Source: Candidatus Omnitrophota bacterium (GTDB taxonomy: Bacteria; Omnitrophota; Gorgyraeia; Zapsychrales; Fredricksoniimonadaceae). Taken from it: a DNA stretch of 64,000 nucleotides. Below the pieces are notes generated by a model. It worked only from the letters and a program-made list of their open reading frames with translations. It did no database searches and had not been told where the DNA came from. The position numbers were made by a program, and so were the translations under genes. Below are positions 1 through 64,000 of this stretch, one piece after another (positions within the stretch are counted from its first letter, which is position 1; the number at the start of each line of letters is the position of its first letter). Where the stretch lies: the NCBI GenBank assembly GCA_963828495.1, contig CAWHFJ010000011.1, positions 32,623 through 96,622 on the forward strand. The letters run 5' to 3'.

Positions 1-1096
1 CATAAAAGTCGGCAATTTTATTCAGCATCATCCCCAGGTTTCCTGTCGACTCTCCGACCGATATCATATAGGTCACATCCTTGGCAAATTCCCGTCGAGC
101 CATAAGCGCCGTATGGATACCTTCACCCTTCTCTACACTATCGTACACTGTCTCCACAATCTCCACAAACACGGCATTTTCCAGGACCTGCTCCAATATT
201 TTAAAACTCTGCAGCAGAGGGACACCGGTATCAAGCATAGCCGCCAGGGTACGGCAAAAACGCGCCACCAAAATCTTTTTAATTAAAGAACCGACCAGAG
301 GCAGCCGGAGCACAAAACGGTCAAAAAAATCCTTGCCTATCTTTGTTTCCAAAAATACTTTAACACCAAAAAACACCCCTATCAACACAGGAATATAATA
401 AAACGGATATTGTCTGATCCAAAGCCCTGCCGCATAAAGCATCCGGGTGGGAAGAGGCAAAGGGACGTTGGCCTTGGTAAAAATCTGCACAAATTGAGGC
501 ATAAGAAAAGTAATAATAAGCACCACAATGCTTATACACGCCGTCAATAAGACAATCGGATAAATCATCATCCCCCTGATAGTCTGCCTTAAATTATCCT
601 GTTTTTCTAAATAGACAGCCATGTCTTTTAACACTTTGGACAAAGTCCCGGACATTTCCCCCGAACGCATCATGTTGACAAAAAAATTAGAAAAAACATC
701 AGGGAAAAAGACCAAACTTGCAGAAAATGAAGAGCCATCAGATATGTGCTGGCTCACTTGACGCACGACGGCGGCCAATTTCGGGTTGGTCAACTGTTCA
801 CCTGTAATATTAAGCGCGTTCAATAAAGGGATCCCCGCATCGGTCATGCTTGAAAGATTAGTGCAAAAAATCATCAGATCCCGCGGCTTTACTCGAGGAG
901 AACCGAACGCCATATTCCCAGATAACACAGGAGAAGCTTTTCTTTTAACTTCAGGAGGGTTGTGGTGACTGACGGCGATGGGGGTGTACTGTTTCTGGCG
1001 CAATTGGTTAATAACATCCTGCGGGGAGTCCCCTGTTATCTCGCCTGCCACCAACCCACCGGTATTATTTCTCGCTTTATAAGAATATAGTGTCAT
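1..1096 (-). CDS. Inner-membrane platform protein of type II secretion / type IV pilus systems (GspF/PilC family); 3' end runs off the window
   Basis: Not in the ORF track because it is open at the window edge. Own translation of the minus strand from ATG at 1096..1094: MTLYSYKARNNTGGLVAGEITGDSPQDVINQLRQKQYTPIAV...MIFCTNLSSMTDAGIPLLNALNI...FFVNMMRSGEMSGTL... A second repeat follows: FCRTLAAMLDTGVPLLQSFKILE...ISVGESTGNLGMML. This is the duplicated T2SSF-domain pattern with hydrophobic helices between the repeats. Confidence 0.85.
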   Translation of the reverse strand, partial: MTLYSYKARNNTGGLVAGEITGDSPQDVINQLRQKQYTPIAVSHHNPPEVKRKASPVLSGNMAFGSPRVKPRDLMIFCTNLSSMTDAGIPLLNALNITGEQLTNPKLAAVVRQVSQHISDGSSFSASLVFFPDVFSNFFVNMMRSGEMSGTLSKVLKDMAVYLEKQDNLRQTIRGMMIYPIVLLTACISIVVLIITFLMPQFVQIFTKANVPLPLPTRMLYAAGLWIRQYPFYYIPVLIGVFFGVKVFLETKIGKDFFDRFVLRLPLVGSLIKKILVARFCRTLAAMLDTGVPLLQSFKILEQVLENAVFVEIVETVYDSVEKGEGIHTALMARREFAKDVTYMISVGESTGNLGMMLNKIADFY

Positions 1097-1110
1097 TTTA
1101 ATAGATTAAG

Positions 1111-1130
1111 ATTCCCGCTTTCGCGGGAAT
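1111..1130. other. Perfect 8-bp stem / 4-nt loop hairpin in the spacer between the ATPase and platform genes
   Basis: ATTCCCGC-TTTC-GCGGGAAT read directly at 1111..1130, between the ATPase stop (1149) and the platform gene start (1096). There is no U-tract, so an intra-operon RNA processing or stability element is more likely than a terminator. Confidence 0.4.
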
Positions 1131-1148
1131 GACAAAAATGGAATTAAA

Positions 1149-2777
1149 TTATTCATCCTGGGTCATTTGATACACTTCTTCTTTGGTCGTAAGTCCCTGG
1201 GTAACTTTTTCCATACCATTATCCCGCAGGCTTTTCATGCCGGCCGCTAAAGCCGTGTGATGAATTTCTTCACTGGAAGCTTTCTTGAGAATCAAGGAAC
1301 GGATTTTCTCATCAAACTCAAGCAACTCACAAATACTGGTACGCCCTTTATAGCCGGTCATCAAACAAGCCGTACAGCCGCCACCGCCACACTCCTTACA
1401 TTTTAAACGGACCAATCGCTGGGCCAGGACACCGATAATCGAAGATGCCAGTAAAAAAGGTTCAACCCCTATATCCAAAAGACGGGTCACGGCCCCGGCC
1501 GCATTATTCGTGTGTAAAGTCGCCAACACCAGATGACCGGTTAAAGCCGCCTGTATCGCAATTTGAGAGGTCTCTGCGTCGCGGATCTCTCCGATCATAA
1601 TGACATCAGGGTCCTGTCTTAATATGGCACGCAAACCATTGGCGAATGTTAAATCCACCTTAGGGTTGACCTGCGTCTGGCGAATACCCGGCAGACGGTA
1701 TTCCACAGGGTCTTCAATCGTCACAATCGAAAGCTGCGGGTCATTGATCGTGCTGATAGCCGAATACAACGTCGTCGTCTTACCGCTTCCGGTCGGTCCT
1801 GTGACTAAAATAATCCCGTTAGGCCTCTCTAACAGACCGCGGAATTTAGTTAACATCGGCTCCTGAAAACCAATCTGCTCAAGGCCTAACCGTATATTGC
1901 CGGTATCCAAAAGCCGCAGGACAATATTTTCTCCATAAACTGTCGGCATAGATGAAACGCGGATATCGATACGTTTGTTTTCTACCCTCATTTGAATACG
2001 TCCATCCTGGGGCTTGCGCAGCTCCGAGATGTCTAACTTTGATATAATTTTGATGCGCGAGATAATCGCCGCTTGATATTGTTTCGGCGGAGAGGTCTGC
2101 AGATGCAGGACCCCATCAATTCTAAACCGGATAGCCAATGAATTTTCTTCCGGCTCCACATGAATGTCGGAAGCATCTTCACTGACGGCCTTGGTAATCA
2201 TGGAATTGACAAAAGCCACTACCGGGGCCCCTTCGATAAGATCATTGGAACGCGAAATATTAATTTCTTCCGCCTCTAGCGCCGCTTTCTGTGGAGAAAT
2301 TTCAGCATTCTTTAAAATCCCCTCCATCTCCCCTTTAGGCGCATAAAATTGATCGATCGCCTTCTTTATTTCATCCTCGGTCGCAATAGCCGGATCAATC
2401 GTCAAGCCTGTTCTTGAGGCCAGATCATCCTGTACATAAATATTAAAAACATCGACCATGGCACAGGTCAAGCTATTGCCTATTTTTAATACCGGCATGA
2501 CCAAATGTTTACGCGCCAGTTCTTCGGGGACAAGCTTGACCACCTGGGGATCAATCAGTAAATATTCCAACTCGATACGCGGGACATCCGTATGGCCGGT
2601 AATAAATGCCACCATCTTATCCTGCGGTATAAACCCGAGTCTGGGTAAAACTTTAAAAATAGAATCGCCTGTTTTTTGCTGCTCAATCTTGGCCGCTGCC
2701 AATTGAGACTGGGAAATAATCCCTTTCTCCAGCAAAAGCTCATCCATCGATTTTTTACCGTATGTATTCATGAACAA
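1149..2777 (-). CDS. GspE/PilB-family secretion ATPase (type II secretion / type IV pilus assembly)
   Basis: 542-aa ORF. It has an N-terminal T2SSE_N-like segment (LLLEKGIISQSQLAAAKIEQ), Walker A GPTGSGKTTT, an Asp box (IMIGEIRD), a His box (LVLATLHTN) and a Cys cluster (CKECGGGGCTAC). Confidence 0.9.
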   Translation of the reverse strand: MFMNTYGKKSMDELLLEKGIISQSQLAAAKIEQQKTGDSIFKVLPRLGFIPQDKMVAFITGHTDVPRIELEYLLIDPQVVKLVPEELARKHLVMPVLKIGNSLTCAMVDVFNIYVQDDLASRTGLTIDPAIATEDEIKKAIDQFYAPKGEMEGILKNAEISPQKAALEAEEINISRSNDLIEGAPVVAFVNSMITKAVSEDASDIHVEPEENSLAIRFRIDGVLHLQTSPPKQYQAAIISRIKIISKLDISELRKPQDGRIQMRVENKRIDIRVSSMPTVYGENIVLRLLDTGNIRLGLEQIGFQEPMLTKFRGLLERPNGIILVTGPTGSGKTTTLYSAISTINDPQLSIVTIEDPVEYRLPGIRQTQVNPKVDLTFANGLRAILRQDPDVIMIGEIRDAETSQIAIQAALTGHLVLATLHTNNAAGAVTRLLDIGVEPFLLASSIIGVLAQRLVRLKCKECGGGGCTACLMTGYKGRTSICELLEFDEKIRSLILKKASSEEIHHTALAAGMKSLRDNGMEKVTQGLTTKEEVYQMTQDE

Positions 2778-2786
2778 CGCTCTCTA

Positions 2787-3173
2787 TTAAACCTTAAGCA
2801 ATTCGCGGACCTTCTGGGTAAAAACCGAGACATTCAGAGGTTTGTTACAAAACGCATTGGCCCCCACCTGTTCAGCACTCTTTTTGACGGATTCCTCGGC
2901 GGAAGCGGTGAAAATAATGACAGGGATATGGCGATAACGCTTATCGGCCTTGATCAAAGCACAAGCTTTCATGCCATCCATTTTAGGCATCATCTGGTCT
3001 AAGATGATCAAATCGACCGAACTTTGCTTGATTGTAGCTAAAGCTTCCTGACCATCCCCGGCTTTAAGGACTTGAAGATCCATACCCTCAAGGACCTTCG
3101 ACATCAAAAGTACTTCCTTGATATCATCATCCACGACGAGCACCTTTTTCTTTGCCGTTTCGTTGGGTATCAT
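2787..3173 (-). CDS. Stand-alone response regulator receiver domain (CheY/PilH-like)
   Basis: ORF 2787..3215 trimmed to the ATG at 3173 (MIPNETAKKKVLVVDDD), which avoids overlap with the secretin stop at 3175. Receiver motifs are VVDDD, the acceptor Asp in LIILDQMMPKMDG, IIFTA and NKP. There is no output domain. Confidence 0.85.
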   Translation of the reverse strand: MIPNETAKKKVLVVDDDIKEVLLMSKVLEGMDLQVLKAGDGQEALATIKQSSVDLIILDQMMPKMDGMKACALIKADKRYRHIPVIIFTASAEESVKKSAEQVGANAFCNKPLNVSVFTQKVRELLKV

Positions 3174-3174
3174 A

Positions 3175-5004
3175 TTATTTCTTCCCCCCTCTGTCATCCA
3201 AAGGCACACACTCATTAACCATACTTTCGGCCTCTTTCATATACGGACTTCTGGGGACATCCTCTTCCATCTTGATGAGGGTTTTGTCCCCCGCCGCACA
3301 ATCCCCAAATTCTTTTACATAAATATAAACTATTCTGTACCAACAAAATCCGGCTTCACTCGATTGGGGGAATTCCTCTAAGATCATCCTGTAAGTTTTG
3401 ATCTGCTCCTCGCTGATGTTAAGGTTTTGGGCGGAATCTTTAGATTTATCCTCATCCAATCCTTTGGCATAATCCAGAAGCCCTTTAATCAGATTGCTGT
3501 CCTGGCCTCTTTTATTGTTATCCGACAACACAACGGGCGGCGCCATCGAGACGATATGGGGAGTGATCAACACCGTCAAGGTCCCATCGTTGACCAATGA
3601 AGAATCATGATGGAAAAACCAGCCTATAATAGGGATCGACATAATCCATGGCGTGCCGTTTTTCGTCAGGTTGGTATTCCTGCTATCCAGCCCTCCGATC
3701 ACTATCGTTTCGTTGTTTCTGACCCTGACCTCCGTCGAAGCCGAGGTCGTGGCAATATCCGGATTGCCATTGACAAGACCGATGAGCGAAGACACTTCCG
3801 GCTCGACTTTTAAAGTGATCCACCCGTCAGGAGAGACAAACGGCGTAACCTTGAGCTTGGTGCCGATATCAATATATTGCGTCTGGGTCTGGTTAACCAC
3901 ACTGCCGCCGGTCCCCCCCGCCGTAGACGTCGAGGACACATACGGATAGTGGTCTCCGATCAAAATGCTCGCTTCATGGCCATTCAAGGTGGCAATGGAC
4001 GGAGACGCTATCACGCGCGCCTTATTCTCGGTCACCAAAGCATTGATGGCCAGAACCGGAGAAAAATGTTTCCAGTTACCTAACAAACTGGATACACTCC
4101 CGTCGGAGGTGTTGCCTGTAACTTGTGTCGTGGTACCTGTACCGGAAGCCACCGTACCCGTAGAAGTACTCGTACCTGTAGTACCGGAAGAATTAGACGT
4201 ATTAAGAGCGTTTGTATTAGTCGTATTAAGGGTATTCTCAATAGTCCGGGTTGCTCCCGAGAGCAAACTCACACCCATCCCGGTAGAAGGGCTATACGTG
4301 AAATTCATGGTGGCACCGATGTCCTTAGAGTATTGTTTCGAAATATTCACGATCTTGGCATCGATCATAACCTGTAAGGGCGGCACGTCAATGCCCTTGA
4401 GATAGGACTTGATTAACTGCATATCCACAGGATTAGCGGTGACGACCAGGGCATTAGTGTCCTCATTTTCCTGAATAGTCCCCTTAAATTTGGTCTTGGC
4501 TGTGCTTAATAAAGTTTTGGCTTCTTTAATGGTCAAAAAACTTAACGGCAATGTTTCAGTCGCCTGATCAAGCTCCTCCTGGGGACAGACATAAACAATA
4601 CCCCCCTTGCGCATAAACCCGTAATTATGCACACTCAAAATCGCATTTAAAGCATCATCCAGAGAAAAATCCTTCAATTTCGCGGAAATCTTGCCTTCTA
4701 AATTTTTGGTTATAATAATATTGATGTTATAAGAATAGGCTATCGCTTTAAGAACGTCCGTCAGGTCCGCATTGATGTAATCTAAAGAAATCAATTTTGG
4801 GCCCGATACAGTGACCTTCTGGTCGGATTGTTGCGATTGCACGGAGTCCGGAGAAATAATCTCTAAAGACGACGAGCCCCCATTGGGCACAACAGGCTCA
4901 TCGGCAAATAAAGTCAACGGCCCTAAAAATAACATTAGAACCAGACTTATAATAAAATAATATCTTAATGTCCGGCGCAGAGACATCCTCCGAATAAAAG
5001 GCAT
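3175..5004 (-). CDS. Secretin (GspD/PilQ family) with a low-complexity insertion and a C-terminal extension
   Basis: ORF 3175..5049, with the start placed at ATG 5004 (MPFIRRMSLRRTLRYYFIISLV, signal-like). The N-domain shows LISLDYINADLTDVLKAIA. The secretin core shows VIASPSIATLNGHEASILIG, TKLKVTPFVSPDGWITLKVEPEVSS, IVIGGL, PIIGWFF and LTVLITPHIV. Confidence 0.85.
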   Translation of the reverse strand: MPFIRRMSLRRTLRYYFIISLVLMLFLGPLTLFADEPVVPNGGSSSLEIISPDSVQSQQSDQKVTVSGPKLISLDYINADLTDVLKAIAYSYNINIIITKNLEGKISAKLKDFSLDDALNAILSVHNYGFMRKGGIVYVCPQEELDQATETLPLSFLTIKEAKTLLSTAKTKFKGTIQENEDTNALVVTANPVDMQLIKSYLKGIDVPPLQVMIDAKIVNISKQYSKDIGATMNFTYSPSTGMGVSLLSGATRTIENTLNTTNTNALNTSNSSGTTGTSTSTGTVASGTGTTTQVTGNTSDGSVSSLLGNWKHFSPVLAINALVTENKARVIASPSIATLNGHEASILIGDHYPYVSSTSTAGGTGGSVVNQTQTQYIDIGTKLKVTPFVSPDGWITLKVEPEVSSLIGLVNGNPDIATTSASTEVRVRNNETIVIGGLDSRNTNLTKNGTPWIMSIPIIGWFFHHDSSLVNDGTLTVLITPHIVSMAPPVVLSDNNKRGQDSNLIKGLLDYAKGLDEDKSKDSAQNLNISEEQIKTYRMILEEFPQSSEAGFCWYRIVYIYVKEFGDCAAGDKTLIKMEEDVPRSPYMKEAESMVNECVPLDDRGGKK

Positions 5005-5097
5005 ATTTTTACGTATTATTATTCTATGGATATATTGATTTATAAACAAGAATAAACTGGAATATTTTAGGATAGGAATTAGGCTCGGCAGGGGAAA

Positions 5098-5595
5098 CTA
5101 TATCTCTTGCCTGGTGCCATAGACCAGGGACAGCCCAATGGCGCCGTTTAGTTGAGTCACCTCTTCTTGAACGGTCCGGATCAGGCCATTATAAGCACTG
5201 GATGATGTGATTTGAATTTTATTACCTGCGGTCACAACCCATATCGTATAACTTGAAAATCCTCCATCCAGCGATTCCTGACAGGGCAAAGTTGGAGTCA
5301 GCGTACACGAGGCAGGCAAAGTCCCTGCCGGCGCATAATTCCCGGCCGAAGCAGGATAAGGCGTTGTGCGCCAGGAGGCATTCGTTGTCCCATCAGGAGC
5401 TGTATTTCTTAAATAATACACCGCTTTGTTCGCCCCCGCTTCCGCAAGATATAACGCCTGGGTGCTACTAACCAGGGCACTGGCATTAGTGCTGTTGACC
5501 ATGACCATATTAATAAACAGCGAGGACAAAATCGTCAGGCAAATCATAAACATCAAGGTCATCAACAAAACACTGCCCCTGGATTTGTCAGGCAT
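5098..5595 (-). CDS. Minor pseudopilin-like protein (GspK/PilX-type, no Glu5)
   Basis: 165 aa. It has a short basic N-terminus followed by a hydrophobic helix (RGSVLLMTLMFMICLTILSSLF) and lacks the Glu5 of canonical pilins. It is the last gene of the pseudopilin run. Confidence 0.5.
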   Translation of the reverse strand: MPDKSRGSVLLMTLMFMICLTILSSLFINMVMVNSTNASALVSSTQALYLAEAGANKAVYYLRNTAPDGTTNASWRTTPYPASAGNYAPAGTLPASCTLTPTLPCQESLDGGFSSYTIWVVTAGNKIQITSSSAYNGLIRTVQEEVTQLNGAIGLSLVYGTRQEI

Positions 5596-5599
5596 ATGG

Positions 5600-6721
5600 C
5601 TAATTCCCTATCCCCGCATTATAAAGTTGGGACACTTCACTGGCGGACAAAACCCGGTTATAAATACGGACGTCGTCTATGGAACCGTTAAAAGGAATGG
5701 CGGTCCCGCTATTGGACATCCCTATAGTTAAGGCATGAGCGCTTATCGTAGTAATTAACGCCGCCGTAGCCGTTGCGACAGAAACCCCGTTAACATAAAA
5801 AGTCACCGCCCCCCCGGAGCCCAACGTCACGACAACATGGGTCCAGACATTATTGGGAATACTTAAAGCGCTCGATGTCACCGATTGACTGGTATTATAA
5901 CTAAATGTTAATGCAGGTCCCGCAGGGGCCAACTCTAAACCATATTCCCTGTCTGTCCCCCAGTTACCATATTCTACGATCGCCTGATTACTAGCCGCAT
6001 TGCTCGGGTTTATCCAGGCTGACAATGTTATTGTACCTGTCACTTGCAGGGAAGAGCTGCCGGAAACACTCACATACTGACTATCGGCACTATTAAAACT
6101 CATCGCCCCGTTAATGGGGTCTGAGGCGATGGCTCCTGTTGTCCACGTCGGAGAATTAAAACACATCCCTATGTTATTATTACCGCTGGACTCTGTAAGC
6201 ACCACACCCAAACACGTCCCTGATGTTGCTTCATCAAATTGCCACCAGCCCGCCAGTCCAATGGGCATATTTCTGGGCATAATATTATTTTGCAGGCGGA
6301 CACTTGTCCCGTTTTGCACAGCGGTCATATCAATGGTCACCAGACCATTGCTGCAGGTAAAAATATTAACTACACTCGCGCCCGGGGTCTGTATGCCTGT
6401 GGCCCTGGTCACTCCCCCATCGGTCACTAAATTCGAACCGCTTAACGCAAAGGTATAGGACGCCAGTCCGCTGCCTAAATTAGCGGTAAATGTTAAAGAA
6501 GTCGAGGAACATGACGTAATACTTTGGGCGTTAGACAATTCTCTGGCCATCAGGTCCATCGCCTGGGAAAGTTTGGTCCTTATAGTAATGCGATCCTGGC
6601 CGGAATCAAAAGCGCGAAAGCATGTCAGGTAGGCGAACATGATGCCGACAACCAAGAGCCCCACCAGGACCATGGCCATGAGCATTTCAAGAATGGTAAA
6701 ACCTCTTTGGGGCGTCATCAT
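5600..6721 (-). CDS. Pseudopilin with a C-terminal LamG (concanavalin-A-like lectin) domain
   Basis: 373 aa. Prepilin signal QRG|FTILEMLMAMVLVGLLVV with Glu5. The C-terminal part shows the LamG_3 pattern NVWTHVVVT...VTFYVNGV...FNGSIDDVRIYNRVLSASEV. Confidence 0.8.
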   Translation of the reverse strand: MMTPQRGFTILEMLMAMVLVGLLVVGIMFAYLTCFRAFDSGQDRITIRTKLSQAMDLMARELSNAQSITSCSSTSLTFTANLGSGLASYTFALSGSNLVTDGGVTRATGIQTPGASVVNIFTCSNGLVTIDMTAVQNGTSVRLQNNIMPRNMPIGLAGWWQFDEATSGTCLGVVLTESSGNNNIGMCFNSPTWTTGAIASDPINGAMSFNSADSQYVSVSGSSSLQVTGTITLSAWINPSNAASNQAIVEYGNWGTDREYGLELAPAGPALTFSYNTSQSVTSSALSIPNNVWTHVVVTLGSGGAVTFYVNGVSVATATAALITTISAHALTIGMSNSGTAIPFNGSIDDVRIYNRVLSASEVSQLYNAGIGN

Positions 6722-6722
6722 T

Positions 6723-7127
6723 TTAAGACGGTTGCGCCAATAACGTCGTTAAAGAAACTGAACTTTGCATCAAACCCAGCTGCCAGGAAACATACACTGT
6801 GACTTGTGTGGTCGGATTGCTATTAGTACCGCTTGCGGAAGGCAAAAAAGTCACCTGCCTGGAATAGTTCGCAAAACTTCCCGTCAGCGGGTTGAGCCCT
6901 GTAGGAAAATTTGTCGTGTTAATATTCGCATACGGAGTATTTTTAATGGTCTCCATCTCTTCCTGGGCCAAATTCAAAGCGATGGCTTGTCCCTCTATGG
7001 AACTGTCGGTATATACGCCGGCGGCCATAGCACTGACAACAGCCACCACCCCGAAAACAATCAGGACTGTGGCGAGCAAAACTTCGAGGAGAGTAAAACC
7101 TTTCTTATCCGGGGGAAAATACTTCAT
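6723..7127 (-). CDS. Minor pseudopilin (GspI/PilV-size) with a prepilin N-terminal methylation motif
   Basis: 134 aa. KKG|FTLLEVLLATVLIVFGVV with Glu5. Confidence 0.75.
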   Translation of the reverse strand: MKYFPPDKKGFTLLEVLLATVLIVFGVVAVVSAMAAGVYTDSSIEGQAIALNLAQEEMETIKNTPYANINTTNFPTGLNPLTGSFANYSRQVTFLPSASGTNSNPTTQVTVYVSWQLGLMQSSVSLTTLLAQPS

Positions 7128-7172
7128 GACAATTATTTCAATTGATATGACGAACTTCTCGCACTATTTATC

Positions 7173-9581
7173 TTATGAGCAGAAAACTATCGCATGCGTT
7201 GAACCAGAGGCGCTGGATGCCGGCCCTGTTCCGGCAGCATTCGTGGCTGTTACTGTAAATGTATAAGACGCCCCATAGGTCAATCCCATCACAGTCAACG
7301 GACTCCCTGTTCCTGTCCCTGTCAAAGAACCGGGATTAGATGTGGCTGTGTAGGACGTGATCGCGCTGCCACCATTTGATGCCGGCGGTGTGAAGGTAAC
7401 GGTCGCTTCTGCGGCGTCCGCGGGGCCCCCATCTATATAATATCCACACTGACTGGCGGCAACACCGGTTGGCGCTCCAGGCACGGTGTAGGGTGTGACT
7501 GAATTAGACGCGCTTGATGCTGCCGAAGTCCCTACGGAGTTTGTTGCCGTGACTGTAAATGTATACGACGTGCCATTGGTCAAGCCTGTGACAGTCCCCG
7601 GACTGCTTGTGCAAGGCTGTATTTGACCGAAACTTGACATTACCGTATAGGACGTTATCGCGCATCCGCCATCTAAGGTCGGTGGCGTAAACGTCACTGT
7701 GGCCTGTGCATTGCCTGCAGTCGCGCTACCTATGACTGGAGGCGCAGGGACACTACAGCTAGACGAACAAGTATTCTTAACAGCCACATTATGTACTAAG
7801 AAACTATCCGCATAATAGTCATGACCTCCGTCTAATTTGGGGTTATAAACAACGGAATCTTTAGCTGTTTTAAATTCAATCTTGTTAATACGCACCTTGC
7901 CGCTAAGAGTAACAAGCTCGTCGCCTATTTTAAGTTGTCCTATTTTAAGCTTAGGGTTTTCCTTCCTGGCTATTTGAGGATTAAGCGCCTTCCATCCATC
8001 GGTGGTCATAAAACTATGGCTGTCCGTCACAAAATACCGCCCGCCGTTAAAGGCGTAAACCTTCCAGTCTTGCCTGCGCCTGATCATAAGCTCAAGTAGC
8101 TTGTTATGCCCGCCTTGAGCACCTTGAAGAATATCCCCACCTTTAAGATCTTGAATTTCTACGATCCTGCCGTTGGCTAGTAAGATCTTAGTTCCTGAGA
8201 CAAAACATCCCAAATAATGGCAAATGCTGCTGCAACATTGTGAATCACTAGAACAGCCCAAGCCATTATTTACACAGGGTGTCACCGCATTAGATGCGCT
8301 TGATGCAGGGCCTGTGCCAACAGCATTTGTCGCTGTAACTGTAAATGTATATGATGTGCCATTGGTCAAGCCCGTGACCGTCTGGCTGGTGCTTAATCCC
8401 GACGATGTCAATCCGCCAGGACTGGACGTGACCGTGTAGGATGTGATCGGGCTGCCGCCATTGGATGCAGGGGCGCTGAAAGTAACGGTCGCTGACGCAT
8501 TACCTGCCGTCGCGCTCACACCGGTTGGAGCGCCCGGAACAGTATACGCAACCGGTGTGACCGCATTAGATGCGCTTGATGCAGGGCCTGTGCCTACGAC
8601 ATTCGTTGCCGTTACTGTACATGAATAAGAATCACCATTGATAAGACCGGTCACCGTCTGTGAAGTGCTTAATCCTGATGATGAGCCTACAACGTCTACC
8701 ATTAGACTCTGACATACTACAGTATAAGATGTGATCGGGCTGCCGCCATTGGATGCAGGGGCGCTGAAAGTAACGGTCGCTGACGCATTACCTGCCGTCG
8801 CGCTCACACCGGTCGGAGCGCCCGGAACAGTATAGCATACACCGCTGATACAGCTGCCTGCACATACACTGCCGCAGCTGCCGCAATTACTCGCATCTGA
8901 ACTCAACGTGCTGCAAGTGCCATTGCAACCGGTCTGCCCGCCGGCACAGCAAGTCCCATTAGTGCAAATCTGACCGGCACTACATACGGTTAAGCTCGTC
9001 CCGCAATAGCCGGTATTCGAACTGACATCCACACAAGTGCCATTGTAACAACGCTTACCGCCGGTACAGCCGCCGCAGCTGTCTGTGGCTGCGCCTGCCC
9101 CTGCCGTGTTGGCCGCACCAACATTACAGCCGCTGCCGTTGGTGACACACACAGCATTGTTGCTAATTGCAACTGAACCATTAGGGCCTATGCTCACCGA
9201 ACCATTGCCTGTCGGGCCTTTAGAATAAAGCACATAATATTTCCCGTTGGCAGAGACCTGATAACCATATTCCGTGCTATTGCCAGCGATGAAAGGATCG
9301 TACAAAACACTCCTAATAACCTTAGGGGACGCTTCGGTTAAAGTAGAAGCCCCCAGAGAAGTGCTTGAATTAGGATAGGTATTGTTGTTATTTAAATAGT
9401 AGGCTGTGACCGCCGCCTGCATGGTCTTAAGTTCAGCCTGGGCCTGGGAGAGTTTCCCCGAGTTCTGCATACCTTTATACATCGGCAGCCCGACGCTGAT
9501 CAAAATAGCCGCAACGGCAAAAATAACAAACAACTCTAATATGGTCTGGGATTTCTTATTAAGGAAGGCGGAAAAATTCAT
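7173..9581 (-). CDS. Giant pseudopilin fusion: GspG-like domain + Cys-rich region + 2 FN3 + Cys knot + Hint (BIL) domain + 2 FN3
   Basis: Single 802-aa ORF.
- aa 1-144 form a GspG-like pseudopilin: KKS|QTILELFVIFAVAAILISVGLP with Glu5, AELKTMQAAVTAYYLNNNNTYP, and LYDPF...YGYQV...YYVLYSKGPTGNG.
- aa 145-250 carry about 24 Cys.
- FN3 units begin PGAPTGVSATAGNASATVTFSAPASNGGSPITSYTV and end SYTFTVTATNAVGTGPASSASN.
- The Hint domain is aa 459-598. Confidence 0.85.
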   Translation of the reverse strand: MNFSAFLNKKSQTILELFVIFAVAAILISVGLPMYKGMQNSGKLSQAQAELKTMQAAVTAYYLNNNNTYPNSSTSLGASTLTEASPKVIRSVLYDPFIAGNSTEYGYQVSANGKYYVLYSKGPTGNGSVSIGPNGSVAISNNAVCVTNGSGCNVGAANTAGAGAATDSCGGCTGGKRCYNGTCVDVSSNTGYCGTSLTVCSAGQICTNGTCCAGGQTGCNGTCSTLSSDASNCGSCGSVCAGSCISGVCYTVPGAPTGVSATAGNASATVTFSAPASNGGSPITSYTVVCQSLMVDVVGSSSGLSTSQTVTGLINGDSYSCTVTATNVVGTGPASSASNAVTPVAYTVPGAPTGVSATAGNASATVTFSAPASNGGSPITSYTVTSSPGGLTSSGLSTSQTVTGLTNGTSYTFTVTATNAVGTGPASSASNAVTPCVNNGLGCSSDSQCCSSICHYLGCFVSGTKILLANGRIVEIQDLKGGDILQGAQGGHNKLLELMIRRRQDWKVYAFNGGRYFVTDSHSFMTTDGWKALNPQIARKENPKLKIGQLKIGDELVTLSGKVRINKIEFKTAKDSVVYNPKLDGGHDYYADSFLVHNVAVKNTCSSSCSVPAPPVIGSATAGNAQATVTFTPPTLDGGCAITSYTVMSSFGQIQPCTSSPGTVTGLTNGTSYTFTVTATNSVGTSAASSASNSVTPYTVPGAPTGVAASQCGYYIDGGPADAAEATVTFTPPASNGGSAITSYTATSNPGSLTGTGTGSPLTVMGLTYGASYTFTVTATNAAGTGPASSASGSTHAIVFCS
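7788..8207 (-). other. Hint / bacterial intein-like (BIL) domain, 140 aa, no endonuclease
   Basis: aa 459-598: CFVSGTKILLANGRIVEIQDL (intein block A with Cys1), VTDSHSF (TxxH block B), and VVYNPKLDGGHDYYADSFLVHN (blocks F/G ending His-Asn). The residue after Asn is Val (HN|VAVKNTC). Hand counts give ~38% GC on the lines at 7801 and 7861, against 60% on the flanking FN3 line at 8461. Confidence 0.85.
8441..8834 (-). repeat. Intragenic tandem FN3-unit repeat with near-identical DNA
   Basis: 8441..8546 and 8729..8834 are 105/106 identical; the only difference is ccggtTggag versus ccggtCggag. The offset is 288 nt, or 96 codons. A second pair, 8281..8318 and 8557..8594, has 1 mismatch at an offset of 276 nt. 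Confidence 0.9.
8832..9149 (-). other. Cysteine-rich region (aa 145-250) of the 802-aa protein
   Basis: CVTNGSGCNVG...DSCGGCTGGKRCYNGTCVDVSSNTGYCGTSLTVCSAGQICTNGTCCAGGQTGCNGTCSTLSSDASNCGSCGSVCAGSCISGVC. These are repeated short C-x-G-x-C spacings. No family name can be assigned by eye. Confidence 0.6.
9150..9581 (-). other. GspG-like pseudopilin module of the 802-aa protein (aa 1-144)
   Basis: See the motifs listed for the parent CDS. The class III signal is unusual because Ser, not Gly, sits at position -1 and Gln at +1 (NKKS|QTILE). Confidence 0.7.
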
Positions 9582-9630
9582 GATTTAAAATTCTCGATGA
9601 CCTTAGGCCGTGTAAAATAGTATATCACCG

Positions 9631-10032
9631 CTATAGAAAATACGCCATCAATAATCCAGCGTATAATAACAGCGATCCAGGTAAAGGTCTGTAAAGAAAA
9701 CATCGAGCCGTATTGACGATACAGCGGCTCTGAAAAAAAAGCTGTGCGCTATAGGTGTGCCGTAAAGGAAGGGTGATGATACAATAGTACGCAAAAACCA
9801 CCAAAATTTTTCGAAACGCCTCGGAGAGACAAAGAACGCCTATCCCGCAGGCTAATCCCAGCAGCCTGAATATATAAGAACCGATAAAACGTATCTTAAG
9901 AAAAGGCCCTGCCCACTCATGATTGACTTGGGCATAAAAAGCATACGCGGGCATGTGGCGCAGTAAGTCCAGGGACGTGACAATCAGTATCACTCCGAAT
10001 ATGATGACGCCCAGGGGCCTCTTGTGTTTCAT
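9631..10032 (-). CDS. Hypothetical small membrane protein
   Basis: ORF 9631..10152 trimmed to MKHKRPLGVIIFGVILIVTSLDLL. Its ATG overlaps the recO stop as ATGA. It has several hydrophobic helices and no recognisable family. Confidence 0.45.
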   Translation of the reverse strand: MKHKRPLGVIIFGVILIVTSLDLLRHMPAYAFYAQVNHEWAGPFLKIRFIGSYIFRLLGLACGIGVLCLSEAFRKILVVFAYYCIITLPLRHTYSAQLFFQSRCIVNTARCFLYRPLPGSLLLYAGLLMAYFL

Positions 10033-10762
10033 GACAAAAATCTCGTCGAACGCAACTGGCGCTCCAGATGGAACACCAAAAAATGGTTCAATATGTATTT
10101 CAGCTCTTTCTTCACAAACGGGGCTAACCCTAAACGAATCGCGTCCCCCCATGCGTTCTTTTGAATATGCAGAATAGAGGCCACCGCCCCCGGAGAAATC
10201 GGCGTCGCCTCTCCCACAGGGTCCTGCATGCCGGACACAAAAGGCCTCCTAAACGCAAACTGAAACGCGGCCTTGCCGCCACCTGTTGGCTACAGCGCAC
10301 ACAAGCCTCCAAATGCGGCTGAAAACCTGACAATGATAAAATCTTGATCTGAAAAGTCTGGACTAATTTGCCCACATCCCGGGTCGTTTGCAGACTTTTT
10401 AAAAAAGCCCGGGTCAACTCATAAATCTCCAGGTTCTCTTCTTCCGGCGGCATCAGCGCATCAATCAACTCCGAGGCATAGCTGGCAGCTGTCATACACT
10501 CTAAATCCCGACGAAAACCCGCAAAAAAATCTTTCATGTCGCAATGGCTGACTAAATGCAGATCGCTGTTGCGGTATTGGTAATAAACGATATCATTGAC
10601 GGAGAATTTATCGACGCTGGAGCCGAATTTTTGAGGGTCGCGGCGGATGCCTTTTAAAACACCTTTGACCTTGCCGAAATCCCGTGTAAAAAAGGTGGCA
10701 ATGCGGCTGGTCTCACGGAAATCAAAGGTCTTGAGTACAATGCCTTCAGTTTTTACAATCAT
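10029..10762 (-). CDS. recO: DNA repair protein RecO (apparent 1-nt frameshift near 10225)
   Basis: The N-terminus MIVKTEGIVLKTFDFRETSRIATFFTRDFGKVKGVLKG and the CxxC...CPAC zinc motif lie in ORF 10130..10762. The conserved C-terminus (DPVGEATPISPGAVASILHIQKNAW...LERQLRSTRFL) continues in ORF 10029..10238 in another frame, directly after CPAC. Confidence 0.8.
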
Positions 10763-10765
10763 GCC

Positions 10766-10792
10766 TTGATTATGTCAAAACTGTGATATAAT
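10766..10792 (+). promoter_or_regulatory. Sigma70-type promoter with an extended -10, placed for a (near-)leaderless transcript of the ExeA-like gene
   Basis: TTGATT (10766..10771), a 15-nt spacer, then TGaTATAAT (-10 at 10787..10792). Only 8 nt (tcaaggta) separate the -10 from the ATG at 10801. Confidence 0.45.
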
Positions 10793-10800
10793 TCAAGGTA

Positions 10801-11622
10801 ATGTATAAAGATTTTTATAAGCTCAAAGAACTGCCCTTTAACATCACCTCCGACCCGGATTTCTTTTTTTCTCCATCGCGCCACGAAGAGGCCTTCAATC
10901 ATCTGATTTACGGCATCAACTCACGTAAAGGCATCATTGTGATTACCGGTGAGATCGGCACGGGCAAAACAACACTTTGCCGCACCCTGCTTAACCGTCT
11001 GGACAAAACAGTTAAAACCGCGCTCATCTTAAACCCCAGTTTTTCAGATTTACAATTGCTGCAGATGATCATCAATGATCTAGATATCCGCTATACTAAA
11101 AAAAACAAACTTGATCTGGTGGGCGCCATCACCCTGTTTTTAATCGAACAATCCGCCAAAGGTAATAATGTGGCCGTCATCATCGACGAATGCCAAAATC
11201 TGAACATCCGCCAATTAGAACAGATACGGCTTTTATCCAATCTGGAAACCGAAAAAGAAAAACTGCTGCAAATCATTTTGGTCGGCCAGCCGGAGTTGGT
11301 CGAAAAACTCAAAAACCCCGCCCTGCGCCAGCTGACCCAGCGGGTGACCGTGCGTTACCACATTCTTCCCCTGCAAAAAAAAGAGGTTGAAGATTATATC
11401 AAACACCGTCTAAGGATCGCCGGGGCTGATAGCAAACTGCATTTTACCCCGCAAGCCATTGAAACTATCTACGCCATCTCACAAGGCACACCACGGGTCA
11501 TCAATATCCTCTGCGACCGCGCTTTGCTCGCCGGATTCACGCGGGAAACATTTACTATCGACCATTCCATGATCCACGAAAGCGCCAAGGAGACGCAATA
11601 CGCTTATGAGTATCATTCATGA
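10801..11622 (+). CDS. ExeA/GspA-like AAA ATPase (secretin-assembly accessory family)
   Basis: 273 aa. LPFNITSDPDFFFSPSRHEEAFNHLIYGI, Walker A GEIGTGKTTL, Walker B VAVIIDECQNL, and ILVGQPEL. This is the typical ExeA / MshM (AAA_22) layout. There is no C-terminal peptidoglycan-binding domain. Confidence 0.85.
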   Translation: MYKDFYKLKELPFNITSDPDFFFSPSRHEEAFNHLIYGINSRKGIIVITGEIGTGKTTLCRTLLNRLDKTVKTALILNPSFSDLQLLQMIINDLDIRYTKKNKLDLVGAITLFLIEQSAKGNNVAVIIDECQNLNIRQLEQIRLLSNLETEKEKLLQIILVGQPELVEKLKNPALRQLTQRVTVRYHILPLQKKEVEDYIKHRLRIAGADSKLHFTPQAIETIYAISQGTPRVINILCDRALLAGFTRETFTIDHSMIHESAKETQYAYEYHS

Positions 11623-12199
11623 TGCCCTTAAAAAAGTCCAGCAAGGACGGACCCCTAAGGCCGACCCAACGCCAATCGGGCAGAACCTGCAAAGCAGACA
11701 GCTACAAAAACTCGCTGCGCAAAAATCCTCTATTGTCAAAATGATCACTTCTCTGCTGGCCATGCTTTGTGCCATGGCCATTACCGTCGTGGTTTTCAGC
11801 CTCATCTTTCAACAATTTCAAAAAAATATGCCCAAAGCCCAAAAATGGGCCAAAGATATTCCCAAAGTCAAAAAATTGGCCATGACATCATTGTCTACAA
11901 TTGATCCATAAAATACCACTACCTGATTTTAAAACCGGGGCCTCCCAAGAGCCCAAACCCTTAGCCCAGCTTATCGTCCCTTCCCTAGCCGCCTCTAATA
12001 CAACTCAACCCCACCCCTCCTTAACGCTGAACATCCAGGGGGTCATGGTGCCGATGATCATGACAATCTCGTTTTGATCAATGACCAGGTTTACCGGGAA
12101 GGCGATGAAATCAACGGCGCTAAAATCACAAAAATCAATTTAAACGCCATCACCATCATCAACAACGGCAAAGAAGAAACAATCAGCGTAGGGAAATAA
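11606..12199 (+). CDS. GspB/ExeB-like protein (two apparent frameshifts, near 11908 and 12050)
   Basis: The N-terminus MSIIHDALKKVQQG, followed by a TM helix, resembles GspB. Own translation of downstream frames gives ...SLTLNIQGVM and then GADDHDNLVLINDQVYREGDEINGAKITKINLNAITIINNGKEETISVGK*, a GspB C-terminal-domain pattern. The stop is at 12197..12199. Confidence 0.55.
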
Positions 12200-12215
12200 T
12201 TAGGCTAACTGCCGC

Positions 12216-13325
12216 TTAGTTGCTAACAACCAGGCGAGGCAAATAGGCCCGGATGGCTTGGGTAATAATTGCTGCAGGGATATTGCTGACAATTTTAACT
12301 TGACCGATCTTGGTAACCAAAACAAACCGGTTATGGCCTTTGCTGAATTTCTTATCATGCCGCATTAAATCCAGGATACGATCCAGACGAACACCCTTGA
12401 TTTTTTCCGGTAGGCCGACCTTCGTGATCAACTGATTAATACGCACTTCACAAGGAAGCTCTAAAAGCCCCATAGCCGCAGACATACGCGCCGCAACCCG
12501 CATGCCAAGGCCAACGGACTCGCCATGATGATACAACTTTAACCGGCCCGCGGCTTCCAGCGCATGTCCCGCCGTATGACCGAAATTAAGGACCGTGCGC
12601 AAATTTTTAGTTTCTTTTTCATCCTTGGTGACGATCTGCGCTTTAATCTCTGCGCAGCGACGGACAACATAATTTAAAACCGCGCTTTCCCCTTGGTAAA
12701 ATTTCTTATAATTAGCCTCAATAAAACCAAAAAGCTTAGGGTCACCAATGACCCCGTATTTAATGGCCTCAGCTAAACCGTTGCGGATTTGCCGCGGGCT
12801 TAACGTTTTCAGCAGCTTGGTATCGGTCACCACCAGCTTGGGCTGATAAAAAGCGCCTACCAAATTCTTGCCTGTTTCTAAATCAATGGCGGTCTTCCCA
12901 CCGATGGACGAATCAATCTGGGCCAGCAGCGTCGTAGGCACTTGAATATACGGCACCCCGCGTTTGTAAATGGCCGCCACAAACCCGCCCAGGTCCCCAA
13001 TCACCCCCCCGCCTAAAGCTATGATAAAAATCTTTTTATCTACATCATACGCGCTGATTTGCTTGATCAAACCCAACGCACAAGCAGCACTTTTGCTCTT
13101 TTCTCCCTGCGGGACATGTAAAATTTTAACCGTGTACCCTGCTTGCTTGAGGGCGGCAGATAATTTGCCCCCATGCAAGGCTTTAACCCGCGGGTCCGTA
13201 ATAATCAGCGCATCTTTCCCCAAACCCAGATGACGGATATACCGGGGAAATTCTGCTAAAATACCGTGACCAATGGCAATAGTATACGGATTATCTTTTA
13301 AACGGACAAAAACCTTGGCCATCAT
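12216..13325 (-). CDS. aroB: 3-dehydroquinate synthase
   Basis: GGGVIGDLGGFVAAIYKRGVPYIQVPTTLLAQIDSSIGGKTAID and LNFGHTAGHALE. The start was moved to the ATGATG at 13325. Confidence 0.9.
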   Translation of the reverse strand: MMAKVFVRLKDNPYTIAIGHGILAEFPRYIRHLGLGKDALIITDPRVKALHGGKLSAALKQAGYTVKILHVPQGEKSKSAACALGLIKQISAYDVDKKIFIIALGGGVIGDLGGFVAAIYKRGVPYIQVPTTLLAQIDSSIGGKTAIDLETGKNLVGAFYQPKLVVTDTKLLKTLSPRQIRNGLAEAIKYGVIGDPKLFGFIEANYKKFYQGESAVLNYVVRRCAEIKAQIVTKDEKETKNLRTVLNFGHTAGHALEAAGRLKLYHHGESVGLGMRVAARMSAAMGLLELPCEVRINQLITKVGLPEKIKGVRLDRILDLMRHDKKFSKGHNRFVLVTKIGQVKIVSNIPAAIITQAIRAYLPRLVVSN

Positions 13326-13945
13326 ATTTGTACCCCGATCCAATAACCCACCTGCTCTATCAAAGGATAAATAAATCTTAACATGCCCAGCTGCAAAAAC
13401 ACAATCAATATAATAATACCAAAAGGCTCCAAATGGCTATAGTAATACGCCAATTTCGCAGGTAAAAGTGCGGTCACCACCCTCGAGCCGTCCAAAGGCG
13501 GTATAGGGATCATGTTAAAAACCGCCAGAGTCAAATTCAGCATCACGGCCCACCCACAAATATTAGCCACACTGGATAAAGGCGGCCATATATAGCCTCT
13601 GGAAAAAATCCACGCTAGCGCGATATTCGTCAACGGCCCGGCCATGGCCACTAGCGCCATCCCCGTACGCCGCGGCTTTAAGTTTCTGAAATTAACCGGC
13701 ACCGGCTTGGCCCAACCAAAAAGGAACAAAGATCGGGTCAGTCCAAAATAATGCGCTAAAAAAAGACCCCCGGGCACCAAAAAACTGCCTACAGGATCCA
13801 TATGCTTGATCGGATTTAAAGTCAAACGGCCTCGATCACGGGCCGTGGGGTCGCCGAGTTTATACGCACACACCCCATGCGCGTATTCATGCAGGACAAT
13901 AGCGGGAACTACGGCAAAAACGATTAATAAAAGGACTTCTACCAT
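13322..13945 (-). CDS. Site-2 protease family protein (peptidase M50)
   Basis: 207 aa, polytopic. It has the HEYAHG zinc motif and the NMIPIPPLDGSR motif. Confidence 0.85.
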   Translation of the reverse strand: MVEVLLLIVFAVVPAIVLHEYAHGVCAYKLGDPTARDRGRLTLNPIKHMDPVGSFLVPGGLFLAHYFGLTRSLFLFGWAKPVPVNFRNLKPRRTGMALVAMAGPLTNIALAWIFSRGYIWPPLSSVANICGWAVMLNLTLAVFNMIPIPPLDGSRVVTALLPAKLAYYYSHLEPFGIIILIVFLQLGMLRFIYPLIEQVGYWIGVQI

Positions 13946-13950
13946 AACTC

Positions 13951-14077
13951 TACTTTCTCAAATAATACAAGAGATGTGCCGCTTCCTTAAAAACAATTAA
14001 ACCGGTTTCAGAACGGTGTCGTTTCCTTAAATATTCATATTAGAAAAACGACGGCCCTCAATGTACATATTAGAAAT
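13951..14077 (-). repeat. Conserved intergenic element, copy A (upstream of the M50 protease gene)
   Basis: About 85% identical by eye to 40406..40533. It contains CATATTAGAAA twice, exactly 30 nt apart (14036..14046 and 14066..14076), and a GTCGTTT/AAACGAC inverted repeat. It ends in TACTTTCTCAAA next to the start codon. Confidence 0.8.
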
Positions 14078-14090
14078 TCGGCCTACCATA

Positions 14091-14867
14091 TTAAAGGACC
14101 AATGAAATTTTATTGATATGCAAAAGAGGATACGTCCATTTTTTATGCGGATTTACAATAACAGTCCCCTTGACATCAACAACCGTATGAGAAAAAAAAG
14201 ACATGTGCGGTATGTCCTGCAGATAATACACAGGTTTACCGTCTATGGTTAACTCATAATGCACCCCTGCCTCAGGGGCCTCACTCAAAGGCTCCAGCTC
14301 CCCACGTAGGGCAACCTCCAGGCGCCCTGCACCCAAAAGACTGACAGTCGTCGGAGGTTTGACCTGCCCAATCAACATGGACGCCGGCACATCAGCAGAT
14401 ATAAATTTTAGAAAATCCTGATGGACCCAGGCGATGGTACCTGCCACAGGCATCACACGGCACCACCCATTGGCCTGTTCTAAAATGGTAACCCAAGTCC
14501 CTTTTTTAATCTGCCCCAAAGACGCCGCATCCCAGCTGGAGGACGCGCGCACATTCACCCTATCTCCTAAAACTTCAGCAACAAGACTCCCTTCCTTAAT
14601 CTGCAAATAATCCGATCGGATATACGCTTTGGTCGTCGGCAAAGGCTGAATTTTAACCCATTCATAGTTCCGGCCTAAAACAACGACCTTAGTCCCCCTG
14701 TTTAACTTATCGATCTTTTCAAAATTAGTATTGGAGCCGGCACGGACATTGACGGAATCTTTGGATACAGCGGCCAGAAAAGGAAAATGCTCATCAGCAT
14801 ATCCCTGCACTGTCAGTACAATGGTCAGGAATACCGATGAGCAAATCGTGGGGATGATCTTCAACAT
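14091..14867 (-). CDS. Secreted protein with two bacterial SH3 domains
   Basis: Signal peptide, then SVNVRAGSNTNFEKIDKLNRGTKVVVLGRNYEWVKIQ and RVNVRASSSWDAASLGQIKKGTWVTILEQANGWCRV. Confidence 0.7.
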   Translation of the reverse strand: MLKIIPTICSSVFLTIVLTVQGYADEHFPFLAAVSKDSVNVRAGSNTNFEKIDKLNRGTKVVVLGRNYEWVKIQPLPTTKAYIRSDYLQIKEGSLVAEVLGDRVNVRASSSWDAASLGQIKKGTWVTILEQANGWCRVMPVAGTIAWVHQDFLKFISADVPASMLIGQVKPPTTVSLLGAGRLEVALRGELEPLSEAPEAGVHYELTIDGKPVYYLQDIPHMSFFSHTVVDVKGTVIVNPHKKWTYPLLHINKISLVL

Positions 14868-14921
14868 TTCGTTGGGATCCCTCGCTTGTAGGCTCGGGAT
14901 AATTCCGACATTACGTCGGAA

Positions 14922-15209
14922 TTACTTTTTAGTGGCACCTGCAGCCGGTTTGGCAGCAGCTTTAACACCTTCGGCCGGTTGGGCGGCTGTTGTTCCGGCA
15001 GCTTCGCCTGCAGCCGCATCACCTTCGGCTTTGGCCTTCTTCTTGGCCTTAACGCGTATAACCTTGGTCTTAGGTAACCCGATGACATCCGTCTCTTGTT
15101 TCCAAAGACCTTTTTTCATCAGATCCTTGATACGCTCAATCCGCGTCTGCACGCTTCTTTGCGTGACACTAGCCTTATCAATTTTTAACGAAGAATGTAA
15201 TGACATCAA
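14922..15209 (-). CDS. Small basic protein (TIGR04137-like) with an Ala/Lys-rich tail
   Basis: MMSLHSSLKIDKASVTQRSVQTRIERIKDLMKKGLWKQETDVIGLPKTKV matches my memory of the 'small basic protein' family common in PVC bacteria. The tail reads KAKKKAKAEGDAAAGEAAG...KPAAGATKK. Confidence 0.6.
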   Translation of the reverse strand: MMSLHSSLKIDKASVTQRSVQTRIERIKDLMKKGLWKQETDVIGLPKTKVIRVKAKKKAKAEGDAAAGEAAGTTAAQPAEGVKAAAKPAAGATKK

Positions 15210-15814
15210 AATCTCCTGACTTGACTGCTGCGGTAGGGCTCCGGCAATTTTCTTAAAAAAGCTATCGCCCCTTCTTTACTGGTAAAATTACCGACGCATA
15301 CTAACCAGTATTTGCCGCTTTTGATTAAAAAACTCTGAAATTTTTTCGCCTTAAGAGCCAACGCATCCTGCCGGGCATACTCTTGACTGCCATAGGTGGC
15401 CAACTGAAGCGTAAAATGACCCCCCACACCCGACGGAGTATTGACATGCGCAGGTGCTATTCTCCGGCTGCCGGTGGATGATAACAGTAGCCCCATGTTC
15501 CCCAATGGCCTTGCTGCCACAGGGGCTCGCAGTACCGGGGCTGGCGCCACGCTCGGCGCCACAGTCCGCGCACCCACATTCCATGCCTCAGCAACCTTCT
15601 CATCCATGGTTTGGGCCGCCACATGCTTGCCACGCTCAACACCCAAAGAAAATGAAAAAAGTGCCACCATTATACCCAAAATCGAAAAAATGACAAGACT
15701 TTCCACCGATAGGGTCAAATTCGCCAAAAGAAATTTCGGCTTATCGATGTCCTCCAAGGTAGCGGAATTAGCGGGAAAAAGCTCAAACTGAGGCTGCTTA
15801 TAATTAATATTCAT
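15206..15814 (-). CDS. SPOR domain-containing membrane protein
   Basis: TM helix (LVIFSILGIMVALFSF). C-terminal SPOR pattern: FTLQLATYGSQEYARQDALALKAKKFQSFLIKSGKYWLVCVGNFTSKEGA. Confidence 0.75.
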   Translation of the reverse strand: MNINYKQPQFELFPANSATLEDIDKPKFLLANLTLSVESLVIFSILGIMVALFSFSLGVERGKHVAAQTMDEKVAEAWNVGARTVAPSVAPAPVLRAPVAARPLGNMGLLLSSTGSRRIAPAHVNTPSGVGGHFTLQLATYGSQEYARQDALALKAKKFQSFLIKSGKYWLVCVGNFTSKEGAIAFLRKLPEPYRSSQVRRF

Positions 15815-15915
15815 AAGAATAAATCCAATAAATTTAATAAAGGGTTAATGGGGAGAAACATCCTATTTTTTTAGGCCCCTGATATTTTCGCTAAACTATT
15901 TTATTGATTATAGTT

Positions 15916-16983
15916 CTATCTCTTAAGCGAAGACAAGAGTTTTCTGAATTTTTTTTGAGAAGCTAGGCTCACAAAAGCGTCGACAACTTTAGGGTCAAAC
16001 TGGGAGGCGCTATGTTTGACCAATTCACCCAGCGCGCCGTCCACCGACAGCGACGGACGATAGGGCCTTCCTTGCACCATGGATTCAAAGGCATCGACGC
16101 AAGCAATGATACGGGCCCCCAAAGGAATCTGCTCCTTTTTAAGCCCCGAGGGGTAACCGCTCCCATCGTATCTCTCATGGTGATAAAAAATAATGGGCAG
16201 CACGGGTTTAAGAAATCCGACAGGCTTGATCATATCCACACTATGTGCGGTATGCCGACGGATAACTTTCAATTCGGCCGGTGTTAATTGTCGACGTTTG
16301 GATAAAATGTCATACGACACGTCGATAACACCGATGTCATGCAACAGGCTGGCATATTCCAGTTGTTTTAACCCCTCGCTGTTGACTTTTAAAAAGACGG
16401 CAATCATTTTAACTATTTCCATATAGACGGGCGCGTGAGTCAACCCCGAATGAGATTGTTTCCTAAGCAAATTCCCCATGGAGGCGATTGAGCCCAACAT
16501 GACTTGTTCCTGCTCCTGGCGCAGCTGCAGATTTTTAAGAGCGGTCACCACCTGCTCGGCAAAAACGGAAAGCATCTCGCGGTCAAAATCACTGAAAGGC
16601 CTCTCACCCTTCTGGCGATGCACAAAAATGGCCCCCAGATAATCGTCAGCCACCAGAGGCAGCCCTAAACAATCGCCCCTCACAACCGAAGCCCCCCGGG
16701 TCACACTCGTCACGTCTTTCTCCACATCCCTCAAGTCTTTGGGTCTGTCCCGCCAAATGTTAATTTGATTGTCAAAACTGGCACAGACGATCACATTCTT
16801 TTTGACCGGATGCGTGAGATAGACACTCGCCGAAGAGGCCCGGATAAACTGGCATAATAAACGGGTCAGCCGCAGCGTCAATTCCTTCACTGTATACGTG
16901 GAATTGACCAAACGGTAAACCATGTGCACCGCCGAGAGGATCAAATGATAACGTTTGGATGCAGGCATAAAATTCAAAGCCAT
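15916..16983 (-). CDS. GAF domain + HD-GYP domain protein (putative c-di-GMP phosphodiesterase)
   Basis: HDIGV...HHERYDGSGYPSGL is the HD-GYP signature. The N-terminal ~150 aa are GAF-like. Confidence 0.85.
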   Translation of the reverse strand: MALNFMPASKRYHLILSAVHMVYRLVNSTYTVKELTLRLTRLLCQFIRASSASVYLTHPVKKNVIVCASFDNQINIWRDRPKDLRDVEKDVTSVTRGASVVRGDCLGLPLVADDYLGAIFVHRQKGERPFSDFDREMLSVFAEQVVTALKNLQLRQEQEQVMLGSIASMGNLLRKQSHSGLTHAPVYMEIVKMIAVFLKVNSEGLKQLEYASLLHDIGVIDVSYDILSKRRQLTPAELKVIRRHTAHSVDMIKPVGFLKPVLPIIFYHHERYDGSGYPSGLKKEQIPLGARIIACVDAFESMVQGRPYRPSLSVDGALGELVKHSASQFDPKVVDAFVSLASQKKFRKLLSSLKR

Positions 16984-16988
16984 AGGTA

Positions 16989-18173
16989 TCAGACTTTCTG
17001 ATAAGGGTCAAAAAGCCGTTTGTGTTCGTCCAGCGCAAAACGGTCCGTCATAGAAGCAATGTAATTACAAATAATCGCATATTGGGCCGGCTTGGAAAAT
17101 TCCTGATCACGCGGGTAAACCGCATACGGCAATTGTTTAGGATTGCGTAAATAGACATCAAACAAATCACGGATGATACGGCGAGCTTTGGCGGTCATGC
17201 GCTCCACCCGCCAGTGATGGTAAAGTTTATCGTTTAATAGCTTTTGTAAATATTCGCGCTCTTGATGCATCACGGGGCTAAAACTCGCCACATAACCACG
17301 ATGGTTTTTTACATCCTGCGCGGATTTGAATTGGAGAGGCACCAGGCGCTCATAGGTCGCCTCCAGGAGATCTTTGACTTGCATATTAATGAGCTGGTTG
17401 ACCACCTGATACCTAAACATGTCCCTGTTAGGCAGAGGTTGTGTCACATCAATTTTCCCCACAGCCTTTTGCCAAAGAAGGCTATCCATCAAATCTTCCT
17501 CGACGATACACCCGGACGTCAAGCCGTCGTCCACATCATGATTGAGATACGCCAGAGAATCCGCCATGTCTACAATTTGAGCTTCCAGTGTCGGCCCTTC
17601 ATCACGATATTCTTTAGGGATGTCTACCCCCGGCATATCATAGACTGTCTGGTGTTTAAGAATACCCACCAGCACTTCCCGGGTCAAATTGAGACCTTCA
17701 AAATGAGGATACCTTTTCTCGAATTTGGTGACAATTTCATAGCTGCGGAAATTATGGTTAAACTGGATTTTGGCCTCACGGACAATGCTATTGAGCGCTT
17801 CTTCACCGGCGTGACCGAAAGGCGGATGTCCCAAATCATGCGCCAGCGCGATCGCCTCAATTAAATCCTCATTCAGCCGCAAATTGCGCCCCAGCGTGCG
17901 GGCCAATTGGGCGACCTCAATGGTATGGGTCAGACGCGTACGATAATAATCTCCCTCGAAAATGACGAAAACCTGAGTTTTATATTCCAGCTTGCGAAAG
18001 GCTTCCGAATGCACGATGCGGTCGCGGTCGCGCTGGTAGCACGTGCGGGCTTCATGCTGGGGCTCATCATACTGACGGACCCCGGCATCCCTGGACTTCA
18101 TGGCATACGGCGCCAGGATTTGACTTTCGAGTTCTTCAATGTCTTGTCTTGTCCGCATGGATAAGTTTCTCAT
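16989..18173 (-). CDS. dGTP triphosphohydrolase-like HD protein (Dgt family)
   Basis: RDRDRIVHSEAFRKLEYKTQVF, RTRLTHTIEVAQLARTLG, and HDLGHPPFGHAGE. The start may be the internal ATG at 18158. Confidence 0.85.
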   Translation of the reverse strand: MRNLSMRTRQDIEELESQILAPYAMKSRDAGVRQYDEPQHEARTCYQRDRDRIVHSEAFRKLEYKTQVFVIFEGDYYRTRLTHTIEVAQLARTLGRNLRLNEDLIEAIALAHDLGHPPFGHAGEEALNSIVREAKIQFNHNFRSYEIVTKFEKRYPHFEGLNLTREVLVGILKHQTVYDMPGVDIPKEYRDEGPTLEAQIVDMADSLAYLNHDVDDGLTSGCIVEEDLMDSLLWQKAVGKIDVTQPLPNRDMFRYQVVNQLINMQVKDLLEATYERLVPLQFKSAQDVKNHRGYVASFSPVMHQEREYLQKLLNDKLYHHWRVERMTAKARRIIRDLFDVYLRNPKQLPYAVYPRDQEFSKPAQYAIICNYIASMTDRFALDEHKRLFDPYQKV

Positions 18174-18627
18174 ACATAGCTAATAAAGATTGAGAGATCA
18201 CCCGGCTATCGGCGACGACCGACATAAAATTATGGTCCCCCCTCCAACGAGGCACAAGATGAACATGCACATGCCCCGGGATTCCTGCCCCGGCTATATG
18301 CCCTAAATTTATGCCTATATTGAACCCCTGGGGTCTAAATGTTTTTTGTAAAAGTTTCTTGGTTTTGAGCAATAAATCCATAAGCGCAACATATTCGGTC
18401 TGGGACAGTTTGCTGATATCCCCAACGTGACGGTTAGGCACAATTAAACAATGGCCGTTACTGTAAGGGTAAAGATTTAAAACTGAATACGCGTGAGATT
18501 CACGGATAAAAATCAAATGTTTTTTGTCTCGATTGTCCGCCAAAATACGGCAAAAAATACAAGACTTTTGCTTAGTCGCGATTTTGGTAATATAGCTCGC
18601 CCGCCACGGGGCCCAAAGTCTCTTCAT
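18136..18627 (-). CDS. HIT family hydrolase
   Basis: Histidine triad GHVHVHLVPR and the upstream CIFC motif. Confidence 0.85.
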   Translation of the reverse strand: MKRLWAPWRASYITKIATKQKSCIFCRILADNRDKKHLIFIRESHAYSVLNLYPYSNGHCLIVPNRHVGDISKLSQTEYVALMDLLLKTKKLLQKTFRPQGFNIGINLGHIAGAGIPGHVHVHLVPRWRGDHNFMSVVADSRVISQSLLAMYEKLIHADKTRH

Positions 18628-18650
18628 TAAAATTGCTTTCTCAAAAAATA

Positions 18651-19136
18651 TTACTTTCCAATCCTAACAATCTCCGCTTTGATTTGCCCCGCTTCAATAC
18701 GGATAAGGCCATAAGAGAAAAATTGGGCGCGATTCAGATCATTAGGACTGCCCGGATTAAAGTACAACACACAACCGATTTGTTCCTTAAACGCTCGATG
18801 CGAATGACCGAAAATGACCACATCTATCTTATCATTTTTAAAAGAAGCCATGGCATTTTTTAACGCTTCCAGGCTTCTGCCTATATGGCCGTGGGTCACC
18901 CCAATTTTAAAATTATCGCAGACAATGATATCTTTTAAAGGTAATTCTTTTTTTAATTCCTCTGTGTCCTGGTTGCCCTGCACGGCCCTAAGGGGCGCTA
19001 AGGCTTTAAGCTGTTTGAATGCCGGCATGTCAGAAATATCGCCCGCGTGAATAATGAGATCCACTGTTTTAAAGCGTTCAATCACCTGAGGAGGGATGTT
19101 TAAGGAATGCGTATCTGCAAGTATACCGAGGATCAT
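18651..19136 (-). CDS. YfcE/MJ0936-family metallophosphoesterase
   Basis: MILGILADTHS, HAGDI, GNQD, and VIFGHSH. The start at 19136 overlaps the upstream stop by 4 nt. Confidence 0.85.
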   Translation of the reverse strand: MILGILADTHSLNIPPQVIERFKTVDLIIHAGDISDMPAFKQLKALAPLRAVQGNQDTEELKKELPLKDIIVCDNFKIGVTHGHIGRSLEALKNAMASFKNDKIDVVIFGHSHRAFKEQIGCVLYFNPGSPNDLNRAQFFSYGLIRIEAGQIKAEIVRIGK

Positions 19137-20772
19137 CTGACAATTATAGGTTCGTCGAATAAATGCATCAAGCAATTAAGTTGGTCTTCATCCCAAACCC
19201 ACAATTTCTCTTGCAAGGCCCGTACTCTGGCATTCTCATCCAAGCCGCTTAAAGAGACAATGACGCTGCGCGCCGGTCTGGGGTCTAATTTTTTAATTTC
19301 TTCAAGAATGCCGTTAAGGTCATTTTCCTGCACCGGGTCTTTCTTGAGGACCACCAGCCACAGTCCGTCCTGACCTTGAGCGGACACCGCATCAAAATAA
19401 TTGCCGGCACCCGTACGCAATTTTAAGACCGCAATGTCCTTGAAAGCCGACAATTTATACCGGCGGCCGGAGAGCACAAAAGACTCATTATCAAATTTAT
19501 GCATCAAATCCGCCATGCGTACGGACAAGTCCTTGCGGGCGACCATACCAAAATCATTGAACGCTTTATTGATTTCTTCCTTAAACAGCTTGCGCGAGCG
19601 TCCTGCCTCAAGATCAATGACTCTAAGACGCCGATGATAAACATATTTGATCCAATAACTGAATAATTTATCCTTAATATGATAATAATTGCCGTTACGC
19701 TCGACAATATTGGCTTCCAACAAAGCATTGATGCGCCCCAGGGCCACTGCCGGCTTTAATTGCAGGCCTTCACATAAATCACTGCTTTTATGTTTTCCCC
19801 CCGCCATGGCGCACAGCAAAGCTACGACAACACCCGCGGATTTTCCCACGGTCAATGTGTTCATCTGCAATTCAAAATGACGGCTGATAACTCCCCATGG
19901 ATTAAAAATGACATTTTCAATCGCCTGAGTGACAATCGGCGCGTAGATTTCCGGTTGGGTATAAACACCGCTTAAACAAATTAACTCCTGACACAATAAA
20001 TTAATATACAAAGGGTGTCCGCCGGTAAAATCCGCTATAAAATTCTTTAAATGCCGACCGATTTTAACAGATTTAAGATTATGGTCCATTAAACCCTGCG
20101 CCTCGCTGAAATTAAAAGGCTCGACACCAATGACCTCAAAGTTGCCGAATAACAAAGATAATTTTTCGGACAGAATAGCTTGGGTCTGCTGAGGGAAGGA
20201 ACTGGCCACAATATACAGGCAATTTTTCTGGGTCATGATACGATGCCCCAGGTGGGCAAACACTTCAGGAATATTAAAATTCTCCAAACATCCAAATTCA
20301 TCAAGAATTAAAACCACGAATTTGCCGGTTTCCTGACTAAAGACCTCGGGCAATGATAAAAGAAGGTGATAGGCTTCCAAAATTTTACCCTGGGCCACCA
20401 GTGTCTCTGTCTCTTGCACCAAAGACACCGTACGGGGAATGACGGTTATGGGCCTGCGACACATAAACATTTCAAATCTTCCTGCAGGGGCAAATTTTCT
20501 TTTTTGAGGAAATTATAAAGCAAACTTTTGGTGAATTGGCCGGCAAAATAATTAAAATCGCGGTTCTCTAAATCCAAATAAATAAAAAAAACATCCGGCT
20601 CCTCCAAGTCCATCATCATTCTTTGCAGGAGAGATGTTTTACCGATATGCCGCACCCCCAAAAGGGCTACGTTTTGACGGTAACCTTCCTTGAGTCCCAA
20701 CACGCGTTTTTTTAAAATTTCCAAAACGCTTCTACGGCCGTAAAAATTATGGTCGAAATCAATTAAATTCAT
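19133..20772 (-). CDS. ATPase of the Arch_ATPase/DUF234 type (apparent frameshift near 20460)
   Basis: ORF 20446..20772 carries FYGRRSVLEIL and the P-loop LGVRHIGKTSLL. ORF 19133..20470 continues with VLILDEFGCLENF (Walker B), a wHTH-like segment and FSYWIKYVY (DUF234-like). Confidence 0.65.
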
Positions 20773-21470
20773 GGCAAATAATACAAAGGATTGGTCGCTT
20801 GACCGCCTCGACGAATTTCAAAATGTTCAAACACCCCTGTCCCTATAGGCCCCACCAGGGCAACAGGGTCCCCTTTATACACATGGTCCCCCAGTTTAAC
20901 CAAGAGCCTGGCATTATGCGCATATACTGAAACAAATCCGTCCTTATGGTCTATCATCACCGTCTGGCCATAACCGCTCATATAATCTGCCAAAATCACC
21001 TCGCCCTCCCTAACGGCTTTGACAGACTCGCCGGCTTGGGTCTGGATATCAATACCGCGGCTAAACGCATTGCCCCCTAAAGAATCATTAAAATAAACCA
21101 CCACCTTCCCCTTAACAGGCCAGGTGAATTCATTTTTATTATTATCCACGGCGTGAAGGGAAATATCTTTCACTTCTTTGACACCCGGAATAAAAAGCAA
21201 TTGATCGACTTCAATGGCTCCGGCATTAGGGATATTATTGCTGTCAATAATATCCTTAAGGCTTACTCCATAGGATTCGGCGATGTACCAAAGCGTCTGG
21301 CCACGGGCAACCTTGTGATACACCCCTTGTTTTTTAACAACGGGTGCCACTCCCGGAGGCGGTAAAGGCAAGGGCCTATATTCGGTGGTTGCGCAACCGG
21401 TGACAAAACCTAAAAACGAGACAAAGAACAAAATTTTCAAATTTTTACGTCTTAGCACTATCTTCCCCAA
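20769..21470 (-). CDS. LysM + M23 peptidase lipoprotein (NlpD-like)
   Basis: Lipobox FVTGC, LysM YHKVARGQTLWYIAESYGVSLKDIIDSNNI, and M23 core GIDIQ...GYGQTVMIDHKDGFVSVYAHN. Confidence 0.85.
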   Translation of the reverse strand: MGKIVLRRKNLKILFFVSFLGFVTGCATTEYRPLPLPPPGVAPVVKKQGVYHKVARGQTLWYIAESYGVSLKDIIDSNNIPNAGAIEVDQLLFIPGVKEVKDISLHAVDNNKNEFTWPVKGKVVVYFNDSLGGNAFSRGIDIQTQAGESVKAVREGEVILADYMSGYGQTVMIDHKDGFVSVYAHNARLLVKLGDHVYKGDPVALVGPIGTGVFEHFEIRRGGQATNPLYYLP

Positions 21471-21508
21471 TAATACAGGCGGGCATTAAACCCGCCCCTA
21501 CCTATATA

Positions 21509-21582
21509 TGGAGCGGGGGACGGGAATCGAACCCGCGTAGTCAGCTTGGGAAGCTGAAATTCTACCACTGAATTACCCCCGC
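21509..21582 (-). tRNA. tRNA-Gly (anticodon CCC), CCA encoded
   Basis: The reverse complement is GCGGGGGTAATTCAGTGGTAGAATTTCAGCTTCCCAAGCTGACTACGCGGGTTCGATTCCCGTCCCCCGCTCCA. It folds by hand into a cloverleaf with anticodon loop TTCCCAA. Confidence 0.9.
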
Positions 21583-22590
21583 AACACTTGCTTAAACTCA
21601 CTGACCACCCCGCCCACATTATCCGCCAACAAAATATCTCTACAAACGGCCGCCCTGGTCACTCCCAAGAGCATTAATTTTCCTATATTCCCCCGGCTAA
21701 TCCCACCGATAGGAAACAAAGGAATTTTGACCTGCTTGACAACCTTATGCAAAAGAGCTAAATCCATGACCTTACAATCAGGCTTGGTTTTGGTCTTAAA
21801 CATCGCCCCAAAACCGATATAATCAGCTCCCTGCCTTTGAGCGTCAAGCGCCGAAGCAAGGCTCTGACAAGAGACCCCGATGATTTTACGAGGCCCCATC
21901 AGATGTCTGGCTTGCAGATAACTGATATCTTCCTGACCTACATGGACCCCGTCCGCTCCGGACAATAAAGCCAGATCCACACGGTCATTAACAATGAACG
22001 GTATTTGATGCCGAGTAACTTTTAAAATCTTTCCACAAAAATCTAAAATCTCTTTGGCGCTGCCTTTTTTATCCCGCAATTGTACTATATCCGCGCCGTA
22101 TCGTACAGAATCTTTTAAAACTCTAAGAAGTTTCCCATAATCCAGCACCTGGGCGTCCAAAATTAAATACAATTTAGCCGCGGCCAATAACTTTTTGCTC
22201 GAGCGCATACACCTTATACCGCAACATTTTAAGCTTAGTTGATATGCGGGGATCCATCAATTTAACTACTTCTTCCAACACCCTGAGGGACTCTTTGACC
22301 CGTTGGCTATTGGCCCAAAATACCGCGCTTATATCCTCTCTTTGAGATTCAGTGACAGAGGTCGCGCGCCCTACATCGCCTTGAATATGCCTGGCTTCAA
22401 GAGCCTTTTGAATATCTAATCCCGCCACGATACCTGTTAATTCATGACGGACATCTTTGAAAGCACGGGTCAAAGTCCTTTGGTCCCAGATATATCGGCA
22501 TAAATCTTCACAAACTCTTAATCCTTCTTTGGCACGATTAAAATTAGCATCCAAAATCCGGTAAAGGGTTTTGTCAGGACTTTTTTTCAC
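21573..22590 (-). CDS. thiE: Thiamine-phosphate synthase, long form with N-terminal domain (apparent 1-nt frameshift in the T/A run at ~22194)
   Basis: ORF 21573..22208 carries the ThiE core (LYLILD, VQLRDK, HVGQED, GVSC, YIGFG). ORF 22174..22590 is the YRILDANFNRAKEGLRV N-domain seen fused to ThiE in other bacteria. The two frames join at ...YALEQK|(K)LLAAAKLYLILD. Confidence 0.75.
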
Positions 22591-23053
22591 TTTTAATAAT
22601 TTTCTTTATTATATTGGTCGTTGAAAACCCTTGCACAAACTTGACAAACTCCACTTTCTTAACCAAATCTTCACCCACAACAGATTTTCCCTTCCAATCA
22701 GCGCCCTTGATTAAAACATCCGGCTTGATGGCGGCGATGGTTCTATAAGGAGTATCTTCATTAAAAATAATAACAAAATCGACACTTTCTAAAGCGGCCA
22801 GTACTGCGGCACGGGATTTTTGCACAAGAATGGGACGACCGGGGCCTTTGATACGGCGAATGGAGCGATCAGAATTAAGGCCAACGATCAAAACACGCCT
22901 GCCACGACTTGCCTCTTCTAAATACTTCACATGACCGATGTGCATCAGGTCAAAACAGCCATTGGTAAAAGCAATGGTCTTGGAGCTCCGGCGCAAAGCC
23001 GGCAGCTTTCTTAATAAGGCAGGTAAACTAAGAATTTTATTTTCAATAGGCAT
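22574..23053 (-). CDS. D-glycero-beta-D-manno-heptose 1-phosphate adenylyltransferase (RfaE domain II type)
   Basis: TNGCFDLMHIGHVKYLEEA is the cytidylyltransferase HxGH motif. The protein is 159 aa. Confidence 0.85.
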   Translation of the reverse strand: MPIENKILSLPALLRKLPALRRSSKTIAFTNGCFDLMHIGHVKYLEEASRGRRVLIVGLNSDRSIRRIKGPGRPILVQKSRAAVLAALESVDFVIIFNEDTPYRTIAAIKPDVLIKGADWKGKSVVGEDLVKKVEFVKFVQGFSTTNIIKKIIKSEKKS

Positions 23054-23120
23054 AATGAAGCATAAATTTTAACACAGGATCCACAGAAATGGAAGGACTA
23101 TGAACCCCGAGCTACTTGAC

Positions 23121-23687
23121 TTACATAAAAGTATTTTCGACTAACTCACAAATAGAATGGCATATAACCAGATGAGATTCTTGAATGCGGGCGGTTTTGG
23201 AAGATGCGGCAATGACGGCGATATCACACAAACCGGCTAATTGACCTCCACTGCCGCCGGTCACGCCAATGGTGGTCATACCGATCGCTTTTGCCTGTTT
23301 GACGGCTTCTAACACATTTTTGGAGTTCCCACTGGTAGAAATGGCCATCAAAACATCCCCCGCCTGCCCCAACGCTTGCAATTGGCGGGAAAAAACAATA
23401 TCAAAAGTATAATCATTCCCTATGGCCGTCAACGCTGAGGTGTCCGTTGTCAAAGCTATAGCCGGCAAAGCCCGACGTTCTTTTTGAAAACGGCCGACAA
23501 ATTCCGCGGCGATATGCTGACAATCCGCGGCAGAGCCGCCATTACCGCACAAAAATAATCTGTGCCCGCCCTTAAAAGCCTTGATGATGGACTCAGCGGC
23601 ACTGATTATCTGCGGCAGATTCTTTTTTAAAGTGGCCTGTTGGCCTTCTATGGATTCTGCAAAAATTTGTTCAACTATTTTATTCAT
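23121..23687 (-). CDS. gmhA: Phosphoheptose isomerase (SIS domain)
   Basis: LCGNGGSAADCQHIAAEF, ISTSGNSKNV. The start is taken at MNKIVEQ. Confidence 0.85.
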   Translation of the reverse strand: MNKIVEQIFAESIEGQQATLKKNLPQIISAAESIIKAFKGGHRLFLCGNGGSAADCQHIAAEFVGRFQKERRALPAIALTTDTSALTAIGNDYTFDIVFSRQLQALGQAGDVLMAISTSGNSKNVLEAVKQAKAIGMTTIGVTGGSGGQLAGLCDIAVIAASSKTARIQESHLVICHSICELVENTFM

Positions 23688-23691
23688 AGGG

Positions 23692-24726
23692 CTACCTGGA
23701 CGCAAAAACATTAGCAATGTCTACTAAATCCATATTCACCAGCTTACGCTGGGACACGGCTTCTTCCATATCCACATAACGGATTTTATTTTCCCGCAGG
23801 CTCACCATTTTCCCAAATTTATGTTCTTTGACGAGCTCCACCGCTTTAACTCCAAAACGTGTCCCCAGGACACGGTCAAACGCCGTCGGAGACCCTCCGC
23901 GTAAAATATAACCCAGAACGCTCACCCGCGTTTCATAACTGGTATTATCTTCAATGGCCTTGGCCAAAAATTCGCCGACACTGCCGAAACGGCGTTTCTC
24001 CATAAGCGGTGTCGGAGTAGTGGTTGAACGCGACAGGTATCCTTCAATTTTAGTGCCTTCAGAAATGACAATAATACTAAACGGTCTGCCGCGCTTATGC
24101 CTCTCATGCAACAACTCATAAACTTCTTCCAGGTTCACCGCAATTTCAGGGATCAAAATAATATCAGCCCCGCCGGCAATACCGGCCTGCACGGCCAGCC
24201 AGCCGGTATACAACCCCATCACTTCAACGACCATGATGCGATGATGGGACTCAGCAGTGGTATGCAAACGGTCAATACATTCGGTGGCGACATTAACAGC
24301 CGTATCAAAACCAAACGCATAATCCGTGCCTGACAACGCATTATCAATGGACTTAGGCACACCCACAGCCTGAATAATCCCTTTTTTATGCAGACTCAAG
24401 GCCGCTTTAAGAGTGTCTTCACCGCCAACGACAATCAGCGCATCCATGCCGCTTCTGGCATAATTATCCTTAATTTTTTTGACCTGCTCTTCATCTTCCA
24501 AAGGGTTAACGCGGCTGGTCCCCAAAATAGTACCACCTTTATCCAAAATTCCGGACGTGGACTTAACATCCAGGACGCGCATATCATTTTCGATGAGACC
24601 CAGCCACCCATTCTTGATCCCGGTGACCACATAGCCTTCCTGCATACCTTTACGCACCACCGCACGTATGACCGAATTAAGCCCCGGACAATCGGCCCCG
24701 CCTGTCATTACGCCAATCTTCCTCAT
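23692..24726 (-). CDS. pfkA: 6-phosphofructokinase
   Basis: IGVMTGGADCPGLN, VVGGEDT, PKSIDNA, MGLYTGWLA. Confidence 0.9.
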   Translation of the reverse strand: MRKIGVMTGGADCPGLNSVIRAVVRKGMQEGYVVTGIKNGWLGLIENDMRVLDVKSTSGILDKGGTILGTSRVNPLEDEEQVKKIKDNYARSGMDALIVVGGEDTLKAALSLHKKGIIQAVGVPKSIDNALSGTDYAFGFDTAVNVATECIDRLHTTAESHHRIMVVEVMGLYTGWLAVQAGIAGGADIILIPEIAVNLEEVYELLHERHKRGRPFSIIVISEGTKIEGYLSRSTTTPTPLMEKRRFGSVGEFLAKAIEDNTSYETRVSVLGYILRGGSPTAFDRVLGTRFGVKAVELVKEHKFGKMVSLRENKIRYVDMEEAVSQRKLVNMDLVDIANVFASR

Positions 24727-24777
24727 AAAATATGACCTTTCAAAATTATTCCAGAGAGATAACGTTCCCTCAAGGAA

Positions 24778-25377
24778 TTAAGACCAATAACCATGAAAAG
24801 GGACCCGGGGCGGAGTCTGAAATCCATCTTTATGCCTGGATTTGATATCTTCCAGTGAAATCTTGGTCACATGCACACGAATATTGATTTTACCCTCCAT
24901 GCCCACGGCTTCTTCTATTTTCCCACGGACCAAATCCTGAAAACGAGCAGTCAGCTCAGGGATATTGGTCTCATAACGCAACACTAATTTAATATCTACT
25001 TCCAGGCCCTTCCTGGTGACAATCATAACGGGGCGAATTTCTTTGACCTCCGGCATCTGGACTATCAAACGTTTGATCAAATCCTCAAGAGCGCTTAGCG
25101 ACACGGTGACCCCGCCCGCGGGGTTGTCAAAAGCAATGGTACGCTCCATCTGGCGACGTCCGTAAATAAGTCTGGCCAAGAGAAAGCTCATAAACATGAT
25201 AACTCCCGCGCAAATCCCGGCAATAGCCCCGCTGTGACTATCATTATAAATCACCATCAGCAGTTTCTGGATGCTCTGTAAATCAAGCACATGCGCCACA
25301 AACAGCATCACGATAATGCTTACCGTCCAGATAATGGAAATATAAAATATAAGAGCCACACGGGTCAGCAACCACAT
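24778..25377 (-). CDS. Alkaline shock response membrane anchor protein (AmaP-like)
   Basis: Two N-terminal TM helices followed by an Asp23-like soluble part. It lies directly downstream of the Asp23 gene. Confidence 0.55.
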   Translation of the reverse strand: MWLLTRVALIFYISIIWTVSIIVMLFVAHVLDLQSIQKLLMVIYNDSHSGAIAGICAGVIMFMSFLLARLIYGRRQMERTIAFDNPAGGVTVSLSALEDLIKRLIVQMPEVKEIRPVMIVTRKGLEVDIKLVLRYETNIPELTARFQDLVRGKIEEAVGMEGKINIRVHVTKISLEDIKSRHKDGFQTPPRVPFHGYWS

Positions 25378-25401
25378 CAGAAACTCCTTCCATAAATATG
25401 C

Positions 25402-25776
25402 TTATGAGGGATTCGGCCTTTCAATCGCCTGAATATTGACATTGATCTCTTTTAAATTAATATCGACGGCATCTTCCACGGCGCGCTGAATCACATCTTG
25501 GATTTGACGGGCGACTAACGGCACATTGATGCCATAATTAATTATAACACGGATTTTCAGGGACACTTGGGCTTCTTTATCAACACTGACACTGACAGCG
25601 GGATAATTTTTGTAACCGAAAACTTCGGCGATGGTGCCGATGATGCCGAAAGTAGCCAATTGGACACCGGGAATGTCTTTCAGGGATGCGGCCGCGATGT
25701 CGCCGATGACTTTTTTATGAATCTGCACGACCCCCAAATCAACGGTATTGTCCTGATACATAGCCCCCCTACTCAT
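25402..25776 (-). CDS. Asp23/Gls24 family envelope stress protein
   Basis: [25 protein letters not shown]...[23 protein letters not shown]. Confidence 0.85.
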
Positions 25777-27115
25777 TTTTCATCATTTTCTCTAAGAAGT
25801 GCGTTGTGGCTTTGCCTTCCATAAAAGTGGGATGGTGAAGGATCTCCATATGTAACCCCACCGTGGTCTTGGTCGGAGCAATATAAAATTCATCCAAAGC
25901 CCGTCGCATGATACGTACCGCTTCACTACGATCACGCCCATGGACAATGATTTTGGCGATCATAGAATCATAATGCGGAGAGATCATATACCCCGGATAA
26001 ATATGCGTGTCTATGCGCACCCCCGGTCCGCCGGGCAAATTTAATTCTAACACTTTACCGGGACTGGGGATAAAATTATTATACGGGTCTTCCGCGTTGA
26101 TGCGGCACTCGATGGAAACCCCCTGGAATTTAACATCTTCCTGTTTTATTTTCAGTTTCTGGCCCATGGCGACTTTAATCTGTTCTTTAACCAAATCAAG
26201 CCCCGTGACCATTTCCGTGACCGGATGTTCGACCTGGATACGGGTGTTCATTTCCATAAAATAAAAATTATTGTGAGAGTCCAGTAAAAATTCGATGGTC
26301 CCCACCCCATGATAATTAACAGCACGCGCCACCTTGACCGAAGCCTCGCCCATTTTCTTGCGCAAAGCCGCATCCAGCGCAGGAGAAGGAGATTCTTCCA
26401 GTAATTTCTGATGACGCCTTTGCACAGAACAGTCCCGCTCGCCTAAATGGACCACATTCCCGTGTTCATCCGCCAAAATTTGAAACTCCACATGGCGCGG
26501 GCCCTCGAGATACTTCTCTATATAAACATCCCCAAGACCGAAATTAGCTTCTGCCTCGGTCTGGGCCATTTTAAATGAATTGATCAAGGTCACATCATTA
26601 TGACAGACGCGCATGCCCTTGCCGCCGCCGCCGGCCACAGCTTTGATAATCACAGGATATTTAACCTTCTGGGCGACACTCAACGCTTCTTCCTGAGTTT
26701 TGATAACGCCGCTGCTGCCCGGGGTCAACGGCACACCTATCTTCTTGACTGTTTCTTTGGCGACAATTTTGTCACCCATTTTACGTATACTTTCTGGACT
26801 AGGACCGATAAATTTAATATGACAGGATTCACAAACTTCAGCGAAATGCGCGTTTTCCGACAAGAAACCGTAACCGGGATGGATGGCCGATACATCGGTG
26901 ATTTCAGCGGCCGAGACAATGGCAGGGATATTAAGATAGCTTTCCTTACTGGAGGCCTTACCGATACACACCGCTTCATCCGCAAAACGCACATGCAAAG
27001 AATTGCGATCTGCTTCGGAATAAACCGCAACCGTGCGTATGCCCATTTCTTTGCAGGCACGGATCACCCGCAAGGCAATTTCACCACGGTTGGCAATCAA
27101 GATTTTGGAAAACAT
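25769..27115 (-). CDS. accC: Acetyl-CoA carboxylase biotin carboxylase subunit
   Basis: [44 protein letters not shown]. Confidence 0.95.
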
Positions 27116-27122
27116 GTCATCC

Positions 27123-27587
27123 CTATAGAGGATCCACTACAAAGAGGGTCTGTCCGAATTCCACCGGCTCAGCGTTCTGCACAGCGACTTCTACAATTTT
27201 ACCGCGGACTTCGGATTTGATCTCATTCATCAACTTCATGGCTTCCACAATACAAACCACCTGCCCTATTTCAACAATTTGGCCGACCTCGACAAAGGCT
27301 GCGGCTTCCGGTGAAGGCGCTCGATAGAACGTACCCACCATCGGGGACTTGATATCTTTGTTGTCTTTGGATGCATCAACAACGCCGGACGTGACCGGAA
27401 GAACAGCGCTTGCCGGCGCTTGGGGTGCAGGAAGGGATTCTACGGCATAATGGGTTGGCCCACCAACGACAACGCCATCCGCAGATTTTTTAAGCTTAAG
27501 TTTGAGCCCCTCACGTTCAATCTCGATTTCATTGAGATTATTTTCATTCATCAGGGCAATGATTTCTTTAATCTCTTTTAAATTCAT
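27123..27587 (-). CDS. accB: Biotin carboxyl carrier protein
   Basis: The C-terminus carries the biotinyl-Lys motif [10 protein letters not shown]. Confidence 0.9.
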
Positions 27588-28150
27588 TTTTTGACCCTTT
27601 CGACGTAAATCCCGGTTCTGGTATCTACTTTAATGGTCTCGCCCTGTTGGATAAATAAAGGGACCTGAATAGAGGCCCCGGTATCAATTTTCGCCGGCTT
27701 ATACCCCGCCCGGGAAGAATCCCCTTTTAATCCAGGGTCGGCTTCTGTTACACTCGCCATGATAAAATTAGGGACTTCCGCCTTGACGACTTGATTATTA
27801 TACAAAATAGTTTCAACTTCCATATTATCCTGCAAATATTTAAAACCGTCACCTAATAATTGTTTGGTGATGACTGTGTCTTCAAAGCTGGTTTGGTCCA
27901 TAAAATGATATTCATCACCCACCGCGTAAGTAAATTGCATGCGGCGGCGCTCAAGATCCGCCTCTTCAAGTGTCTCTGCTGTACGGTAGGTACGTTCCAA
28001 AACAGCCTCAGTACGAATATTTTTAAGACGCACACGTACAAAGGCTGAGCCTTTTCCAGGTTTGACATGGTTAAGCTCTGTCACAAAAAAAAGCTGACCA
28101 TCAACAACTAACCCCATTCCAGTTTCAAGTTCATTAATTGTAATAGCCAC
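27584..28150 (-). CDS. efp: Elongation factor P
   Basis: VKPGKGSAFVRVRLKN, KGDSSRAGYKPAKIDTGASIQVPLFI. Confidence 0.95.
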   Translation of the reverse strand: MAITINELETGMGLVVDGQLFFVTELNHVKPGKGSAFVRVRLKNIRTEAVLERTYRTAETLEEADLERRRMQFTYAVGDEYHFMDQTSFEDTVITKQLLGDGFKYLQDNMEVETILYNNQVVKAEVPNFIMASVTEADPGLKGDSSRAGYKPAKIDTGASIQVPLFIQQGETIKVDTRTGIYVERVKK

Positions 28151-29189
28151 TTAACACCTCACATCCTTCCTGAGTTACTAAAACCATATCTTCCACCCTG
28201 ATGCCAAATTGATTAGGGATATATACACCGGGCTCAACGGTGATTACCATCCCCGCCTCTAAAATACTGGTGCTGCTGCAGGAAAGCCGGGGAGATTCAT
28301 GGATGTCCAATCCTACCCCATGACCTAAAGAATGACTAAAATATTTTGCTAACCCGAACTTGCGCAAAACCTTACGTGCTTGCGCATCCACTTGAGCTGT
28401 GGTAATACCGGGCTTAATAAGACTAATCGCTTCCCGTTGCGCCCGTGTGACTGCATCAAATACCCGAGAAACACGAGGCGCTATTCTACCCAAAAAGAAA
28501 TTGCGTGTCAAGTCAGACTTATAACCGTTAATGTCAATACCGAAGTCCAATAAAACCGACTCATTGTTACGGATCATACGGTCGCTGACACGAGCGTGAG
28601 GATGACAGGAATTAGGACCGGAAGCAATAATGGGATTGAAAGAAACCTCGGCTCCATGAGACTTTACAAACCGCTCCAATCGTAAAGCCACCTGACGCTC
28701 CGTTACCCCAGGTTTCACCACTTTCTTTATAAAATCAATGGCCTTAAAATGCAGTTTTAAACAGGTTTTTATTTGGGTAATTTCTCCATCATCTTTAATT
28801 TCCCGCAAATTTTCTACAAGACCTGTGACACCAACCAGCTTGGAACGTCTGGGACAAAATTCCTTAAGTTTTTTCCACACAGCAAAACTGGTATGCCGCT
28901 CATCAAAACCTAAACGTTTGATTTTACATCGCTTGCAAAGCTCATTGAGTATCGCGTAGGGTGTTTGGCCATACTGTTTAATACTAATGCCATGCAGCCC
29001 CTGGCGAGCTTCCAGAATATAGCGGGAATCGGTCATATAGAAAGCTTTAAGTTTGGTAACTAAAAGCCAGGACTCCACAGCCGGAAACTGGGTCAAATAG
29101 CGGATATTGCTCTCATTAACAATTAACAAGGCGTCAATATTCTTATGGCGGGAAAAATCTTCGACTAACTTTTTTAAACGTGGGTTCAT
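28134..29189 (-). CDS. Xaa-Pro aminopeptidase (M24 family)
   Basis: DFGIDINGYKSDLTRNF, HSLGHGVGLDIHE, VEPGVYIPNQFGIRVED. The start is taken at MNPRLKK (29189). Confidence 0.85.
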   Translation of the reverse strand: MNPRLKKLVEDFSRHKNIDALLIVNESNIRYLTQFPAVESWLLVTKLKAFYMTDSRYILEARQGLHGISIKQYGQTPYAILNELCKRCKIKRLGFDERHTSFAVWKKLKEFCPRRSKLVGVTGLVENLREIKDDGEITQIKTCLKLHFKAIDFIKKVVKPGVTERQVALRLERFVKSHGAEVSFNPIIASGPNSCHPHARVSDRMIRNNESVLLDFGIDINGYKSDLTRNFFLGRIAPRVSRVFDAVTRAQREAISLIKPGITTAQVDAQARKVLRKFGLAKYFSHSLGHGVGLDIHESPRLSCSSTSILEAGMVITVEPGVYIPNQFGIRVEDMVLVTQEGCEVLSGYYN

Positions 29190-29194
29190 TAAGC

Positions 29195-29356
29195 TTATGT
29201 CTTCTCTACCAAAAGCACCGGAATGCCGTCTACTATTGGGTAGATATGTCGACAGCGTGTGCAAATTAGGGAATTCGCCTTTTCGTCCTTTTGGAGCTCA
29301 ACGGACCCTTGACAGGCAGGGCATGCCAGCAGAGCCAATAATTCTTCATCCATCAT
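29195..29356 (-). CDS. Trm112/YcaR-family small zinc-ribbon protein (53 aa, missing from the ORF track)
   Basis: Own translation: MMDEELLALLACPACQGSVELQKDEKANSLICTRCRHIYPIVDGIPVLLVEKT*. The CPxC...CxxC...Y.I.dGIPvLL pattern matches the family. Its ATG overlaps the upstream stop as ATGA. Confidence 0.75.
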   Translation of the reverse strand: MMDEELLALLACPACQGSVELQKDEKANSLICTRCRHIYPIVDGIPVLLVEKT

Positions 29357-29730
29357 TTAGACAGGTCCACATAGCGTAATTGTAATTCATAAATGGAGCC
29401 ATTGAGCAAATCATCTTCTTCCTTAGACAAGTTGCCCTTGGTTTTATCCCGTAAAATAATAAGCGTATCGATCAAGAATTTGGCCTGCTTGAGATTCTTT
29501 TCCACCTTATTGGTGATGGGATTAGGCATCTCGCCTAAAAAAATCATGGCCTGAAACCCAAGGCTGGCGATGTAATTAAAAAAATCCAGTTGCGGCTCTC
29601 CCCCGGCACTCGTCGTCTCTGCAGGGCCCTCTGGAGGGGTCTTAGGAGAAGACGCCAACGGCTGTCCGTCCGGGCCCAAAAGCCCGCTGTCCTTCTCAAC
29701 ATCATCGCCAAAACGATTATGCAAATCCAT
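29353..29730 (-). CDS. DUF1844 domain protein
   Basis: FFNYIASLGFQAMIFLGEMPNPITNKVEKNLKQAKFLIDTLIILRDKTKGNLSKEE. Confidence 0.7.
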   Translation of the reverse strand: MDLHNRFGDDVEKDSGLLGPDGQPLASSPKTPPEGPAETTSAGGEPQLDFFNYIASLGFQAMIFLGEMPNPITNKVEKNLKQAKFLIDTLIILRDKTKGNLSKEEDDLLNGSIYELQLRYVDLSK

Positions 29731-29848
29731 ATGTCACCCTTCCTTAAATTATTGCTTTTTAAATAAAGTGCATTACATTATCATCGGATTTTAAAAAAGT
29801 CAACTTTTGAGTAATAGGAAGCCCAGTCCACCCAGCAAGTCTCAGGGC

Positions 29849-30523
29849 CTATTCGCTGACTTGATACTCAATCTCGATATTGAACGTATACTCGGGAAGG
29901 GTCATCCCTTTGAAAAAACTTGAAAATGGACTGGCTTCCCGAAGACTGCGCAGGGAAATCTCCTGCAGATGGCTGGAAGCATCGGTTTTCTCCGGTATGA
30001 TTTTTGCAACTACGAGAACCCCGCGATTATCCAGTATGAACGTCAAATACACCGATCCTCGCTCTATCTTATCATAATTCTGATAAACTTTTTCTTTGAT
30101 GCGGCTGCGGACCATTTCACTATAAGCGGCATAGACGGGATTATTGATTTTTTCTGATTCAATGGGTGCAATAGAAATCCTACGGCTCAACTGCAGGGAG
30201 CTGTGACGTTCTGATTTACGTTCATACAGCATCCCGAACGGCAGCATTTGTTTTTCCTTGACTAAACTGATAGGTATAGTGCCATCGGCGGAAAAAAGCC
30301 TTGGATTATTACTTAAATCCAACTGCTGGGCCGGCCGGATCGGATATTCCCGGATATCAACAGCTCTATGATGATGAAAGGACTTGTAGCTGATTTCAAC
30401 ATGATTGGGGCCCATGGCCTTATAATGAAGGTCCTTCGCCTTCAACAAATACGTGCCCCACAAAATAGAAGTGTGGATGGTCAGAGAAAGAAGTAACGCC
30501 CCCCAAAAGAAATTTTCAGACAT
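29849..30523 (-). CDS. Membrane-anchored protein with a TonB C-terminal-like domain
   Basis: N-terminal TM helix. The C-terminus is YSEMVRSRIKEKV...GSVYLTFILDNRGVLVVAKII...LPEYTFNIEIEYQ. Confidence 0.45.
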   Translation of the reverse strand: MSENFFWGALLLSLTIHTSILWGTYLLKAKDLHYKAMGPNHVEISYKSFHHHRAVDIREYPIRPAQQLDLSNNPRLFSADGTIPISLVKEKQMLPFGMLYERKSERHSSLQLSRRISIAPIESEKINNPVYAAYSEMVRSRIKEKVYQNYDKIERGSVYLTFILDNRGVLVVAKIIPEKTDASSHLQEISLRSLREASPFSSFFKGMTLPEYTFNIEIEYQVSE

Positions 30524-31187
30524 TTTTTTTCAATAACTCACGAGAAAAGTAAGCGAGAAAACGAAAAGTATCGCGTACCGGTCTAATTTTACTAACCTCC
30601 CCATTATAAATGGACTGTACGCCGACCGAAGCCACTTTAAAACCTTTTTTGCTGGCTTTAACCAACACCTCCGTCTCGATTTCGAAATCGGAACACTCCA
30701 GGGTCATCGCTTGGAGGACCTGGGTTTTGATTAAACGAAAACCACATTGGGTATCCGGAATAGGCTGATGACAAACCAAAGAAATGAACCAAGACATAAA
30801 ACTATTCGTCAGCCAACGCACCAACGGCATGCCCCGGGGGTTCTGCATACGGTTGCCGCAAATAATATCAGCCCCCGTGGTTTTATAACAGTCCACGAAT
30901 GCCGGGATATCCGCCGGCGAGTGCTGACCGTCACCGTCCATGGCGATCAAAGCGTCGTAGGCATTCTTTAACACATATTCAAACCCGATTCTTAATGCAT
31001 GCCCCTTACCGCTTTTACTTGCGGTCTTTAAAACCACAGCCCCTGCTTGAGAGGCGAGGGTACCGGTCGTGTCCATGGACCCGTCATCAATGACCAGACA
31101 ATCATAATCTAAAGCGCGAATGGCCGCAACCAAGGGGCCTATGTTCTGAGCTTCGTTATGCGCGGGGATGACAATGGCGATCTTCAT
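30516..31187 (-). CDS. Family 2 glycosyltransferase
   Basis: IVIPAHNEAQNI, VIDDGSMDTT, MDGDGQH. Confidence 0.85.
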   Translation of the reverse strand: MKIAIVIPAHNEAQNIGPLVAAIRALDYDCLVIDDGSMDTTGTLASQAGAVVLKTASKSGKGHALRIGFEYVLKNAYDALIAMDGDGQHSPADIPAFVDCYKTTGADIICGNRMQNPRGMPLVRWLTNSFMSWFISLVCHQPIPDTQCGFRLIKTQVLQAMTLECSDFEIETEVLVKASKKGFKVASVGVQSIYNGEVSKIRPVRDTFRFLAYFSRELLKKNV

Positions 31188-32046
31188 GAGTGTTCTAACT
31201 CCTTAAATATAAGCCACTGAGACGGATTTTTTTTAATTTCGGTTTCAATGGCCTTCAGGTATTTTTGAATGTAGGGTATCATGATATCATCCGTAATTTT
31301 ACCCGCGGTAAATGGGGTGGATCAATAGGCGGATAAATATTAATTTCAAAATGATCTTGGCCCCTGCGTATAAAGAACATGGGGATAATCGGAGCTCCCA
31401 TTTTTAAAGAAAAAAAAGCAGCCCCTTTAGGAATCACCGCTTTTCGACCAAAAAAATCCATGACCACCCCGCGTTGGCCGAAATCCCTGTCCGCCAAGAT
31501 AGCGATCAGACGGTTTCTTTGAAGATGCTCAACCACACGCCGGACAGCCACATCGGTTTGAATCACCATGGCGCCAAAGGCCTCCCGTTGGGTATTAAAC
31601 AGGACATTGACCCGTGGATCTTGATGCGCCAACGCCACCACGGATAAAGGAAAACCTATCATCGGCAACACAGCCCCTCCCATTTCCCAATTGCCCAAAT
31701 GAGCGCTGACAACGATACCCCCCTTACCTTTTTGTAAAACTTCATTAAGGTATTCGATGTTTTTAATATGAACATGCTCTTGGATAAATGCCGGGGTCAA
31801 ACGTTGAGTCATGGTAAAAAACTCAAAAAGATATTCGCCGAAGTAACGAAATACCGCGCGCACATCTTGGGGGGGCACATGATCCGTATTAAGAATTATT
31901 TTCAAATTATGCTCGACGGCGCGACAGTCCCTTTTGGAAAAACAAAAATGCAAATCGCACAAGAACATAACCATCGCATGCCCCATCCTTCGAGGTAAAA
32001 TTCTCGCCAAAAACTGACCCACCCTGAAGAGATAATAATTGCTCAT
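31184..32046 (-). CDS. Lipid A biosynthesis (LpxL/HtrB-family) acyltransferase (apparent frameshift near 31315)
   Basis: ORF 31279..32046 carries HLGNWEMGG and ILADRDFG. The C-terminus continues in another frame as ...GKITDDIMIPYIQKYLKAIETEIKKNPSQWLIFKELEHS*, whose stop overlaps the GT2 start. Confidence 0.75.
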
Positions 32047-33179
32047 ATTTGATTAGATCCGTCTAAAATTAAGCGCGCGATATCTTGGGCCGCCATGGGC
32101 TTGCCGTTTTTTAAGGCGGCTTGTTTCATCGCCGCCAATTGTTTCGGATCATTTAAAAGCCATTCGATGGCGTGGGCGATATGGTGTTTATCTTCGACGC
32201 GCATAGCCACCCCTTGATTGACCAAAAATTGAGAATTACGCTCTTCCTGCCCCGGAATCGGGTCGATAATCACCATCGGTAATCCTTTGGCCAGACATTC
32301 ACTGGTGGTCATACCGCCGGGCTTGCTGACAATCAAGGTTGACACTTCCATCAGCTCGTCCACATTGCTAGCATAATCATAAAATAGTATTTTCTTGTTT
32401 GTCTGACGCTGAATTTTTTTAATCCAGTGGACCAGCTTGACATTGGTCCCGCAGATGACGATCAACTGCAAAGGTCGCCCCAGATGCACCAGAGATTTGA
32501 CCGCCTCTTTCATGGGGCCCAGCCCCTGACCTCCTCCCATAATTAGAACGGTCGGAATATCACAATCAAGCCCTAATTTTTTAGCAATCGCCTGACGGTC
32601 TAGTGGCTGGGCGAATTTGATACGGATGGGAATACCAAGGACCTTAATGCGGTCGGCCGGAATGCCCTCTTTCACATACCTGTCGTGGGCCTCCTGAGAC
32701 GGCACCACATAATAATCCACCCCTTCATGCAACCAGTACAAATGGGGCGCATAATCGGTCAATACACCGATGACTGTCATGGGAAGATGGTGGGCCTTTT
32801 TATAATCTGCGACCATGCCGCAGGGAAAAGCCTGAGTACAGACAACCACATCCGGCTTGAATTCTTCAATCAGCGGTTTTAATTTTTTGTGCGACGATTT
32901 ATGAATGGATTGCTTCCATTTTTCCGAAAGCTTGATAATTTTGGGATTGTCGTATAGGTATTCCCAAATTTTGGGGGCCCGTTTAATCACCCCCATATAG
33001 GCGGTGTTGATGATCTTTTCCATCAACGGATAAATATAGCCAAATCCGTTGATGCTTAAGACTTCACAATCGGGATTAAGAGATTTGAGGGATTTGGCGA
33101 TGGCGACCGCCCCTTGCCGATGCCCGGAAACCTGAGAGATATACATTAATAAAACACGCTTATGCTTAGTTTGAGTCAT
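32043..33179 (-). CDS. MGDG-synthase-family (GT28) diacylglycerol glycosyltransferase
   Basis: SQVSGHRQGAVAI at the N-terminus, and the GT-B C-terminal motif SKPGGMTTSECLAKGLPMVI. Confidence 0.75.
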   Translation of the reverse strand: MTQTKHKRVLLMYISQVSGHRQGAVAIAKSLKSLNPDCEVLSINGFGYIYPLMEKIINTAYMGVIKRAPKIWEYLYDNPKIIKLSEKWKQSIHKSSHKKLKPLIEEFKPDVVVCTQAFPCGMVADYKKAHHLPMTVIGVLTDYAPHLYWLHEGVDYYVVPSQEAHDRYVKEGIPADRIKVLGIPIRIKFAQPLDRQAIAKKLGLDCDIPTVLIMGGGQGLGPMKEAVKSLVHLGRPLQLIVICGTNVKLVHWIKKIQRQTNKKILFYDYASNVDELMEVSTLIVSKPGGMTTSECLAKGLPMVIIDPIPGQEERNSQFLVNQGVAMRVEDKHHIAHAIEWLLNDPKQLAAMKQAALKNGKPMAAQDIARLILDGSNQI

Positions 33180-33182
33180 ACC

Positions 33183-33413
33183 TTACTCAATAGTCCCCAA
33201 TACGCTGCCCACTTGAGCTTCCCGGTCTTCAGCGATGATAATGGATTTAAGCCGCCCGGCGCAAGGAGCATCAATGACAAAAGATGCTTTATCGGTGACC
33301 ACCTCACACACCTCCTGGCCTTCTTGCAGATGGTCCCCTATCTGCACATGCCAGCAGGCCACCGTGGCTTGAGTGATCCCCTCACCTAATTCAGGTAAAA
33401 CAATATTGGTCAT
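33183..33413 (-). CDS. Free-standing lipoyl/biotinyl attachment domain protein (76 aa)
   Basis: MTNIVLPELGEGITQATVACWHVQIGDHLQEGQEVCEVVTDKASFVIDAPCAGRL is the E2-type lipoyl-Lys motif (TDKA). No catalytic domain follows. Confidence 0.7.
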   Translation of the reverse strand: MTNIVLPELGEGITQATVACWHVQIGDHLQEGQEVCEVVTDKASFVIDAPCAGRLKSIIIAEDREAQVGSVLGTIE

Positions 33414-33420
33414 AGCTACA

Positions 33421-34034
33421 CTAAAAACATTTCTGAAACTGCTCAATCGCCTTAGCCTTTACGTCATTTAGCGGCACGGCGCGGCCTTTTATTTTTGCAT
33501 AGACGTCATACGCACATTAAGGCCGCAGGGCTTGATCAAATCAAACAAAGATAAATCCGTATTCACGTTAACCCCTAACCCATGATAGGTCACCCATTGG
33601 CGCACGCCAACGCCGATGGAAACAATCTTATCATCCCCCACAAACACACCCCGCTGACCCGGAATGCTTATTGCCAATATACCAAAATCCTTCAATAAAT
33701 CAATTGCAACTTGTTCAAGCCTCGCTACATAGATTTTAAGATCTCTTTTACGTTTATTTAAATTAAAGATAGGATAAATAACCAATTGTCCGGGGGCGTG
33801 CAAGGTTACATCCCCTCCCCGGTCAACCTCCCGGATCACAACACCACGAGCCTCAATACCTAGGTGACTACATAGCAGATTCTCAGGCTTAGTCATTCGC
33901 CCCAACGTCAATACCGCAGGATGTTCACAAAAAATCAGATGATCCGCCCTCCCCATGATGACGCTGTGTACGTATTTTTTTTGACGTTCATAAGCTAACG
34001 AATAATCAATAAGTCCCCAATCTTCAATAATCAT
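33421..34034 (-). CDS. lipB: Octanoyltransferase LipB (apparent 1-nt deletion in the A-run near 33489)
   Basis: CEHPAVLTLGR, RGGDVTLHAPGQLVIYP, VRQWVTYHGLGVNV. The C-terminus continues out of frame as ...IKGRAVPLNDVKAKAIEQFQKCF*. Confidence 0.8.
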
Positions 34035-34059
34035 TGAATGAGATCCTTAGTATTAAACT

Positions 34060-34095
34060 AAAAAACCGTCGGAGACTTAGGCTTCCCACGGTTTT
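34060..34095 (-). terminator. Rho-independent terminator downstream of icd
   Basis: On the minus strand: AAAACCGTGGGAAGCCTAAGTCTCCGACGGTTTTTT. This is an imperfect long stem followed by a T-run, between the icd stop (34123) and the lipB start (34034). Confidence 0.55.
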
Positions 34096-34122
34096 GTGAT
34101 AATTAAGGTGACGCACACTTAA

Positions 34123-35190
34123 TTATAACTTTTTGCAAATCGCCTCGGCCATTTGCATGGTCCCAACAGCACTGGGGTCTTTGCGGTCGGGCTTAAGGTC
34201 ATACGTGACAGATTTACCTTCTTTTAGGACCGCACGGACCGCATTGTCTAAACGCTCGGCAGCGCTTGTTTCTTTAAGATGACGCAACATCCATACGGCC
34301 GAAAGAATGGTCGCCGTAGGATTGACTTTATTCTGAAGGGCGTATTTAGGCGCTGAGCCGTGCACCGGTTCAAACAAAGCGATCTCATCGCCGTAATTAG
34401 CCCCCGGGGCCACCCCCAGCCCTCCGATCAAGCCGGCACACAAATCCGAAACAATATCACCGTACAAATTAGTTAAAACCAGACAATCGTACAAATGCGG
34501 ATTCTGGATTAGCTGCATGCACATATTATCCACGATGCAGTCGCTAAATTCAATTTTCCCCTCGTATTCTTGCGCCACTTCCTGGGCACACCTCAAAAAA
34601 AGACCGTCGGTAAATTTCATGATATTGGCTTTATGGACAGCGGTGATTTTGCGACGCTCGAGCTTAATGGCCCAGTCAAAAGCAAACTTGACAATACGCT
34701 TGGAGGCACTAATCGAAATCGGTTTAATGGAAATGGCCGCGTCTTCTTTGATCTTTTTTGCGGACATTTCATTGATCAACGCGCGCAAACGGTCGCATTC
34801 GGGCGTATGAATATCAAACTCAATGCCGGCGTATAAGTCTTCCGTATTTTCACGGAAAATCATTAAATTCACATTTTTAATCTTGGTCTTGGTCCCTTCA
34901 TAATATAAACAGGGACGCACACAGGCAAACAAATCCAGCGACTGCCTTAATTGCACATTAACGGAACGAAAACCACGGCCCACGGGTGTTGTAATAGGCC
35001 CTTTGATCGCGGTTTTATTGCGCCTGATCGATTCCAGCACGGCATCTGTCAAGGGAGTCCCGTATTTTTGTATCGATTTCTCGCCGACTTGGTGCTCTTC
35101 CCAGTCAATGTTCACACCTGTGGCGTCCACGCACATTTTCATGGCGGCGGTGACTTCCGGGCCGACACCGTCTCCTGGTAATAATGTCAC
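34123..35190 (-). CDS. icd: Isocitrate dehydrogenase (isocitrate/isopropylmalate dehydrogenase family)
   Basis: LLPGDGVGPEV, GFRSVNVQLRQSLDLFACVRP, NLYGDIVSDLCAGLIGGLG. The start is uncertain: either GTG at 35190, or the out-of-frame ATG at ~35202 with a further indel. Confidence 0.8.
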   Translation of the reverse strand: MTLLPGDGVGPEVTAAMKMCVDATGVNIDWEEHQVGEKSIQKYGTPLTDAVLESIRRNKTAIKGPITTPVGRGFRSVNVQLRQSLDLFACVRPCLYYEGTKTKIKNVNLMIFRENTEDLYAGIEFDIHTPECDRLRALINEMSAKKIKEDAAISIKPISISASKRIVKFAFDWAIKLERRKITAVHKANIMKFTDGLFLRCAQEVAQEYEGKIEFSDCIVDNMCMQLIQNPHLYDCLVLTNLYGDIVSDLCAGLIGGLGVAPGANYGDEIALFEPVHGSAPKYALQNKVNPTATILSAVWMLRHLKETSAAERLDNAVRAVLKEGKSVTYDLKPDRKDPSAVGTMQMAEAICKKL

Positions 35191-35236
35191 TGTGTGCTCA
35201 TAGGTAGGGGAATTCCTCCGACAGCTTTAGCGGAGA

Positions 35237-36307
35237 TTATTTTTTCCCGAATAGAGCTCTTAATTCATTGATGTCCGTCGAAAAATTCAAAGCGGTCTCA
35301 TAAGTGATAATATCTTTTTCATAAAGCTCTTGAAGAGATTTATCAAAAGTGCGCATCCCATATTGCCCGCCGGTTTGAATGGCCGTACGCAGCTGTTCCA
35401 CGGCTTTCTCACGGATCATGTTACGCACACCCGGTGTAGCTATCATGATTTCCGGGACCATGATCCGGCCCTGACCGGAAGCCCTGGGGGCCAATTTCTG
35501 GGAAATCACACCCTGTAAAACCGCCGAAAGCTGCAGACGGATTTGCTGCTGCTGATAGGGAGGAAAAACATCGATAATACGCTCAACGGTTTGCGGGGCA
35601 TCCGGGGTATGTAACGTGGCTAAAACCAAATGCCCGGTTTCCGCCGCGGTCAGTGCCGTTGAAATCGTCTCCAAATCGCGCATTTCCCCTATCACAATCA
35701 CATCCGGGTCCTGGCGTAAACAATGCTTGAGCGCTTCCGCGAACGAATTGGTATCCCGGTAAACCTCACGCTGCTTGATAACCGATTTTTTATTCGTAAA
35801 AATATACTCAATGGGGTCTTCGATGCACATAATCACACAAGTCCGCTCGGAATTGATCAAATTAATAATCGACGCCAATGTGGTGGTTTTACCGGTACCT
35901 GTGGGACCGGTAATTAAGACCAACCCATTTTGCTTGCGCGCCAGGTCCGTAATCACCGGCGGCAATTGCAACTCTTCCATAGAAGGGATAAATAAAGAGA
36001 CTCGACGTAAAGCAGCCTCCACGGATCCCCGTTGAATATGCACATTCACACGGAAACGATCCATACCGGATAGGGCTAAAGAAAAATCCAGTTCCTTATC
36101 TTGCTCGAATTTAACTTTCTGCGCTTCGGAAAGAGCGCCATAAATCATCTCCTGAATTTGCTCGCGGCGAAGAGGCTCGACGCTCAGAGGCACCAGACGC
36201 CCATCAATACGAAAAATGGGTGGCGTATTTTCAGTCAAATGCAAATCAGAAGCTTTTTGCTCAATAGTCAATAAAAGAAGTTCCCGTAGGTAAGGAGTTT
36301 TTCCCAT
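35237..36307 (-). CDS. pilT: Type IV pilus retraction ATPase PilT
   Basis: ASDLHL, GPTGTGKTTTLAS, IVIGEMRDLETI, HLVLATLHT, and the AIRNMIRE-like motif GVRNMIREK. Confidence 0.9.
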   Translation of the reverse strand: MGKTPYLRELLLLTIEQKASDLHLTENTPPIFRIDGRLVPLSVEPLRREQIQEMIYGALSEAQKVKFEQDKELDFSLALSGMDRFRVNVHIQRGSVEAALRRVSLFIPSMEELQLPPVITDLARKQNGLVLITGPTGTGKTTTLASIINLINSERTCVIMCIEDPIEYIFTNKKSVIKQREVYRDTNSFAEALKHCLRQDPDVIVIGEMRDLETISTALTAAETGHLVLATLHTPDAPQTVERIIDVFPPYQQQQIRLQLSAVLQGVISQKLAPRASGQGRIMVPEIMIATPGVRNMIREKAVEQLRTAIQTGGQYGMRTFDKSLQELYEKDIITYETALNFSTDINELRALFGKK

Positions 36308-36321
36308 GATTAGCCATCCAC

Positions 36322-37487
<1,166 letters not shown>

Positions 37488-37559
37488 CTATCATTCAAAA
37501 AGCCACCAGGCATATGCCTGCTTTATTCGCCATTCTCACGGTTTTTTCACACTCGATGA

Positions 37560-38312
37560 TCAGGGTTTTCCGGCTTCAATCGCCAAGCAGGCGGCTTTGA
37601 CCGAGGCCATGGCCTGGATCGTACGCGGGCCGATGACCGGAACGTCAAAACGGCTGTCTTGTTTTGGCTTGGAAGTCTTGACCACCACCGCTTTGACGCG
37701 GGCGATTTTCCCGCCACGGACGATAGCACGGTCGGTGCCTTCCATCGCTTCAATGGCCACAATGGCTTTTTCTTTGACCACGACCGTCTGGCCGATATCC
37801 ATGGCGCCCATCTGTTTGGCAATAGCAAGCCCAAAGTCAATGTCACTTAATTCACTCTGTGTCGGCCCTCGTTTGGTCAACGTGCCGCGGGGAGCTAAAT
37901 ATTTTTTTAATAAAAACGTGGAATCTAAAAGGGTCATGCCCTCTTGTTTTAAACGCTCCGCTACCGCGGCAAAAATGGTATCTGCCTTGCGATCGCGCAA
38001 GGCATCAGAAAGCGCTTGAAATACCTCGTCTAACTCAAGGGCCGGGTTAAATAAATGATCCTGTTTGACTTGACCGGCCATGATGACGTCACTGACCCCG
38101 GCCTGCCGGAAATACTCAAAAAGTTTTTTTAATTCTCCCACCTTGAAATACCGGAATTTATCGACGAAAAAATAGAGGAATGGCGAGGTGTCCCCGAGAA
38201 CGGCCCCTGCGATGACCTTGTAGCCCTGGTCACGGGCGGCCCTGGCAAAAAGAAAAGGGAATTGCCTGTTGCCTGCAATAAGGCCGATGATTTTTAAATT
38301 AGGAGATGCCAC
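37560..38312 (-). CDS. lpxI: UDP-2,3-diacylglucosamine pyrophosphatase LpxI (DUF1009 family)
   Basis: IGLIAGNRQFPFLFARAARDQG...MDIGQTVVVKEKAIVAIEAMEGTD. The start was tentatively moved to GTG at 38312 to limit overlap with lpxA. Confidence 0.75.
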   Translation of the reverse strand: MASPNLKIIGLIAGNRQFPFLFARAARDQGYKVIAGAVLGDTSPFLYFFVDKFRYFKVGELKKLFEYFRQAGVSDVIMAGQVKQDHLFNPALELDEVFQALSDALRDRKADTIFAAVAERLKQEGMTLLDSTFLLKKYLAPRGTLTKRGPTQSELSDIDFGLAIAKQMGAMDIGQTVVVKEKAIVAIEAMEGTDRAIVRGGKIARVKAVVVKTSKPKQDSRFDVPVIGPRTIQAMASVKAACLAIEAGKP

Positions 38313-39078
38313 GTTTAGATGTTTGAATAAATTCGATGACCCTGGAGATTTCAGGCACACCGTTTAACTGCTCTTGGATCTGATTAATGGCATTAGTCCG
38401 ATTTAAACCGGAATTAAAAAGAATTTTAAACGCACGGCGTAAAGCCATCTGACGGTCGGAAGGAATATCCGCGCGTTTTAAGCCCACGATATTTAAACCC
38501 CTTAAGGTGGCAGGGTTACCGTCCACTAAAGAAAACGGAGGGACATCCTGATTAACCTTGGAACAACCGCCGATCATGGACAAAAATCCTACACGGCCAT
38601 ATTGATGGATGCCGGACAGGCCGCCGATCACTGCCCGGTCTTCAATGGTCACATGCCCCGAAAGCCCCACATAATTAGCCAGCACACAGTCATTGCCTAT
38701 CACGCAGTCATGCGCCACATGAGAGCAGGCCATAAACAAATTGTGGTTTCCGATACGCGTCGTCCCCCCGCCTTCTATGGTACCGGGATTGACGGTCACA
38801 TATTCACGAAAAACATTATACTCGCCTATATTCAAGTAGACCACGTCCTCTCGCTGATGTTTTCTATCCTGCGGCAGGCTGCCGATAACAGCTCCTGTAA
38901 ATAACTGACATCCGCGACCTATTGTGGTATGTCCCTCAATCACACAATGCGCTGCGATCTTGACATCCTCTGCGATCGTCACAGGACCATCAATGACCGT
39001 AAATGGACCAACCGTCACATTATGCCCAAGTTTGACTTGATCCCCCACTATCGCTGTTGGATGAATATTTTTAGCCAT
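38299..39078 (-). CDS. lpxA: Acyl-ACP--UDP-GlcNAc O-acyltransferase
   Basis: IHPTAIV, hexapeptide repeats, and the C-terminus LVGLKRADIPSDRQMALRRAFKILF. Confidence 0.9.
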   Translation of the reverse strand: MAKNIHPTAIVGDQVKLGHNVTVGPFTVIDGPVTIAEDVKIAAHCVIEGHTTIGRGCQLFTGAVIGSLPQDRKHQREDVVYLNIGEYNVFREYVTVNPGTIEGGGTTRIGNHNLFMACSHVAHDCVIGNDCVLANYVGLSGHVTIEDRAVIGGLSGIHQYGRVGFLSMIGGCSKVNQDVPPFSLVDGNPATLRGLNIVGLKRADIPSDRQMALRRAFKILFNSGLNRTNAINQIQEQLNGVPEISRVIEFIQTSKRGIS

Positions 39079-40399
39079 ATAAATAATGAGCTTCCGTATA
39101 AGAAAACATCATGTCCGCCTCAATAGCCACTTCCCCATTGACACGCCCGACACCTTTAATATTTGCCGTACGTTCCCTGTCGCGGATAATTTCAACCTCC
39201 AGCAACAGTTGGTCTCCGGGAGCAACCACCTTACGGAACTTCACATCCCCAATAGACATAAATAAAGCTACTTTACCACGATGCGCACCGCCGGTCAACA
39301 CTACAACCCCCGCGGTCTGCGCCATGGCCTCGACCATAATCACTCCCGGCATCACCGGCCTCTGAGGGAAATGCCCTTGAAAAAAACCGTCATTCATCGT
39401 CACATTCTTGATGCCGACCCCTTTCTTGCCAGGCTCGATTTCAATGACCCTATCGACAAACAAAAATGGATACCGATGAGGCAAAATTTTCATAATCTGA
39501 TCAATATTAAAAACCCGCCCCTGGCCCGGGACTTCTACAGGCACTATGTCTGGCGTTGCATATTTCTGGCGCTGGGCGTCTATCTTTTTGATCAAAGCCC
39601 TGTTTAAAGCATGCCCGCTCTTAGTCGCATACACAGCCCCCTGCACAGAGTAACCTAACAGAGATAAGTCACCCACAATGTCTAAAACCTTATGTCTAGC
39701 GCATTCATCCGGGAAACGCAATGTATTCTGCACAACCCCCTTCTGTGCAATGACGAGTGTGGTTTTATAATCCGAACCACGGCCCAAACCCTGCTGGCGA
39801 ATATCCTGCACTTCGGATTCAATGCAAAAGGTGCGCGATGGGGCCAGGTCACGGGCAAAAGATACTGGATCAAAGTCCAAGGCAAAAAATTGCGAACGCA
39901 AAAAAGGATGGTCGTAATCCAGAGTATACGCAATGTGCAGTTTATCATGCGGCACAATCACAATCGTCGATGTTTTATTGGCAACGACAATGGGTTCTTG
40001 AATAACAAAAATATTTTTATCCGTGGACTGTTCTACAGACCCCGCTTCCTGCAAAGCCTTTAAAAACTCCAGGCTGCTGCCATCCATGCCGGGAACCTCT
40101 TCGCCGTCTATCTCAATGGTCAGATTATCAATACCCAAGCCCGTTAAAGCCGCCATTAAATGTTCAATGGTACAAACGCGCACCCCCTGATATTCAATAG
40201 CGCTACAACGGACGACCTTCACATCCATCACCGCGGTCGACAAAGAGACTTTAATCGACGGGTTGCCGGGTAAATCCGTGCGCACAAAACAAATGCCTGT
40301 ATCCTCCGCCGCGGGTTTTAGCGTCATGTGAACATTAACGCCACTATGCAATCCGATACCGGAAAGAGTGACAGGATTTTTTATCGTTTGTTGCTTCAT
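39071..40399 (-). CDS. Bifunctional UDP-3-O-acyl-GlcNAc deacetylase / 3-hydroxyacyl-ACP dehydratase (LpxC-FabZ fusion)
   Basis: LpxC half: QQTIKNPVTLSGIGLHSG, EHLMAAL, HKVLDIVGDL. FabZ half: ILPHRYPFLFVD, FFQGHFP, PVMPGVI. Confidence 0.9.
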   Translation of the reverse strand: MKQQTIKNPVTLSGIGLHSGVNVHMTLKPAAEDTGICFVRTDLPGNPSIKVSLSTAVMDVKVVRCSAIEYQGVRVCTIEHLMAALTGLGIDNLTIEIDGEEVPGMDGSSLEFLKALQEAGSVEQSTDKNIFVIQEPIVVANKTSTIVIVPHDKLHIAYTLDYDHPFLRSQFFALDFDPVSFARDLAPSRTFCIESEVQDIRQQGLGRGSDYKTTLVIAQKGVVQNTLRFPDECARHKVLDIVGDLSLLGYSVQGAVYATKSGHALNRALIKKIDAQRQKYATPDIVPVEVPGQGRVFNIDQIMKILPHRYPFLFVDRVIEIEPGKKGVGIKNVTMNDGFFQGHFPQRPVMPGVIMVEAMAQTAGVVVLTGGAHRGKVALFMSIGDVKFRKVVAPGDQLLLEVEIIRDRERTANIKGVGRVNGEVAIEADMMFSYTEAHYLYG

Positions 40400-40405
40400 A
40401 AATAT

Positions 40406-40533
40406 TACTTTCTCAAATGAATCCTAGAATAGTGCCGCTTCCTTAAAAATTATTAAACCAATTTCAGAACAGTGTCGTTTCCTTGTATTCATATTAGAAA
40501 AACGACGAACCTTAATGTACATATTAGAAATAC
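40406..40533 (-). repeat. Conserved intergenic element, copy B (upstream of lpxC/fabZ)
   Basis: It aligns with 13951..14077. It has the same TACTTTCTCAAA end next to the ATG, the GTGCCGCTTCCTTAAAAA block, the GTCGTTT/AAACGAC inverted repeat, and two CATATTAGAAA motifs at 40490..40500 and 40520..40530, again 30 nt apart. Confidence 0.8.
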
Positions 40534-40541
40534 GGCGGGCA

Positions 40542-41573
40542 TTATTTTCTTTTCTCCAACTCTGCAATACGCTTTTCCAAAGCTTTGATTCTTTCCACAT
40601 ACTTATCCAGCCTTTGGATATGCGCATTATTTCTAAACGCATTCTTGATCGGCTGGGCCGGAGATCCAAAAACCTGCTCGCCTGCCCTAATAGACTTGCT
40701 CACCCCTGATTGGGCCGCCACCACTGCCCCGTCCCCAATTTCTATATGACCCACAAGACCTGCCTGGGCCGCCAAAATCACACCATCACCTATCCTCGTA
40801 CTGCCGGCGATGCCCGCTTGAGCGACAATCAAACAATGTTTGCCGATAGTGACATTGTGCGCTATTTGTACCAAATTATCGATTTTTGTCCCCTCACCGA
40901 TAACTGTTTTATCAAAACGCGCGCGGTCAATAGTGACATTAGCCCCGATTTCCACATCATCCTCTATGACCACACTCCCCACTTGAGGGATTTTCATATG
41001 TTTGCCATCAACCGTCACATAACCATAACCATCAGAGCCGATGACAGTCCCGCTGTGAATGATCACGCGCCGACCTACAGAAACATTCTCGCGCAAAATG
41101 ACGTGAGGATAAAGCAAACAGCCTGCTTTTAAATGCGTATCATGCCCCACATAACAGCCGGCATAAAGCACGCATCCTTCCTCAATGACCGCATTGGCCT
41201 CAATTGTCGTATAAGGACCGACAGCCACATCCCTGGCTAATTTGGCTTTTGGAGCAATGACAGCGGTGGGATGAATACCACGGGGTTTATAGTCAGGGGC
41301 ATCCTTTAAGAAATGGTTGACAACTTTCGAGAAACTTAAAGAGGGATTATCGACCCTGATAACAGTTTTCCCCGGACAGGCAATCTGCCGGGGAACAAGA
41401 ATGACACCCGCCTGCGTGTCAAGAAGCAACGACTCATATTTAGGATTACCTAAGAATGTCAGGTCATCTTTTTTGGCTTCTTTAATCCCTGAAAACCCGC
41501 TGACCAACCGTAAACCGTCACCAACAATCTCCCCGTTAACCAACCGGGCTATATCAGCAACGGTCAGACGCAT
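40542..41573 (-). CDS. lpxD: UDP-3-O-acylglucosamine N-acyltransferase
   Basis: MRLTVADIARLVNGEIVG, long hexapeptide-repeat region, C-terminal coiled coil. Confidence 0.9.
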   Translation of the reverse strand: MRLTVADIARLVNGEIVGDGLRLVSGFSGIKEAKKDDLTFLGNPKYESLLLDTQAGVILVPRQIACPGKTVIRVDNPSLSFSKVVNHFLKDAPDYKPRGIHPTAVIAPKAKLARDVAVGPYTTIEANAVIEEGCVLYAGCYVGHDTHLKAGCLLYPHVILRENVSVGRRVIIHSGTVIGSDGYGYVTVDGKHMKIPQVGSVVIEDDVEIGANVTIDRARFDKTVIGEGTKIDNLVQIAHNVTIGKHCLIVAQAGIAGSTRIGDGVILAAQAGLVGHIEIGDGAVVAAQSGVSKSIRAGEQVFGSPAQPIKNAFRNNAHIQRLDKYVERIKALEKRIAELEKRK

Positions 41574-41583
41574 GACCGATAAA

Positions 41584-42093
41584 TTACTTCTTTGTGTAGC
41601 TGTCATTTAAAGTCTTCATTACCTCTGGGGTGATATTAAATTCCGGCTCACCGTAAATCATCACCCGGTCATTAAGAACAAAAGTATACCCATCCCTTTG
41701 GGCTATACCACTGACGACTTTTTCAACTTCCTGAAGGATTTCACGCACTTTCTCATCACGTCTCCTGGCAAGTTGGGTACGCTTATCTTTATCAAAAGCG
41801 ATCACCTCATTTTTTTGCTTTTCGATGTCCGCTTGCATTTTTACCTTTTCGGTCTCATTCATCAGGTCCAATTTGCTCTGGGCATCTCTGATTTTTGCGA
41901 CCATGGCATCGCGATCTTTTTGAAAAGCTTCGCCTTCTTTTTGTAAAACAGCGTCAAATTCTTTGGTTTTTTGATAATTGTCAAATACTCGAGCTAAATC
42001 CACATAGGCAATTTTTACATCTTTGGCGCAAGCCATGCCAATCATCATAAACCCAAAAATCACCGCTAAACCTAATACTTTAACTGCTTTCAT
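41584..42093 (-). CDS. OmpH/Skp periplasmic chaperone
   Basis: Signal peptide, then IAYVDLARVFDNYQKTKEF..., Lys/Glu-rich coiled arms, and a position between lpxD and bamA. Confidence 0.85.
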   Translation of the reverse strand: MKAVKVLGLAVIFGFMMIGMACAKDVKIAYVDLARVFDNYQKTKEFDAVLQKEGEAFQKDRDAMVAKIRDAQSKLDLMNETEKVKMQADIEKQKNEVIAFDKDKRTQLARRRDEKVREILQEVEKVVSGIAQRDGYTFVLNDRVMIYGEPEFNITPEVMKTLNDSYTKK

Positions 42094-42145
42094 AGAACCC
42101 TCCTATTTATACTTTTACCAGACAATGGGGAAAATAATTAAACGA

Positions 42146-44617
42146 TTAAAATCCGCGGCTGACGCTGAAATAAAATTTCCCGCTTTTGTTTTGCCCTTCT
42201 TCACTACTTAAAGGAAAACCGTAATCCAGTTTGATAGGGCCAATAGGGGTCTTGATACGCAAACCGACACCGGCACCGGACTTAAGCCCGCCGGTCCCAT
42301 AATCCCTCACTTTATCCCAGACGTTGCCGACATCATAAAATACCGCCCCTTTAATAATTTCAATAATGGGTACGGTGTATTCCACACTACCGAGCAAAAC
42401 AGCATCACCGCCGACGGCGTCCCCGGTATCGGGGTCATGGGGCCCCACTGAGCGTTCATCATAACCACGGATGGAGTCCTGGCCGCCGGTAAAATAACGT
42501 TCAAAAATAGGCACATCCGGAGTATCCGGATAAGACTGAACCATCCCGGTGCGACCGCTGACCTGAAGTACCGTGGTGATATCATTGAATTTCAAAGGAA
42601 AATAATACGCTCCGCTGGTTTGCAGACGGTAAAAATTCTTGTTGCCTCCTAAGGGGCCTCCGGCGATGTCCGCGTTATTGGTATTAATCCAGCCTGTGGT
42701 AGGAGACAATTTGCTGTCACGGAAATCATTGGTCTCGCTAAAACCTAAAGAAGATATCAAACTATTTCCCACTTGCTCCTCTAAAGCCGCGGATTCACCC
42801 GCATTCATATCACTAATGTTAACATGTTCCAAGCGATAAACAGAGCCTACGGAAAAATTATCATTAAAGCTTTTGCCCAAACGAATATCCCCACCGATAG
42901 TTTTCTGGGTATAGGCATATCCGGTCGTGTTATCATTAAGATTTTCCGTCAAATACGCATCGAACCCGCCGGAGATCGGATGGTCGAACAGCCAAGGTTC
43001 GGTATAACTCAATATGAAACTACGCTGAACGGAACCGATTTGACCGCGTAGACGTAAATCCTGACCGCCACCGGTAAACGAAGGCCAGTTAGCAATGTCA
43101 AAATTCTTCTGCTCAACCTCCACAAAGCCGACCAATCTATCCACCGTGCTGTAACCACCGCCAAAGGAGAAGCTGCCGGTCTTGGCTTCTTTGACCTGCA
43201 CCACCAAATCTTTCATGTCTTCCTGATTGGTGTCTTCAATGTCATAACCGACATCTTCAAAATAACCCAAATCTTTCAAGCGCTGCTTGGATACCCGCAA
43301 TTTCGCCCCGTCAAATTGATCGCCGGGATACATGCGTAATTCGCGCCTGATAACAATGTCCCGTGTATGGGCATTGCCCTGGATCTTGATCTTATTGATG
43401 TACACCAACTTGCCTTCCTTAATAGTGATCTTAACATCCACCTTACCTGTTTCGGTATTAAAAGAAGTCGCTTCTTCCACATTGGCGGAAATATAGCCGC
43501 GATCAAAATAAGCCTCGCGGATATGGGACAAATCTTCTTCCATTTTTTCATGGCTAAAAACATTGCCCTCTTTCAAATTTTTAATATGGCTTTTAATATC
43601 ATATTCCGAAAGAATGGCATTGCCGCTAAAACTGACGTCTCCCACATAATAACGTTTCCCCTCTTGTACGGTGACATTCACATTGACTAATCCCTGATAC
43701 AAGGGCTCTATCTGGTAGGTGGCTTTGGCGTCGATAAAACCATTTTTTTCATAAAACGCCTGAATGGCTGTCATGTCTTCTTCCAAAACATCTTCTTTCA
43801 GAAGCCCTGAGCCAAACATCCAGGCCCACCGGGATTTCATGGCCTTAATGATACGTTTGTCCGGATAAGCGGTATTGCCATAAACATAAATGTGCTTGAT
43901 CTTGACCCTGTATCCCTCGCGGATGATGAAATGCAGGCTGGCTTTATTGGTCACCTCATCCACAAAAGTTTCCACATCCACCTTCACCTGGGTCAACCCT
44001 TTTTTCTTATATAAATCCTCAATCATATTAATATCATCTTTCAAGGTCTTATTGTCGAGGAACTTATCCTTCTTCGTTTTCATTTTATTTTGCAAAAACC
44101 GCTTGTTATAATAGCGGATTTTAGAAAATGTGATCTCATCTACTATCGGCTTTTCCTTTAACTTGACAATCACTTTTAAGCCGCCGTCTAAATCTTCATG
44201 ATCAATTTGCACATCAGAAAAATGCCCGGTATTGTACAAACGCTTTAAATCATCGCTCACCACGGCTTCCTGATAGTCTTCTCCCACACGGGTTTTAATC
44301 TTGGATAAAATTTGGGCTATCCCTATCGATTTATTGCCCTGAATGTCAATGGCCTTGACAACCTTGGGAGCAGGGGCCGCTTCAGGCATGGGCTGGGCAG
44401 CAGGAGCAGATTGGGCAACCGGCTGTGCAGCAGGCTGTGCCTGATCGCTTGGCTTTGCCTGCGGTTGCTGTGCCTTCGAAGGTGATTTCTCCTGAGCATC
44501 CAATGCCGCGTTAACGGTAGAGTTATCCACAACCGCTTGGGCAAAAACAATTTTGGCTTCTAACAAAAAGGCGCAAAAGACAATAAAACTGATAGATAAG
44601 ATTTTATTTTTTAACAT
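42146..44617 (-). CDS. bamA: Outer membrane protein assembly factor BamA
   Basis: 823 aa. POTRA repeats (IKAIDIQGNKSI, IKIQGNAHTRDIVIRREL), a C-terminal beta-barrel, and the terminal F (SVSRGF*). A Pro/Ala/Gln-rich linker follows the signal peptide. Confidence 0.9.
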   Translation of the reverse strand: MLKNKILSISFIVFCAFLLEAKIVFAQAVVDNSTVNAALDAQEKSPSKAQQPQAKPSDQAQPAAQPVAQSAPAAQPMPEAAPAPKVVKAIDIQGNKSIGIAQILSKIKTRVGEDYQEAVVSDDLKRLYNTGHFSDVQIDHEDLDGGLKVIVKLKEKPIVDEITFSKIRYYNKRFLQNKMKTKKDKFLDNKTLKDDINMIEDLYKKKGLTQVKVDVETFVDEVTNKASLHFIIREGYRVKIKHIYVYGNTAYPDKRIIKAMKSRWAWMFGSGLLKEDVLEEDMTAIQAFYEKNGFIDAKATYQIEPLYQGLVNVNVTVQEGKRYYVGDVSFSGNAILSEYDIKSHIKNLKEGNVFSHEKMEEDLSHIREAYFDRGYISANVEEATSFNTETGKVDVKITIKEGKLVYINKIKIQGNAHTRDIVIRRELRMYPGDQFDGAKLRVSKQRLKDLGYFEDVGYDIEDTNQEDMKDLVVQVKEAKTGSFSFGGGYSTVDRLVGFVEVEQKNFDIANWPSFTGGGQDLRLRGQIGSVQRSFILSYTEPWLFDHPISGGFDAYLTENLNDNTTGYAYTQKTIGGDIRLGKSFNDNFSVGSVYRLEHVNISDMNAGESAALEEQVGNSLISSLGFSETNDFRDSKLSPTTGWINTNNADIAGGPLGGNKNFYRLQTSGAYYFPLKFNDITTVLQVSGRTGMVQSYPDTPDVPIFERYFTGGQDSIRGYDERSVGPHDPDTGDAVGGDAVLLGSVEYTVPIIEIIKGAVFYDVGNVWDKVRDYGTGGLKSGAGVGLRIKTPIGPIKLDYGFPLSSEEGQNKSGKFYFSVSRGF

Positions 44618-44623
44618 CGCTTG

Positions 44624-44652
44624 ATTATAGATTCCGTGTATTAGACTGTCAA
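44624..44652 (-). promoter_or_regulatory. Consensus sigma70 promoter immediately upstream of bamA (leaderless geometry)
   Basis: The minus strand reads TTGACA (44652..44647), a 17-nt spacer, TATAAT (44629..44624), then caagcg and the bamA ATG at 44617. Confidence 0.5.
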
Positions 44653-44686
44653 TCTACATCACGACTATTTTGACAGATCATTTCAT

Positions 44687-46024
44687 CTATTCGTGATGAA
44701 TCGTTTCCAAGTTGGTAAATTTGACAAATTCCTTAAAAAACTTCATTCTCACCGTACCCGTGGGCCCGTTACGCTGTTTGGCGATGATGGCCTCGGCAAT
44801 GCCGCGATTTTCATCTGTCGGGTTGTAATATTCTTCACGGATCAAAAGCACCACCACGTCCGCGTCCTGTTCAATGGCCCCGGACTCACGCAGGTCGGAG
44901 AGTTGCGGCCGATGGTCCTGACGGCTTTCCACCGCGCGCGAAAGCTGGCTGATGGCAATCAACGGGAGATTGAGCTCGCGGGCCAAAGCTTTAAGCGAAC
45001 GGGAAATTTCCGAAATCTCCTGCTGACGACTTTCGGCTTTGAGGTGGCCTTGCATCAGTTGCAAATAATCCACGATCACGAGGCCAATGTCATGCGCGCT
45101 CTTTAAGCGCCTGGCCTTGGCCCTTAACTCCAGCATGGAAATCGCCGGGGTATCATCAATGAAGATAGGCGCATTCGACAGGCGCCCGGCCGCTTTCGTC
45201 AGTAACGGCCAGTCGGACGGCGAAAGAAATCCGGTACGGACTTTATGGGCATCCACCTGGGCTTGAGAACACAACATACGCTGAACTAATTGTTCTTTGG
45301 ACATTTCCAGCGAAAAAACAGCCACCGGGACATTGTGTTCGAGACAAGCGTGCTCAACAATAGATACGGCAAAAGCACTTTTACCCATCGAAGGGCGTCC
45401 GGCAATGATAATCAAATCTGATTTTTGTAAGCCGGACGTCTTGCTGTCGAAATCCGTAAATCCCGTAGGGACGCCGGTGATAGATTTCTTGTGTTGATAT
45501 AACAGGTCGATGTTCTCAATAGTGCCTTTAATAATCTCTTTGATATGGACAGCCTGCTGCTTTTGCTTGGCATCGGCAATTTCAAAAATCAGCTGTTCGG
45601 CGGAATCGACCAACTCATCGATATCAACGTTGGTGCCATAACTTTTAGAGATGATCTCGGTGGAATTCTTAATGAGCTTGCGCTGGATGCCTTTTTCCTT
45701 AACAATGTCCACATAATACTGGGCGTTGGCCGCCGTAGGCACAAAATCCGCCAGTTGTGTCAAATAGGAAATACCGCCTAAAGACTCCAGCTGTCCGTTA
45801 TTTTTGAGCCAATCCGAAAGGGTAATGATATCTACGCGCTTGCGCTGGGCATAAAGTTCGCGCACCGCTTCGAAAATCTTCTGATGGGCGGTTTCATAAA
45901 AATAAAAGCTATCGAGATGTTCAATAGACACCCCGATAGCTTCTTCGGAAATCATCATAGCCCCTAATACCGCTTTTTCAGCATCGATATTTTGAGGCAG
46001 TACTCTTATTTCTTCGTGACCCAT
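44687..46024 (-). CDS. dnaB: Replicative DNA helicase
   Basis: PQNIDAEKAVLGAMM, GRPSMGKSAF, LVIVDYLQLM, ISQLSRAVE. At 445 aa it has no intein insertion. Confidence 0.95.
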   Translation of the reverse strand: MGHEEIRVLPQNIDAEKAVLGAMMISEEAIGVSIEHLDSFYFYETAHQKIFEAVRELYAQRKRVDIITLSDWLKNNGQLESLGGISYLTQLADFVPTAANAQYYVDIVKEKGIQRKLIKNSTEIISKSYGTNVDIDELVDSAEQLIFEIADAKQKQQAVHIKEIIKGTIENIDLLYQHKKSITGVPTGFTDFDSKTSGLQKSDLIIIAGRPSMGKSAFAVSIVEHACLEHNVPVAVFSLEMSKEQLVQRMLCSQAQVDAHKVRTGFLSPSDWPLLTKAAGRLSNAPIFIDDTPAISMLELRAKARRLKSAHDIGLVIVDYLQLMQGHLKAESRQQEISEISRSLKALARELNLPLIAISQLSRAVESRQDHRPQLSDLRESGAIEQDADVVVLLIREEYYNPTDENRGIAEAIIAKQRNGPTGTVRMKFFKEFVKFTNLETIHHE

Positions 46025-46449
46025 AAGCGGACCTTGGCAATCACCTGCGGATGAAGTTTCACTCCGATTTCAAAAATACCTAACTCATCGATCGGTTTCT
46101 CAAGAACCAAAGATTTTTTATCAACCTTGTGATTTTCCGCTTCCAGGGCCTGGAGGATTTCGGTCTCCGAAACCGCTCCATAAAGTTTTTCCTGATCATT
46201 AACTTCAACGGCAAGGGTCAAGGACACCTTGCTCAAAATTTCCGCTTTTTGTTGGGCTAATTTTTTCTGTTCTTCAAAAGCGGCCAAGCGTTTAGCTTTT
46301 TCTCTTTCGATGCGTTTGACATTGCCCTCAGAAGCTGTGATGGCGAGCCTACGAGGAAATAAATAATTGCGGGCATAGCCATCTTTGACTTTAACAACGT
46401 CCCCCACTGCCCCCAACTTTTCAACATTTTCCATCAGAATGATATTCAT
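46006..46449 (-). CDS. rplI: 50S ribosomal protein L9
   Basis: MNIILMENVEKLGAVGDVVKVKDGYARNYLFP. Confidence 0.95.
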   Translation of the reverse strand: MNIILMENVEKLGAVGDVVKVKDGYARNYLFPRRLAITASEGNVKRIEREKAKRLAAFEEQKKLAQQKAEILSKVSLTLAVEVNDQEKLYGAVSETEILQALEAENHKVDKKSLVLEKPIDELGIFEIGVKLHPQVIAKVRLWVTKK

Positions 46450-46482
46450 ATTTTTCCTTGTGTTTAAGATCCCCCGCCCAAA

Positions 46483-46785
46483 TCATTTTCTCTTGGCAGA
46501 GCCAACGGGTAAAAGGCCCAAAAAACGGGCCAGCTTGACCGCGATGCTAATCTGGCGCTGCTGGGTCGCACTGGCACTGGTCAGGCGACGTGAGAAAATT
46601 TTTCCGCGCTCGGTCAAACATTTTTGTAAAAACGCAACGTTCTTGTAACTGATGTCCGTCCCCTTGGGGATGGACATACGCGGCGTTCGCGGTGTACGAC
46701 GGGCGGCTCCTTGACCGAAAGCATTATCACCGTCTTTCCTAAATGGTTTTTTATCTCCTAGACGTTTCTTAAATTTTCTTTCCAT
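46483..46785 (-). CDS. rpsR: 30S ribosomal protein S18
   Basis: ISYKNVAFLQKCLTERGKIFSRRLTSASATQQRQISIAVKLARFLGLLP. Confidence 0.9.
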   Translation of the reverse strand: MERKFKKRLGDKKPFRKDGDNAFGQGAARRTPRTPRMSIPKGTDISYKNVAFLQKCLTERGKIFSRRLTSASATQQRQISIAVKLARFLGLLPVGSAKRK

Positions 46786-46791
46786 AAATGA

Positions 46792-47226
46792 TTATTCCTC
46801 CCAAGCTATATCTTCCGGAGATATAACCGTATCCTGGTCCCCGGCGTCTTTGGCCGCGGGTTCAGGGCTTGTCGCTGTTTCACTTTTGACGGGACCACCC
46901 AAAAACTGAATGCGTTCGGCCCGTATATCGATGGTGCTGCGTTTTTGACCGTCGCCGGTTTCCCATGAGCGACTTTGCAAAATGCCTTCCACAAACACCG
47001 CTCTACCTTTTTGCAAATACTGATTGCAAATTTCCGCCTGCTTGTCCCAAGCCGTCACCGTCACAAAACAGGTATCTTCCTTTAATTCACCGCTACGGTC
47101 CTTAAATTTACGGTTGACGGCAATACGTAAATTGGTCACTGCTGTGCCATTGGGCGTATAACGTAATTCCGGGTCTTTAGTTAAATTCCCAATCAACAAA
47201 ACTTTGTTTAAACTTGCCATACCCAT
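46792..47226 (-). CDS. ssb: Single-stranded DNA-binding protein
   Basis: LNKVLLIGNLTKDPELRYTPNGTAVTNLRIAVNR, with an acidic C-terminal tip (DIAWEE). Confidence 0.95.
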   Translation of the reverse strand: MGMASLNKVLLIGNLTKDPELRYTPNGTAVTNLRIAVNRKFKDRSGELKEDTCFVTVTAWDKQAEICNQYLQKGRAVFVEGILQSRSWETGDGQKRSTIDIRAERIQFLGGPVKSETATSPEPAAKDAGDQDTVISPEDIAWEE

Positions 47227-47252
47227 ACCTCCATTCGCGAATTCTGCAGATG

Positions 47253-47552
47253 TTAAGCGTTTTGGCTGCCCACTTTAATGGTTAAAAAACGCAGTATCTG
47301 TTCATTGAGACGCAAACTGCCCTGTAATTTGGCCACGGCGGAGCCTTGGGCTTCAAAATTCAACAGATAATACGTGCCTTCTATTATTTTCTTAATAGGA
47401 AAACTCATCTTATGACGATCCAGCCACATCTGACTGTTGCCGAGTTTGATCTCCGACTTCACAAAGGCGTCCGCCACCTGTTTGGCGATTTCGTCCCTAG
47501 TGCCTTGCGGCGTGTGCGCATCAATAATATAAACTAATTCGTACTTGTTCAT
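47253..47552 (-). CDS. rpsF: 30S ribosomal protein S6
   Basis: MNKYELVYII...WLDRHKMSFPIKK...GTYYLLNFEA. Confidence 0.9.
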   Translation of the reverse strand: MNKYELVYIIDAHTPQGTRDEIAKQVADAFVKSEIKLGNSQMWLDRHKMSFPIKKIIEGTYYLLNFEAQGSAVAKLQGSLRLNEQILRFLTIKVGSQNA

Positions 47553-47573
47553 TACTTTTCCCTTCCTTAAAAA

Positions 47574-48137
47574 TTAATTAAACCGGTTCATCGCCACTTG
47601 CGCACCTTCGGTCACCCAGCATGTGACACAGTCTAGTGCATGATTAATAAGATCCGGCAACGCCTTTTTCTGTGCCGGAGTAAAATTAGTTAACACATAA
47701 TCTATTGTATCGCCGACGCCTTGAGGACGGCCAATCCCCATACGGAGACGACAAAATTGATCCGAGGCTATCTGGCCGATAATAGATTTTAACCCATTAT
47801 GCCCTCCGGCACTTCCCGAAGGCCGCAAGCGCACTTTCCCAAAGGACAGAGATAAATCATCACAAATAACCAAAACATCTCCCGGCGCTATACCTTGGCG
47901 GACGAGTAGCTTCTTTACACTCAAGCCGGAATTATTCATAAAGGTCATCGGCATCAACAAAGAGCATGCACAATTTTCCATTTCGGCACGCGCCAAGAGC
48001 CCTTGGGTTGTAGCCGAATTCTGCCAGGAAGCTTTATACCGTGCCGCTAAAGCCTCCAGGACCAAGAAACCAAAATTGTGACGGGTCCATCTATATTGAG
48101 GCCCGGGGTTCCCAAGGCCTACGATCAATTTTGGCAA
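47574..48137 (-). CDS. pth: Peptidyl-tRNA hydrolase
   Basis: LIVGLGNPGPQYRWTRHNFGF, GGHNGLKSI. Confidence 0.9.
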   Translation of the reverse strand: MPKLIVGLGNPGPQYRWTRHNFGFLVLEALAARYKASWQNSATTQGLLARAEMENCACSLLMPMTFMNNSGLSVKKLLVRQGIAPGDVLVICDDLSLSFGKVRLRPSGSAGGHNGLKSIIGQIASDQFCRLRMGIGRPQGVGDTIDYVLTNFTPAQKKALPDLINHALDCVTCWVTEGAQVAMNRFN

Positions 48138-48143
48138 AATACC

Positions 48144-48893
48144 CTATTCCTTCTTAGCCGCTTCACCAGCTTGAGCCCCGGCTTTTCCACCGGCGGCCTG
48201 CCCCGCAGCTTTCCCTGCGGCGGCCTCAGTTGTTTCTTCCTTCTTCTTTTCCTTCAACACTTCAGGTTCAGCACCTGCGGCAGCCGCTTCACCTTCCACA
48301 ACAGGAGCAACGACTTCTTCGCGTATGGAACCTGCCACCGTAATAACGACCGATTCCGGGTCATGCTTGGTACGCACACCCGCAGGCATCACCAAATCCT
48401 TGACGAAAACAGATTCATGCACACCCAAATTGGCAACATCCGCTTCCAGATGGTGCGGGATATTTGTCGGTAAACAAATAACATCCAGCTCCCACATCAA
48501 ATGTTCCAAAGTCCCGCCGTCACGCTTGACACCCACCGCTTCGCCTTTGGGGAGAATTTTAACTTTAATCTCAATTTCCTTGTCGAGGGAAATACGGTTA
48601 AAATCAATGTGAATAACTTCGTCGGTGACCGGATGAAGTTGAACGTCCTTGATAATCGCCGGGAAATCCGAAACTTTCTTCCCCTCGTCCACCAAGTTCA
48701 AATGAAAAATCAAGCTTTCTCCGGCGTGCTCATGATAAATACGGTCATAGGATTTACGGTCCGCCTGGATATTGGTCGGTTTTGAACCCCCGCCGTAAAC
48801 AATGCCCGGGATGAAATGCGAACGGCGCACCTGGCGCGCTCTCGCAGACCCCGTATTTTTTCTGATTTGAACGTCAAAATTAATTTGTTCCAT
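48144..48893 (-). CDS. rplY: 50S ribosomal protein L25/Ctc with an Ala/Lys/Glu-rich tail
   Basis: The track ORF 48144..49361 is over-extended across prs in another frame. The true start is the ATG at 48893 (MEQINFDVQIRKNTGSARARQVRRSHFIPGIVYGGG). The tail reads EAAAAGAEPEVLKEKKKEETTEAAAGKAAGQAAGGKAGAQAGEAAKKE. Confidence 0.9.
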   Translation of the reverse strand: MEQINFDVQIRKNTGSARARQVRRSHFIPGIVYGGGSKPTNIQADRKSYDRIYHEHAGESLIFHLNLVDEGKKVSDFPAIIKDVQLHPVTDEVIHIDFNRISLDKEIEIKVKILPKGEAVGVKRDGGTLEHLMWELDVICLPTNIPHHLEADVANLGVHESVFVKDLVMPAGVRTKHDPESVVITVAGSIREEVVAPVVEGEAAAAGAEPEVLKEKKKEETTEAAAGKAAGQAAGGKAGAQAGEAAKKE

Positions 48894-48903
48894 GATAGGC
48901 CTT

Positions 48904-49854
48904 TCAGTTTCTGATTTCTTCAAATAAACTGCTGATCGATTCCGCGTTATGGGTACGCGCAATGGCCTCAGCCAAAAGCGGGGCAATCGACAACTGTTTA
49001 ATTTTGGGGTTAGCAGCCCCGTCTTTAAAAGGAATGCTGTTGGTGATAACGACCTCCAGCAATTCCTTACTACTCGCAATCCTTTCCTTGGCCGGTCCGG
49101 AAAGCACCCCGTGACTGGCGGCCGCGTAAATGCCTTTAACCCCTGAATTCTTGAGGGCTGCCACCGCATCAACCAAAGAACTGGCCGTGGCAATGATATC
49201 ATCCACCAACACCACATTCTTGCCTTTGACATCGCCCAAAATATGCATGACTTCGGTTTTTTCCGGCGACATGCGTCTTTTGTCGACGATGGCCAGCGCC
49301 GCATTGAGACGCTTAGCATAGGCCCGGGCCATTTTAATACCCCCCACATCGGGAGAGACAATCACCATGTCAGCAATCTTTCTTTCTTTAAAATATTCCG
49401 AAATAACATTGATGGCATACAAATGGTCCACCGGAATATCAAAAAAGCCCTGCAACTGACTGGCATGCAAATCCATCGTCAAGACGCGGTTGGCTCCGGC
49501 CGCCACAATCAAGTTAGCCACAAGCTTGGCGGTAATCGGCACGCGCGGCTGGTCCTTGCGGTCCTGGCGCGCATAGCCATAATACGGGATGACCGCGGTG
49601 ATACGGTCCGCAGAAGCACGGCGGGCAGCGTCCATCAAAATCAAAAGCTCCATCAAATTATCGTTGACCGGAGGGCAGGTCGGCTGCACGATAAAGACAT
49701 CCTGTCCGCGGATATTCTCTTTGATATGGACACGAATTTCACCTTCGCTAAAACGCCCGATAAAGACCTCAGTCTGTTTAATCCCCAGTTTCTGGCAAAT
49801 CTCCTGTGTCAACAAAGGATTGGCATTGCCTCCTAAAATCGATAATTTACGCAT
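48904..49854 (-). CDS. prs: Ribose-phosphate pyrophosphokinase
   Basis: YARQDRK, VLTMDLHA, VLVDDIIATASSL. Confidence 0.95.
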   Translation of the reverse strand: MRKLSILGGNANPLLTQEICQKLGIKQTEVFIGRFSEGEIRVHIKENIRGQDVFIVQPTCPPVNDNLMELLILMDAARRASADRITAVIPYYGYARQDRKDQPRVPITAKLVANLIVAAGANRVLTMDLHASQLQGFFDIPVDHLYAINVISEYFKERKIADMVIVSPDVGGIKMARAYAKRLNAALAIVDKRRMSPEKTEVMHILGDVKGKNVVLVDDIIATASSLVDAVAALKNSGVKGIYAAASHGVLSGPAKERIASSKELLEVVITNSIPFKDGAANPKIKQLSIAPLLAEAIARTHNAESISSLFEEIRN

Positions 49855-49869
49855 ATGATCCTGCCCTCA

Positions 49870-51123
49870 TTAAATTTTACGAATAACCCGCGCCGGAACA
49901 CCTACCGCCAGTGTCCCCGCTGGAATGGTTTTGCCACGGGCCACAACAGAACCCGCCCCCACAACCGCTCTGGCACCGATGTGTGCAGGCGCAACCAACA
50001 TCGCCCCTGAACCTATAAACGCTTGGTCCCCAATAAAAGTTTTATTTTTGTTAACCCCATCAAAATTAGCCGTCACGACCCCTGCACCGATATTAGCCTT
50101 CTGGCCTACGACCGCATCCCCCAAAAATGAAAAATGCTTAACAAAAACCCCGCGGCCAATCGATGTGCGCGAAACTTCCGCAAAATTCCCTATTTCCACC
50201 CCATCGCTGATGCGAGTCCCCTGACGTATACGCGCCAAGGGCCCGATGGTACAATTTCTGCCGATACGCACATCCGCATGAATGACGCTCATCGGATATA
50301 TGATCGTGTCCCTGCCGATAACAACCCCGTCTTCAATATAGGTAGTGAGAGGATCTACAATAGTCACTCCCCCCAACATATGCTGGCTTACGATTCTTTG
50401 ACGGATGACCCCTTCAGCCCGTGCCAAATCTTCCCGGGTATTGACACCGAAAGCCACCGACGCATCCTGTGTGGTTAATGTCGCGACATTCTGACCACGG
50501 GCCAACAATAATTCAATAACATCCGTTAAATAAAATTCTTTTTTCTTAGGGTTCATCCTGACTTTTCTTAAAATTTCAAACAAAGCTTGAGCCCTAAAAC
50601 AATACACGCCGACATTGATTTCTTTTATTTTATCTTCACCGGATGAGGCGTCCTTCTGCTCACGGATGGCCAACAACTGACCTTGGGACGAACGCACGAT
50701 ACGGCCGTACCCATGGGGATTATCCATATGCGCCGTCAGAACAGTGGCCGCGGCTTTTGTTTGATGATGCTTTTTTAAAAGCGCGGCCACAATGGCCCTG
50801 GAAAGTAAAGGCGTATCCCCGCAAAGCACCAAAACGTTCCCGCGGTAATTCTTAAAATGAGACGCGCAACGCATGACCGCATCCCCGGTGCCAAGCAATT
50901 TCTCCTGACAGACATATTCGAAGCCGTCACCGACGGCTTCTTTGACTGCTTGGGAACCGTAGCCCGTCACCACATACGTTTTCAAAGAGCACAAACTATG
51001 GACAATATCCAAAACATATGCCAGCAAAGGCTTGCCACAAATTTTGTGCAGCACTTTCGGCATTGTGGATTTCATCCGCCTGCCGCGGCCCGCCGCCAAA
51101 ATAATCGCTCTAAAATCGCCCAT
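49870..51123 (-). CDS. glmU: Bifunctional GlcNAc-1-P uridyltransferase / GlcN-1-P acetyltransferase
   Basis: AIILAAGRGRRMKS, a nucleotidyltransferase N-half and a hexapeptide-repeat C-half. The start is taken at the ATG at 51123; the track start is a TTG. Confidence 0.9.
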   Translation of the reverse strand: MGDFRAIILAAGRGRRMKSTMPKVLHKICGKPLLAYVLDIVHSLCSLKTYVVTGYGSQAVKEAVGDGFEYVCQEKLLGTGDAVMRCASHFKNYRGNVLVLCGDTPLLSRAIVAALLKKHHQTKAAATVLTAHMDNPHGYGRIVRSSQGQLLAIREQKDASSGEDKIKEINVGVYCFRAQALFEILRKVRMNPKKKEFYLTDVIELLLARGQNVATLTTQDASVAFGVNTREDLARAEGVIRQRIVSQHMLGGVTIVDPLTTYIEDGVVIGRDTIIYPMSVIHADVRIGRNCTIGPLARIRQGTRISDGVEIGNFAEVSRTSIGRGVFVKHFSFLGDAVVGQKANIGAGVVTANFDGVNKNKTFIGDQAFIGSGAMLVAPAHIGARAVVGAGSVVARGKTIPAGTLAVGVPARVIRKI

Positions 51124-51126
51124 AAT

Positions 51127-51160
51127 ATCCTGCAAATCTTAAATTGCCCAGTCAGGATTC
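51127..51160 (-). repeat. Duplicated copy of the tRNA-Gln 3' end plus downstream flank
   Basis: 51127..51160 (atcctgcAaatCttaaattgcccagtcaggattc) matches 51307..51340 (atcctgcCaatTttaaattgcccagtcaggattc) at 32 of 34 positions, exactly 180 bp apart. The match resumes at gaacctg after a 14-nt hairpin insert (cgggcttcgcccta). Confidence 0.85.
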
Positions 51161-51261
51161 CGGGCTTCGCCCTAGAACCTGTCGCCTTCCGCTTACGCTC
51201 CAGGCTCCCCATAGGGGCGTCGCCCCTCTGGCGCTCCTCACTGACGTTCGTCGCTGTCACC

Positions 51262-51288
51262 CCAAAAACATGGGAAAATTCTTTTCCC
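51262..51288 (-). terminator. Rho-independent terminator after tRNA-Gln
   Basis: Minus strand: GGGAAAAGAATTTTCCC (7-bp stem, 3-nt loop) followed by ATGTTTTT. Confidence 0.5.
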
Positions 51289-51323
51289 ATACCCTTTGAG
51301 GTTCTCATCCTGCCAATTTTAAA

Positions 51324-51394
51324 TTGCCCAGTCAGGATTCGAACCTGAACAACGAGATCCAAATTCTCGGGTGCTACCATTACACCACCGGGCA
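51324..51394 (-). tRNA. tRNA-Gln (anticodon TTG)
   Basis: The reverse complement is TGCCCGGTGGTGTAATGGTAGCACCCGAGAATTTGGATCTCGTTGTTCAGGTTCGAATCCTGACTGGGCAA. It folds by hand into a 71-nt cloverleaf with anticodon loop ATTTGGA. Confidence 0.9.
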
Positions 51395-51400
51395 GTAAAG

Positions 51401-52258
51401 CTACACTGTACTGACCACAAAAACCTGGTTGTAACGCCTGTCAAATTTTCCCCGGAGGCTTAAGGCATGCTTTTGTGACTCGGCCAAAGCAAAAACCGAC
51501 GGGCCGCTGCCGGAAAAACAGACACCGGTGGCACCTGCGTCGAGCAATTTCTTCTTCAAATAAAAAAATTCGGGCCTCAACGACAAAATAACAGGCTCCA
51601 AATCATTGGACAAAGCCCCTGCCAGCCCCTTGATATCCCCTATTTTCAAAAAGGGAAGCAAAATATTAACATTATCCTTTTTGTTTGTCAATTTTAATTT
51701 AAGACGGGTAAAAACCTCTGCTGTATACATTTTAACCCGAGGTGTCACAAGCACATGCCACAACTTGGTCCTTGCCTTCAAAGGCTCTATCAGGTCCCCC
51801 CGGCCGGTGCCTAAAGCAAAAGAACTATCATATAAAAAGAAAGCCACATCGCTGCCTAGGCGTTGGGCATACCGTACTAATCGTTGGGTATCTAAACCCA
51901 AAGACCATAAACGGTTTAGACCCATTAAAACAGAGGCCGCATTGCTGGAGCCGCCGGCTAACCCCGCGGCCACAGGTATATTTTTAATAATATTTATATC
52001 TACACCATCCTTCACAGAAAAATTTTCTTTAAGAAGTACCGCTGCTTTAAACGCTAAATTCCTGGAATCCTGCGGGACTTGAGGATGGCCGCATCGGACG
52101 CGTATTTGGCCACCAGCATGAGGTGTCAGGGTCATACGGTCGGCTAAACTGATACGCTCAAAAACAGTTCTTAATTCATGAAAGCCATCGGGCCGCTTTT
52201 GAAGAACATCGAGGACAAGATTTAATTTACCCGGCGAGAGGACTGTGAGGCGATCCAT
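51401..52258 (-). CDS. ispE: 4-diphosphocytidyl-2-C-methyl-D-erythritol kinase
   Basis: SPGKLNLVLDV, IPVAAGLAGGSSNAA, SGSGPSVF. Confidence 0.9.
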   Translation of the reverse strand: MDRLTVLSPGKLNLVLDVLQKRPDGFHELRTVFERISLADRMTLTPHAGGQIRVRCGHPQVPQDSRNLAFKAAVLLKENFSVKDGVDINIIKNIPVAAGLAGGSSNAASVLMGLNRLWSLGLDTQRLVRYAQRLGSDVAFFLYDSSFALGTGRGDLIEPLKARTKLWHVLVTPRVKMYTAEVFTRLKLKLTNKKDNVNILLPFLKIGDIKGLAGALSNDLEPVILSLRPEFFYLKKKLLDAGATGVCFSGSGPSVFALAESQKHALSLRGKFDRRYNQVFVVSTV

Positions 52259-53244
52259 TTTTCCACTTCTCTGATTTTTTGGTGTACGGCGTTTTGATGA
52301 GGATCTAAATCCAAAGATTTACGCCAAAATTGACAGGCCCTGACAAAATTCTTTTGGGCCTTATACACATCTCCCATATGTTCATAGAGCAAAGGGTCCT
52401 GAATATACGTCGCCGCCTTCTGCAGGGCCATCAAGGCCTTGGCGTACATGCCTTTTTTATAAAACACCCATCCCAAACTGTCATAATAAGCGCCGTTGAT
52501 AGGATCAATTTTAATAGCACGACGCACCATGTTAAGCGCTTCGTCTAAATGGACACCCGCTTCGGCGTACATATACCCCAAAGAATTAAGCGCCTCATCG
52601 TTATCAGGCTGAAGTTCTAACACACGGCGGAATGTTTCTATGGCTTTGGAGGGGGCATTATTATCCGCGTAAACCGACCCCAATAAATAAAGGGCGGTAA
52701 TATTGTCCGGCTCAAGTTTGATAATTTTCAAAAATTGTTCAATCGCCTGAGGCAACTGTTGCCGGGCATAATACAACTGGCCCAAATACAGGTATATGTC
52801 CGTATTCGCAGGTTGATTTTGGGCTGCGTATTTGAGAAGGATTTCGTATTCTGACGCTGCTAAATCATATTTGTGTTCTGAAGAATAAATGAGGGCGAGT
52901 AAATAATGGGCCTCCGATTCCTGCGGAGCCAGGCGTGTGACTGCTTTTAATTGGGTTGTGGCTTGATCAATCACCCCCAAGCGCAAATAATAAGCCCCCA
53001 GTTTTAATCTGGGGGCCGGCTCTAAACCATTAGCTTTAACGGACTTTTTATATTCGGCAATCGCCTCGGGGGTTTGATCGTTGAACTCATAACAAACAGC
53101 CATTATGTAATGCGCCAGGCCACGGGCTTGGGCCTCCACAGTCAATCCCCAAGCGCATGAAGGCGTAGTCATCACTACCAGCCAACAACATAAAACGGCC
53201 GGCATCGCCAACAAGCGTTGCCACAAAAGCATACGAGCCTCCAA
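52222..53244 (-). CDS. TPR repeat protein (secreted)
   Basis: Signal peptide plus about 8 TPR-like units (AHYLLALIY, ALYLLGSVY, ALNSLGYMY, and others). Confidence 0.75.
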   Translation of the reverse strand: MEARMLLWQRLLAMPAVLCCWLVVMTTPSCAWGLTVEAQARGLAHYIMAVCYEFNDQTPEAIAEYKKSVKANGLEPAPRLKLGAYYLRLGVIDQATTQLKAVTRLAPQESEAHYLLALIYSSEHKYDLAASEYEILLKYAAQNQPANTDIYLYLGQLYYARQQLPQAIEQFLKIIKLEPDNITALYLLGSVYADNNAPSKAIETFRRVLELQPDNDEALNSLGYMYAEAGVHLDEALNMVRRAIKIDPINGAYYDSLGWVFYKKGMYAKALMALQKAATYIQDPLLYEHMGDVYKAQKNFVRACQFWRKSLDLDPHQNAVHQKIREVEKWIASQSSRRVN

Positions 53245-53246
53245 AA

Positions 53247-53348
53247 TTAACGGGTGGCTCTCTTTTTGAGATGGCGTAAAGCTTTGCGTAATTTTTTACG
53301 CTTGTGGGTCCGAATTTTGATCAGTTTTCTTTTTCTTCCGCAGGGCAT
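53247..53348 (-). CDS. 33-aa highly basic peptide (bS22/AURKAIP1-like?), missing from the ORF track
   Basis: Own translation: MPCGRKRKLIKIRTHKRKKLRKALRHLKKRATR*. A strong SD (TAAGGAAGG) sits 10 nt upstream of the ATG, the same SD seen before rpsF and the DUF1844 gene. Confidence 0.6.
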   Translation of the reverse strand: MPCGRKRKLIKIRTHKRKKLRKALRHLKKRATR

Positions 53349-53363
53349 AGAGTTATACCTTCC

Positions 53364-54258
53364 TTAATAGATCAGCTTGTTAAGAGAGTATTCAATAATC
53401 CCCTCAGCCCCCAACTCTTTGAGCTGAGGGATAATTTTACGCACAGTCCCCTCATCGATGACTGTTTCCAGCGCCACCCATTGGTCATTGACCAAAGGCG
53501 AAATCGTTGGATTACGTAAGGCTGTGAGCGTTTTTAAAATCTTGTCCAAATTCTTGCGCTGCACATTCATCTTAAGCCCCACCATATTTTTCGCCTGTAA
53601 AGCCCCTTTTAAAAGCAGGATGATCTGCTCCATTTTTTTCTTTTTCCAGGGGTCTTTAAGGGCTTTTTTATTGGCGATAAACTGGGTGGTGGATTCGCAT
53701 AGAGTGTCGACGATGCGCAATTTATTGGCGCGCAGCGAAGAGCCGGTTTCGGTCAACTCCACAATAGCATCCACTAAACCCGTGGCCACTTTGGCTTCGG
53801 TCGCCCCCCAGGAAAATTCCACATCGGCACTGACTTTATGTTTAGCTAAATATTTTTTGGTGACATTGACGACTTCGGTGGCGATTTTCTTGCCCTGCAA
53901 ATCTTTGACCGATTTAATAGAGGAGGCTTCAGGCACCGCCAAAACCCAGCGGACTTTATTACTGGTTTGTTTGGCATACAAAAGTTCGGATAGGGACACC
54001 ACCTTGCGAAGAATTTTCTTCGATCCAGTCAGCGCCGGTAATGCCGCAATCCAAGGTTTCATCCTCCACATAGCGGGACATTTCCTGGGCGCGCAACAGC
54101 ACCGGAGCGATTTCCTCGTCGTCAATTTGGGGAAAATACGAACGGGTGGAAACCATGACCTTAAACCCCGCCTTCTCAAACAAGGCCACCGTCGCATCCT
54201 GCAAACTGCCTTTGGGCAATCCTAATTTTAATTTTTTGAGTTTCTTCATAGACGCCAA
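53364..54258 (-). CDS. hisG: ATP phosphoribosyltransferase, long form (apparent 1-nt insertion in the A/T run near 54015)
   Basis: ORF 53959..54258 carries [22 protein letters not shown] and ...[13 protein letters not shown] 53364..54197 continues with LSELLYAK...RWVLAVPE...[13 protein letters not shown]...[17 protein letters not shown] and the C-terminal regulatory domain. Confidence 0.8.
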
Positions 54259-54301
54259 TTATATCCTCCGCTTGGTGGGATGTAAAGTTATTTTCCAGTA
54301 C

Positions 54302-54330
54302 TTGTCAAATCCCTTCGGCTGGGCTATAAT
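54302..54330 (+). promoter_or_regulatory. Sigma70-type promoter for the plus-strand ppiD-like gene
   Basis: TTGTCA (54302..54307), a 17-nt spacer, then TATAAT (54325..54330). The GAGGTG SD and ATG at 54405 lie about 70 nt downstream. Confidence 0.55.
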
Positions 54331-54404
54331 GCCCAAATTATTTCAGAAACAATAGCTTCGGCCATGGGGGCCCCAGCATAAGCCCTTAACCTATAGAGGT
54401 GATT

Positions 54405-55829
54405 ATGCTTGAGATTTTGCGCAGAAAAGGTGTCAATAAAACAATTTTATGGTTCATCGCGATAGTCATTATCCTTTCCTTTGGCGTGTTCGGTACCGCG
54501 TACCGTTTGGATAATAGCGTCAACAGCGCCGGCAGCATGTATGGCCATAATGTCAGTACCAAAGATTTCCAACAAGCTTATTTAGACACCCGTGACCAGG
54601 CCATTATTCTATATGGCGATCAATTTTTTAAAAACGGCAACCGACTTAACCTGGAACAGGAAACCTGGGACCGCCTGATCCTGCTCAAAGAAGCCCAAAA
54701 ACGCAATATCCAGGCAAGCGACCAGGAAGTCGTGGCCTTCATCGCCTCCATTCCGTTCTTCCAGAGAAGCGGACAGTTTGACCAGATGCTTTATGAAAAC
54801 ATTGTACGCAACCCCAGCGTATTTGACCGCTCCACGCATGAATTCGAAGAAGGCGTACGCAAACAATTGATGATCAAAAAACTGCTCGATAGCTGTGGCC
54901 CCTGAAATAGTGTTGACGGATGCCCAATTAAAACAAGAATATCAGAAGCGTAATGAAAAAATCACCTTGCAGTATGTTTTATTCAACGCGTCGGATTACG
55001 GCAAAAACGCCACGGCCAGCGATGATGAAATTAAAAAATTCTATGACCAACACAAAGAACAATTCCTCCTGCCGCCCTCCATTGTCCTTAATTATGTGCA
55101 AACCAAAGAAAAAGCCCTGGCCGACACTCTTTCCAAAGAGCTTTTCCCTGGGGCTGATTTTGCCGCTGTCGCCAAAAAATTAAACCTCGAGGTCAAAACT
55201 TCGGCCGCTTTTACCCAAGACCAGCCGATTTTAACCTTTGCTTCCAATCCCGATAATATTAAAGAATTCTTTGCCATGAAACCGGGTGAATATTCCAAAC
55301 CTCTGGAAGCTCCCGATGGCTGGCAAGTCGTACAACTCAAAGAGAAAAAGAGTTCTTATGTCCCCGCTTTAGAAGAAATCAAGGATAAAATCAAAGATGC
55401 GGTATTGATGGAAAAAGGGTTTGGCATCGCCAAGCCTAAGGCTGATGAAGCCCTCAAAGAGCTGACCGTAGGACTTAAAGACCAAAAATTTTAAGACCGC
55501 CGCAGAGGCCTTGGGGCTAAAGGTCGAACAAACCCCTGCCTTTGGCCGTCGAGGAATATATCGCCAATGTGGGTTTAATTCAGGAGTTCCAGCAGGAAGC
55601 TGATCTGCTTAACACCGATAAAAGACTCAGCGAAGTCATAGCCACCTCTCAAGGCCCCGCCATCATTTATTTGGAAAAAATGGAAAAGCCTGAAGACGGA
55701 CAGTTCCAATCGGACAAAGAAAATTTCCGGCAAATGTTGAGCGCCGAGGGACGCAACCAAATACTCATTACTTTCATGAGCCAACTGCGCATGAAAGCCG
55801 AAGTCAAAAGCAAAATCAAAAGCCAATAA
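54405..55829 (+). CDS. PpiD/SurA-N-like periplasmic chaperone (three or more apparent frameshifts)
   Basis: N-terminal anchor ILWFIAIVIILSFGVFG and a SurA_N-type region. The frame breaks near 54890, 55493 and 55550 and continues sensibly in each case (...LLDS|VAPEIVLTDAQLKQEY; ...LKDQKF|KTAAEALGLKVEQTPAFGR|EEYIANVGLIQEF). No obvious PPIase core was seen. Confidence 0.65.
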
Positions 55830-57421
55830 TGTATGATACCATTGTTCTGATTTGGGTAGGCTTTATATTCTTTGCTGCAGTATTTTTCGTAAGCGCCGCC
55901 ATCGTATATCTGTTTCAAAACAAAAAAATGGGATTTGATAAAGGATTTCTGCTTTCTTCATCCGCATGCCTGGTTGCGCTTATGCTTTGTCTTTCCATAG
56001 GGCCTGCGATGCATCGCGTTTACCAAGATGAATTCGCCTATATTTCTCAGTCCGTCAATATTCTTTCTTCCGGTCGCCCAAGCATAACATTAAAAGGCAG
56101 TCGCCTTCAACCAGAACTCTTCGCTTCATGGACAACTAATACGAAACTTCCGGGATTTGCCTGGCTTGAGGCGGTTGTATTGTTTGTAGCCCATGATTTT
56201 GAACACAGTTATTTTATATTAAACATAATTTTGGGGACCCTATCGGTCGCAGCGGTTTACAGGATTGCCTGGACTTTGACCACAAGTCATACTGTAGCCT
56301 GGTGGTCGGCGATTTTCTTGGCCTGTTTGCCTGCGCGTATTACTTACTCCATGTCCGCTGGGTCTGATATCGCCGGGTTGTTTTTCTTCCTTCTGTTTCT
56401 TATGTTCATCAGTGAATACAGGGCTCTGCATCTCAAGCGCATTTTGTATGCCGGGCTTTTTTGCGGCATATATAGTATTTGTATTAAACCGTTATATGGC
56501 ATTTTTGTCATTTTTGGATTAGCGTCAGCTTTGTATATTTATCGACGGGATGGTTGGCTGGATAAAAAGCTATACTTACAAATATTGTCAGACAGCGTTT
56601 GTTTATTTTTACCGATCTTGAGTGCTATCCCTTTTATGTTATTGTCTGACTCGAAGGCAGCCGCCTACTCTTTTCAGTTTATATTTAAGAACCTTCACAC
56701 TAGTATTTCCTATTTGTTTAACTATAAACAGAACACTCCTTTAACAGCTTGGGCGGCATTAATGGCTATTGGGCGAAGTGTTTTTTATAAAAAAGACAAT
56801 TTGGTAAATGGGCTCGCAGGATGGTTTTTGATGGGGCTTTTGATGATATCGGTTTTTTGTGCAGGTGGTATTTCTTATCCGGGTTACGCTTATTCGGACC
56901 GTTATATTCTTTTTTTCATTTTTCCGTTTGTATTTTTAGCCGCAAAAGGGATGGTGGCTATCAAAACAAGGGGTCGGCCTCGTCTTTTAGACGCACTGTT
57001 TTTTATTATATTAATTATAAATGCGTTTTTTGCTTCAAGAAATCTTGTTACCGATGCAAAAAAAATATTCTTCTATAAAAAAACATTATTATTAAAACAG
57101 GCGTTCCCATTCGTCCCCAATGAGGCCTATATCATAGATGAATCTGCCGCTTCGATTATGGCGATAACTTCTAAGAAATCAATCCAGATGGCTATTTTTT
57201 TGAACGGAAATTATCCTGAGAAAGTGGTTTATCTGAAAGGCATGTACGACAATGTGCCCGATAATCCTAATGACATATATAATCCCCATGATCCCAAAAA
57301 GTTAGTCTTGCTTGAAAATATTCTGAACACTAGGTATCGTTGTAAGCCGTTGGTGGCCGTACCTTTAAAAGAAGGGTACTTATCGGCAACGCCATGTCTT
57401 TGCACACGAAAAAATGATTAA
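55829..57421 (+). CDS. GT-C fold membrane glycosyltransferase (ArnT/PMT_2-like)
   Basis: 530 aa with about 11 predicted TM helices. A first-loop YQDEFAY motif resembles the DE motif of the GT39/GT83 families. The gene is AT-rich relative to its neighbours. Confidence 0.55.
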   Translation: MYDTIVLIWVGFIFFAAVFFVSAAIVYLFQNKKMGFDKGFLLSSSACLVALMLCLSIGPAMHRVYQDEFAYISQSVNILSSGRPSITLKGSRLQPELFASWTTNTKLPGFAWLEAVVLFVAHDFEHSYFILNIILGTLSVAAVYRIAWTLTTSHTVAWWSAIFLACLPARITYSMSAGSDIAGLFFFLLFLMFISEYRALHLKRILYAGLFCGIYSICIKPLYGIFVIFGLASALYIYRRDGWLDKKLYLQILSDSVCLFLPILSAIPFMLLSDSKAAAYSFQFIFKNLHTSISYLFNYKQNTPLTAWAALMAIGRSVFYKKDNLVNGLAGWFLMGLLMISVFCAGGISYPGYAYSDRYILFFIFPFVFLAAKGMVAIKTRGRPRLLDALFFIILIINAFFASRNLVTDAKKIFFYKKTLLLKQAFPFVPNEAYIIDESAASIMAITSKKSIQMAIFLNGNYPEKVVYLKGMYDNVPDNPNDIYNPHDPKKLVLLENILNTRYRCKPLVAVPLKEGYLSATPCLCTRKND

Positions 57422-57445
57422 TAAAAAATAAGGGCGCCTTATTTC

Positions 57446-57952
57446 TTATTTAGCGCTGAAATAATCTTCGTAATCTGAGGGAAATTGGTGGGTCATATTG
57501 CGGATGGTGCCTTGCTCATCAATAAAAACCATCGTCGGCACTCCAACCAAATGGTAGGGCTCCTGAAAAACATTCTCCTCATCGATAAAACAGCTTAAGT
57601 TTATCTGGCGTCGGATTAAATATTCTTTGACAGCTTCTTTGCTCTCGCCTACGTCCACCAGGATAATCTTGATCCCCTTCTCATGGACTGATGCCAAAGC
57701 TCCGTTGATTTTACCCAGTTCCTCATAGCAGTGAGGGCACCAGGTGGCCCAAAAAACCAAAATGGCTTTTTTCCCCTCACGGGCGTTGATGACGCTGGCC
57801 GATGGTCCATCAGAGTTAGGCAAAACAACATCCGGCGCTGCCTTGCCTATTAAAAAGTCTTGAGAAGACTCTGTGTAGAAATCTCCCCTGGCCCAAACTG
57901 ATGTTGAAAAAGATAAAAATAGAATTAAGAAAATTAGACGCAAATAATGCAT
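57446..57952 (-). CDS. TlpA-like thiol:disulfide oxidoreductase (thioredoxin fold)
   Basis: Signal peptide and ILVFWATWCPHCYEEL (the WCPHC active site). Confidence 0.8.
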   Translation of the reverse strand: MHYLRLIFLILFLSFSTSVWARGDFYTESSQDFLIGKAAPDVVLPNSDGPSASVINAREGKKAILVFWATWCPHCYEELGKINGALASVHEKGIKIILVDVGESKEAVKEYLIRRQINLSCFIDEENVFQEPYHLVGVPTMVFIDEQGTIRNMTHQFPSDYEDYFSAK

Positions 57953-57966
57953 GCTACAAACTCCCC

Positions 57967-58287
57967 TTAGATTACGGAAGAACTGATCCACCCCAAATAA
58001 TCCTTACTGCCATTGACAATAGGCAGGGCGATTATCTCCGGGGTTTGATAACTGTGTAAGGATCTGACTTTGGCCGATACTTTCTTAAATAAAACCTTTT
58101 TGGTCTTTAAAATCAGGTAAACTTCCTGGGACATATCAATTTGCCCCTGCCACCAAAATAACGATTGAACCCCTTCTATAATATTAACACAAGCAATTAA
58201 TTTGGCTTCTAATAAGCCTCGGGCGATTTTTGTTGCTTCTTTTTTATCTTTGGCGGTGACTAAAATGACGATGTAGGAGGTATTCAT
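57967..58287 (-). CDS. cutA: Divalent-cation tolerance protein CutA
   Basis: ARGLLEAKLIACVNII..VQSLFWWQG...HSYQTPEIIALPI. Confidence 0.85.
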   Translation of the reverse strand: MNTSYIVILVTAKDKKEATKIARGLLEAKLIACVNIIEGVQSLFWWQGQIDMSQEVYLILKTKKVLFKKVSAKVRSLHSYQTPEIIALPIVNGSKDYLGWISSSVI

Positions 58288-58290
58288 AGT

Positions 58291-58992
58291 TTATATCAAC
58301 ATCATTAATGATATCATGCGTCCGGCCTTTAGGCCGTCCCTTCTGAAAGAAAAATAATTTTTATGACAACACGTGCATATGCCGCTATCAAAAATATTTT
58401 CTTGCCGTATCCCCAGTTGCAACAATTGGTCACGGTTAGCGCCGATGGCATCCAAGTATAAATGTCCTGCACGCTCTTTGACATGCAAGGGGAAATAGTC
58501 CCTGAATTCTTCACCTACCTGATAACAGCATTCCCGGATGCTTGGGCCTAAAACAATTTTACAATCATAACACCGGCTGGCGTATTTGTCCTGCATTCTT
58601 TGCACAGTTTTAACAGCGATAGACTTGTAAGTCCCCTTCCATCCGGCGTGAGCCAGACCTATGGCTTTTTTTTGTGGATCAAAAATAAAAACCGGCACGC
58701 AATCCGCCGTGCGTATGGCAATAGGCAGATATTTCTCGTTGGTAATATAGGCATCCGCGTCCGGACGGCCTTGGGAAGAGCCCGGTGTCCCCTCTGCCAT
58801 CAAAACATCATCCCCATGGATTTGCTTACGCCAAAATACCTGCGGGATGTCTAACCCGCTACACTTCTTTAAATACGCACGCTGGTCAACCCTCAAAGGG
58901 CTGTCAAAATCGACCGGAGTAAAGTCGACCGAGGCATCACTAGTCATCGCCAAAACACCCTCATCCTTAAAAAATATTTCAGGGGGCATCAA
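58291..58992 (-). CDS. YfiH/PgeF laccase-domain (peptidoglycan editing factor) family protein
   Basis: QIHGDDV, DADAYITN, IRTADCVPVFIFD, GLAHAGWKGT, GPSIRECCYQVGEE. Confidence 0.85.
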   Translation of the reverse strand: MMPPEIFFKDEGVLAMTSDASVDFTPVDFDSPLRVDQRAYLKKCSGLDIPQVFWRKQIHGDDVLMAEGTPGSSQGRPDADAYITNEKYLPIAIRTADCVPVFIFDPQKKAIGLAHAGWKGTYKSIAVKTVQRMQDKYASRCYDCKIVLGPSIRECCYQVGEEFRDYFPLHVKERAGHLYLDAIGANRDQLLQLGIRQENIFDSGICTCCHKNYFSFRRDGLKAGRMISLMMLI

Positions 58993-60085
58993 TCACATCC
59001 TCAGGGTTAGCTAACGCCAAAGAGCCTTTTTTATACTCCTCAATGCGCTGAATTTTTCCGTCTAATTTCTTAAAACTCTTGTCATTAATTTCCGCGTATT
59101 GACCGCTCAGCTTATCAATCAACGAACCTAAATCCGTAAAACGACTCTTGAATAATTCATAATCTTTGATAAAACCTTCAATGAGCTCAATGATTTTCTT
59201 AATGTCTTTTTCAAAGCGAAAATGCTCATGGGCCTGACGGATAACACTTAACATGGCGTACAGCGTGAAAGGTGAACAGAGCACCACTTTCTGTTTGAGA
59301 GCAAAATCCATGACATCCGGCATTTTTTCCTGAATGAGGCCAAAGACCTGCTCATTAGGGATAAACAACAGAACAAAATCTAGGGTATTCTCCGACGGAT
59401 TGATATAATCGCGATTCTGGATCTCTTTAATACGGTCTTTGACGTTTTTAATGAATTCCTTTTCGTAAGTGTCTTTTTGCACCTGGTCGTCCGTGTTGAC
59501 CATATGCAGGTAATTGTCCAAAGGGAATTTAACATCCATGTTGATACAATACCCCTGCGGCAGAAGAAAAGTGAAGTCCGGCTTTGTCATCGTCACATTG
59601 ACACTTTGCTTGAGATAATTGACACCTTCAATAAGGCCCGCATAACGGATGATGTCTTCGGCCATGCGTTCTCCCCATTGACCGCGTAATTTGACATTGC
59701 CTAAAATATTATTTAATCTGCTCGTGGTCTCCTGAAGCTTCAAGGTGGCACTGGAAGCATTTTTAAGTTCATTCTCCAGATGGCCGAACTTGCGGGAACG
59801 GTCCCCCTCAGATTCACGCAGCATTTGCTGGTATTTGGCTAACTCTTCTTTGAGTCCTGCGACCGTATGCTCAATGGCTTGTTTGCGTAGCTCGAGGGCG
59901 GACGCCGCCTCACCTTGGGCCAATGCCATTTGCTGGCGCGCGGTCTGCAAAATCTGTTCCTGGGCCTGGCGCATTTCCTGGGTGATTTGCTTGCGCATAA
60001 AAGAAATTAAAACAACCATGGTCGCAATCAAAACAAGGATACCAGTAACACTTAAAAGAATGACGGACATGGCACTTTCTCCCAT
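58979..60085 (-). CDS. rmuC: DNA recombination protein RmuC
   Basis: N-terminal TM helix plus coiled coil. RGQWGERMAEDII, PDFTFLLPQG...INMDVKFP, LLFIPNEQVF. Confidence 0.85.
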   Translation of the reverse strand: MGESAMSVILLSVTGILVLIATMVVLISFMRKQITQEMRQAQEQILQTARQQMALAQGEAASALELRKQAIEHTVAGLKEELAKYQQMLRESEGDRSRKFGHLENELKNASSATLKLQETTSRLNNILGNVKLRGQWGERMAEDIIRYAGLIEGVNYLKQSVNVTMTKPDFTFLLPQGYCINMDVKFPLDNYLHMVNTDDQVQKDTYEKEFIKNVKDRIKEIQNRDYINPSENTLDFVLLFIPNEQVFGLIQEKMPDVMDFALKQKVVLCSPFTLYAMLSVIRQAHEHFRFEKDIKKIIELIEGFIKDYELFKSRFTDLGSLIDKLSGQYAEINDKSFKKLDGKIQRIEEYKKGSLALANPEDVIDAP

Positions 60086-60417
60086 TTTATTAGATGATCA
60101 TGGCGGTCAAAATACACGTATACTTTGTCTTTGGCCTGACTTAGAATGGCATAACGATAAAGCCACTGTTGGGCTCCCTGGCCCCAATCTTTCTTAAGAA
60201 TGGGCTCGCCAAAAGAAGTCACCCATGAAGCTTTGTCTTTATAATCGCTGATATGCCCCTGGGCTATGGCCCGAGTCAAGGCATCATAATGATCATCGAT
60301 GAATTTGACCAAGCGATGCTGATTGTCTTTTTCCCTGGAATAATCCCCAATCACCGCAAGATCGTCGAGATGTTCAAGAGCGGCGCAGCCGGATGCGCTT
60401 AAGAGTATCGCCAACAT
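60052..60417 (-). CDS. Hypothetical lipoprotein
   Basis: Lipobox LLSASGC after MLAILL. No recognisable family. Confidence 0.45.
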   Translation of the reverse strand: MLAILLSASGCAALEHLDDLAVIGDYSREKDNQHRLVKFIDDHYDALTRAIAQGHISDYKDKASWVTSFGEPILKKDWGQGAQQWLYRYAILSQAKDKVYVYFDRHDHLIKWEKVPCPSFF

Positions 60418-60466
60418 ATAAGGGATAATTCTTCCCAATTTCACCTCCCCTTTCACCCCCACCTAA

Positions 60467-60487
60467 CCTCCCCCATCAAGGGGGAGG
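60467..60487 (-). terminator. GC-rich hairpin downstream of the ABC-F fragment
   Basis: CCTCCCCC-atcaa-GGGGGAGG, an 8-bp stem. The U-tract is weak. Confidence 0.35.
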
Positions 60488-60502
60488 AACAGTCAGGGAA
60501 TC

Positions 60503-61116
60503 TTATTTACTAATCCGGATTTTTTCTTCTTGCAATTGATCTAAAATGACCACGATCTCACGTGTCCGTTTTTGAATTTCTTTCAAGCGTACGCCGTAGG
60601 CCTTGATCATTTGCGGATCGCGGCCAAACGCATCACTTAAAAAACGGGCCTTGACATAGCTTTCCGTTTCTAATTGTTTATTTTCAGCTTCCAGGGCCCT
60701 GGTTTCTTTTTTGATTTCTTCCAAACGCCTGAGGGCTTGAGCGTGACGTTCATGGGCCTGCTTTAACTGCTGGTTCTTAATGTCTTGTGTGGAAGGCAGG
60801 ACTGATTTTTCTTCTCGCCGCTAGAGGAGGGCGTGGGAGTCTTATCTGTTTTCACTGCCTGCGCCTGGATCCCTGCTTTTTTCTCCAAGTAATAATCCAA
60901 CCCGCCATGATAATTCTTCAACGCACCACCCGGCATGACTTCCACAATATGATCGGCGATTTCCTTGACGAAAAACAAATCATGGCTGATAAAACACAGG
61001 GTGCCTGCGTATTTCTTAAAACATTCTGTCAAGGCCTCCACCCCGTCGATGTCCAAATGGGTGGTGGGCTCGTCCAGGCAGATAAAATTCGGCGGATTGA
61101 CCAACAGCTTGGCCAC
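60503..61116 (-). pseudogene. ABC-F family ATPase, C-terminal part only (5'-truncated at ~61116, frameshift near 60795)
   Basis: It begins mid-domain at ...VAKLLVNPPNFICLDEPTTHLDIDGVEAL...FISHDLFFV, with a TAG two codons upstream. The C-terminal coiled coil (KQAHERHAQALRRLEEIKKETRALEAENKQLE...) lies in a second frame. Confidence 0.7.
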
Positions 61117-61652
61117 CGGCTATCGCCCTCGTTGCATTGCTCGGCGGCGCGTCGCTGCCGAGCTGTAGCAAAGGCGCCGGCGCCCCGCCTCAGACCACGG
61201 CCACAATGTACCAGGGATCCACTGGGAAAGTGCGCTTCAACCCATACCCGACATCCTCCTCGTAGTTCGGCCCCAAGCGGCTCGCCGCGATCCGCTCTAC
61301 GGGCCACTCGTCAGCCGCGCCATCGACGCGGCCCGCCAGCAGACGCTTCTCATGACTGCGATCAGCGTTCTCGACTGATGGAAGAGGCCGAAGAGGTCAT
61401 CGTCGGAGTGAGAGAAGACCGTGCGGAGTCTGACGGTGACCTCGTCGTAATCTTCCGCGGCGTTCGTGCAGACATTGACCAGCGAAGATCGTCGACGACA
61501 GCGGTCGCGCTCTTTGGGTCCCGGCCCGAGTGCGTCCGACACGGGCTAACGGAGCTCGTGCGCGCGCAAGCCGAAGCAGTGGTCAGCGGGCGGAAGCCGA
61601 GCCCGGCGCGTCGCTCTTGAGATACCTGGACGGACGTGGTGATTGTCACCGG
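61117..61652. other. High-GC block of foreign composition
   Basis: Hand counts give 46/60 G+C on the line at 61141 and 36/60 at 61381. This compares with about 30/60 in the main body (line 45001) and 15-22/60 to the right. It holds only ORF fragments: a lipobox-like signal ...IALVALLGGASLPSCSKG on the plus strand, and ...RLLAGRVDGAADEWPVERIAASRLGPNYEEDVGYGLKRTFPVDPWYIVAVV* on the minus strand. CACCGGC occurs at both edges (61114..61120 and 61647..61653). Confidence 0.7.
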
Positions 61653-61655
61653 CGA

Positions 61656-62836
61656 TTACGTTACCTTAATTTTATTTTGATATTCTGGTTTCAGATATTC
61701 TTCATTTAAAATAATCGATGCAATGATATTTATAGCAACATCAATATCTTCTTTACAAATATAAAGCGAATTTGCGCTCATCCGTATCAAGTTTGGTGCC
61801 CGATGATCACAGATAACGCCACGCGCTATTAACGCTCTTGATATTGAATAAGCATAATCATGAAAGAAAGCAATGTGTCCACCACGAAACGTGTTTTGTG
61901 CAGGTGAAATGCAAACAAGTTCTGGTGCAATTGTTTTGATTGCTTCCATTAAATAGTCACAAAGTATTGCGCTTTGTTCACGCAACACTTTTATATCAAT
62001 TCCTTCAAATACTTCCAACGCACCTTCTAATGCTTTAAGACTAAAAATATAGGGTGTACCCACCATAAATTTCACTGCATTACTCGTTGCTGTATAGCTA
62101 TTTGAAAAATCAAATGGAGATTGATGTCCCATCCACCCAAATCTTGGTGATTGGGCTTTTTTATGATGCTTTTTGTTAATATAAACAGAACCTTGGCGCT
62201 CCTGGTCCTCCATTTAGGTATTTATATGTACATCCGACTGCAAAATCAACGTCGCAATCTTTAAGTGAAAGAGGCGTACCACACCAATACTATGAGACAA
62301 ATCCCATATAACGACAATTCCAAGTGTATGTGCTTTCGCTGTAATTGTTTTCATATCATACACTTTGCCACTACGGTAATTTACGTGCGTTAGCAATAAC
62401 ACAGCTATATTTTCCGTCATCGCATCTTGTCTCTGTCAGGCTTCACTGATTTAATTATTATGCTTTCATTTGAGCTTTCCATCCCTTGCGCCACATCTGA
62501 AATTGTCAGGAAAATTTTCACTGTCCGTCAAAACAATATTACGATCTTCATTTAAGCGACAAGCACAATGAAGTACTTTATATAAGTTCACTGATGTGCT
62601 ATCACACACGGCAACCTCACTCTTTGAAGACACCTAATAGATAAGCCAATTTTTCACTTGATCCGATATGGCAAATCAATCCATTGACATTCACTCCATG
62701 CGGCCACACCATGTTGGGCCCAATCAGCTAGCGCCATTGATATTTTTTATTTAAGCTTGTCTTAGTGCTTCGGGCCTAATGAATGACCGCATAAGTAAAT
62801 GGCACTTTCTGGAAGAATAAAGTCATTTAATTTCAT
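61656..62836 (-). pseudogene. kynU: Kynureninase pseudogene
   Basis: MKLNDFILPESAIYLCGHSLGPKH* followed by two further in-frame stops (TAA, TGA), then frame changes. Recognisable segments are EVAVCDSTSVNLYKVL, NIVLTDSENFP, AVLLLTHVNYRSGKVYDM, WDLSHS, and an intact-looking C-terminal third (ORF 61656..62213). Confidence 0.8.
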
Positions 62837-63670
62837 ATTTCTCTTCCTCTTAGAGCAATCACTCCTAACACAATCGCGCCAGTTAAAAGCTAAATCAGAA
62901 GGTGCAAGACCAAGTGTTAATGCTAAACCTTGAATTTGCTGATAAATTAAGGCGCCTACCAATGGGGCTATTAATTGTTTGTTCAAACACGTTGGTTTAA
63001 CAATGCTTTCACCAATCATAAGCGCAGCTAGCGCATCGATAACCATTCCAACTCCCATGTTAATATCCATATAACTTTGGAGCTGCACCATCAATCCGCC
63101 GGCAAGACCGGTATAACAATTGGCTATAAATAATCCTAAAATAGTATACTCAGCAACACTAATTCCTTGACTTCTAGCAAAGTCAGGATTTGTCCCCACA
63201 GCACGTAATCTCAGACCAATTTCAGTACGAATAAACATAAGTAAAGGAGCAATCAAACAAGCGATAAAAAATATTAACATTAAGCTAATGATGATTAAAT
63301 TATCTCCTGGGAACAAAGACGGTTTGTCAAATAAAGCAATATTTGGCTTACCCATTATTCTCAAATCAACACTATATAACATTGTGCTTACAATTATCCT
63401 TGCCAACAATGGTATTGACTTTTAAGCGCAAATGAACAGTCGCTGTAGCAATACCGATAAGTCCTGAACTAAGGGCACCAATGATTAAGGCATAGCAAGG
63501 GTTGATACCATTTATAATTAAACTAGCGCAAACAGCTCCACCTAATGGGTAGGCACCTCTGCCGTTAAGTCTGGAAAATTCAACAATCTAAACGGAATAG
63601 TAGCCCCATAGGCGACTAATGTTGAATTTACGACTTGTAAAAGCACTGTTGTCATAACAAGTTCATACAT
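62833..63670 (-). pseudogene. ABC transporter permease (COG4120-like), frameshifted
   Basis: MYELVMTTVLLQVVNSTLVAYGATIPFRLLNFPDLTAE... is broken at ~63560 and ~63415. The middle part is ORF 62762..63409 (LYSVDLRIMGKPNIALF). The C-terminus ...LTGAIVLGVIALRGREI* lies in another frame, and its stop overlaps the kynU ATG. Confidence 0.7.
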
Positions 63671-63676
63671 GATAGT

Positions 63677-64000
63677 TTAACTCCGAAGATAAAAGACTTT
63701 GTCTTCATATTCATGAAATAAATTCAGCAAATATTTTGGACCTAATGCTAGCTTTTGCTTGCCATTAATATCCAGAGCGATATCGCCTTGATGTAACATA
63801 ATGAGACGATTACCGTATTTGATGGCATCGTCTAAATGATGCGTTATCATGATAGTTGTGATTTTATGCTTTGCTACGTTTTTTACAGTAAAATCCATAA
63901 GATTTTTTTTGGGACTTTGGATCAAGTGCACTTGTATGCTCATCAAGTAGCAGTAGCTTAGGTGTTGGAATCATTGCCATCAATAGAGCAATCGTGTCTT
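63677..64000 (-). pseudogene. ABC transporter ATP-binding protein, partial at window edge, frameshift in an A8 run (~63905)
   Basis: ...PKLLLLDEHTSALDPKS (Walker B / D-loop), then out of frame ...LMDFTVKNVAKHKITTIMITHHLDDAIKYGNRLIMLHQGDI. Confidence 0.7.

Follow-up and report, generated by a model that had tools for sequence, protein, structure and literature searches.

The filament genes at the left edge of a 64-kb stretch of Candidatus Omnitrophota DNA (referred to below, at its full length, as the window) raise two questions: do they encode a type IV filament machine devoid of the usual accessory proteins, and what does a response-regulator receiver do between the secretin and the motor? 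The original prediction described eight tightly packed minus-strand genes in window 1-9581, and coordinates and domain matches agree with it: all eight exist in the place and order first noted, coding for four prepilin-type proteins, a secretin, a 128-aa receiver, a PilB/GspE-type ATPase and a PilC/GspF platform. They are given here with two further genes of the window.

1..1096, minus strand: platform protein PilC/GspF, cut by the left edge (365 of its 412 aa inside the window)
1149..2771, minus strand: extension-type ATPase, 540 aa, with an MshEN-type N-terminal domain, a T2SSE core and a compact CxxC-x4-CxxC zinc motif
2787..3173, minus strand: stand-alone CheY-like receiver, 128 aa (Pfam Response_reg, 90 bits)
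3175..5004, minus strand: secretin, 609 aa (database gene call; the longest ORF starts at 5049)
5098..5595, minus strand: 165-aa PilX/GspK-like minor pilin (G/SVLLMTL, without Glu5)
5600..6721, minus strand: 373-aa minor pilin with a C-terminal LamG (concanavalin-like) lectin-type domain (motif RG/FTILE)
6723..7127, minus strand: 134-aa minor pilin, PilV/GspI/ComGE-like (motif KKG/FTLLE)
7173..9581, minus strand: 802-aa modular pilin (pilin domain, aa 1-~152; Cys-rich segment; two fn3; Hint/BIL, aa 459-597; two fn3)
9631..10032, minus strand: small multi-TM protein (ORF listed 9631-10152, likely start Met at 10032)
35237..36307, minus strand: PilT-type retraction ATPase (TIGR01420 pilT_fam, 463 bits, cut-off 319)

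From the 802-aa pilin gene to the platform gene, the intergenic gaps calculated from coordinates are 45, 1, 4, 93, 1, 15 and 52 nt, the 93-nt gap shrinking to 48 nt with the longest secretin ORF. The small multi-TM gene lies 49 nt from the 802-aa pilin gene, by coordinates. Its product has no Pfam match, and a 47%-identical homologue is encoded in the related locus L082, directly upstream of TPR and secretin genes. On the basis of this one orthologous locus, it is tentatively, and only possibly, the first gene of the cluster.

The accessory genes and a prepilin peptidase had been noted as missing from 1-9581, which is correct and extends to the whole window. Neither tblastn, with E. coli Gsp proteins and Omnitrophota PilMN/O/P as queries, nor Pfam detects PilM/N/O/P or GspC/L/M anywhere in the window, 1-9581 included, as expected of a streamlined type IV filament machine lacking alignment proteins of these types. 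Such a machine, as originally proposed, retains virtually no likelihood. L087, a contig from the same sample and organism, is 100% identical over window positions 1-1137 and runs 5.1 kb further left, where it encodes the platform remainder followed by a canonical 151-aa major pilin, a 527-aa PilM-PilN fusion, a PilO-like protein and a PilP/GspC-like protein. The operon thus continues off the left edge, as had been anticipated, with four genes beyond the platform; the claim that accessory genes are lacking is refuted on its own terms, and since these genes lie just past the edge, the "minimal" reading is a window-edge artefact. The platform gene, completed in L087, yields a full-length protein identical (100%) to P0121, and P0121 (GspF), P0001 (secretin) and P0241 (giant pilin) are all recorded on one 99,907-bp contig. 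Continuity with the off-window genes is established. The operon would quite probably comprise 12 genes over ~12.7 kb, the first eight being carried by the window, or may count 13 if the upstream small membrane gene is included. No prepilin peptidase is found in the 64-kb window or in L087; its gene must be located elsewhere.

The PilM-PilN fusion is recognized by Pfam PilM_2 (94.9 bits, cut-off 27) and scores 122 bits with TIGR01175 pilM (cut-off 133). An invariant INLLP motif and a TM segment follow the PilM domain in 5/5 orthologues, and a Margulisbacteria outgroup gene, likewise possessing INLLP and a TM segment after its PilM domain, matches Pfam PilN. The PilO-like protein of the window organism has no family match; with the PilO profile, its L082 orthologue reaches 25 bits (cut-off 22) and those of L088 and L086 16 bits over the same profile region. 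The PilP-like proteins exhibit weak T2SSB, CdsD_C and GspC matches on the same C-terminal β domain in 4/4 orthologues, all sub-threshold in the window organism. Profile searches against PDB sequences returned nothing for either protein, and their putative identities rest on position, size, TM segment and homologues.

The layout of the window and L087 is kept in the related Omnitrophota loci L082, L084, L086 and L088/L089: the secretin, receiver, ATPase and platform genes, in this order, then the pilins, then the PilM-PilN gene. The latter is present in 4/4 relatives. In L082, L086 and L088/L089, the three loci that extend far enough, it is succeeded by PilO- and PilP-like genes, whereas L084 is cut within the gene after PilM-PilN and shows the layout only to that point. 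This also argues against a machine without alignment proteins.

The gene content established here resembles that of a type IVa pilus (T4aP). A complete type IVa-pilus-like machine of Candidatus Omnitrophota, encoded by a cluster of ordinary appearance apart from its receiver, is a fairly probable explanation. Its components are the same as those of the Pseudomonas, Myxococcus and Thermus T4aP (PilB/C/M/N/O/P/Q/T and minor pilins): a PilB-like ATPase with an MshEN-type N-domain, a PilC-like platform, PilM, PilN (INLLP), PilO- and PilP-like proteins, a secretin, PilT, a major pilin and a Glu5-less PilX-like minor pilin. The PilT gene is unlinked, 25 kb from the operon. The machine departs from T4aP in several respects. 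Only PilT and the peptidase are encoded outside a single operon, whose order is T2SS-like; PilM and PilN form one fused protein; the secretin lacks AMIN domains and ends in a C-terminal tail; PilY1 is absent, and LamG, fn3 and Hint modules are borne by the pilins themselves; the receiver gene sits between pilQ and pilB; and no core protein attains its NCBIfam equivalog cut-off.

Several observations point away from a pilus, namely the gene order, the PilM-PilN fusion, the GspG-like major pilin and the GspF-like platform. Alternatively, the cluster might encode type II secretion, a periplasmic pseudopilus pushing folded proteins through the secretin under regulation by the receiver. Read as D-(REC)-E-F-G-minor pilins-L-like-M-like-C-like, the genes are arranged collinearly with E. 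coli gspDEFGHIJKLM and resemble the D-E-F-G-minor pseudopilins-L-M arrangement of the E. coli/Vibrio Gsp/Eps systems, the PilM-PilN fusion has the architecture of GspL, and the best NCBIfam match of the major pilin is GspG (37 bits). The platform, with two Pfam T2SSF repeats (164 bits), scores 288 as GspF versus 255 as PilC. The compact CxxC-x4-CxxC of the ATPase is shared with the Comamonadaceae secretin-ATPase-platform (GDEF) clade, which groups with E. coli GspE. We nevertheless hold type II secretion to be unlikely. The GspL, GspM, GspC and GspK models are unmatched, tblastn with the E. coli proteins finds no match, Pfam and TIGR call PilM instead, with a PilN-type INLLP, and PilT is present. 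Pilins of 373-802 aa, giant and modular with LamG and fn3 domains, suit an exposed fibre rather than a periplasmic piston.

The ATPase (Pfam T2SSE 453 bits, MshEN 71 bits) is not separated by NCBIfam scores, which are 579 for PilB and 577 for GspE, both below cut-off. Its best solved relatives are the T4aP PilB proteins of Myxococcus, Geobacter and Thermus, the alignment beginning at residue 9, with M. xanthus PilB as top PDB match (473 bits, aa 9-461). In a tree, the Omnitrophota-locus ATPases form their own clade in 100/100 bootstraps, with no well-supported sister group; in none of the 100 bootstraps is the ATPase sister to the E. coli/Comamonadaceae GspE clade. This and the PilB proteins as best PDB matches also argue against type II secretion. 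In its core, the ATPase shares 56-58% identity with ATPases from T2SS contexts that differ widely among themselves (GDEF, EFG(K)D, chlamydial DEF), and the 45 closest ATPases include no T4aP ATPase of PilB-PilT-PilC context. The secretin is composed of an STN/N0 domain, one Secretin_N, a T/S/G/N-rich linker, the secretin domain and a C-terminal tail of ~110 aa (Pfam Secretin 148 bits, Secretin_N 37 bits). It scores 207 as PilQ, 188 as GspD and 105 as MshL, each below its own NCBIfam cut-off. Its family counts ~31 close database clusters, all source-named members being Omnitrophica, beyond which matches drop from E=7e-77 to 1e-47. The idea of a distinct superfamily member thus holds in part: the ATPases form a clade of their own and none of the core proteins reaches the NCBIfam equivalog cut-offs for PilB, GspE, PilQ, GspD and GspF, but the gene content is fully T4aP-like. 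TXSScan-based work has already placed T4aP clusters in most Omnitrophota (PMC10066038).

The MshEN-family N-domain (71 bits) also recalls the c-di-GMP-gated ATPases of MSH/MshE type, and an ExeA/MshM-like AAA ATPase gene lies on the opposite strand, 1.2 kb upstream. Unlike in MSH systems, the c-di-GMP motifs are degenerate (RLGxx...Q becomes SMD... and SIF...; NCBIfam motif model 29.3 bits, cut-off 38), the secretin scores far lower as MshL (105) than as PilQ (207), and none of the relatives' loci was found to contain the ExeA-like gene.

The pilins suggest what such a pilus would do. The 802-aa protein would be a minor or tip pilin of modular, adhesin-like type (Pfam fn3 138 bits, four copies; Hom_end_hint 23.5 bits). 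Its N-terminal part is weakly GspG-like (T2SSG 19 bits, TIGR01710 31 bits), and its first 153 aa are 42% identical to the off-window major pilin. The putative cleavage site KKS/QTILE, overlooked at first, has Ser instead of Gly at -1, which may block normal processing. The PilV-like 134-aa protein (NCBIfam ComGE 32, PilV 30, GspI 26 bits, each below its own cut-off) has orthologues in L084, L086 and L088. The LamG protein matches Pfam N_methyl (25.9 bits) and Laminin_G_3 (108 bits). The 165-aa protein was initially called GspK-like, a label that stands as an analogy only: Pfam gives a weak PilX_N match (21 bits, cut-off 25.5) and none to T2SSK. In L088, L084 and L086 its orthologues reach 394-592 aa and include a LamG domain missing from the 165-aa version. 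These proteins would equip a retractile adhesive pilus with large lectin/fn3 modules at its tip, built by a machine with a PilQ-like secretin, a PilB-like extension ATPase, a PilC-like platform and PilT for retraction.

T4aP-like machines with a secretin and PilT power natural transformation in many bacteria, and the 134-aa pilin has its weak ComGE-like match (32 bits). A primary role in DNA uptake is very unlikely: ComEA, ComEC and DprA are not seen beside the operon, whether in the window, in L087 or in the gene tables of the relatives, and the large lectin/fn3 pilins point to adhesion. In modular type IV pilins such as PilB and PilC of Streptococcus sanguinis, adhesive modules are grafted onto a pilin N-terminal domain. 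The present pilins likewise join lectin-type or other adhesive modules to such a domain and differ from those of S. sanguinis by their fn3 arrays, Cys-rich segments and intein-like Hint domain. The latter matches end to end PDB 2LWY, a "bacterial intein-like domain" (E=7e-5). No description of such a domain in pilins was found in the literature, and its presence there is the most unusual by-product of the analysis.

The one real oddity of the cluster is the receiver, whose gene separates that of the outer-membrane pore from that of the motor. It begins 1 nt past the secretin gene and ends 15 nt ahead of the ATPase gene, and it holds this position in 5/5 independent orthologous loci examined. 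Among 80 further ATPase loci of other lineages, no receiver adjoins the ATPase. Receiver identity among the loci is 54-78% (secretins 43-75%), a conservation similar to that of the platform protein, and the five orthologues show no variation at the acidic pocket (D15/D16/D17), at the acceptor D59 or at T89 and K111-P112, leaving the phospho-acceptor pocket intact.

CheY-like regulators of T4P motors are known: PilG and PilH of the Pil-Chp system and the cyanobacterial PixG and PixH are response regulators of pilus extension or polarity with a CheY-like receiver domain. PilG and PilH are single-domain proteins and PixG adds a PATAN domain; an interaction of PATAN-domain regulators with the pilus motor has been reported (PMC11656802, PMC10519157, PMC11181946, bioRxiv 10.1101/2021.06.11.447907). 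As CheY-like control of pilus motors by PilG/PilH and PixG/PixH is established, the receiver represents a new arrangement of a known idea. Whereas the genes of these regulators belong to chemosensory operons that also encode a CheA-type kinase and a receptor, the present one lies inside a structural operon, and it is closest to the first receiver domain of PleD (best solved relative, 84 bits), not to CheY. No kinase is encoded in the cluster, and no receptor or PATAN domain nearby. The receiver might be co-translated with the motor and phosphorylated by a histidine kinase encoded elsewhere; in its phosphorylated form it could bind the motor complex (PilB, PilC or PilM) and gate extension, as PilG/PilH and PixG/PixH do. 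The phosphorylation-controlled assembly originally proposed is plausible, and is strengthened by the position, the identity and the invariant pocket while still being inferred.

The receiver could instead be unrelated to the motor, serving as a phosphate sink or as a connector for another two-component pathway, or riding in the operon as a structural remnant. The kinase-free cluster, the commonness and promiscuity of single-domain receivers and the generic best matches (PleD, PhoB, CheY) would fit such roles, which we regard as rather unlikely given the position fixed in five loci, the tight spacing, a sequence conservation at least equal to that of structural components and the intact catalytic residues. 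A degenerate remnant would not have retained the entire acidic pocket, as is the case here. In L173, a more distant family member, two receiver genes lie directly upstream of the secretin gene, which speaks for a tie between receivers and these machines. They are, however, only ~30% identical to the window receiver and not its orthologues, which fits a role outside the motor, and this receiver-secretin link may be independent of the window arrangement.

The pilus operon lies on the minus strand at positions 1-9581 and runs off the left edge of the window. The eight tightly packed genes of the original prediction were borne out, in the order given there, by ORF listing, translation, Pfam, and NCBIfam:

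Operon genes inside the window (arrows mark cleavage sites)
7173-9581, minus strand: 802-aa protein; pilin/GspG-like N-terminus, Cys-rich segments, four fn3, Hint domain
minus strand: 134-aa pilin; signal motif KKG↓FTLLE
minus strand: 373-aa pilin; LamG domain
5098-5595, minus strand: 165-aa protein; weak PilX_N match, without Glu5
3175-5004, minus strand: secretin; 609 aa per database gene call
2787-3173, minus strand: receiver; 128 aa
1149-2771, minus strand: ATPase; 540 aa, MshEN and T2SSE domains
1-1096, minus strand: platform protein; T2SSF, gene cut by the left window edge

The intergenic gaps are, in gene order, 45, 1, 4, 93 (or 48), 1, 15, and 52 nt, the receiver gene starting 1 nt after the secretin stop and ending 15 nt before the ATPase start. 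PilM/N/O/P and GspC/L/M are indeed absent from this stretch, and also from the whole window (Pfam, tblastn). No riboswitch is found near the operon (Rfam), and the promoter and terminator scans there give background level.

The left flank was taken from Logan contig L087, which comes from the same sample as the window, is identical to window 1-1137 over 1137/1137 bases, and reaches 5.1 kb past the window edge. Its neighbor, contig L081, is identical to window 1112-5736 over 4625/4625 bases. The full-length platform protein is database entry P0121 (412 aa, 100% identical), encoded on the same contig as secretin P0001, itself 100% identical to the window secretin. The following genes were identified in the flank:

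Operon genes carried by L087
downstream of the platform gene: major pilin; 151 aa, canonical KKG↓FTILE
downstream of the platform gene: PilM-PilN fusion; 527 aa, PilM_2 94.9 bits (cut-off 27), TIGR01175 pilM 122 bits (cut-off 133)
PilO-like protein; 163 aa, one N-terminal transmembrane segment
PilP-like protein; 135 aa, C-terminal beta domain with weak T2SSB, CdsD_C, and GspC matches in all four orthologues

The 527-aa protein harbors the PilN signature INLLP at residue 370, invariant in 5 orthologues, and then a transmembrane segment; as both follow the PilM domain, it is a PilM-PilN fusion. The PilO-like orthologue of the related locus L082 scores 25 bits against the Pfam PilO cut-off of 22, the window organism's own protein remaining without match, and PDB sequences, searched by profile with the two alignments (PilO-like, PilP-like), gave no meaningful match. 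Convergent genes follow the PilP-like gene, and the operon therefore ends there, with 12 genes over ~12.7 kb. A streamlined machine without assembly accessory genes had been proposed; inspection of the sequence left of the window refutes this, as PilM-PilN, PilO-, and PilP-like genes lie immediately downstream on L087. The absence of the alignment proteins being due to the window boundary, the locus lends no support to a minimal type IV filament machine. An A24 prepilin peptidase is found neither in the window nor in L087 (tblastn with E. coli GspO; Pfam) and is presumably encoded elsewhere in the genome.

Synteny was examined across related Omnitrophota, and the same layout is found in L082, L084, L086, and L088/L089. 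The order secretin-receiver-ATPase-platform-pilins-PilM-PilN is kept in these four related loci, with secretin identities to the window of 75% (L088), 66% (L082), 50% (L084), and 43% (L086). The PilO- and PilP-like genes come next in L082, L086, and L088/L089; L084 breaks off inside the gene that follows PilM-PilN. Pilin gene placement varies: all follow the platform gene in L084 and L086, only major-pilin copies do so in L082, and in the window and in L088 the minor pilins precede the secretin, this block having moved upstream. To note, a small multi-TM protein with no family match is encoded directly upstream of the first pilin gene (9631-10152, minus strand); a homologue, 47% identical, lies at L082:7447-7923, directly upstream of TPR and secretin genes, and the protein may be a conserved extra component.

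A pattern search of all six frames returned only three canonical class III signal peptides. The signal (G↓F-T-L-x-E) is canonical in the proteins of 134 and 373 aa and in the 151-aa one outside the window. Like PilX and GspK, the 165-aa protein has no E5. The 151-aa major pilin is 42% identical to the first 153 residues of the 802-aa protein. Unlike the operon's other pilins, which have canonical cleavage sites, the latter exhibits a putative site KKS↓QTILE (9530-9581, minus strand) in which Ser replaces the near-invariant Gly at -1 and Gln stands at +1; the protein may be poorly processed or remain membrane-anchored. The homologue search with the 802-aa pilin was swamped by its fn3 repeats, and one true orthologue emerged, the 1327-aa protein P0242 of L088. 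The PilX-like minor pilin (5098-5595, minus strand) is 165 aa long in the window; L084, L086, and L088 encode versions of 394-592 aa that include a LamG domain. Since its N- and C-termini match those of its relatives, the LamG module was deleted in the window organism.

The assembled operon can be compared with type IVa pili (T4aP) and type II secretion systems (T2SS). Every core protein scores below the NCBIfam equivalog cut-offs. The secretin matches Pfam Secretin at 148 bits and reaches 207 against a cut-off of 284 for TIGR02515 PilQ, its best secretin model. For TIGR02538 PilB the ATPase reaches 579 bits (cut-off 676), and its best solved relatives are the PilB proteins of Myxococcus (473 bits), Geobacter, and Thermus, with alignment from residue 9. 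A T2SS would account for the gene order, D-E-F-G-minor pilins-L-M-C being collinear with E. coli gsp and the order gspD-E-F-G...L-M being found in L084 and L086; the PilM-PilN fusion has the GspL architecture, and GspG and GspF are the best weak matches of the major pilin and the platform. However, the Omnitrophota proteins have no T2SSL or T2SSM Pfam match, E. coli GspL, GspM, and GspC give no match by tblastn, and both GspE (577 against 630) and GspD (188 against 351) stay below their cut-offs; GspC-like matches are weak only, and fall on the operon's last gene. Counted for a T4aP are the PilM and PilN signatures carried off-window by L087, the PilO match of the orthologue, the PilB-type PDB relatives, PilQ as best secretin model, the large modular pilins, and a PilT-type ATPase (35237-36307, minus strand; TIGR01420 463 bits, cut-off 319). 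This PilT/PilU-family gene, which by its match above the family cut-off is assigned as a retraction ATPase and may serve this machine, has housekeeping genes as neighbors and lies 25 kb away from the pilus operon. We conclude that the machine is T4aP-like and belongs to a distinct subtype, restricted to Omnitrophota and with a gene order like that of a T2SS. TXSScan analyses in the literature have already found T4aP clusters in almost every Omnitrophota class (PMC10066038).

The close secretin family comprises ~31 relatives, all members bearing a source name being Candidatus Omnitrophica, and homologue scores fall sharply after it, from E=7e-77 to 1e-47. The last ~110 residues of the secretin (3175-3500, minus strand) form a C-terminal extension resembling YbgF/TPR_6-type repeats; some homologues (P0024, P0029, and P0030) have Pfam TPR_6 or YfiO matches, and in L082 a TPR protein of 635 aa is encoded by a gene of its own just upstream. 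From this resemblance, the extension could be a built-in pilotin-like module.

A scan of genome contigs with the ATPase yielded 80 loci, none orthologous; identity does not exceed 48% across most of the protein length and reaches 58% only within the conserved core, and the loci were used solely as outgroup and reference set. A neighbor-joining tree was built from 90 ATPases of context-labelled loci together with E. coli GspE and HofB, with PilT as root; in it, the five receiver-linked ATPases are monophyletic in 100/100 bootstraps. In no bootstrap is this clade sister to the GspE clade of E. coli/Comamonadaceae, and its sister group differs between replicates. The predicted distinct member of the filament superfamily holds in so far as the ATPase has its own clade; the T4aP-like parts, including PilM/N and PilT, speak against it. 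The closest 45 ATPases include none of the T4aP ATPases from a PilB-PilT-PilC context, and core identity to T2SS-context ATPases of very different contexts is flat at 56-58%.

The zinc motif of the ATPase (residues ~462-482; 1300-1400, minus strand) is compacted to CxxC-x4-CxxC, whereas most PilB and GspE have about 27-33 residues between the Cys pairs. It is common to the five receiver-linked ATPases, a Comamonadaceae secretin-ATPase-platform clade, and the ATPase of another Omnitrophota locus, L001. Kinship with the T2SS-like Comamonadaceae clade was considered on this ground and rejected, as the flat core identity across lineages and contexts indicates no specific affinity to it. L001, L025, and L033, from other Omnitrophota, harbor another filament system, in which the platform gene is preceded by two or three PilB-like ATPase genes in tandem and no receiver stands alongside; PilM and the secretin are further downstream in L025 and L033, and L001 ends before that distance.

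With a Response_reg match of 90 bits, the receiver is a canonical CheY-like domain; among solved structures, the first receiver domain of PleD is its best relative. D15, D16, D17, D59, T89, and K111-P112 are invariant in its orthologues, and F108 occupies the aromatic switch position. Its identity over five orthologous loci, 54-78%, is similar to that of the platform (52-78%) and better than those of the secretin (43-75%), PilM-PilN (40-72%), and PilO and PilP (31-60%). In L173, a more remote member of the family (secretin 37% identical), nothing is encoded between secretin and ATPase; two receiver genes, only ~30% identical to the window receiver, lie directly upstream of the secretin. There is no receiver in the Margulisbacteria outgroup L174, and none adjoins the ATPase in the loci from other lineages (0/80). 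The association, fixed in position in the orthologous loci and not seen in these loci from other lineages, is therefore real and lineage-specific. A scan of metagenome contigs with the receiver alignment, swamped by the generic pattern K[VI]LVVDDD, returned 80 loci. Their receivers are all unrelated, no secretin or platform gene accompanies them, and a distant ATPase occurs in a single locus, at 5 kb.

By analogy with PilG/PilH and the cyanobacterial PixG/PixH, regulators of which the latter are reported to interact with the pilus motor, we infer that the phosphorylated receiver would bind the motor complex and thereby gate pilus extension. No histidine kinase is recognised among the window's genes (Pfam as far as 18.6 kb, translations read beyond), in L087, or in the 10-kb flanks of most relatives; in L082, a histidine kinase and a receiver are paired 9 kb upstream. 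The Omnitrophota, uncultivated and for the most part ultra-small, are suspected to be predatory or parasitic, and their pili have been proposed as attachment devices (PMC10066038). The constant presence of a phospho-receiver in the pilus operon suggests a two-component signal that switches attachment by acting on the machine itself, and not on transcription alone.

Compensation by the receiver for a lost c-di-GMP binding was also considered. The MshEN motif, a tandem RLGxx(L/V/I)(L/V/I)xxG(L/V/I)(L/V/I)xxxxLxxxLxxQ, is not present in the ATPase, where the motifs read SMDELLLEKGII...Q and SIFKVLPRLGFI...H and the NCBIfam c-di-GMP_motif model gives 29.3 against a cut-off of 38. It is absent in all six receiver-linked ATPases and equally in most other ATPases examined; its absence here therefore says little, and the substitution was not retained. 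A GAF and HD-GYP protein, likely a c-di-GMP phosphodiesterase, is encoded 6 kb from the operon (15916-16983, minus strand; HD_5 136 bits). The remaining distinctive features are the conserved receiver within the structural operon, the T2SS-like order with T4aP-like parts, and the distinct ATPase clade, a combination of moderate interest to pilus specialists. No paper on this arrangement was found in the literature searched, which is weak evidence of absence.

Several pilins of the family harbor a Hint domain:

Hint domains in pilins
7791-8207, minus strand: bacterial intein-like (BIL) domain, residues 459-597 of the 802-aa pilin
L088:1437-2345: Hint domain in a further pilin
L088:2422-3321: Hint domain in a further pilin
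L084:16247-18478: Hint domain in a further pilin

The domain of the 802-aa pilin has as best match, end to end, PDB 2LWY ("bacterial intein-like domain", E=7e-5), and keeps Cys1, the TxxH block (VTDSH), and the terminal HN, then followed by Val. As the residue after HN is Val or Ala in the Hint pilins, the domains are of BIL type and not classical inteins. In L088, Hint is inserted into two major-pilin paralogues, about 15 residues before the conserved C-terminal CVTNGSGC, and in L084 it belongs to a 743-aa LamG pilin. No paper on Hint/BIL domains in pilins was found in the literature searched; of the whole locus, these domains may be the most novel feature.

A joint reading, which we regard as improbable, combines an Omnitrophota-specific filament branch of T4aP/T2SS-intermediate layout, a CheY-like protein as fixed motor partner, and catalytically intact Hint pilins. 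The CheY-like protein would then supply the regulatory input that c-di-GMP gives MshE-type ATPases, and intact Hint (Cys1, TxxH block, terminal HN) would let the fiber or tip adhesin self-cleave or form a reactive thioester after export. If true, Hint activity could serve release from, or covalent attachment to, host or prey cells.

Two further observations concern the rest of the window. An ExeA/GspA/MshM-like AAA ATPase (10801-11622, plus strand; AAA_22 94 bits; TIGR03015 "PEP-CTERM system-associated ATPase" 290 bits, cut-off 324) is encoded 1.2 kb upstream of the operon on the opposite strand; considered as an operon part, it is not found near the relatives' loci and is therefore probably unrelated. 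Finally, G+C drops to 0.38 at 62001-64000 and 0.41 at 56001-58000, against about 0.46 elsewhere in the window.

Follow-up and report, generated by a model that had tools for sequence, protein, structure and literature searches.

The open reading frame at 7173..9581 on the minus strand of the window (the whole stretch of DNA that was analysed, 64,000 nucleotides) encodes a protein of 802 amino acids, in which a GspG-like type IV pilin is joined to a Cys-rich stalk, four FN3 domains and an embedded Hint domain. It is probably a modular pilin, with a Hint domain of the BIL type, that an uncultured member of the Omnitrophota builds into a type IV pilus or T2SS-like machine, either at its tip or in low abundance. 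Modular pilins, those with FN3 domains included, are already known; what is new is the Hint domain, predicted to be self-processing, and above all its insertion within the pilin head itself in relatives of about 300 aa.

A pilin gene within an assembly operon

The frame starts with ATG and runs uninterrupted for 2409 nt (802 codons and a stop), as originally read, and is a genuine gene, neither a chance ORF nor an assembly artefact. A chimera or missed stop, by which separate genes for a short pilin and an adhesin had been run together, might be suspected from the FN3 repeats, which reach 97% DNA identity over 116 nt, and from two homopolymer-length differences to another assembly just upstream in the window. 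However, an independent sample and assembly (L084) contains an ORF of identical length with 98.1% nucleotide identity, 46 substitutions and no indels, and a 1327-aa homologue (59% identical) with the same order of modules (pilin, Cys-rich, FN3, Hint, FN3) is present in a syntenic operon on three further contigs from different samples. Because both the ORF and its layout recur in this way the protein is not a chimera, and the shorter orthologues that consist of pilin and Cys-rich region show that the junction between pilin and tail is also genuine. The fusion, which the initial annotation had itself raised as an objection, is scarcely credible and essentially refuted. The domain order proposed there is right overall, with several boundaries and counts corrected below, and the affiliation with Omnitrophota to which it pointed is also correct.

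The gene is positioned ahead of minor pilins resembling I, J and K, with all of the neighbouring genes on the minus strand. These are a 134-aa PilV/GspI/ComGE-like minor pilin identified from profile matches (6723..7127), a 373-aa modular minor pilin with N_methyl (25.9 bits) and Laminin_G_3, a concanavalin-like lectin domain (LamG E=5.7e-31; 5600..6721), and a 165-aa PilX_N/GspK-like minor pilin with weak matches (5098..5595). Beyond them are a PilQ/GspD-like secretin (3175..5049; Secretin E=2e-43, PilQ 4e-61), a response-regulator receiver protein (2787..3215), whose place between secretin and ATPase is conserved in the related loci examined, and the assembly ATPase, T2SSE with an MshEN N-domain (1149..2777; E=9e-136). 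The true start of the secretin may be downstream of the TTG that opens its ORF. With minor pilins, secretin and ATPase adjoining, the secretion or pilus operon first described is borne out. For the platform protein (T2SSF) the evidence comes from the syntenic loci L003 and L085 alone, as the window ends before reaching it. No prepilin peptidase was found among the ORFs scanned (about 25 of those in the window) and no small major pilin or second GspG-like pilin in the 64-kb window; the operon encodes no GspG-like protein apart from the 802-aa one. Its gene, initially taken as the first of the operon, is the first pilus gene, though in the transcription unit it is preceded by a gene for a 151-aa membrane protein with four TM segments (9578..10033, minus strand), which matches no Pfam family and whose stop overlaps the pilin ATG (ATGA). 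This upstream gene is frameshifted in the window at a T8/T9 run near 9740; its place in the unit is taken from L084 and the relative L001, in which the overlap is also present and the gene is itself coupled to recO.

The pilin module and its tail

Residues 1-161 form a complete pilin module, one of the family to which the ordinary pilins (138-185 aa) in the T4aP operons of Omnitrophota also belong. A class-III leader peptide is predicted at aa 1-11 (MNFSAFLNKKS; 9549..9581, minus strand); it aligns with canonical KKA/FTILE relatives, the slash marking the cleavage site, and is followed by the mature module (aa 12-161; 9099..9548, minus strand), a hydrophobic alpha-1 helix and a GspG/PulG-like head recognised by profile, AF2, Foldseek and alignment. 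Alignment of MNFSAFLNKKS/QTILELFVIFAVAAILISVGLP with the KKA/FTILEL relatives would place the prepilin-peptidase site at S11/Q12 and Glu16 at +5, and the N-terminus has the charged leader, small residue at -1, Glu at +5 and approximately 20 hydrophobic residues of a class-III signal. Glu16 is invariant throughout the family alignment. The site is atypical in having Ser at -1 and Gln at +1; Gln or His in place of Phe at mature +1 is seen in that alignment only in extended forms. The module is collinear with stand-alone pilins of 149-185 aa, which end in CVTNG.GC, and its head closes with the family's C-terminal disulfide loop, C145-C152 (CVTNGSGC). Rather than stopping at aa 144, as first annotated, it thus runs to about aa 152-161.

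In the AF2 model the alpha-1 helix (residues 7-65) lies on an antiparallel beta-sheet head of five strands (106-147), with pLDDT of 70-82 for the head. The top Foldseek matches to this model are EpsG 4LW9 and PulG 5O2Y/1T92, at probabilities of 0.82-0.94 and E of only 0.05-0.3. The family profile matches PDB pilins at E down to 1e-13, and its closest solved full-length match, PulG 5WDA, aligns over the whole head (E=1.5e-10) and takes in the YP, DPF/DPW and S.GP.G motifs, so that the pilin-like N-terminal domain on which the original reading depended, with its Glu5 and GspG-like motifs, is upheld. The class-III signal, Glu5, long alpha-1 helix and small beta-sheet head are shared with both GspG (PulG/EpsG) and the T4a major pilins, as are these three motifs. 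GspG differs in its G/F cleavage site, where the 802-aa protein has S/Q, and in having neither the C-x6-C loop at the end of the head nor the 640-aa C-terminal extension; the family of the relatives, moreover, resides in T4aP-type operons with PilMNO, and in one locus (L010) takes the positions of the major pilins in a canonical PilB-PilC-pilin-minor pilins-PilMNO operon. Matches to TIGR01710 (E=2e-7; 31.1 bits against a curated cut-off of 88.85) and to T2SSG (PF08334; E=1.3e-3; 19.2 bits against 21) both fall short, and these scores rule out a GspG equivalog, homologous as the two proteins are.

The tail begins with the Cys-rich stalk (aa 162-262; 8796..9098, minus strand), which has weak Stig1/MXAN_6577-like similarity, is modelled with low confidence by AF2 and is kept in homologues P0002 and P0347 and in a 218-aa protein of locus L008. 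It contains 16 Cys, all within aa 169-249, or 18 if the pilin loop is counted, and not the 24 or so first reported. The four FN3 domains of the initial annotation are all recovered by Pfam fn3 (E=1.2e-40, 138 bits against a cut-off of 25, in four stretches), namely domain 1 at about aa 263-347, with approximate boundaries and internal DNA repeats (8541..8795), domain 2 at about aa 348-435, the best stretch being 351-431 (8277..8540), domain 3 at about aa 613-699 (7485..7745) and domain 4 with the C-terminus at about aa 700-802 (7176..7484), all on the minus strand. The other Pfam families that had been expected fared less well, T2SSG and PT-HINT matching below their cut-offs and N_methyl giving no match to the 802-aa protein in the Pfam profile search. 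Between FN3 domains 2 and 3 is a linker with seven Cys, which the Hint domain divides 5+2. Its N-terminal part, the N-extein flank (aa 436-458; 8208..8276, minus strand), reads C-x6-C-x5-CC-x3-C-HYLG, and its C-terminal part (aa 599-612; 7746..7787, minus strand) reads VAVKNT-C-SSS-C-SVP, with Val599 at +1 and Lys at +4. What had been described as a 6-Cys knot is the first five of these Cys together with the catalytic Cys1 of the Hint domain; the real module is the seven-Cys linker, the Hint-less form of which is seen at aa 562-592 of P0002.

A survey of modular pilins counted over 1,200 proteins, which fall into 264 architectures and in which FN3 is one of the 15 modules added most often; such pilins are presumed to be exposed at the tip (PMC8179133). 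Examples are PilB-vWA and PilC-lectin of Streptococcus sanguinis and CofB of ETEC (Raynaud et al. 2021, PMC8179133). Given this survey, the premise that pilins have 120-200 aa and that adhesive modules are carried on separate proteins is outdated. By the definition used there (PMC8179133) the 802-aa protein is a modular pilin, with four fn3, a Hint and a Cys-rich region added to the pilin. Its FN3 domains (IPR003961) are of a commonly added kind, and the neighbouring 373-aa N_methyl and LamG gene has the same architecture as S. sanguinis PilC. It differs in carrying five kinds of added module on one chain, the Hint domain included.

The Hint domain and its occurrence in pilins

The Hint domain (aa 459-598; 7788..8207, minus strand), identified by profile, AF2, Foldseek and alignment, has exactly the 140 aa initially given and is modelled with pLDDT >90. 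Judged from its sequence it is a BIL-type domain with all of the catalytic residues present: Cys459 at position 1 as the N-terminal nucleophile, Thr519-x-x-His522 in block B, Asp584/His587 in block F and His597-Asn598 in block G. Among 31 homologues C1, T61-x-x-H64 and H139-N140 show little or no variation, and His-Asn is invariant across the family. Of the 57 PDB Hint structures matched at E<=1e-3 the best is BIL2 6Y75 (profile E=9e-16; top Foldseek match, 8e-11), with the Clostridium thermocellum BIL 2LWY at 5e-11 by profile and 1e-8 by Foldseek; BIL2 (6Y75/6TMM) and 2LWY outrank inteins and hedgehog both by profile and by fold. Cys459 would be in an oxidising compartment with many Cys around it and could be disulfide-locked.

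The fold and catalytic blocks A, B, F and G are those of canonical class 1 inteins, which likewise sit inside a folded host module whose Hint-less form exists. A canonical class 1 intein is ruled out in spite of the terminal His-Asn by the +1 residue, Val599 (A/P/R/K in relatives), and it is this Val that makes the domain BIL-like. It also differs from canonical inteins in being a mini-domain without a homing endonuclease and in having an exported, variable host rather than a conserved cytoplasmic enzyme. The +1 residue is Ala in P0002 and A/V/P/R/S/I/N/K among the pilin-Hints, with no conserved nucleophile in any group. Cys1, the C-terminal His-Asn, the lack of a +1 nucleophile and a variable, secreted multidomain host are the features of A-type BILs (PMC7765530, PMC7664689), and are shared, with the Hint fold and TxxH, by the C. 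thermocellum domain and the BIL2 of the Tetrahymena BUBL locus, although identity to these is only about 23-28% and the host here is a type IV pilin, with the Hint in relatives lying within the pilin head. In the wider Hint subfamily, whose hosts are mostly large non-pilin secreted proteins, Lys is at +1 in 140 of 183 domains, and the domains often close the protein at its very C-terminus, with 1-7 residues beyond HN, or form tandem HN-K-CF arrays; neither the Lys preference nor the arrays were found described for classical BILs in the BIL reviews and the CASP paper to which this comparison was limited. The domain resembles pretoxin-HINT (PF07591) in its setting, a secreted multidomain protein in which autoproteolytic release of the C-terminal module is proposed. 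Family member P0310 matches PF07591 strongly (95 bits), whereas the 802-aa protein shows weak similarity at 17.2-23.5 bits, below the gathering cut-off of 27.7, and its Hint is followed by two FN3 domains and no toxin domain; membership was rejected.

The pairing of pilin and Hint recurs in metagenomes. About 25 clusters of pilins of roughly 300 aa carry the Hint inside the pilin head, between model strands 2 and 3, and the same Hint is present in no fewer than eight further proteins of pilin, TadE or Flp type, including N_methyl ones. In the pilin-Hints the C-extein motif DDICVTNGTGC hardly varies. No pilin-Hint family was found described in the searchable literature, in keeping with the initial remark that a pilin-FN3-Hint architecture was undescribed, and the co-occurrence that it asked after is real, although not entirely new, since one 'IPR012902 - PF07591' (N_methyl - PT-HINT) protein is already present, undiscussed, in the dataset of the modular pilin survey (PMC8179133).

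Proposed display on the pilus and processing by the Hint domain

The protein would be inserted in the inner membrane, cut by prepilin peptidase at S11/Q12 and incorporated through its alpha-1 helix, most likely as a tip or rare subunit beside the adjacent minor pilins. Since no small major pilin was found in the window this placement is drawn from the relatives, in which extended pilins occur alongside ordinary ones (138-150 aa, or roughly 300 aa) from the same family, and from the tip exposure proposed for modular pilins (PMC8179133). The tail, like beads on a string, would then be shown beyond the secretin as an adhesin, and the displayed, self-processing, adhesin-like appendage envisaged at the outset fits the evidence of domain architecture and operon. 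The Hint comes after the Cys-rich stalk and the first two FN3 domains, so that cleavage there would not ease passage through the secretin, the steric difficulty raised in the initial annotation. In the Hint itself an N-S acyl shift at Gly458-Cys459 would give a thioester and Asn598 would cyclise. As Val599 is not a nucleophile, canonical intein splicing would be impossible. BIL domains of this kind give mainly N- and C-cleaved products and are able to ligate even where nucleophilic side chains are lacking, BIL2 making Lys isopeptides (PMC7664689, PMC8616854, PMC7765530), and the outcome here may likewise be N- and/or C-cleavage, or religation through an amine (alpha-NH2 or Lys). Self-excision that restores the seven-Cys linker, or leaves it held by disulfides, is favoured because the Hint interrupts modules that are uninterrupted elsewhere and because the C-terminal flanks are under purifying selection.

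That every subunit carries the appendage, as the initial annotation allowed, would make the 802-aa protein the major bulk subunit of a bottle-brush filament. It is the sole GspG-like gene in the operon and in the 64-kb window, and it precedes the I/J/K-like minor pilins; however, the gene for a major pilin often lies apart from those for the machinery, relatives have smaller pilins of the same family beside the extended ones, and mature +1 Gln or His is confined to extended forms. From established T4P and secretin dimensions the secretin lumen is far too narrow for a 640-aa tail on every subunit, and we know of no precedent for such an appendage on each subunit of a secretin-passing filament, which makes this reading very unlikely. 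Hardly more probable is that the protein is no filament subunit at all, its class-III signal and pilin-like head serving only to anchor or export a surface protein, such as a substrate or anchor of the secretin system, from which the Hint releases the distal part into the medium. Release of toxin domains has been proposed for PT-HINT domains, and the weak similarity to them, the predominance of large non-pilin secreted hosts in the Hint subfamily and the atypical S/Q N-terminus would all suit such a role. The complete head, though, matches bona fide T4aP pilins along its whole length, with E5 conserved, the gene is within an operon of minor pilins, secretin and ATPase, and what the Hint released would comprise only two FN3 domains, without any effector or toxin.

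Somewhat less remote, though still unlikely, is that, in the Hint, a selfish mobile element akin to an intein has entered pilin-family genes, where it removes itself by BIL-type ligation and has no adaptive role; after its excision the 802-aa protein would then be an ordinary modular pilin. It breaks folded modules, the pilin head and the seven-Cys linker, whose uninterrupted forms exist; Hint-bearing paralogues occur in several copies per locus; the C-exteins are conserved; and the Hints of P0002 and of the neighbouring pilin P0122 are 69% identical where their pilin parts are only 45% identical. This last difference may mean only that the Hint evolves more slowly, and purifying selection on the Hint itself is strong, with no nonsynonymous change between two strains in 177 codons of Hint and linker. 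A mini-domain with neither homing endonuclease nor +1 nucleophile also fits poorly with such an element, and the C-terminal or tandem Hints of the wider subfamily often have nothing to splice.

For the modular pilin at the tip or in rare positions there is one further, speculative outcome, to which we would give little weight. By analogy with the isopeptides formed by Tetrahymena BIL2, the closest solved relative, the Hint might turn the C-terminal end of the N-extein, carried on the pilus, into a thioester that is passed to an amine, an isopeptide conjugation needing neither enzyme nor ATP. Possible acceptors would be K602 (+4) of the C-extein, a neighbouring subunit or a protein on a host or prey surface, and redox could be the trigger because a conserved Cys lies 5 residues ahead of Cys1. 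If this were so, Omnitrophota would have pili with covalently cross-linked or covalently adhesive ('harpoon') tips, and the relatives of roughly 300 aa a new post-translational step in pilin maturation.

The 802-residue protein and its pilin module

The gene at 7173-9581 on the minus strand is one ATG-started ORF of 802 codons, and its product carries a cysteine-rich stretch of 16 cysteines at residues 169-249 and a Hint domain, of the hedgehog/intein type, that is exactly 140 residues long (459-598), with five cysteines ahead of it and two after. When the protein was scanned as a single sequence, four FN3 domains were recognised with an E-value of 1.2e-40. Hint-family matches over residues 459-592 were weak (Hom_end_hint, 6e-5, together with PT-HINT, Vint and Hint_2), as was the GspG-type match at the N-terminus (PF08334, 1.3e-3; TIGR01710, 2e-7), and every pilin and Hint match scored under its curated cut-off.

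DNA repeats encoding the FN3 domains reach 97% identity over 116 nt within the ORF, so that a collapsed repeat was conceivable. An independent assembly of the same locus (L084, ENA ERZ25039473), obtained from another sample with another assembler, has this operon as well, and its ORF, likewise of 2409 nt, differs by 46 substitutions and no indels. A homologue of 1327 residues, P0002, is 59% identical and follows the order pilin, cysteine-rich region, FN3, seven-cysteine linker with Hint, and FN3. Its gene was found on three contigs, each from a separate sample, where the syntenic block consists of SH3, M50, DHQ synthase, ExeA-like ATPase, RecO, pilin, minor pilins, secretin, response regulator, ATPase and platform genes. 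Shorter orthologues consist of the pilin and cysteine-rich stalk only (218 residues in the related locus L008; 329 residues in P0347). The indel-free ORF, the architecture on three more contigs and the shorter orthologues rule out an assembly chimera or collapsed repeat and, judged on these sequences, the junction between pilin and tail is genuine. A homologue search with the full-length protein was flooded by FN3 proteins, P0002 being the only informative match, and one with residues 1-262 gave just P0347 and one cysteine-rich protein, in a search of poor sensitivity from which the self-match was absent.

Residues 1-161 can be aligned over their whole length with stand-alone pilins 149-185 residues long, one of them annotated in a Candidatus Omnitrophica MAG as belonging to a type II secretion system. 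The stand-alone pilins all end in a CVTNG.GC loop, which closes the module of the 802-residue protein at C152. When a profile of the family was compared with solved pilins the sole match over the whole head was PulG/GspG (5WDA, E=1.5e-10), and the alignment passes through the YP, DPF/DPW and S.GP.G motifs from which a GspG-like module had initially been proposed. The AF2 model has an α1 helix of 59 residues and a five-stranded head (pLDDT 70-82), for which the best Foldseek matches were EpsG and PulG, though weak; the cysteine-rich region of the model, with a pLDDT of 30-55, is not interpretable. At the site where processing is predicted the sequence is KKS|QTILE, which is unusual beside the KKA|FTILE of the relatives; Glu5 is invariant.

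In a scan of GTDB genomes, the pilin family was found in named genomes essentially only in Candidatus Omnitrophota. Named Omnitrophota MAGs contain the family, and no Hint-bearing copy was present among the GTDB species representatives returned. In the related locus L010, which has a canonical PilB-PilC-pilins-minor pilins-PilMNO operon, both places for a major pilin are taken by members of the family; given this context, the machine is regarded not as a classical T2SS but as a type IV pilus whose pilins form a GspG-like family. Two strains that are 98.1% identical in nucleotides differ at 17 amino acids, and 10 of these changes lie at residues 98-164, in the outer pilin head and the very beginning of the stalk. 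The pilin head and module showed nine nonsynonymous versus five synonymous codon differences. The Hint and its linker have no such amino-acid change, and the overall pattern recalls the diversifying selection seen on pilin surfaces.

The Hint domain and its occurrence in pilins

In an alignment of 31 homologous domains, C1, T61-x-x-H64 and H139-N140 are invariant or nearly so, the equivalent residues in the 802-residue protein being C459, T519/H522 and H597/N598. The best profile match in the PDB was Tetrahymena BIL2, from the BUBL locus (6Y75/6TMM, E about 1e-15), followed by the bacterial intein-like (BIL) domain of C. thermocellum (2LWY, 5e-11), with true inteins only later. The AF2 model of the domain, with a pLDDT above 90 throughout, gave the same ranking by fold (6Y75, 8e-11; 2LWY, 1e-8; then inteins and hedgehog). 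The residue following the terminal His-Asn (+1) is Val in the 802-residue protein, Ala in P0002 and A/V/P/R/S/I/N/K in the pilins with a Hint domain. Since class-1 splicing requires Cys, Ser or Thr at +1, the domain is not an intein, and a canonical intein is ruled out by the missing +1 nucleophile. The domain does correspond to the published description of BILs, which yield chiefly N- and C-cleaved products and for which ligation is possible without nucleophilic side chains (PMC7765530, PMC7664689); BIL2 itself forms a Lys isopeptide and passes its N-extein to other proteins (PMC8616854). From the sequence, the 802-residue protein is shown to combine a complete pilin module, a disulfide-rich stalk and FN3 tail, and a BIL-type Hint predicted to be catalytically intact, and its gene to lie among those for pilus machinery.

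In a related locus the gene for the 1327-residue protein is directly followed by genes for two pilins of about 300 residues. These are canonical pilins in which the Hint lies between ...YYVISS.GPNG.WG and the final ~30 residues, ...DDICVTNGTGC, and when it is removed in silico they become collinear with Hint-less pilins. On the modelled pilin head the point of insertion falls between strands 2 and 3. About 25 clusters, defined at 90% identity, have this layout, and a single contig can carry as many as five paralogues. Such genes are present at L003:4119-5027 and 5104-6003 and also on L001 and L002 (proteins P0122-P0148). The five paralogues occur on one contig of 45.8 kb, and the 64 kb of the window has no such gene. 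The Hint of the 802-residue protein and of P0002 likewise sits within a small module, the pattern of which, C-x6/7-C-x5-CC-x3-C | C-x3-C, is found in an uninterrupted copy at residues 562-592 of P0002.

An exhaustive profile search gave a Hint clade of 593 representatives at E<=1e-30. Members are mostly large proteins other than pilins, frequently with Hints in tandem that are linked by Lys alone (HN-K-CF...), and in many others the Hint is at the extreme C-terminus. Among the best 136 new representatives, +1 is Lys in 140 of the 183 domains. The tandem Lys-joined forms (P0211-P0222 and others) reach six copies in P0215, in host proteins of up to 4119 residues. The matches also include other Hint-bearing proteins that begin with a class-III N-terminus. 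Hint was found together with N_methyl above the Pfam cut-off in P0231, P0310, P0342 and P0165, and with TadE, also above the cut-off, in P0220. By sequence motif, the Hint-bearing P0244, with LamG and Stig1 matches, has a GFSLVEI N-terminus, and the N-terminus of P0245 and P0155 is Flp-like (GQSIIEY). The association of Hint with pilins thus recurs and arose in several architectures. A comparison of identity matrices bearing on the mobility of the Hint is suggestive only.

The operon and neighbouring genes

Downstream of the 802-residue protein, and like it on the minus strand, are genes for a PilV/GspI-like pilin of 134 residues, a lectin-like modular minor pilin of 373 residues with N_methyl and Laminin_G_3 domains (5600-6721), a PilX_N/GspK-like protein of 165 residues, a secretin and a T2SSE/MshEN ATPase. 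The 373-residue minor pilin has the architecture of Streptococcus sanguinis PilC (N_methyl and LamG) and weak similarity to TafC. Between the secretin and the ATPase lies a stand-alone receiver-domain response regulator (2787-3215, minus strand), a position kept in L003, L084, L085 and L008. Tblastn and a motif scan found no further GspG-like pilin or second Hint in the 64-kb window, and a scan for promoters and terminators around the gene gave nothing exceeding shuffled expectation.

In L084 and L001 a gene for a 151-residue protein with four TM segments lies upstream, overlaps the pilin start (ATGA) and is itself coupled to recO. The corresponding genes of the window, both on the minus strand, are at 9578-10033 and 10029-10762 (recO). 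Relative to L084 the window shows single-base homopolymer differences, T8 versus T9 near 9740 and, near 10225, one A less, which frameshift the 151-residue gene and recO. The frameshifts are probably sequencing or assembly errors of the window; otherwise the two would be real pseudogenes. No Pfam family was matched by the upstream 151- and 178-residue proteins. Divergent from the recO-pilin unit, on the plus strand, are an ExeA/MshM-like AAA_22 ATPase (10801-11622), conserved in relatives, and a small membrane protein (11606-11911). Further away, a 445-residue ORF (19133-20470, minus strand) has no Pfam family at E<=1e-5, and ten other ORFs scanned are diderm housekeeping genes, including BamA, LpxC-FabZ and DnaB. 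In two related Omnitrophota loci (L085:9119-11341 and L008:7556-8554) a DsbD-thioredoxin fusion (L085) and MsrB/MsrA (both) are encoded between genes for cysteine-rich pilins and the secretin, which suggests dedicated redox upkeep of disulfide-rich pilins.

A possible mode of action and its significance

The 802-residue protein would be inserted by Sec/SRP, cleaved by the prepilin peptidase and incorporated through α1. Alongside the adjacent minor pilins it would occupy the tip or a few scattered positions, and its tail would then be displayed beyond the secretin, acting as an adhesin. A place at the tip, or as a rare subunit, would seem likely because modular pilins are regarded as exposed at the tip (PMC8179133), extended pilins occur beside ordinary ones in relatives and a tail of 640 residues on every subunit is sterically implausible. 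The Hint would form a thioester at G458-C459, with cyclisation of N598. We lean towards excision of the Hint, which would restore the interrupted module either through amine-mediated ligation or through disulfides bridging the five and two cysteines, because the Hint interrupts modules that are intact elsewhere, its C-terminal flanks are conserved (DDICVTNGTGC is near-invariant in 22 pilins with a Hint) and between two strains there are no nonsynonymous differences in the 177 codons of Hint and linker, against nine in the pilin head. Given the many C-terminal Hints of the wider clade, the repertoire of the family would also include N-terminal cleavage alone, as in hedgehog. A cysteine is conserved five residues ahead of Cys1 and, with the DsbD/thioredoxin and Msr genes beside the cysteine-rich pilins of relatives, makes redox control plausible as a speculation.

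Maturation of type IV pilins is known to involve leader cleavage, N-methylation, glycosylation and similar steps. To our knowledge, and in line with negative literature searches, there is no case of self-catalysed processing of a pilin by a Hint, and no description of a pilin with an intein, BIL or Hint was found in the literature searched. The occurrence of BIL domains in variable secreted proteins is already established. Modular pilins are established too: a survey counts over 1,200 such proteins and 264 architectures, FN3 ranking within the top 15, and its dataset lists one 'IPR012902 - PF07591' protein, with no comment (PMC8179133). What is new is the recurrent BIL-type Hint embedded in type IV pilins, even inside the pilin head, together with the five-module architecture of the 802-residue protein and, in the Hint clade, the Lys at +1 and the tandem arrays; the literature searches gave no account of any of these features.

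Hint has been recruited repeatedly to pilins, in the head of the ~300-residue forms and at the terminus of N_methyl, TadE and Flp proteins, and the BIL world is enlarged by a large clade with an unusual Lys at +1 and tandem arrays. The 140-residue mini-Hints, in an exported and disulfide-rich setting, are compact testable substrates and may serve protein engineering outside the cytoplasm. The interest of the finding depends on the activity of the Hint and its product. T4aP have already been seen as host-attachment organelles in Omnitrophota (PMC10066038), and if the Hint is active it would give a phylum that is thought to live host-attached a new means by which pilus subunits are matured, split, released or covalently coupled.

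Follow-up and report, generated by a model that had tools for sequence, protein, structure and literature searches.

A type-A-like bacterial intein-like domain within a pilin-like surface protein of an Omnitrophota bacterium, and its possible self-excision

Bacterial intein-like (BIL) domains are Hint modules for which autoprocessing is the expected activity (PMC4031507, PMC7664689). Those of type A form a thioester, cleave by Asn cyclisation and may bring about ligation through the freed amine, and when tested in E. coli they have given mostly cleavage and little ligation (PMC4031507, PMC7664689). Type B BILs are without the block G His-Asn (PMC4031507). BIL2 of the Tetrahymena thermophila protein BUBL1 (6tmm, 6y75), which is eukaryotic and cytoplasmic and carries ubiquitin-like domains on its flanks, ligates through the epsilon-amine of Lys, giving Lys isopeptides (PMC8616854). 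Zn-dependent activation has been reported for it. The wider set of Hint proteins includes the class 1 mini-inteins (gp41-1, Ssp and Npu DnaB, Npu DnaE), the pretoxin-HINT (PF07591) and type B BIL/Hint_2 (PF13403) domains, and the Hedgehog/Hog proteins (1at0), whose thioester is handed to a nucleophile. Hog proteins bear their Hint at the C-terminal end, with a sterol- or adduct-recognition region after it, and are not known to conserve a terminal His-Asn; the adjacent termini of inteins allow these to be seated in a loop of their host. The Hint described here belongs to a kind already known, and as a module it is ordinary for that kind; what is new is the context, namely the recurrence of such Hints in type IV pilin-like proteins. 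We found no published description of intein-like Hint modules inside pilus subunits.

The window analysed is a stretch of 64,000 nucleotides from a Candidatus Omnitrophota bacterium (GenBank assembly GCA_963828495.1, contig CAWHFJ010000011.1). One of its genes encodes a protein made up of a pilin-like N-terminus, a Cys-rich region, two FN3 domains, a Cys linker, the Hint, a second Cys linker and two further FN3 domains (Table 1). In searches against Pfam and NCBIfam the protein gave four fn3 matches (E 1.2e-40), a GspG match (TIGR01710, E 2e-7, with a score below the model's cutoff), a T2SSG match (E 1.3e-3) and an MXAN_6577-like Cys-rich match. The pilin-like domain opens with a class III-like signal (KKS/QTILE) and a hydrophobic helix, and its globular part runs into ...AVCVTNGSGC (aa 143-152). 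The prepilin signal has Glu at +5 and is backed by the hydrophobic helix, but it is atypical in carrying Ser and no Gly at -1. Minor pilins, a secretin and a GspE/PilB ATPase lie downstream, a type IV pilin/T2SS gene context. A public collection contains the identical 802-aa protein together with a variant at 98% identity.

Table 1. Positions in the window of the host gene, of the parts of its product and of the neighbouring genes
Feature	Position	Strand	Basis or remark
802-aa ORF, stop codon included	7173..9581	-	ORF list
Pilin-like domain, aa 1-150	9132..9581	-	GspG/T2SSG matches over aa 13-126
Cys-rich region, aa 151-250, 17 Cys	8832..9131	-	NF041328 Cys-rich match E 2e-10; Cys positions
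FN3-1 and FN3-2, aa 251-434	8280..8831	-	Pfam fn3; DNA repeat families D1-D4
N-side Cys linker, aa 436-458	8208..8276	-	C-x6-C-x5-CC-x3-C-HYLG; 5 Cys; Gly458 is the -1 residue
HINT (type-A-like BIL) domain, aa 459-598	7788..8207	-	Profiles, AlphaFold2, Foldseek
Cys459, predicted N-terminal nucleophile, block A	8205..8207	-	Invariant in 218/218 full-length copies
Block B, Thr519-x-x-His522	8016..8027	-	Both invariant or nearly so, alignments A1-A3
His597-Asn598, block G end, predicted succinimide-forming Asn	7788..7793	-	Codons cat aat; HN in 213/218 copies
C-side linker, aa 599-612	7746..7787	-	Val599 (+1), Lys602 (+4), C-x3-C (Cys605, Cys609)
FN3-3 and FN3-4, aa 613-802 (C-extein body)	7176..7745	-	Pfam fn3
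134-aa pilin	6723..7127	-	ORF; canonical prepilin motif; no Pfam match; next gene on strand
373-aa LamG pilin	5600..6721	-	ORF, Pfam, prepilin motifs for downstream block 1149..7127
PilX_N-like protein	5098..5595	-	ORF, Pfam for downstream block
Secretin	3175..5049	-	ORF, Pfam for downstream block
Response regulator	2787..3215	-	ORF, Pfam for downstream block
GspE/PilB ATPase	1149..2777	-	ORF, Pfam for downstream block

A sequence-only reading had proposed a BIL-like mini-Hint in the middle of this protein, and its borders coincide exactly with aa 459-598 of the ORF. The splicing-block motifs also lie where that reading had put them, with CFVSGTKILLANG at aa 459-471, VTDSHSF at 518-524 (Thr519, His522) and DSFLVHN at 592-598, and the 140 residues make up a complete HINT without a homing endonuclease, as had been claimed. 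No further ORF of at least 80 aa overlaps the region. The F/G stretch VVYNPKLDGGHDYYADSFLVHN resembles the intein consensus, as represented by the Npu DnaE C-intein, a likeness that serves as a lead only. Against a profile of its own relatives the domain scored 256 bits (E 3e-78), and by profiles and model alike its identity lies far beyond chance. Searched against PDB sequences, the family profile placed BUBL BIL2 (6tmm/6y75, E 3e-10) and the Clostridium thermocellum BIL (2lwy, 1.5e-6) ahead of inteins; the best chains named as inteins stood near 2e-4 (8w20_A, deposited as 'Intein C-terminal splicing domain-containing protein', at 1.9e-4 and gp41-1 at 2.1e-4). The AlphaFold2 model has block-mean pLDDT values of 91-98 in the Hint and below 60 in the linkers, and its top Foldseek matches in the PDB are all HINT domains with BILs leading: BIL2 (E 1.4e-10, TM 0.78), then the C. 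thermocellum BIL (2e-8), then mini-inteins and Hedgehog (1at0, 7.6e-6). The proposed BIL assignment is thus borne out by sequence and by fold.

The classification as A-type or B-type that the earlier reading had called for comes out as A-type-like, since block G ends in His-Asn. Like C. thermocellum BIL4 (2lwy), which the Hint matches over its full length (phmmer E 1.3e-4 over residues 2-140), it combines a HINT fold of about 140 aa without endonuclease with Cys1, TxxH, a terminal His-Asn and a non-nucleophilic +1 residue, and like other type A BILs it and its relatives lie in variable proteins that are secreted or on the surface, at sites that differ and are not conserved. Among PDB sequences its nearest neighbours are BILs rather than inteins or Hog domains. 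It differs from described type A BILs in its type IV pilin-like host, in its seat within a Cys-rich linker between FN3 domains, and in that no curated Hint model (PF07591, PF13403, PF14623, PF05203, PF01079; TIGR01445/TIGR01443) reaches its cutoff on the window copy. The best curated scores were, in bits against cutoffs, 24.7/32.1, 23.5/27.7, 21.6/28.4, 20.5/27 and 20.8/24.5. Hom_end_hint matched below threshold, as did PT-HINT (17-23.5 bits against 27.7, with the 23.5-bit match over the C-terminal half) and Hint_2 (21.6 bits over the N-terminal 45 residues). PT-HINT matches 35 of 80 relatives, and no single curated model captures the clade as such. Taken together, profiles and structural model identify aa 459-598 as a type-A-like BIL domain and not an ordinary intein.

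Two further assignments were considered and set aside. A Hedgehog/Hog Hint shares the fold and the passing of a thioester to a nucleophile, and a Hog-like layout, with a secreted N-terminal domain followed by a C-terminal Hint, is found in many relatives (L001, 427 aa; L003; L004); the window domain, however, lies inside its protein, with a further 204 aa on its C-terminal side and no sterol- or adduct-recognition region following, and HN is conserved. That the domain is an ordinary class 1 mini-intein or a pretoxin-HINT releasing a C-terminal toxin is very improbable, for although blocks A, B, F and G are alike, Foldseek places mini-inteins at E 4e-8 to 1e-4 (gp41-1 and DnaB inteins at about 1e-8) and Hom_end_hint and PT-HINT match below threshold, this reading is already contradicted by Val599 at +1, here and in the closest relatives, and by a C-extein of two FN3 domains without a toxin module, the host being a variable pilin-FN3 surface protein with the Hint at an inter-domain linker rather than at a conserved housekeeping-enzyme site, related copies lying at differing positions in unrelated surface proteins without a sign of homing, and the next gene being the 134-aa minor pilin with no recognisable immunity gene.

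The residue after His-Asn is Val599, encoded by GTG (cat aat gtg gct gtt aag). The sequence-only reading had noted this and had allowed that resequencing might reveal Ser, Thr or Cys; Val also follows in the strain variant at 98% identity and in P0156, whose Hint is 92% identical, so that a sequencing error can be dismissed as its cause. Where that reading went astray was in treating the missing nucleophile as an oddity, for BILs are in part defined by this absence: of 315 related copies, 11 (3.5%) have Ser, Thr or Cys at +1 and 73% have Lys. The Lys is kept in 73-80% of the clade, including proteins whose one-residue tail ends in ...HNK and a stop codon, and the window copy has Val. In alignment A3 the His of block B is invariant and its Thr nearly so. 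Between the two strain variants of the window protein there are 17 substitutions, none of them within aa 443-612; together with the conservation of Cys1 and HN this shows the catalytic residues to be under selection.

Relatives of the Hint occur at differing positions in Cys-rich secreted proteins, pilins, giant proteins and FN3 linkers, and tandem Hint arrays are frequent. They recur in uncultured bacteria as parts of type IV pilin-like proteins. In about 20 sequence clusters of pilins of approximately 300 aa, a Hint interrupts one site of the pilin domain; the pilin-like domain of the window protein is homologous to these and is itself uninterrupted. Seven genes for such interrupted pilins lie in tandem adjoining pilM/pilO and encode candidate major pilins. 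In the copies that interrupt pilins, +1 is never Lys, and in 4 of 19 pilin relatives it is Pro. This recurrence suggests that pilus subunits of uncultured bacteria are matured by self-processing. Closer to the window protein, the pattern of the N-side linker also precedes the Hint in P0018 and P0019, and an x4-6-C-x3-C pattern follows it in P0018, P0019 and P0156. In the homolog P0019, which has the same N-terminus, there is in addition a Hint-less linker, TPC-x6-C-x5-CC-x3-C-TNAAV-C-x3-C, which matches the N-flank and the C-flank of the Hint-bearing linker joined together. The FN3 domains of the C-extein are in frame and conserved in P0018, P0019 and P0156, and Cys640 lies within a 'DGGC' motif specific to the FN3 that comes after the linker. 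The Hint-less linker, the pilin-interrupting relatives and the in-frame FN3 domains together suggest that the two flanks belong together.

The reading we favour, with a probability of roughly one half, is that the Hint removes itself and that the two-FN3 part is retained on the pilin-anchored part by an amide, by disulfides or by both. After export and folding, Cys459 would attack the carbonyl of Gly458 in an N-S acyl shift, with Thr519 and His522 assisting, and a thioester would result. Asn598, helped by His597, would cyclise and cut the bond to Val599, so that the 140-aa Hint would be excised. As there is no +1 Cys, Ser or Thr, no branched ester intermediate would be expected; the thioester would be resolved by an amine, either, as in type A BILs, the alpha-amine of Val599 or, as in BUBL BIL2, the epsilon-amine of the nearby Lys602, or else by water. 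The C-terminal part would stay attached through the new amide and/or disulfides of the split Cys linker, and the action of the Hint would thereby mature the subunit's exposed portion. That the Hint acts at one or both of its junctions is probable. If it does, an amide between the flanks could well be the outcome, though at somewhat less than even odds; release of the C-terminal part would be unlikely, a cut product that stays associated or tethered less likely still, and transfer to another molecule the least likely. The window copy's lack of the +1 Lys that most of the clade keeps counts against the proposal, as does the beta-branched Val in its place, which we assume to hinder attack by the alpha-amine, and Lys602 is weak evidence for the Lys route because a +4 Lys is common to only three copies. 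The odd Cys count of the N-side linker (5), which obliges one Cys to find its partner elsewhere, speaks for flanks that belong together; as the C-extein count is even (6), however, this Cys might be bonded to the catalytic Cys459 or remain unpaired. The linkers, at pLDDT below 60, yield no disulfide map. Self-excision also requires a free catalytic thiol to survive in an oxidising compartment, a further point against it.

The strongest competitor is the first suggestion of the sequence-only reading, that the Hint merely cuts at one or both ends and that the two-FN3 part is shed with the Hint from the pilin-anchored part. We consider this improbable, although type A BILs give mainly cleavage products in vitro (PMC4031507, PMC7664689) and although the window C-extein, with an even Cys count (6), could be self-contained. 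In most relatives, moreover, the Hint lies near the C-terminus (tails of 0-12 aa in 31 of 123 last copies), and there its removal would be the sole visible outcome; yet the terminal Asn is kept even where there is no sizeable tail, which suggests a reaction at the C-junction beyond loss of the tail. The continuous Hint-less linker, with the same Cys pattern, also speaks against shedding, and in the pilin-interrupting relatives release would strip the pilin fold of its last strand and disulfide loop.

The Gly458 thioester might also be attacked by an amine of a neighbouring subunit, an envelope component or a target-cell protein, which we regard as quite unlikely for the window protein. The suggestion of the sequence-only reading that a thioester is passed to another nucleophile does have a real precedent in BIL2. 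BIL2, the window Hint's best match by sequence and fold, joins its N-extein to Lys of other proteins (PMC8616854), shares with the window Hint Cys1, the terminal HN and the lack of a +1 nucleophile, and is the closest solved relative; the family profile also retrieved BUBL-like proteins (P0136). The strongly conserved +1 Lys, also in the one-residue tails, and the recurrence in pilins, candidate major pilins among them, point the same way. BIL2, however, shares only 23-24% identity with the window Hint in the Foldseek structural alignment, in the tree no branch is more distant than that of the BUBL-like copies, no acceptor is known, and Lys is missing at +1 both in the window copy and in the pilin-interrupting copies.

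Similarly doubtful is the idea that the Hint stays in the mature subunit between the FN3 domains as a structural or adhesive, non-processing insert. Its adjacent N- and C-termini in the AlphaFold2 model would fit a loop without breaking the host, and the four pilin relatives with Pro at +1 are in keeping with such a role, Pro being a poor residue beside a cleaving Asn in the intein literature. Non-catalytic Hint relatives, however, normally lose their catalytic residues, and here all catalytic positions are kept (Cys1 in 218/218, TxxH, HN in 213/218), with no substitution over the region in the strain variant.

Beyond self-excision, Hint thioesters might drive chemical reactions of pilus subunits beyond the cytoplasm, with amines from other molecules resolving them; we hold this to be unlikely. 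If true, pilins of this lineage, including the candidate major pilins in tandem by pilM/pilO, would bear a BIL-type Hint for thioester chemistry, by a mechanism akin to the ubiquitin-like conjugation of BUBL BIL2. Covalently cross-linked fibres, or a fibre tip covalently bound to a prey or host surface, would follow, a sortase-independent and ATP-independent counterpart of the isopeptide chemistry of Gram-positive pili.

The base composition bears on the history of the domain. The sequence-only reading had seen a sharp AT-rich break, 38% GC against 60% in the flanks, and had taken it as consistent with insertion. These values are the extremes of 150-nt windows (0.387; 0.607-0.62); over whole domains the Hint has 42.6%, the FN3 domains 53-57% and the window 46.2%. 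It is the second codon positions that carry the contrast (GC2 0.34 in the Hint against 0.66-0.74 in the FN3 and Cys-rich parts), and 0.66 is reached by no 140-codon stretch in any other gene of the window. Among such stretches the Hint falls at the 13th percentile for total GC and the 29th for GC2. GC3 is mildly low, with no sharp break (Hint 0.42, 6th percentile; FN3 domains 0.42-0.55; other genes 0.51 +/- 0.06). The compositional outliers are the FN3 flanks, because of their Gly/Ala/Ser/Thr-rich amino-acid content, and the Hint is ordinary for the window; the break, being caused by amino-acid content, is no sign of insertion. No repeats were found at the Hint borders, and the data give no support to a recent insertion. 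Divergence of the Hint has kept pace with that of its host (identity to P0019 72%, against 68% for the pilin domain and 65% for FN3-3), and copies in the tree group mostly by host context. An old insertion or loss is indicated by the Hint-less paralogous linker of P0019.

The sequence-only reading had proposed that a Hint domain lies inside a pilin fusion, carrying the splicing blocks and followed by Val rather than a nucleophile at +1 (the residue after the terminal His-Asn), and both the boundaries and the motifs of this domain were borne out, with Cys459, Thr519/His522 and His597-Asn598 all in place. The Val at +1 is genuine, since it is encoded by GTG and is also found in a 98%-identical strain variant and in P0156, a related protein whose first Hint is 92% identical to that of the window. 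In the window ORF list, no other ORF of at least 80 aa overlaps the Hint segment, and a search of the entire window in all six frames gave neither a second Hint nor Hint remnants. The host protein has a pilin-like N-terminus (GspG TIGR01710, E 2e-7; T2SSG, 1.3e-3; both below cutoffs), a 17-Cys region and four FN3 domains (E 1.2e-40), two on the N-terminal and two on the C-terminal side of the Hint. Its class III-like signal is atypical, with Ser, not Gly, before the predicted cleavage. The signal of P0019, a relative of 1,327 aa with the same N-terminus, is equally atypical (KKS/HSLLE). Further downstream on this strand come two pilin genes with the canonical motifs KKGFTLLE and QRGFTILE (one of the two pilins has a LamG domain), followed by genes for a PilX_N-like protein, a secretin, a response regulator and a GspE/PilB ATPase.

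Coordinates of the Hint-bearing gene and of related features, in the window unless a contig is named (slash, predicted cleavage)
Feature	Position	Strand	Detail
Host ORF	7173..9581	(-)	802 aa, single long ORF
Hint	7788..8207	(-)	exactly residues 459-598
Hint N-terminal motif	starts Cys459	(-)	CFVSGTKILLANG
VTDSHSF motif	Thr519 + His522	(-)	block B
DSFLVHN motif	ends His597-Asn598	(-)	C-terminal end of Hint
+1 codon		(-)	GTG = Val599, then A-V-K-N-T-C (nucleotide sequence)
Signal, aa 1-14	9540-9581	(-)	KKS/QTILE
FN3 and Cys-rich coding DNA	7176-7745, 8280-9131	(-)	flanks of the Hint
LamG minor pilin	5600-6721	(-)	373 aa
P0033	L004:4228-6465		LamG pilin with terminal Hint
Tandem interrupted pilins	L008:394-6892		7 genes, ENA k141_405852
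Tandem interrupted pilins	L009:282-3013		3 genes

Curated models match the window Hint, all of them below threshold: Hom_end_hint (24.7 bits, cutoff 32.1), PT-HINT (23.5, cutoff 27.7), Hint_2 (21.6, cutoff 28.4), Vint (20.5, cutoff 27) and intein_Nterm (20.8, cutoff 24.5). The first relatives recovered were 7 proteins of 59–71% identity, and a profile built from these 7 matched 7,807 cluster representatives at E <= 1e-3, including 375 at E <= 1e-30. When the same profile was compared with the sequences of solved structures, the top match was BIL2, the bacterial intein-like (BIL) domain of the Tetrahymena BUBL1 locus (E 3e-10), followed by the Clostridium thermocellum BIL 2lwy (1.5e-6), both aligned over their full length; the best intein-named chains, 8w20_A ('Intein C-terminal splicing domain-containing protein') and the gp41-1 intein, scored about 2e-4. 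In an AlphaFold2 model built on an alignment of 80 sequences, block-mean pLDDT across the Hint is 91–98, and Foldseek places the same two BILs first (BIL2, E 1.4e-10, TM 0.78; C. thermocellum, 2e-8), ahead of mini-inteins and of the Hedgehog domain 1at0 (7.6e-6). The defining features of type A BILs are Cys1, block B, a C-terminal His-Asn and the lack of a +1 nucleophile; these domains splice poorly and mostly cleave, and type B BILs are without the His-Asn (PMC4031507, PMC7765530, PMC7664689). The window Hint has all the sequence features of type A, and profile and Foldseek searches both rank solved BILs first; the earlier assignment to the BILs was right, and the domain, as judged from sequence, is a textbook-type BIL, a new representative of an established class. 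Designed ankyrin repeat proteins, the top single-sequence PDB matches (E 1e-10), were rejected: the score adds up many weak matches between one segment, KILLANG...GHNKLLELM, and the recurring consensus units of ankyrin repeats; this segment is modelled as beta-strands in the Hint fold, and the matches vanish with the family profile. In 42 of the 80 aligned relatives, the Pfam AXH module (Ataxin-1/HBP1) cross-matches the Hint towards its N-terminus (best E 1.5e-10), and Ataxin-1 AXH structures are among the weak PDB sequence matches.

The emphasis that the sequence-only reading put on the absent +1 nucleophile is not supported by the family, in which this absence is no anomaly. The 150 best proteins contribute 218 full-length Hint copies: every copy has Cys1, 213 have the HN, 174 have Lys at +1 and 6 have Val there. 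With a second search added (315 copies), Lys accounts for 73% of the +1 residues and Ser, Thr and Cys jointly for only 3.5%. Both sets are counted in cluster representatives, so that the events are not independent; the first list of relatives is in addition skewed to multi-copy proteins, because their scores add up. Since lack of the nucleophile is expected in BILs, the finding is less strange than was first held. Several proteins of the clade terminate exactly at ...VHNK, and +1 Lys occurs in 73–80% of copies among the related proteins P0001–P0233. Lys at +4 is common to the window protein, P0156 and P0019, and P0018, another close relative, has Lys at +1. A general rule by which a Lys at +2 to +6 replaces that at +1 was considered and rejected, +4 Lys being present in only 3 of 67 non-Lys copies.

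The sequence-only reading had also reported a composition break of 38% GC in the Hint against 60% in the flanks and taken it as consistent with an acquired domain. Both values exist as extreme 150-nt windows, but the outliers are the flanks and not the Hint. Whole-domain GC is 42.6% for the Hint, 53–57% for the FN3 domains and 46.2% for the window, and the contrast sits at codon position 2 (GC2), with 0.34 in the Hint versus 0.66–0.74 in the FN3 and Cys-rich coding DNA. The latter range lies beyond all other window genes, in none of which any 140-codon stretch reaches a GC2 of at least 0.66, and the unusual composition of the flanks is due to their high content of Gly, Ala, Ser, Thr and Pro. 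Among window genes, the Hint stands at the 13th percentile for total GC and at the 29th for GC2; its GC3 of 0.42 equals that of FN3-1 and falls at the 6th percentile of the other genes, which is mildly low at most. Hint DNA is not foreign-looking, and composition was rejected as a sign of foreign DNA after the split by codon position and the comparison with all other window genes. The identity of the Hint to P0019 (72%) lies among the values for its host protein (pilin domain 68%, Cys-rich region 80%, FN3-3 65%), the grouping of Hint copies in a neighbour-joining tree mostly follows host context, and no repeats were found at the Hint borders, the only direct repeats being the FN3 repeat families. 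The proposed insertion is therefore not supported; on these sequence comparisons, the tests agree that no recent Hint insertion took place. FN3-1 and FN3-2 share a 116-nt stretch of 97% identity, which points to a recent internal duplication.

The Hint occurs in the same setting in P0018, P0019 and P0156 as in the window protein, namely FN3, C-x6-C-x5-CC-x3-C-x3/4, Hint, x4-6-C-x3-C, and an FN3 with a 'GGC' motif. Elsewhere in P0019, two other FN3 domains are joined by a copy of the linker that has no Hint, TPCLALASSCVSDGQCCANICTNAAVCAATCTAP, and this 'empty site' shows that without the Hint the flanks form one continuous Cys-rich element. A search with the pilin domain returned only 2 matches, one of them from a Candidatus Omnitrophica MAG. 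With Omnitrophota or Omnitrophica MAGs as the best named relatives, the source is tentatively placed as a probably Omnitrophota-like uncultured bacterium. Many relatives follow a C-terminal layout: they are secreted, rich in Cys, and end in a Hint with a tail of 0–12 residues, examples being the 427-aa ORF of contig L001 and a protein of L003, the latter contig from a Candidatus Omnitrophota MAG. P0033, from a MAG labelled uncultured Planctomycetales, is homologous to the 373-aa LamG minor pilin of the window (E 2e-28) and extends the LamG pilin by Cys-rich repeats and a terminal Hint; hence, in operons of this type, the pilin that bears the Hint varies from genome to genome. Another pilin-like protein, from a Bacteriovoracaceae MAG (L007), has a near-terminal Hint.

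In about 20 sequence clusters, proteins of 289–327 aa (about 300 aa) combine canonical prepilin signals with a Hint inside the pilin itself. The interruption is at one fixed site of the globular domain (...GPNGAWG, then the Hint, then x...GDDICVTNGTGC to the end), of which the pilin domain of the window protein is the uninterrupted version (...GPTGNGSVSIGPNGSVAISNNAVCVTNGSGC). The 7 tandem genes on L008, each for a type IV pilin of about 294 aa, lie directly beside pilO and pilM, and these paralogs differ at +1 (S, I, V, P, R, N, A). In interrupted pilins the +1 residue is V, A, P, R, I or S; none of the Hint copies inside pilin domains has Lys there. In our limited literature search, no paper turned up that reports Hint or BIL domains from type IV pilins or pilin-like proteins. 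The interesting part is that pilin-like proteins are recurrent hosts of this Hint clade, undocumented in the literature searched, the recurring contexts being the FN3 linkers of pilin fusions, the ends of LamG minor pilins and the interrupted pilins.

At the sequence level, the Hint catalytic set is shown to be intact and under purifying selection; strain variants differ by 17 substitutions, none of them within aa 443–612, for which we estimate a probability of about 0.02 if substitutions were even along the protein. By analogy with the family, an N-S acyl shift would occur at Gly458-Cys459, Asn598 would cyclise, the Hint, with a mass estimated from sequence at about 15.7 kDa, would be excised, and an amine or water would resolve the thioester. 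In a type A BIL, attack by the freed alpha-amine joins the flanks without a nucleophilic side chain (PMC4031507), and in BIL2 attack by the epsilon-amine of Lys gives an isopeptide, the N-extein (the part before the Hint) being also transferable to other proteins (PMC8616854). Candidate amines in the window protein would be Val599 (alpha) and Lys602 (epsilon), and the preference of the clade for +1 Lys may relate to the Lys-isopeptide chemistry of BIL2.

Alternatively, the Hint could cleave without keeping the C-terminal 2-FN3 part attached, and there is substantial evidence against attachment: cleavage is mostly what type A BILs do in vitro, the linkers are modelled at pLDDT <60, which gives no disulfide map, and with 25, 1 and 6 Cys in the N-extein, Hint and C-extein (the part after the Hint), the odd Cys of the N-linker may pair with the C-linker, pair with Cys459 as a redox trap, or stay free. 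Cys parity as an argument for an obligatory inter-extein disulfide is thus ambiguous for the window protein; in P0018 and P0019 it does hold, for their local 5+3 module. Continued attachment of the 2-FN3 part after processing is nevertheless favoured, because the two flanks run on without a break in the linker that has no Hint, because release would deprive interrupted pilins of the end of their pilin fold, and because the terminal Asn is kept even where only one residue follows. If the Hints are active, they would provide a self-catalysed maturation or ligation step on pilus subunits, new to pilus biology, in Omnitrophota-like and probably host-dependent bacteria. Together with the BIL2 isopeptide precedent, the +1 Lys of the clade offers a concrete and cheap biochemical hypothesis, and the clade could be a source of compact tools for ligation without a nucleophilic side chain.

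Other relatives, among them P0008, P0009, P0010, P0012, P0013 and P0015, contain head-to-tail arrays of 2–7 Hints with spacers of 1–5 residues (for example HN/K-G-G-S/CF, slashes marking the Hint borders), and some array proteins reach 4,119 aa. Several of these giants have an Ala/Gly/Ile-rich hydrophobic stretch, resembling a membrane segment, directly before their first Hint. P0136 (810 aa) alternates ubiquitin-like domains with Hints (...LRLRGA/CF...HN/SMQIFVKT...), an arrangement known as the BUBL architecture of ciliates; the same profile recovered this protein, yet it lies on the most distant branch of the tree.
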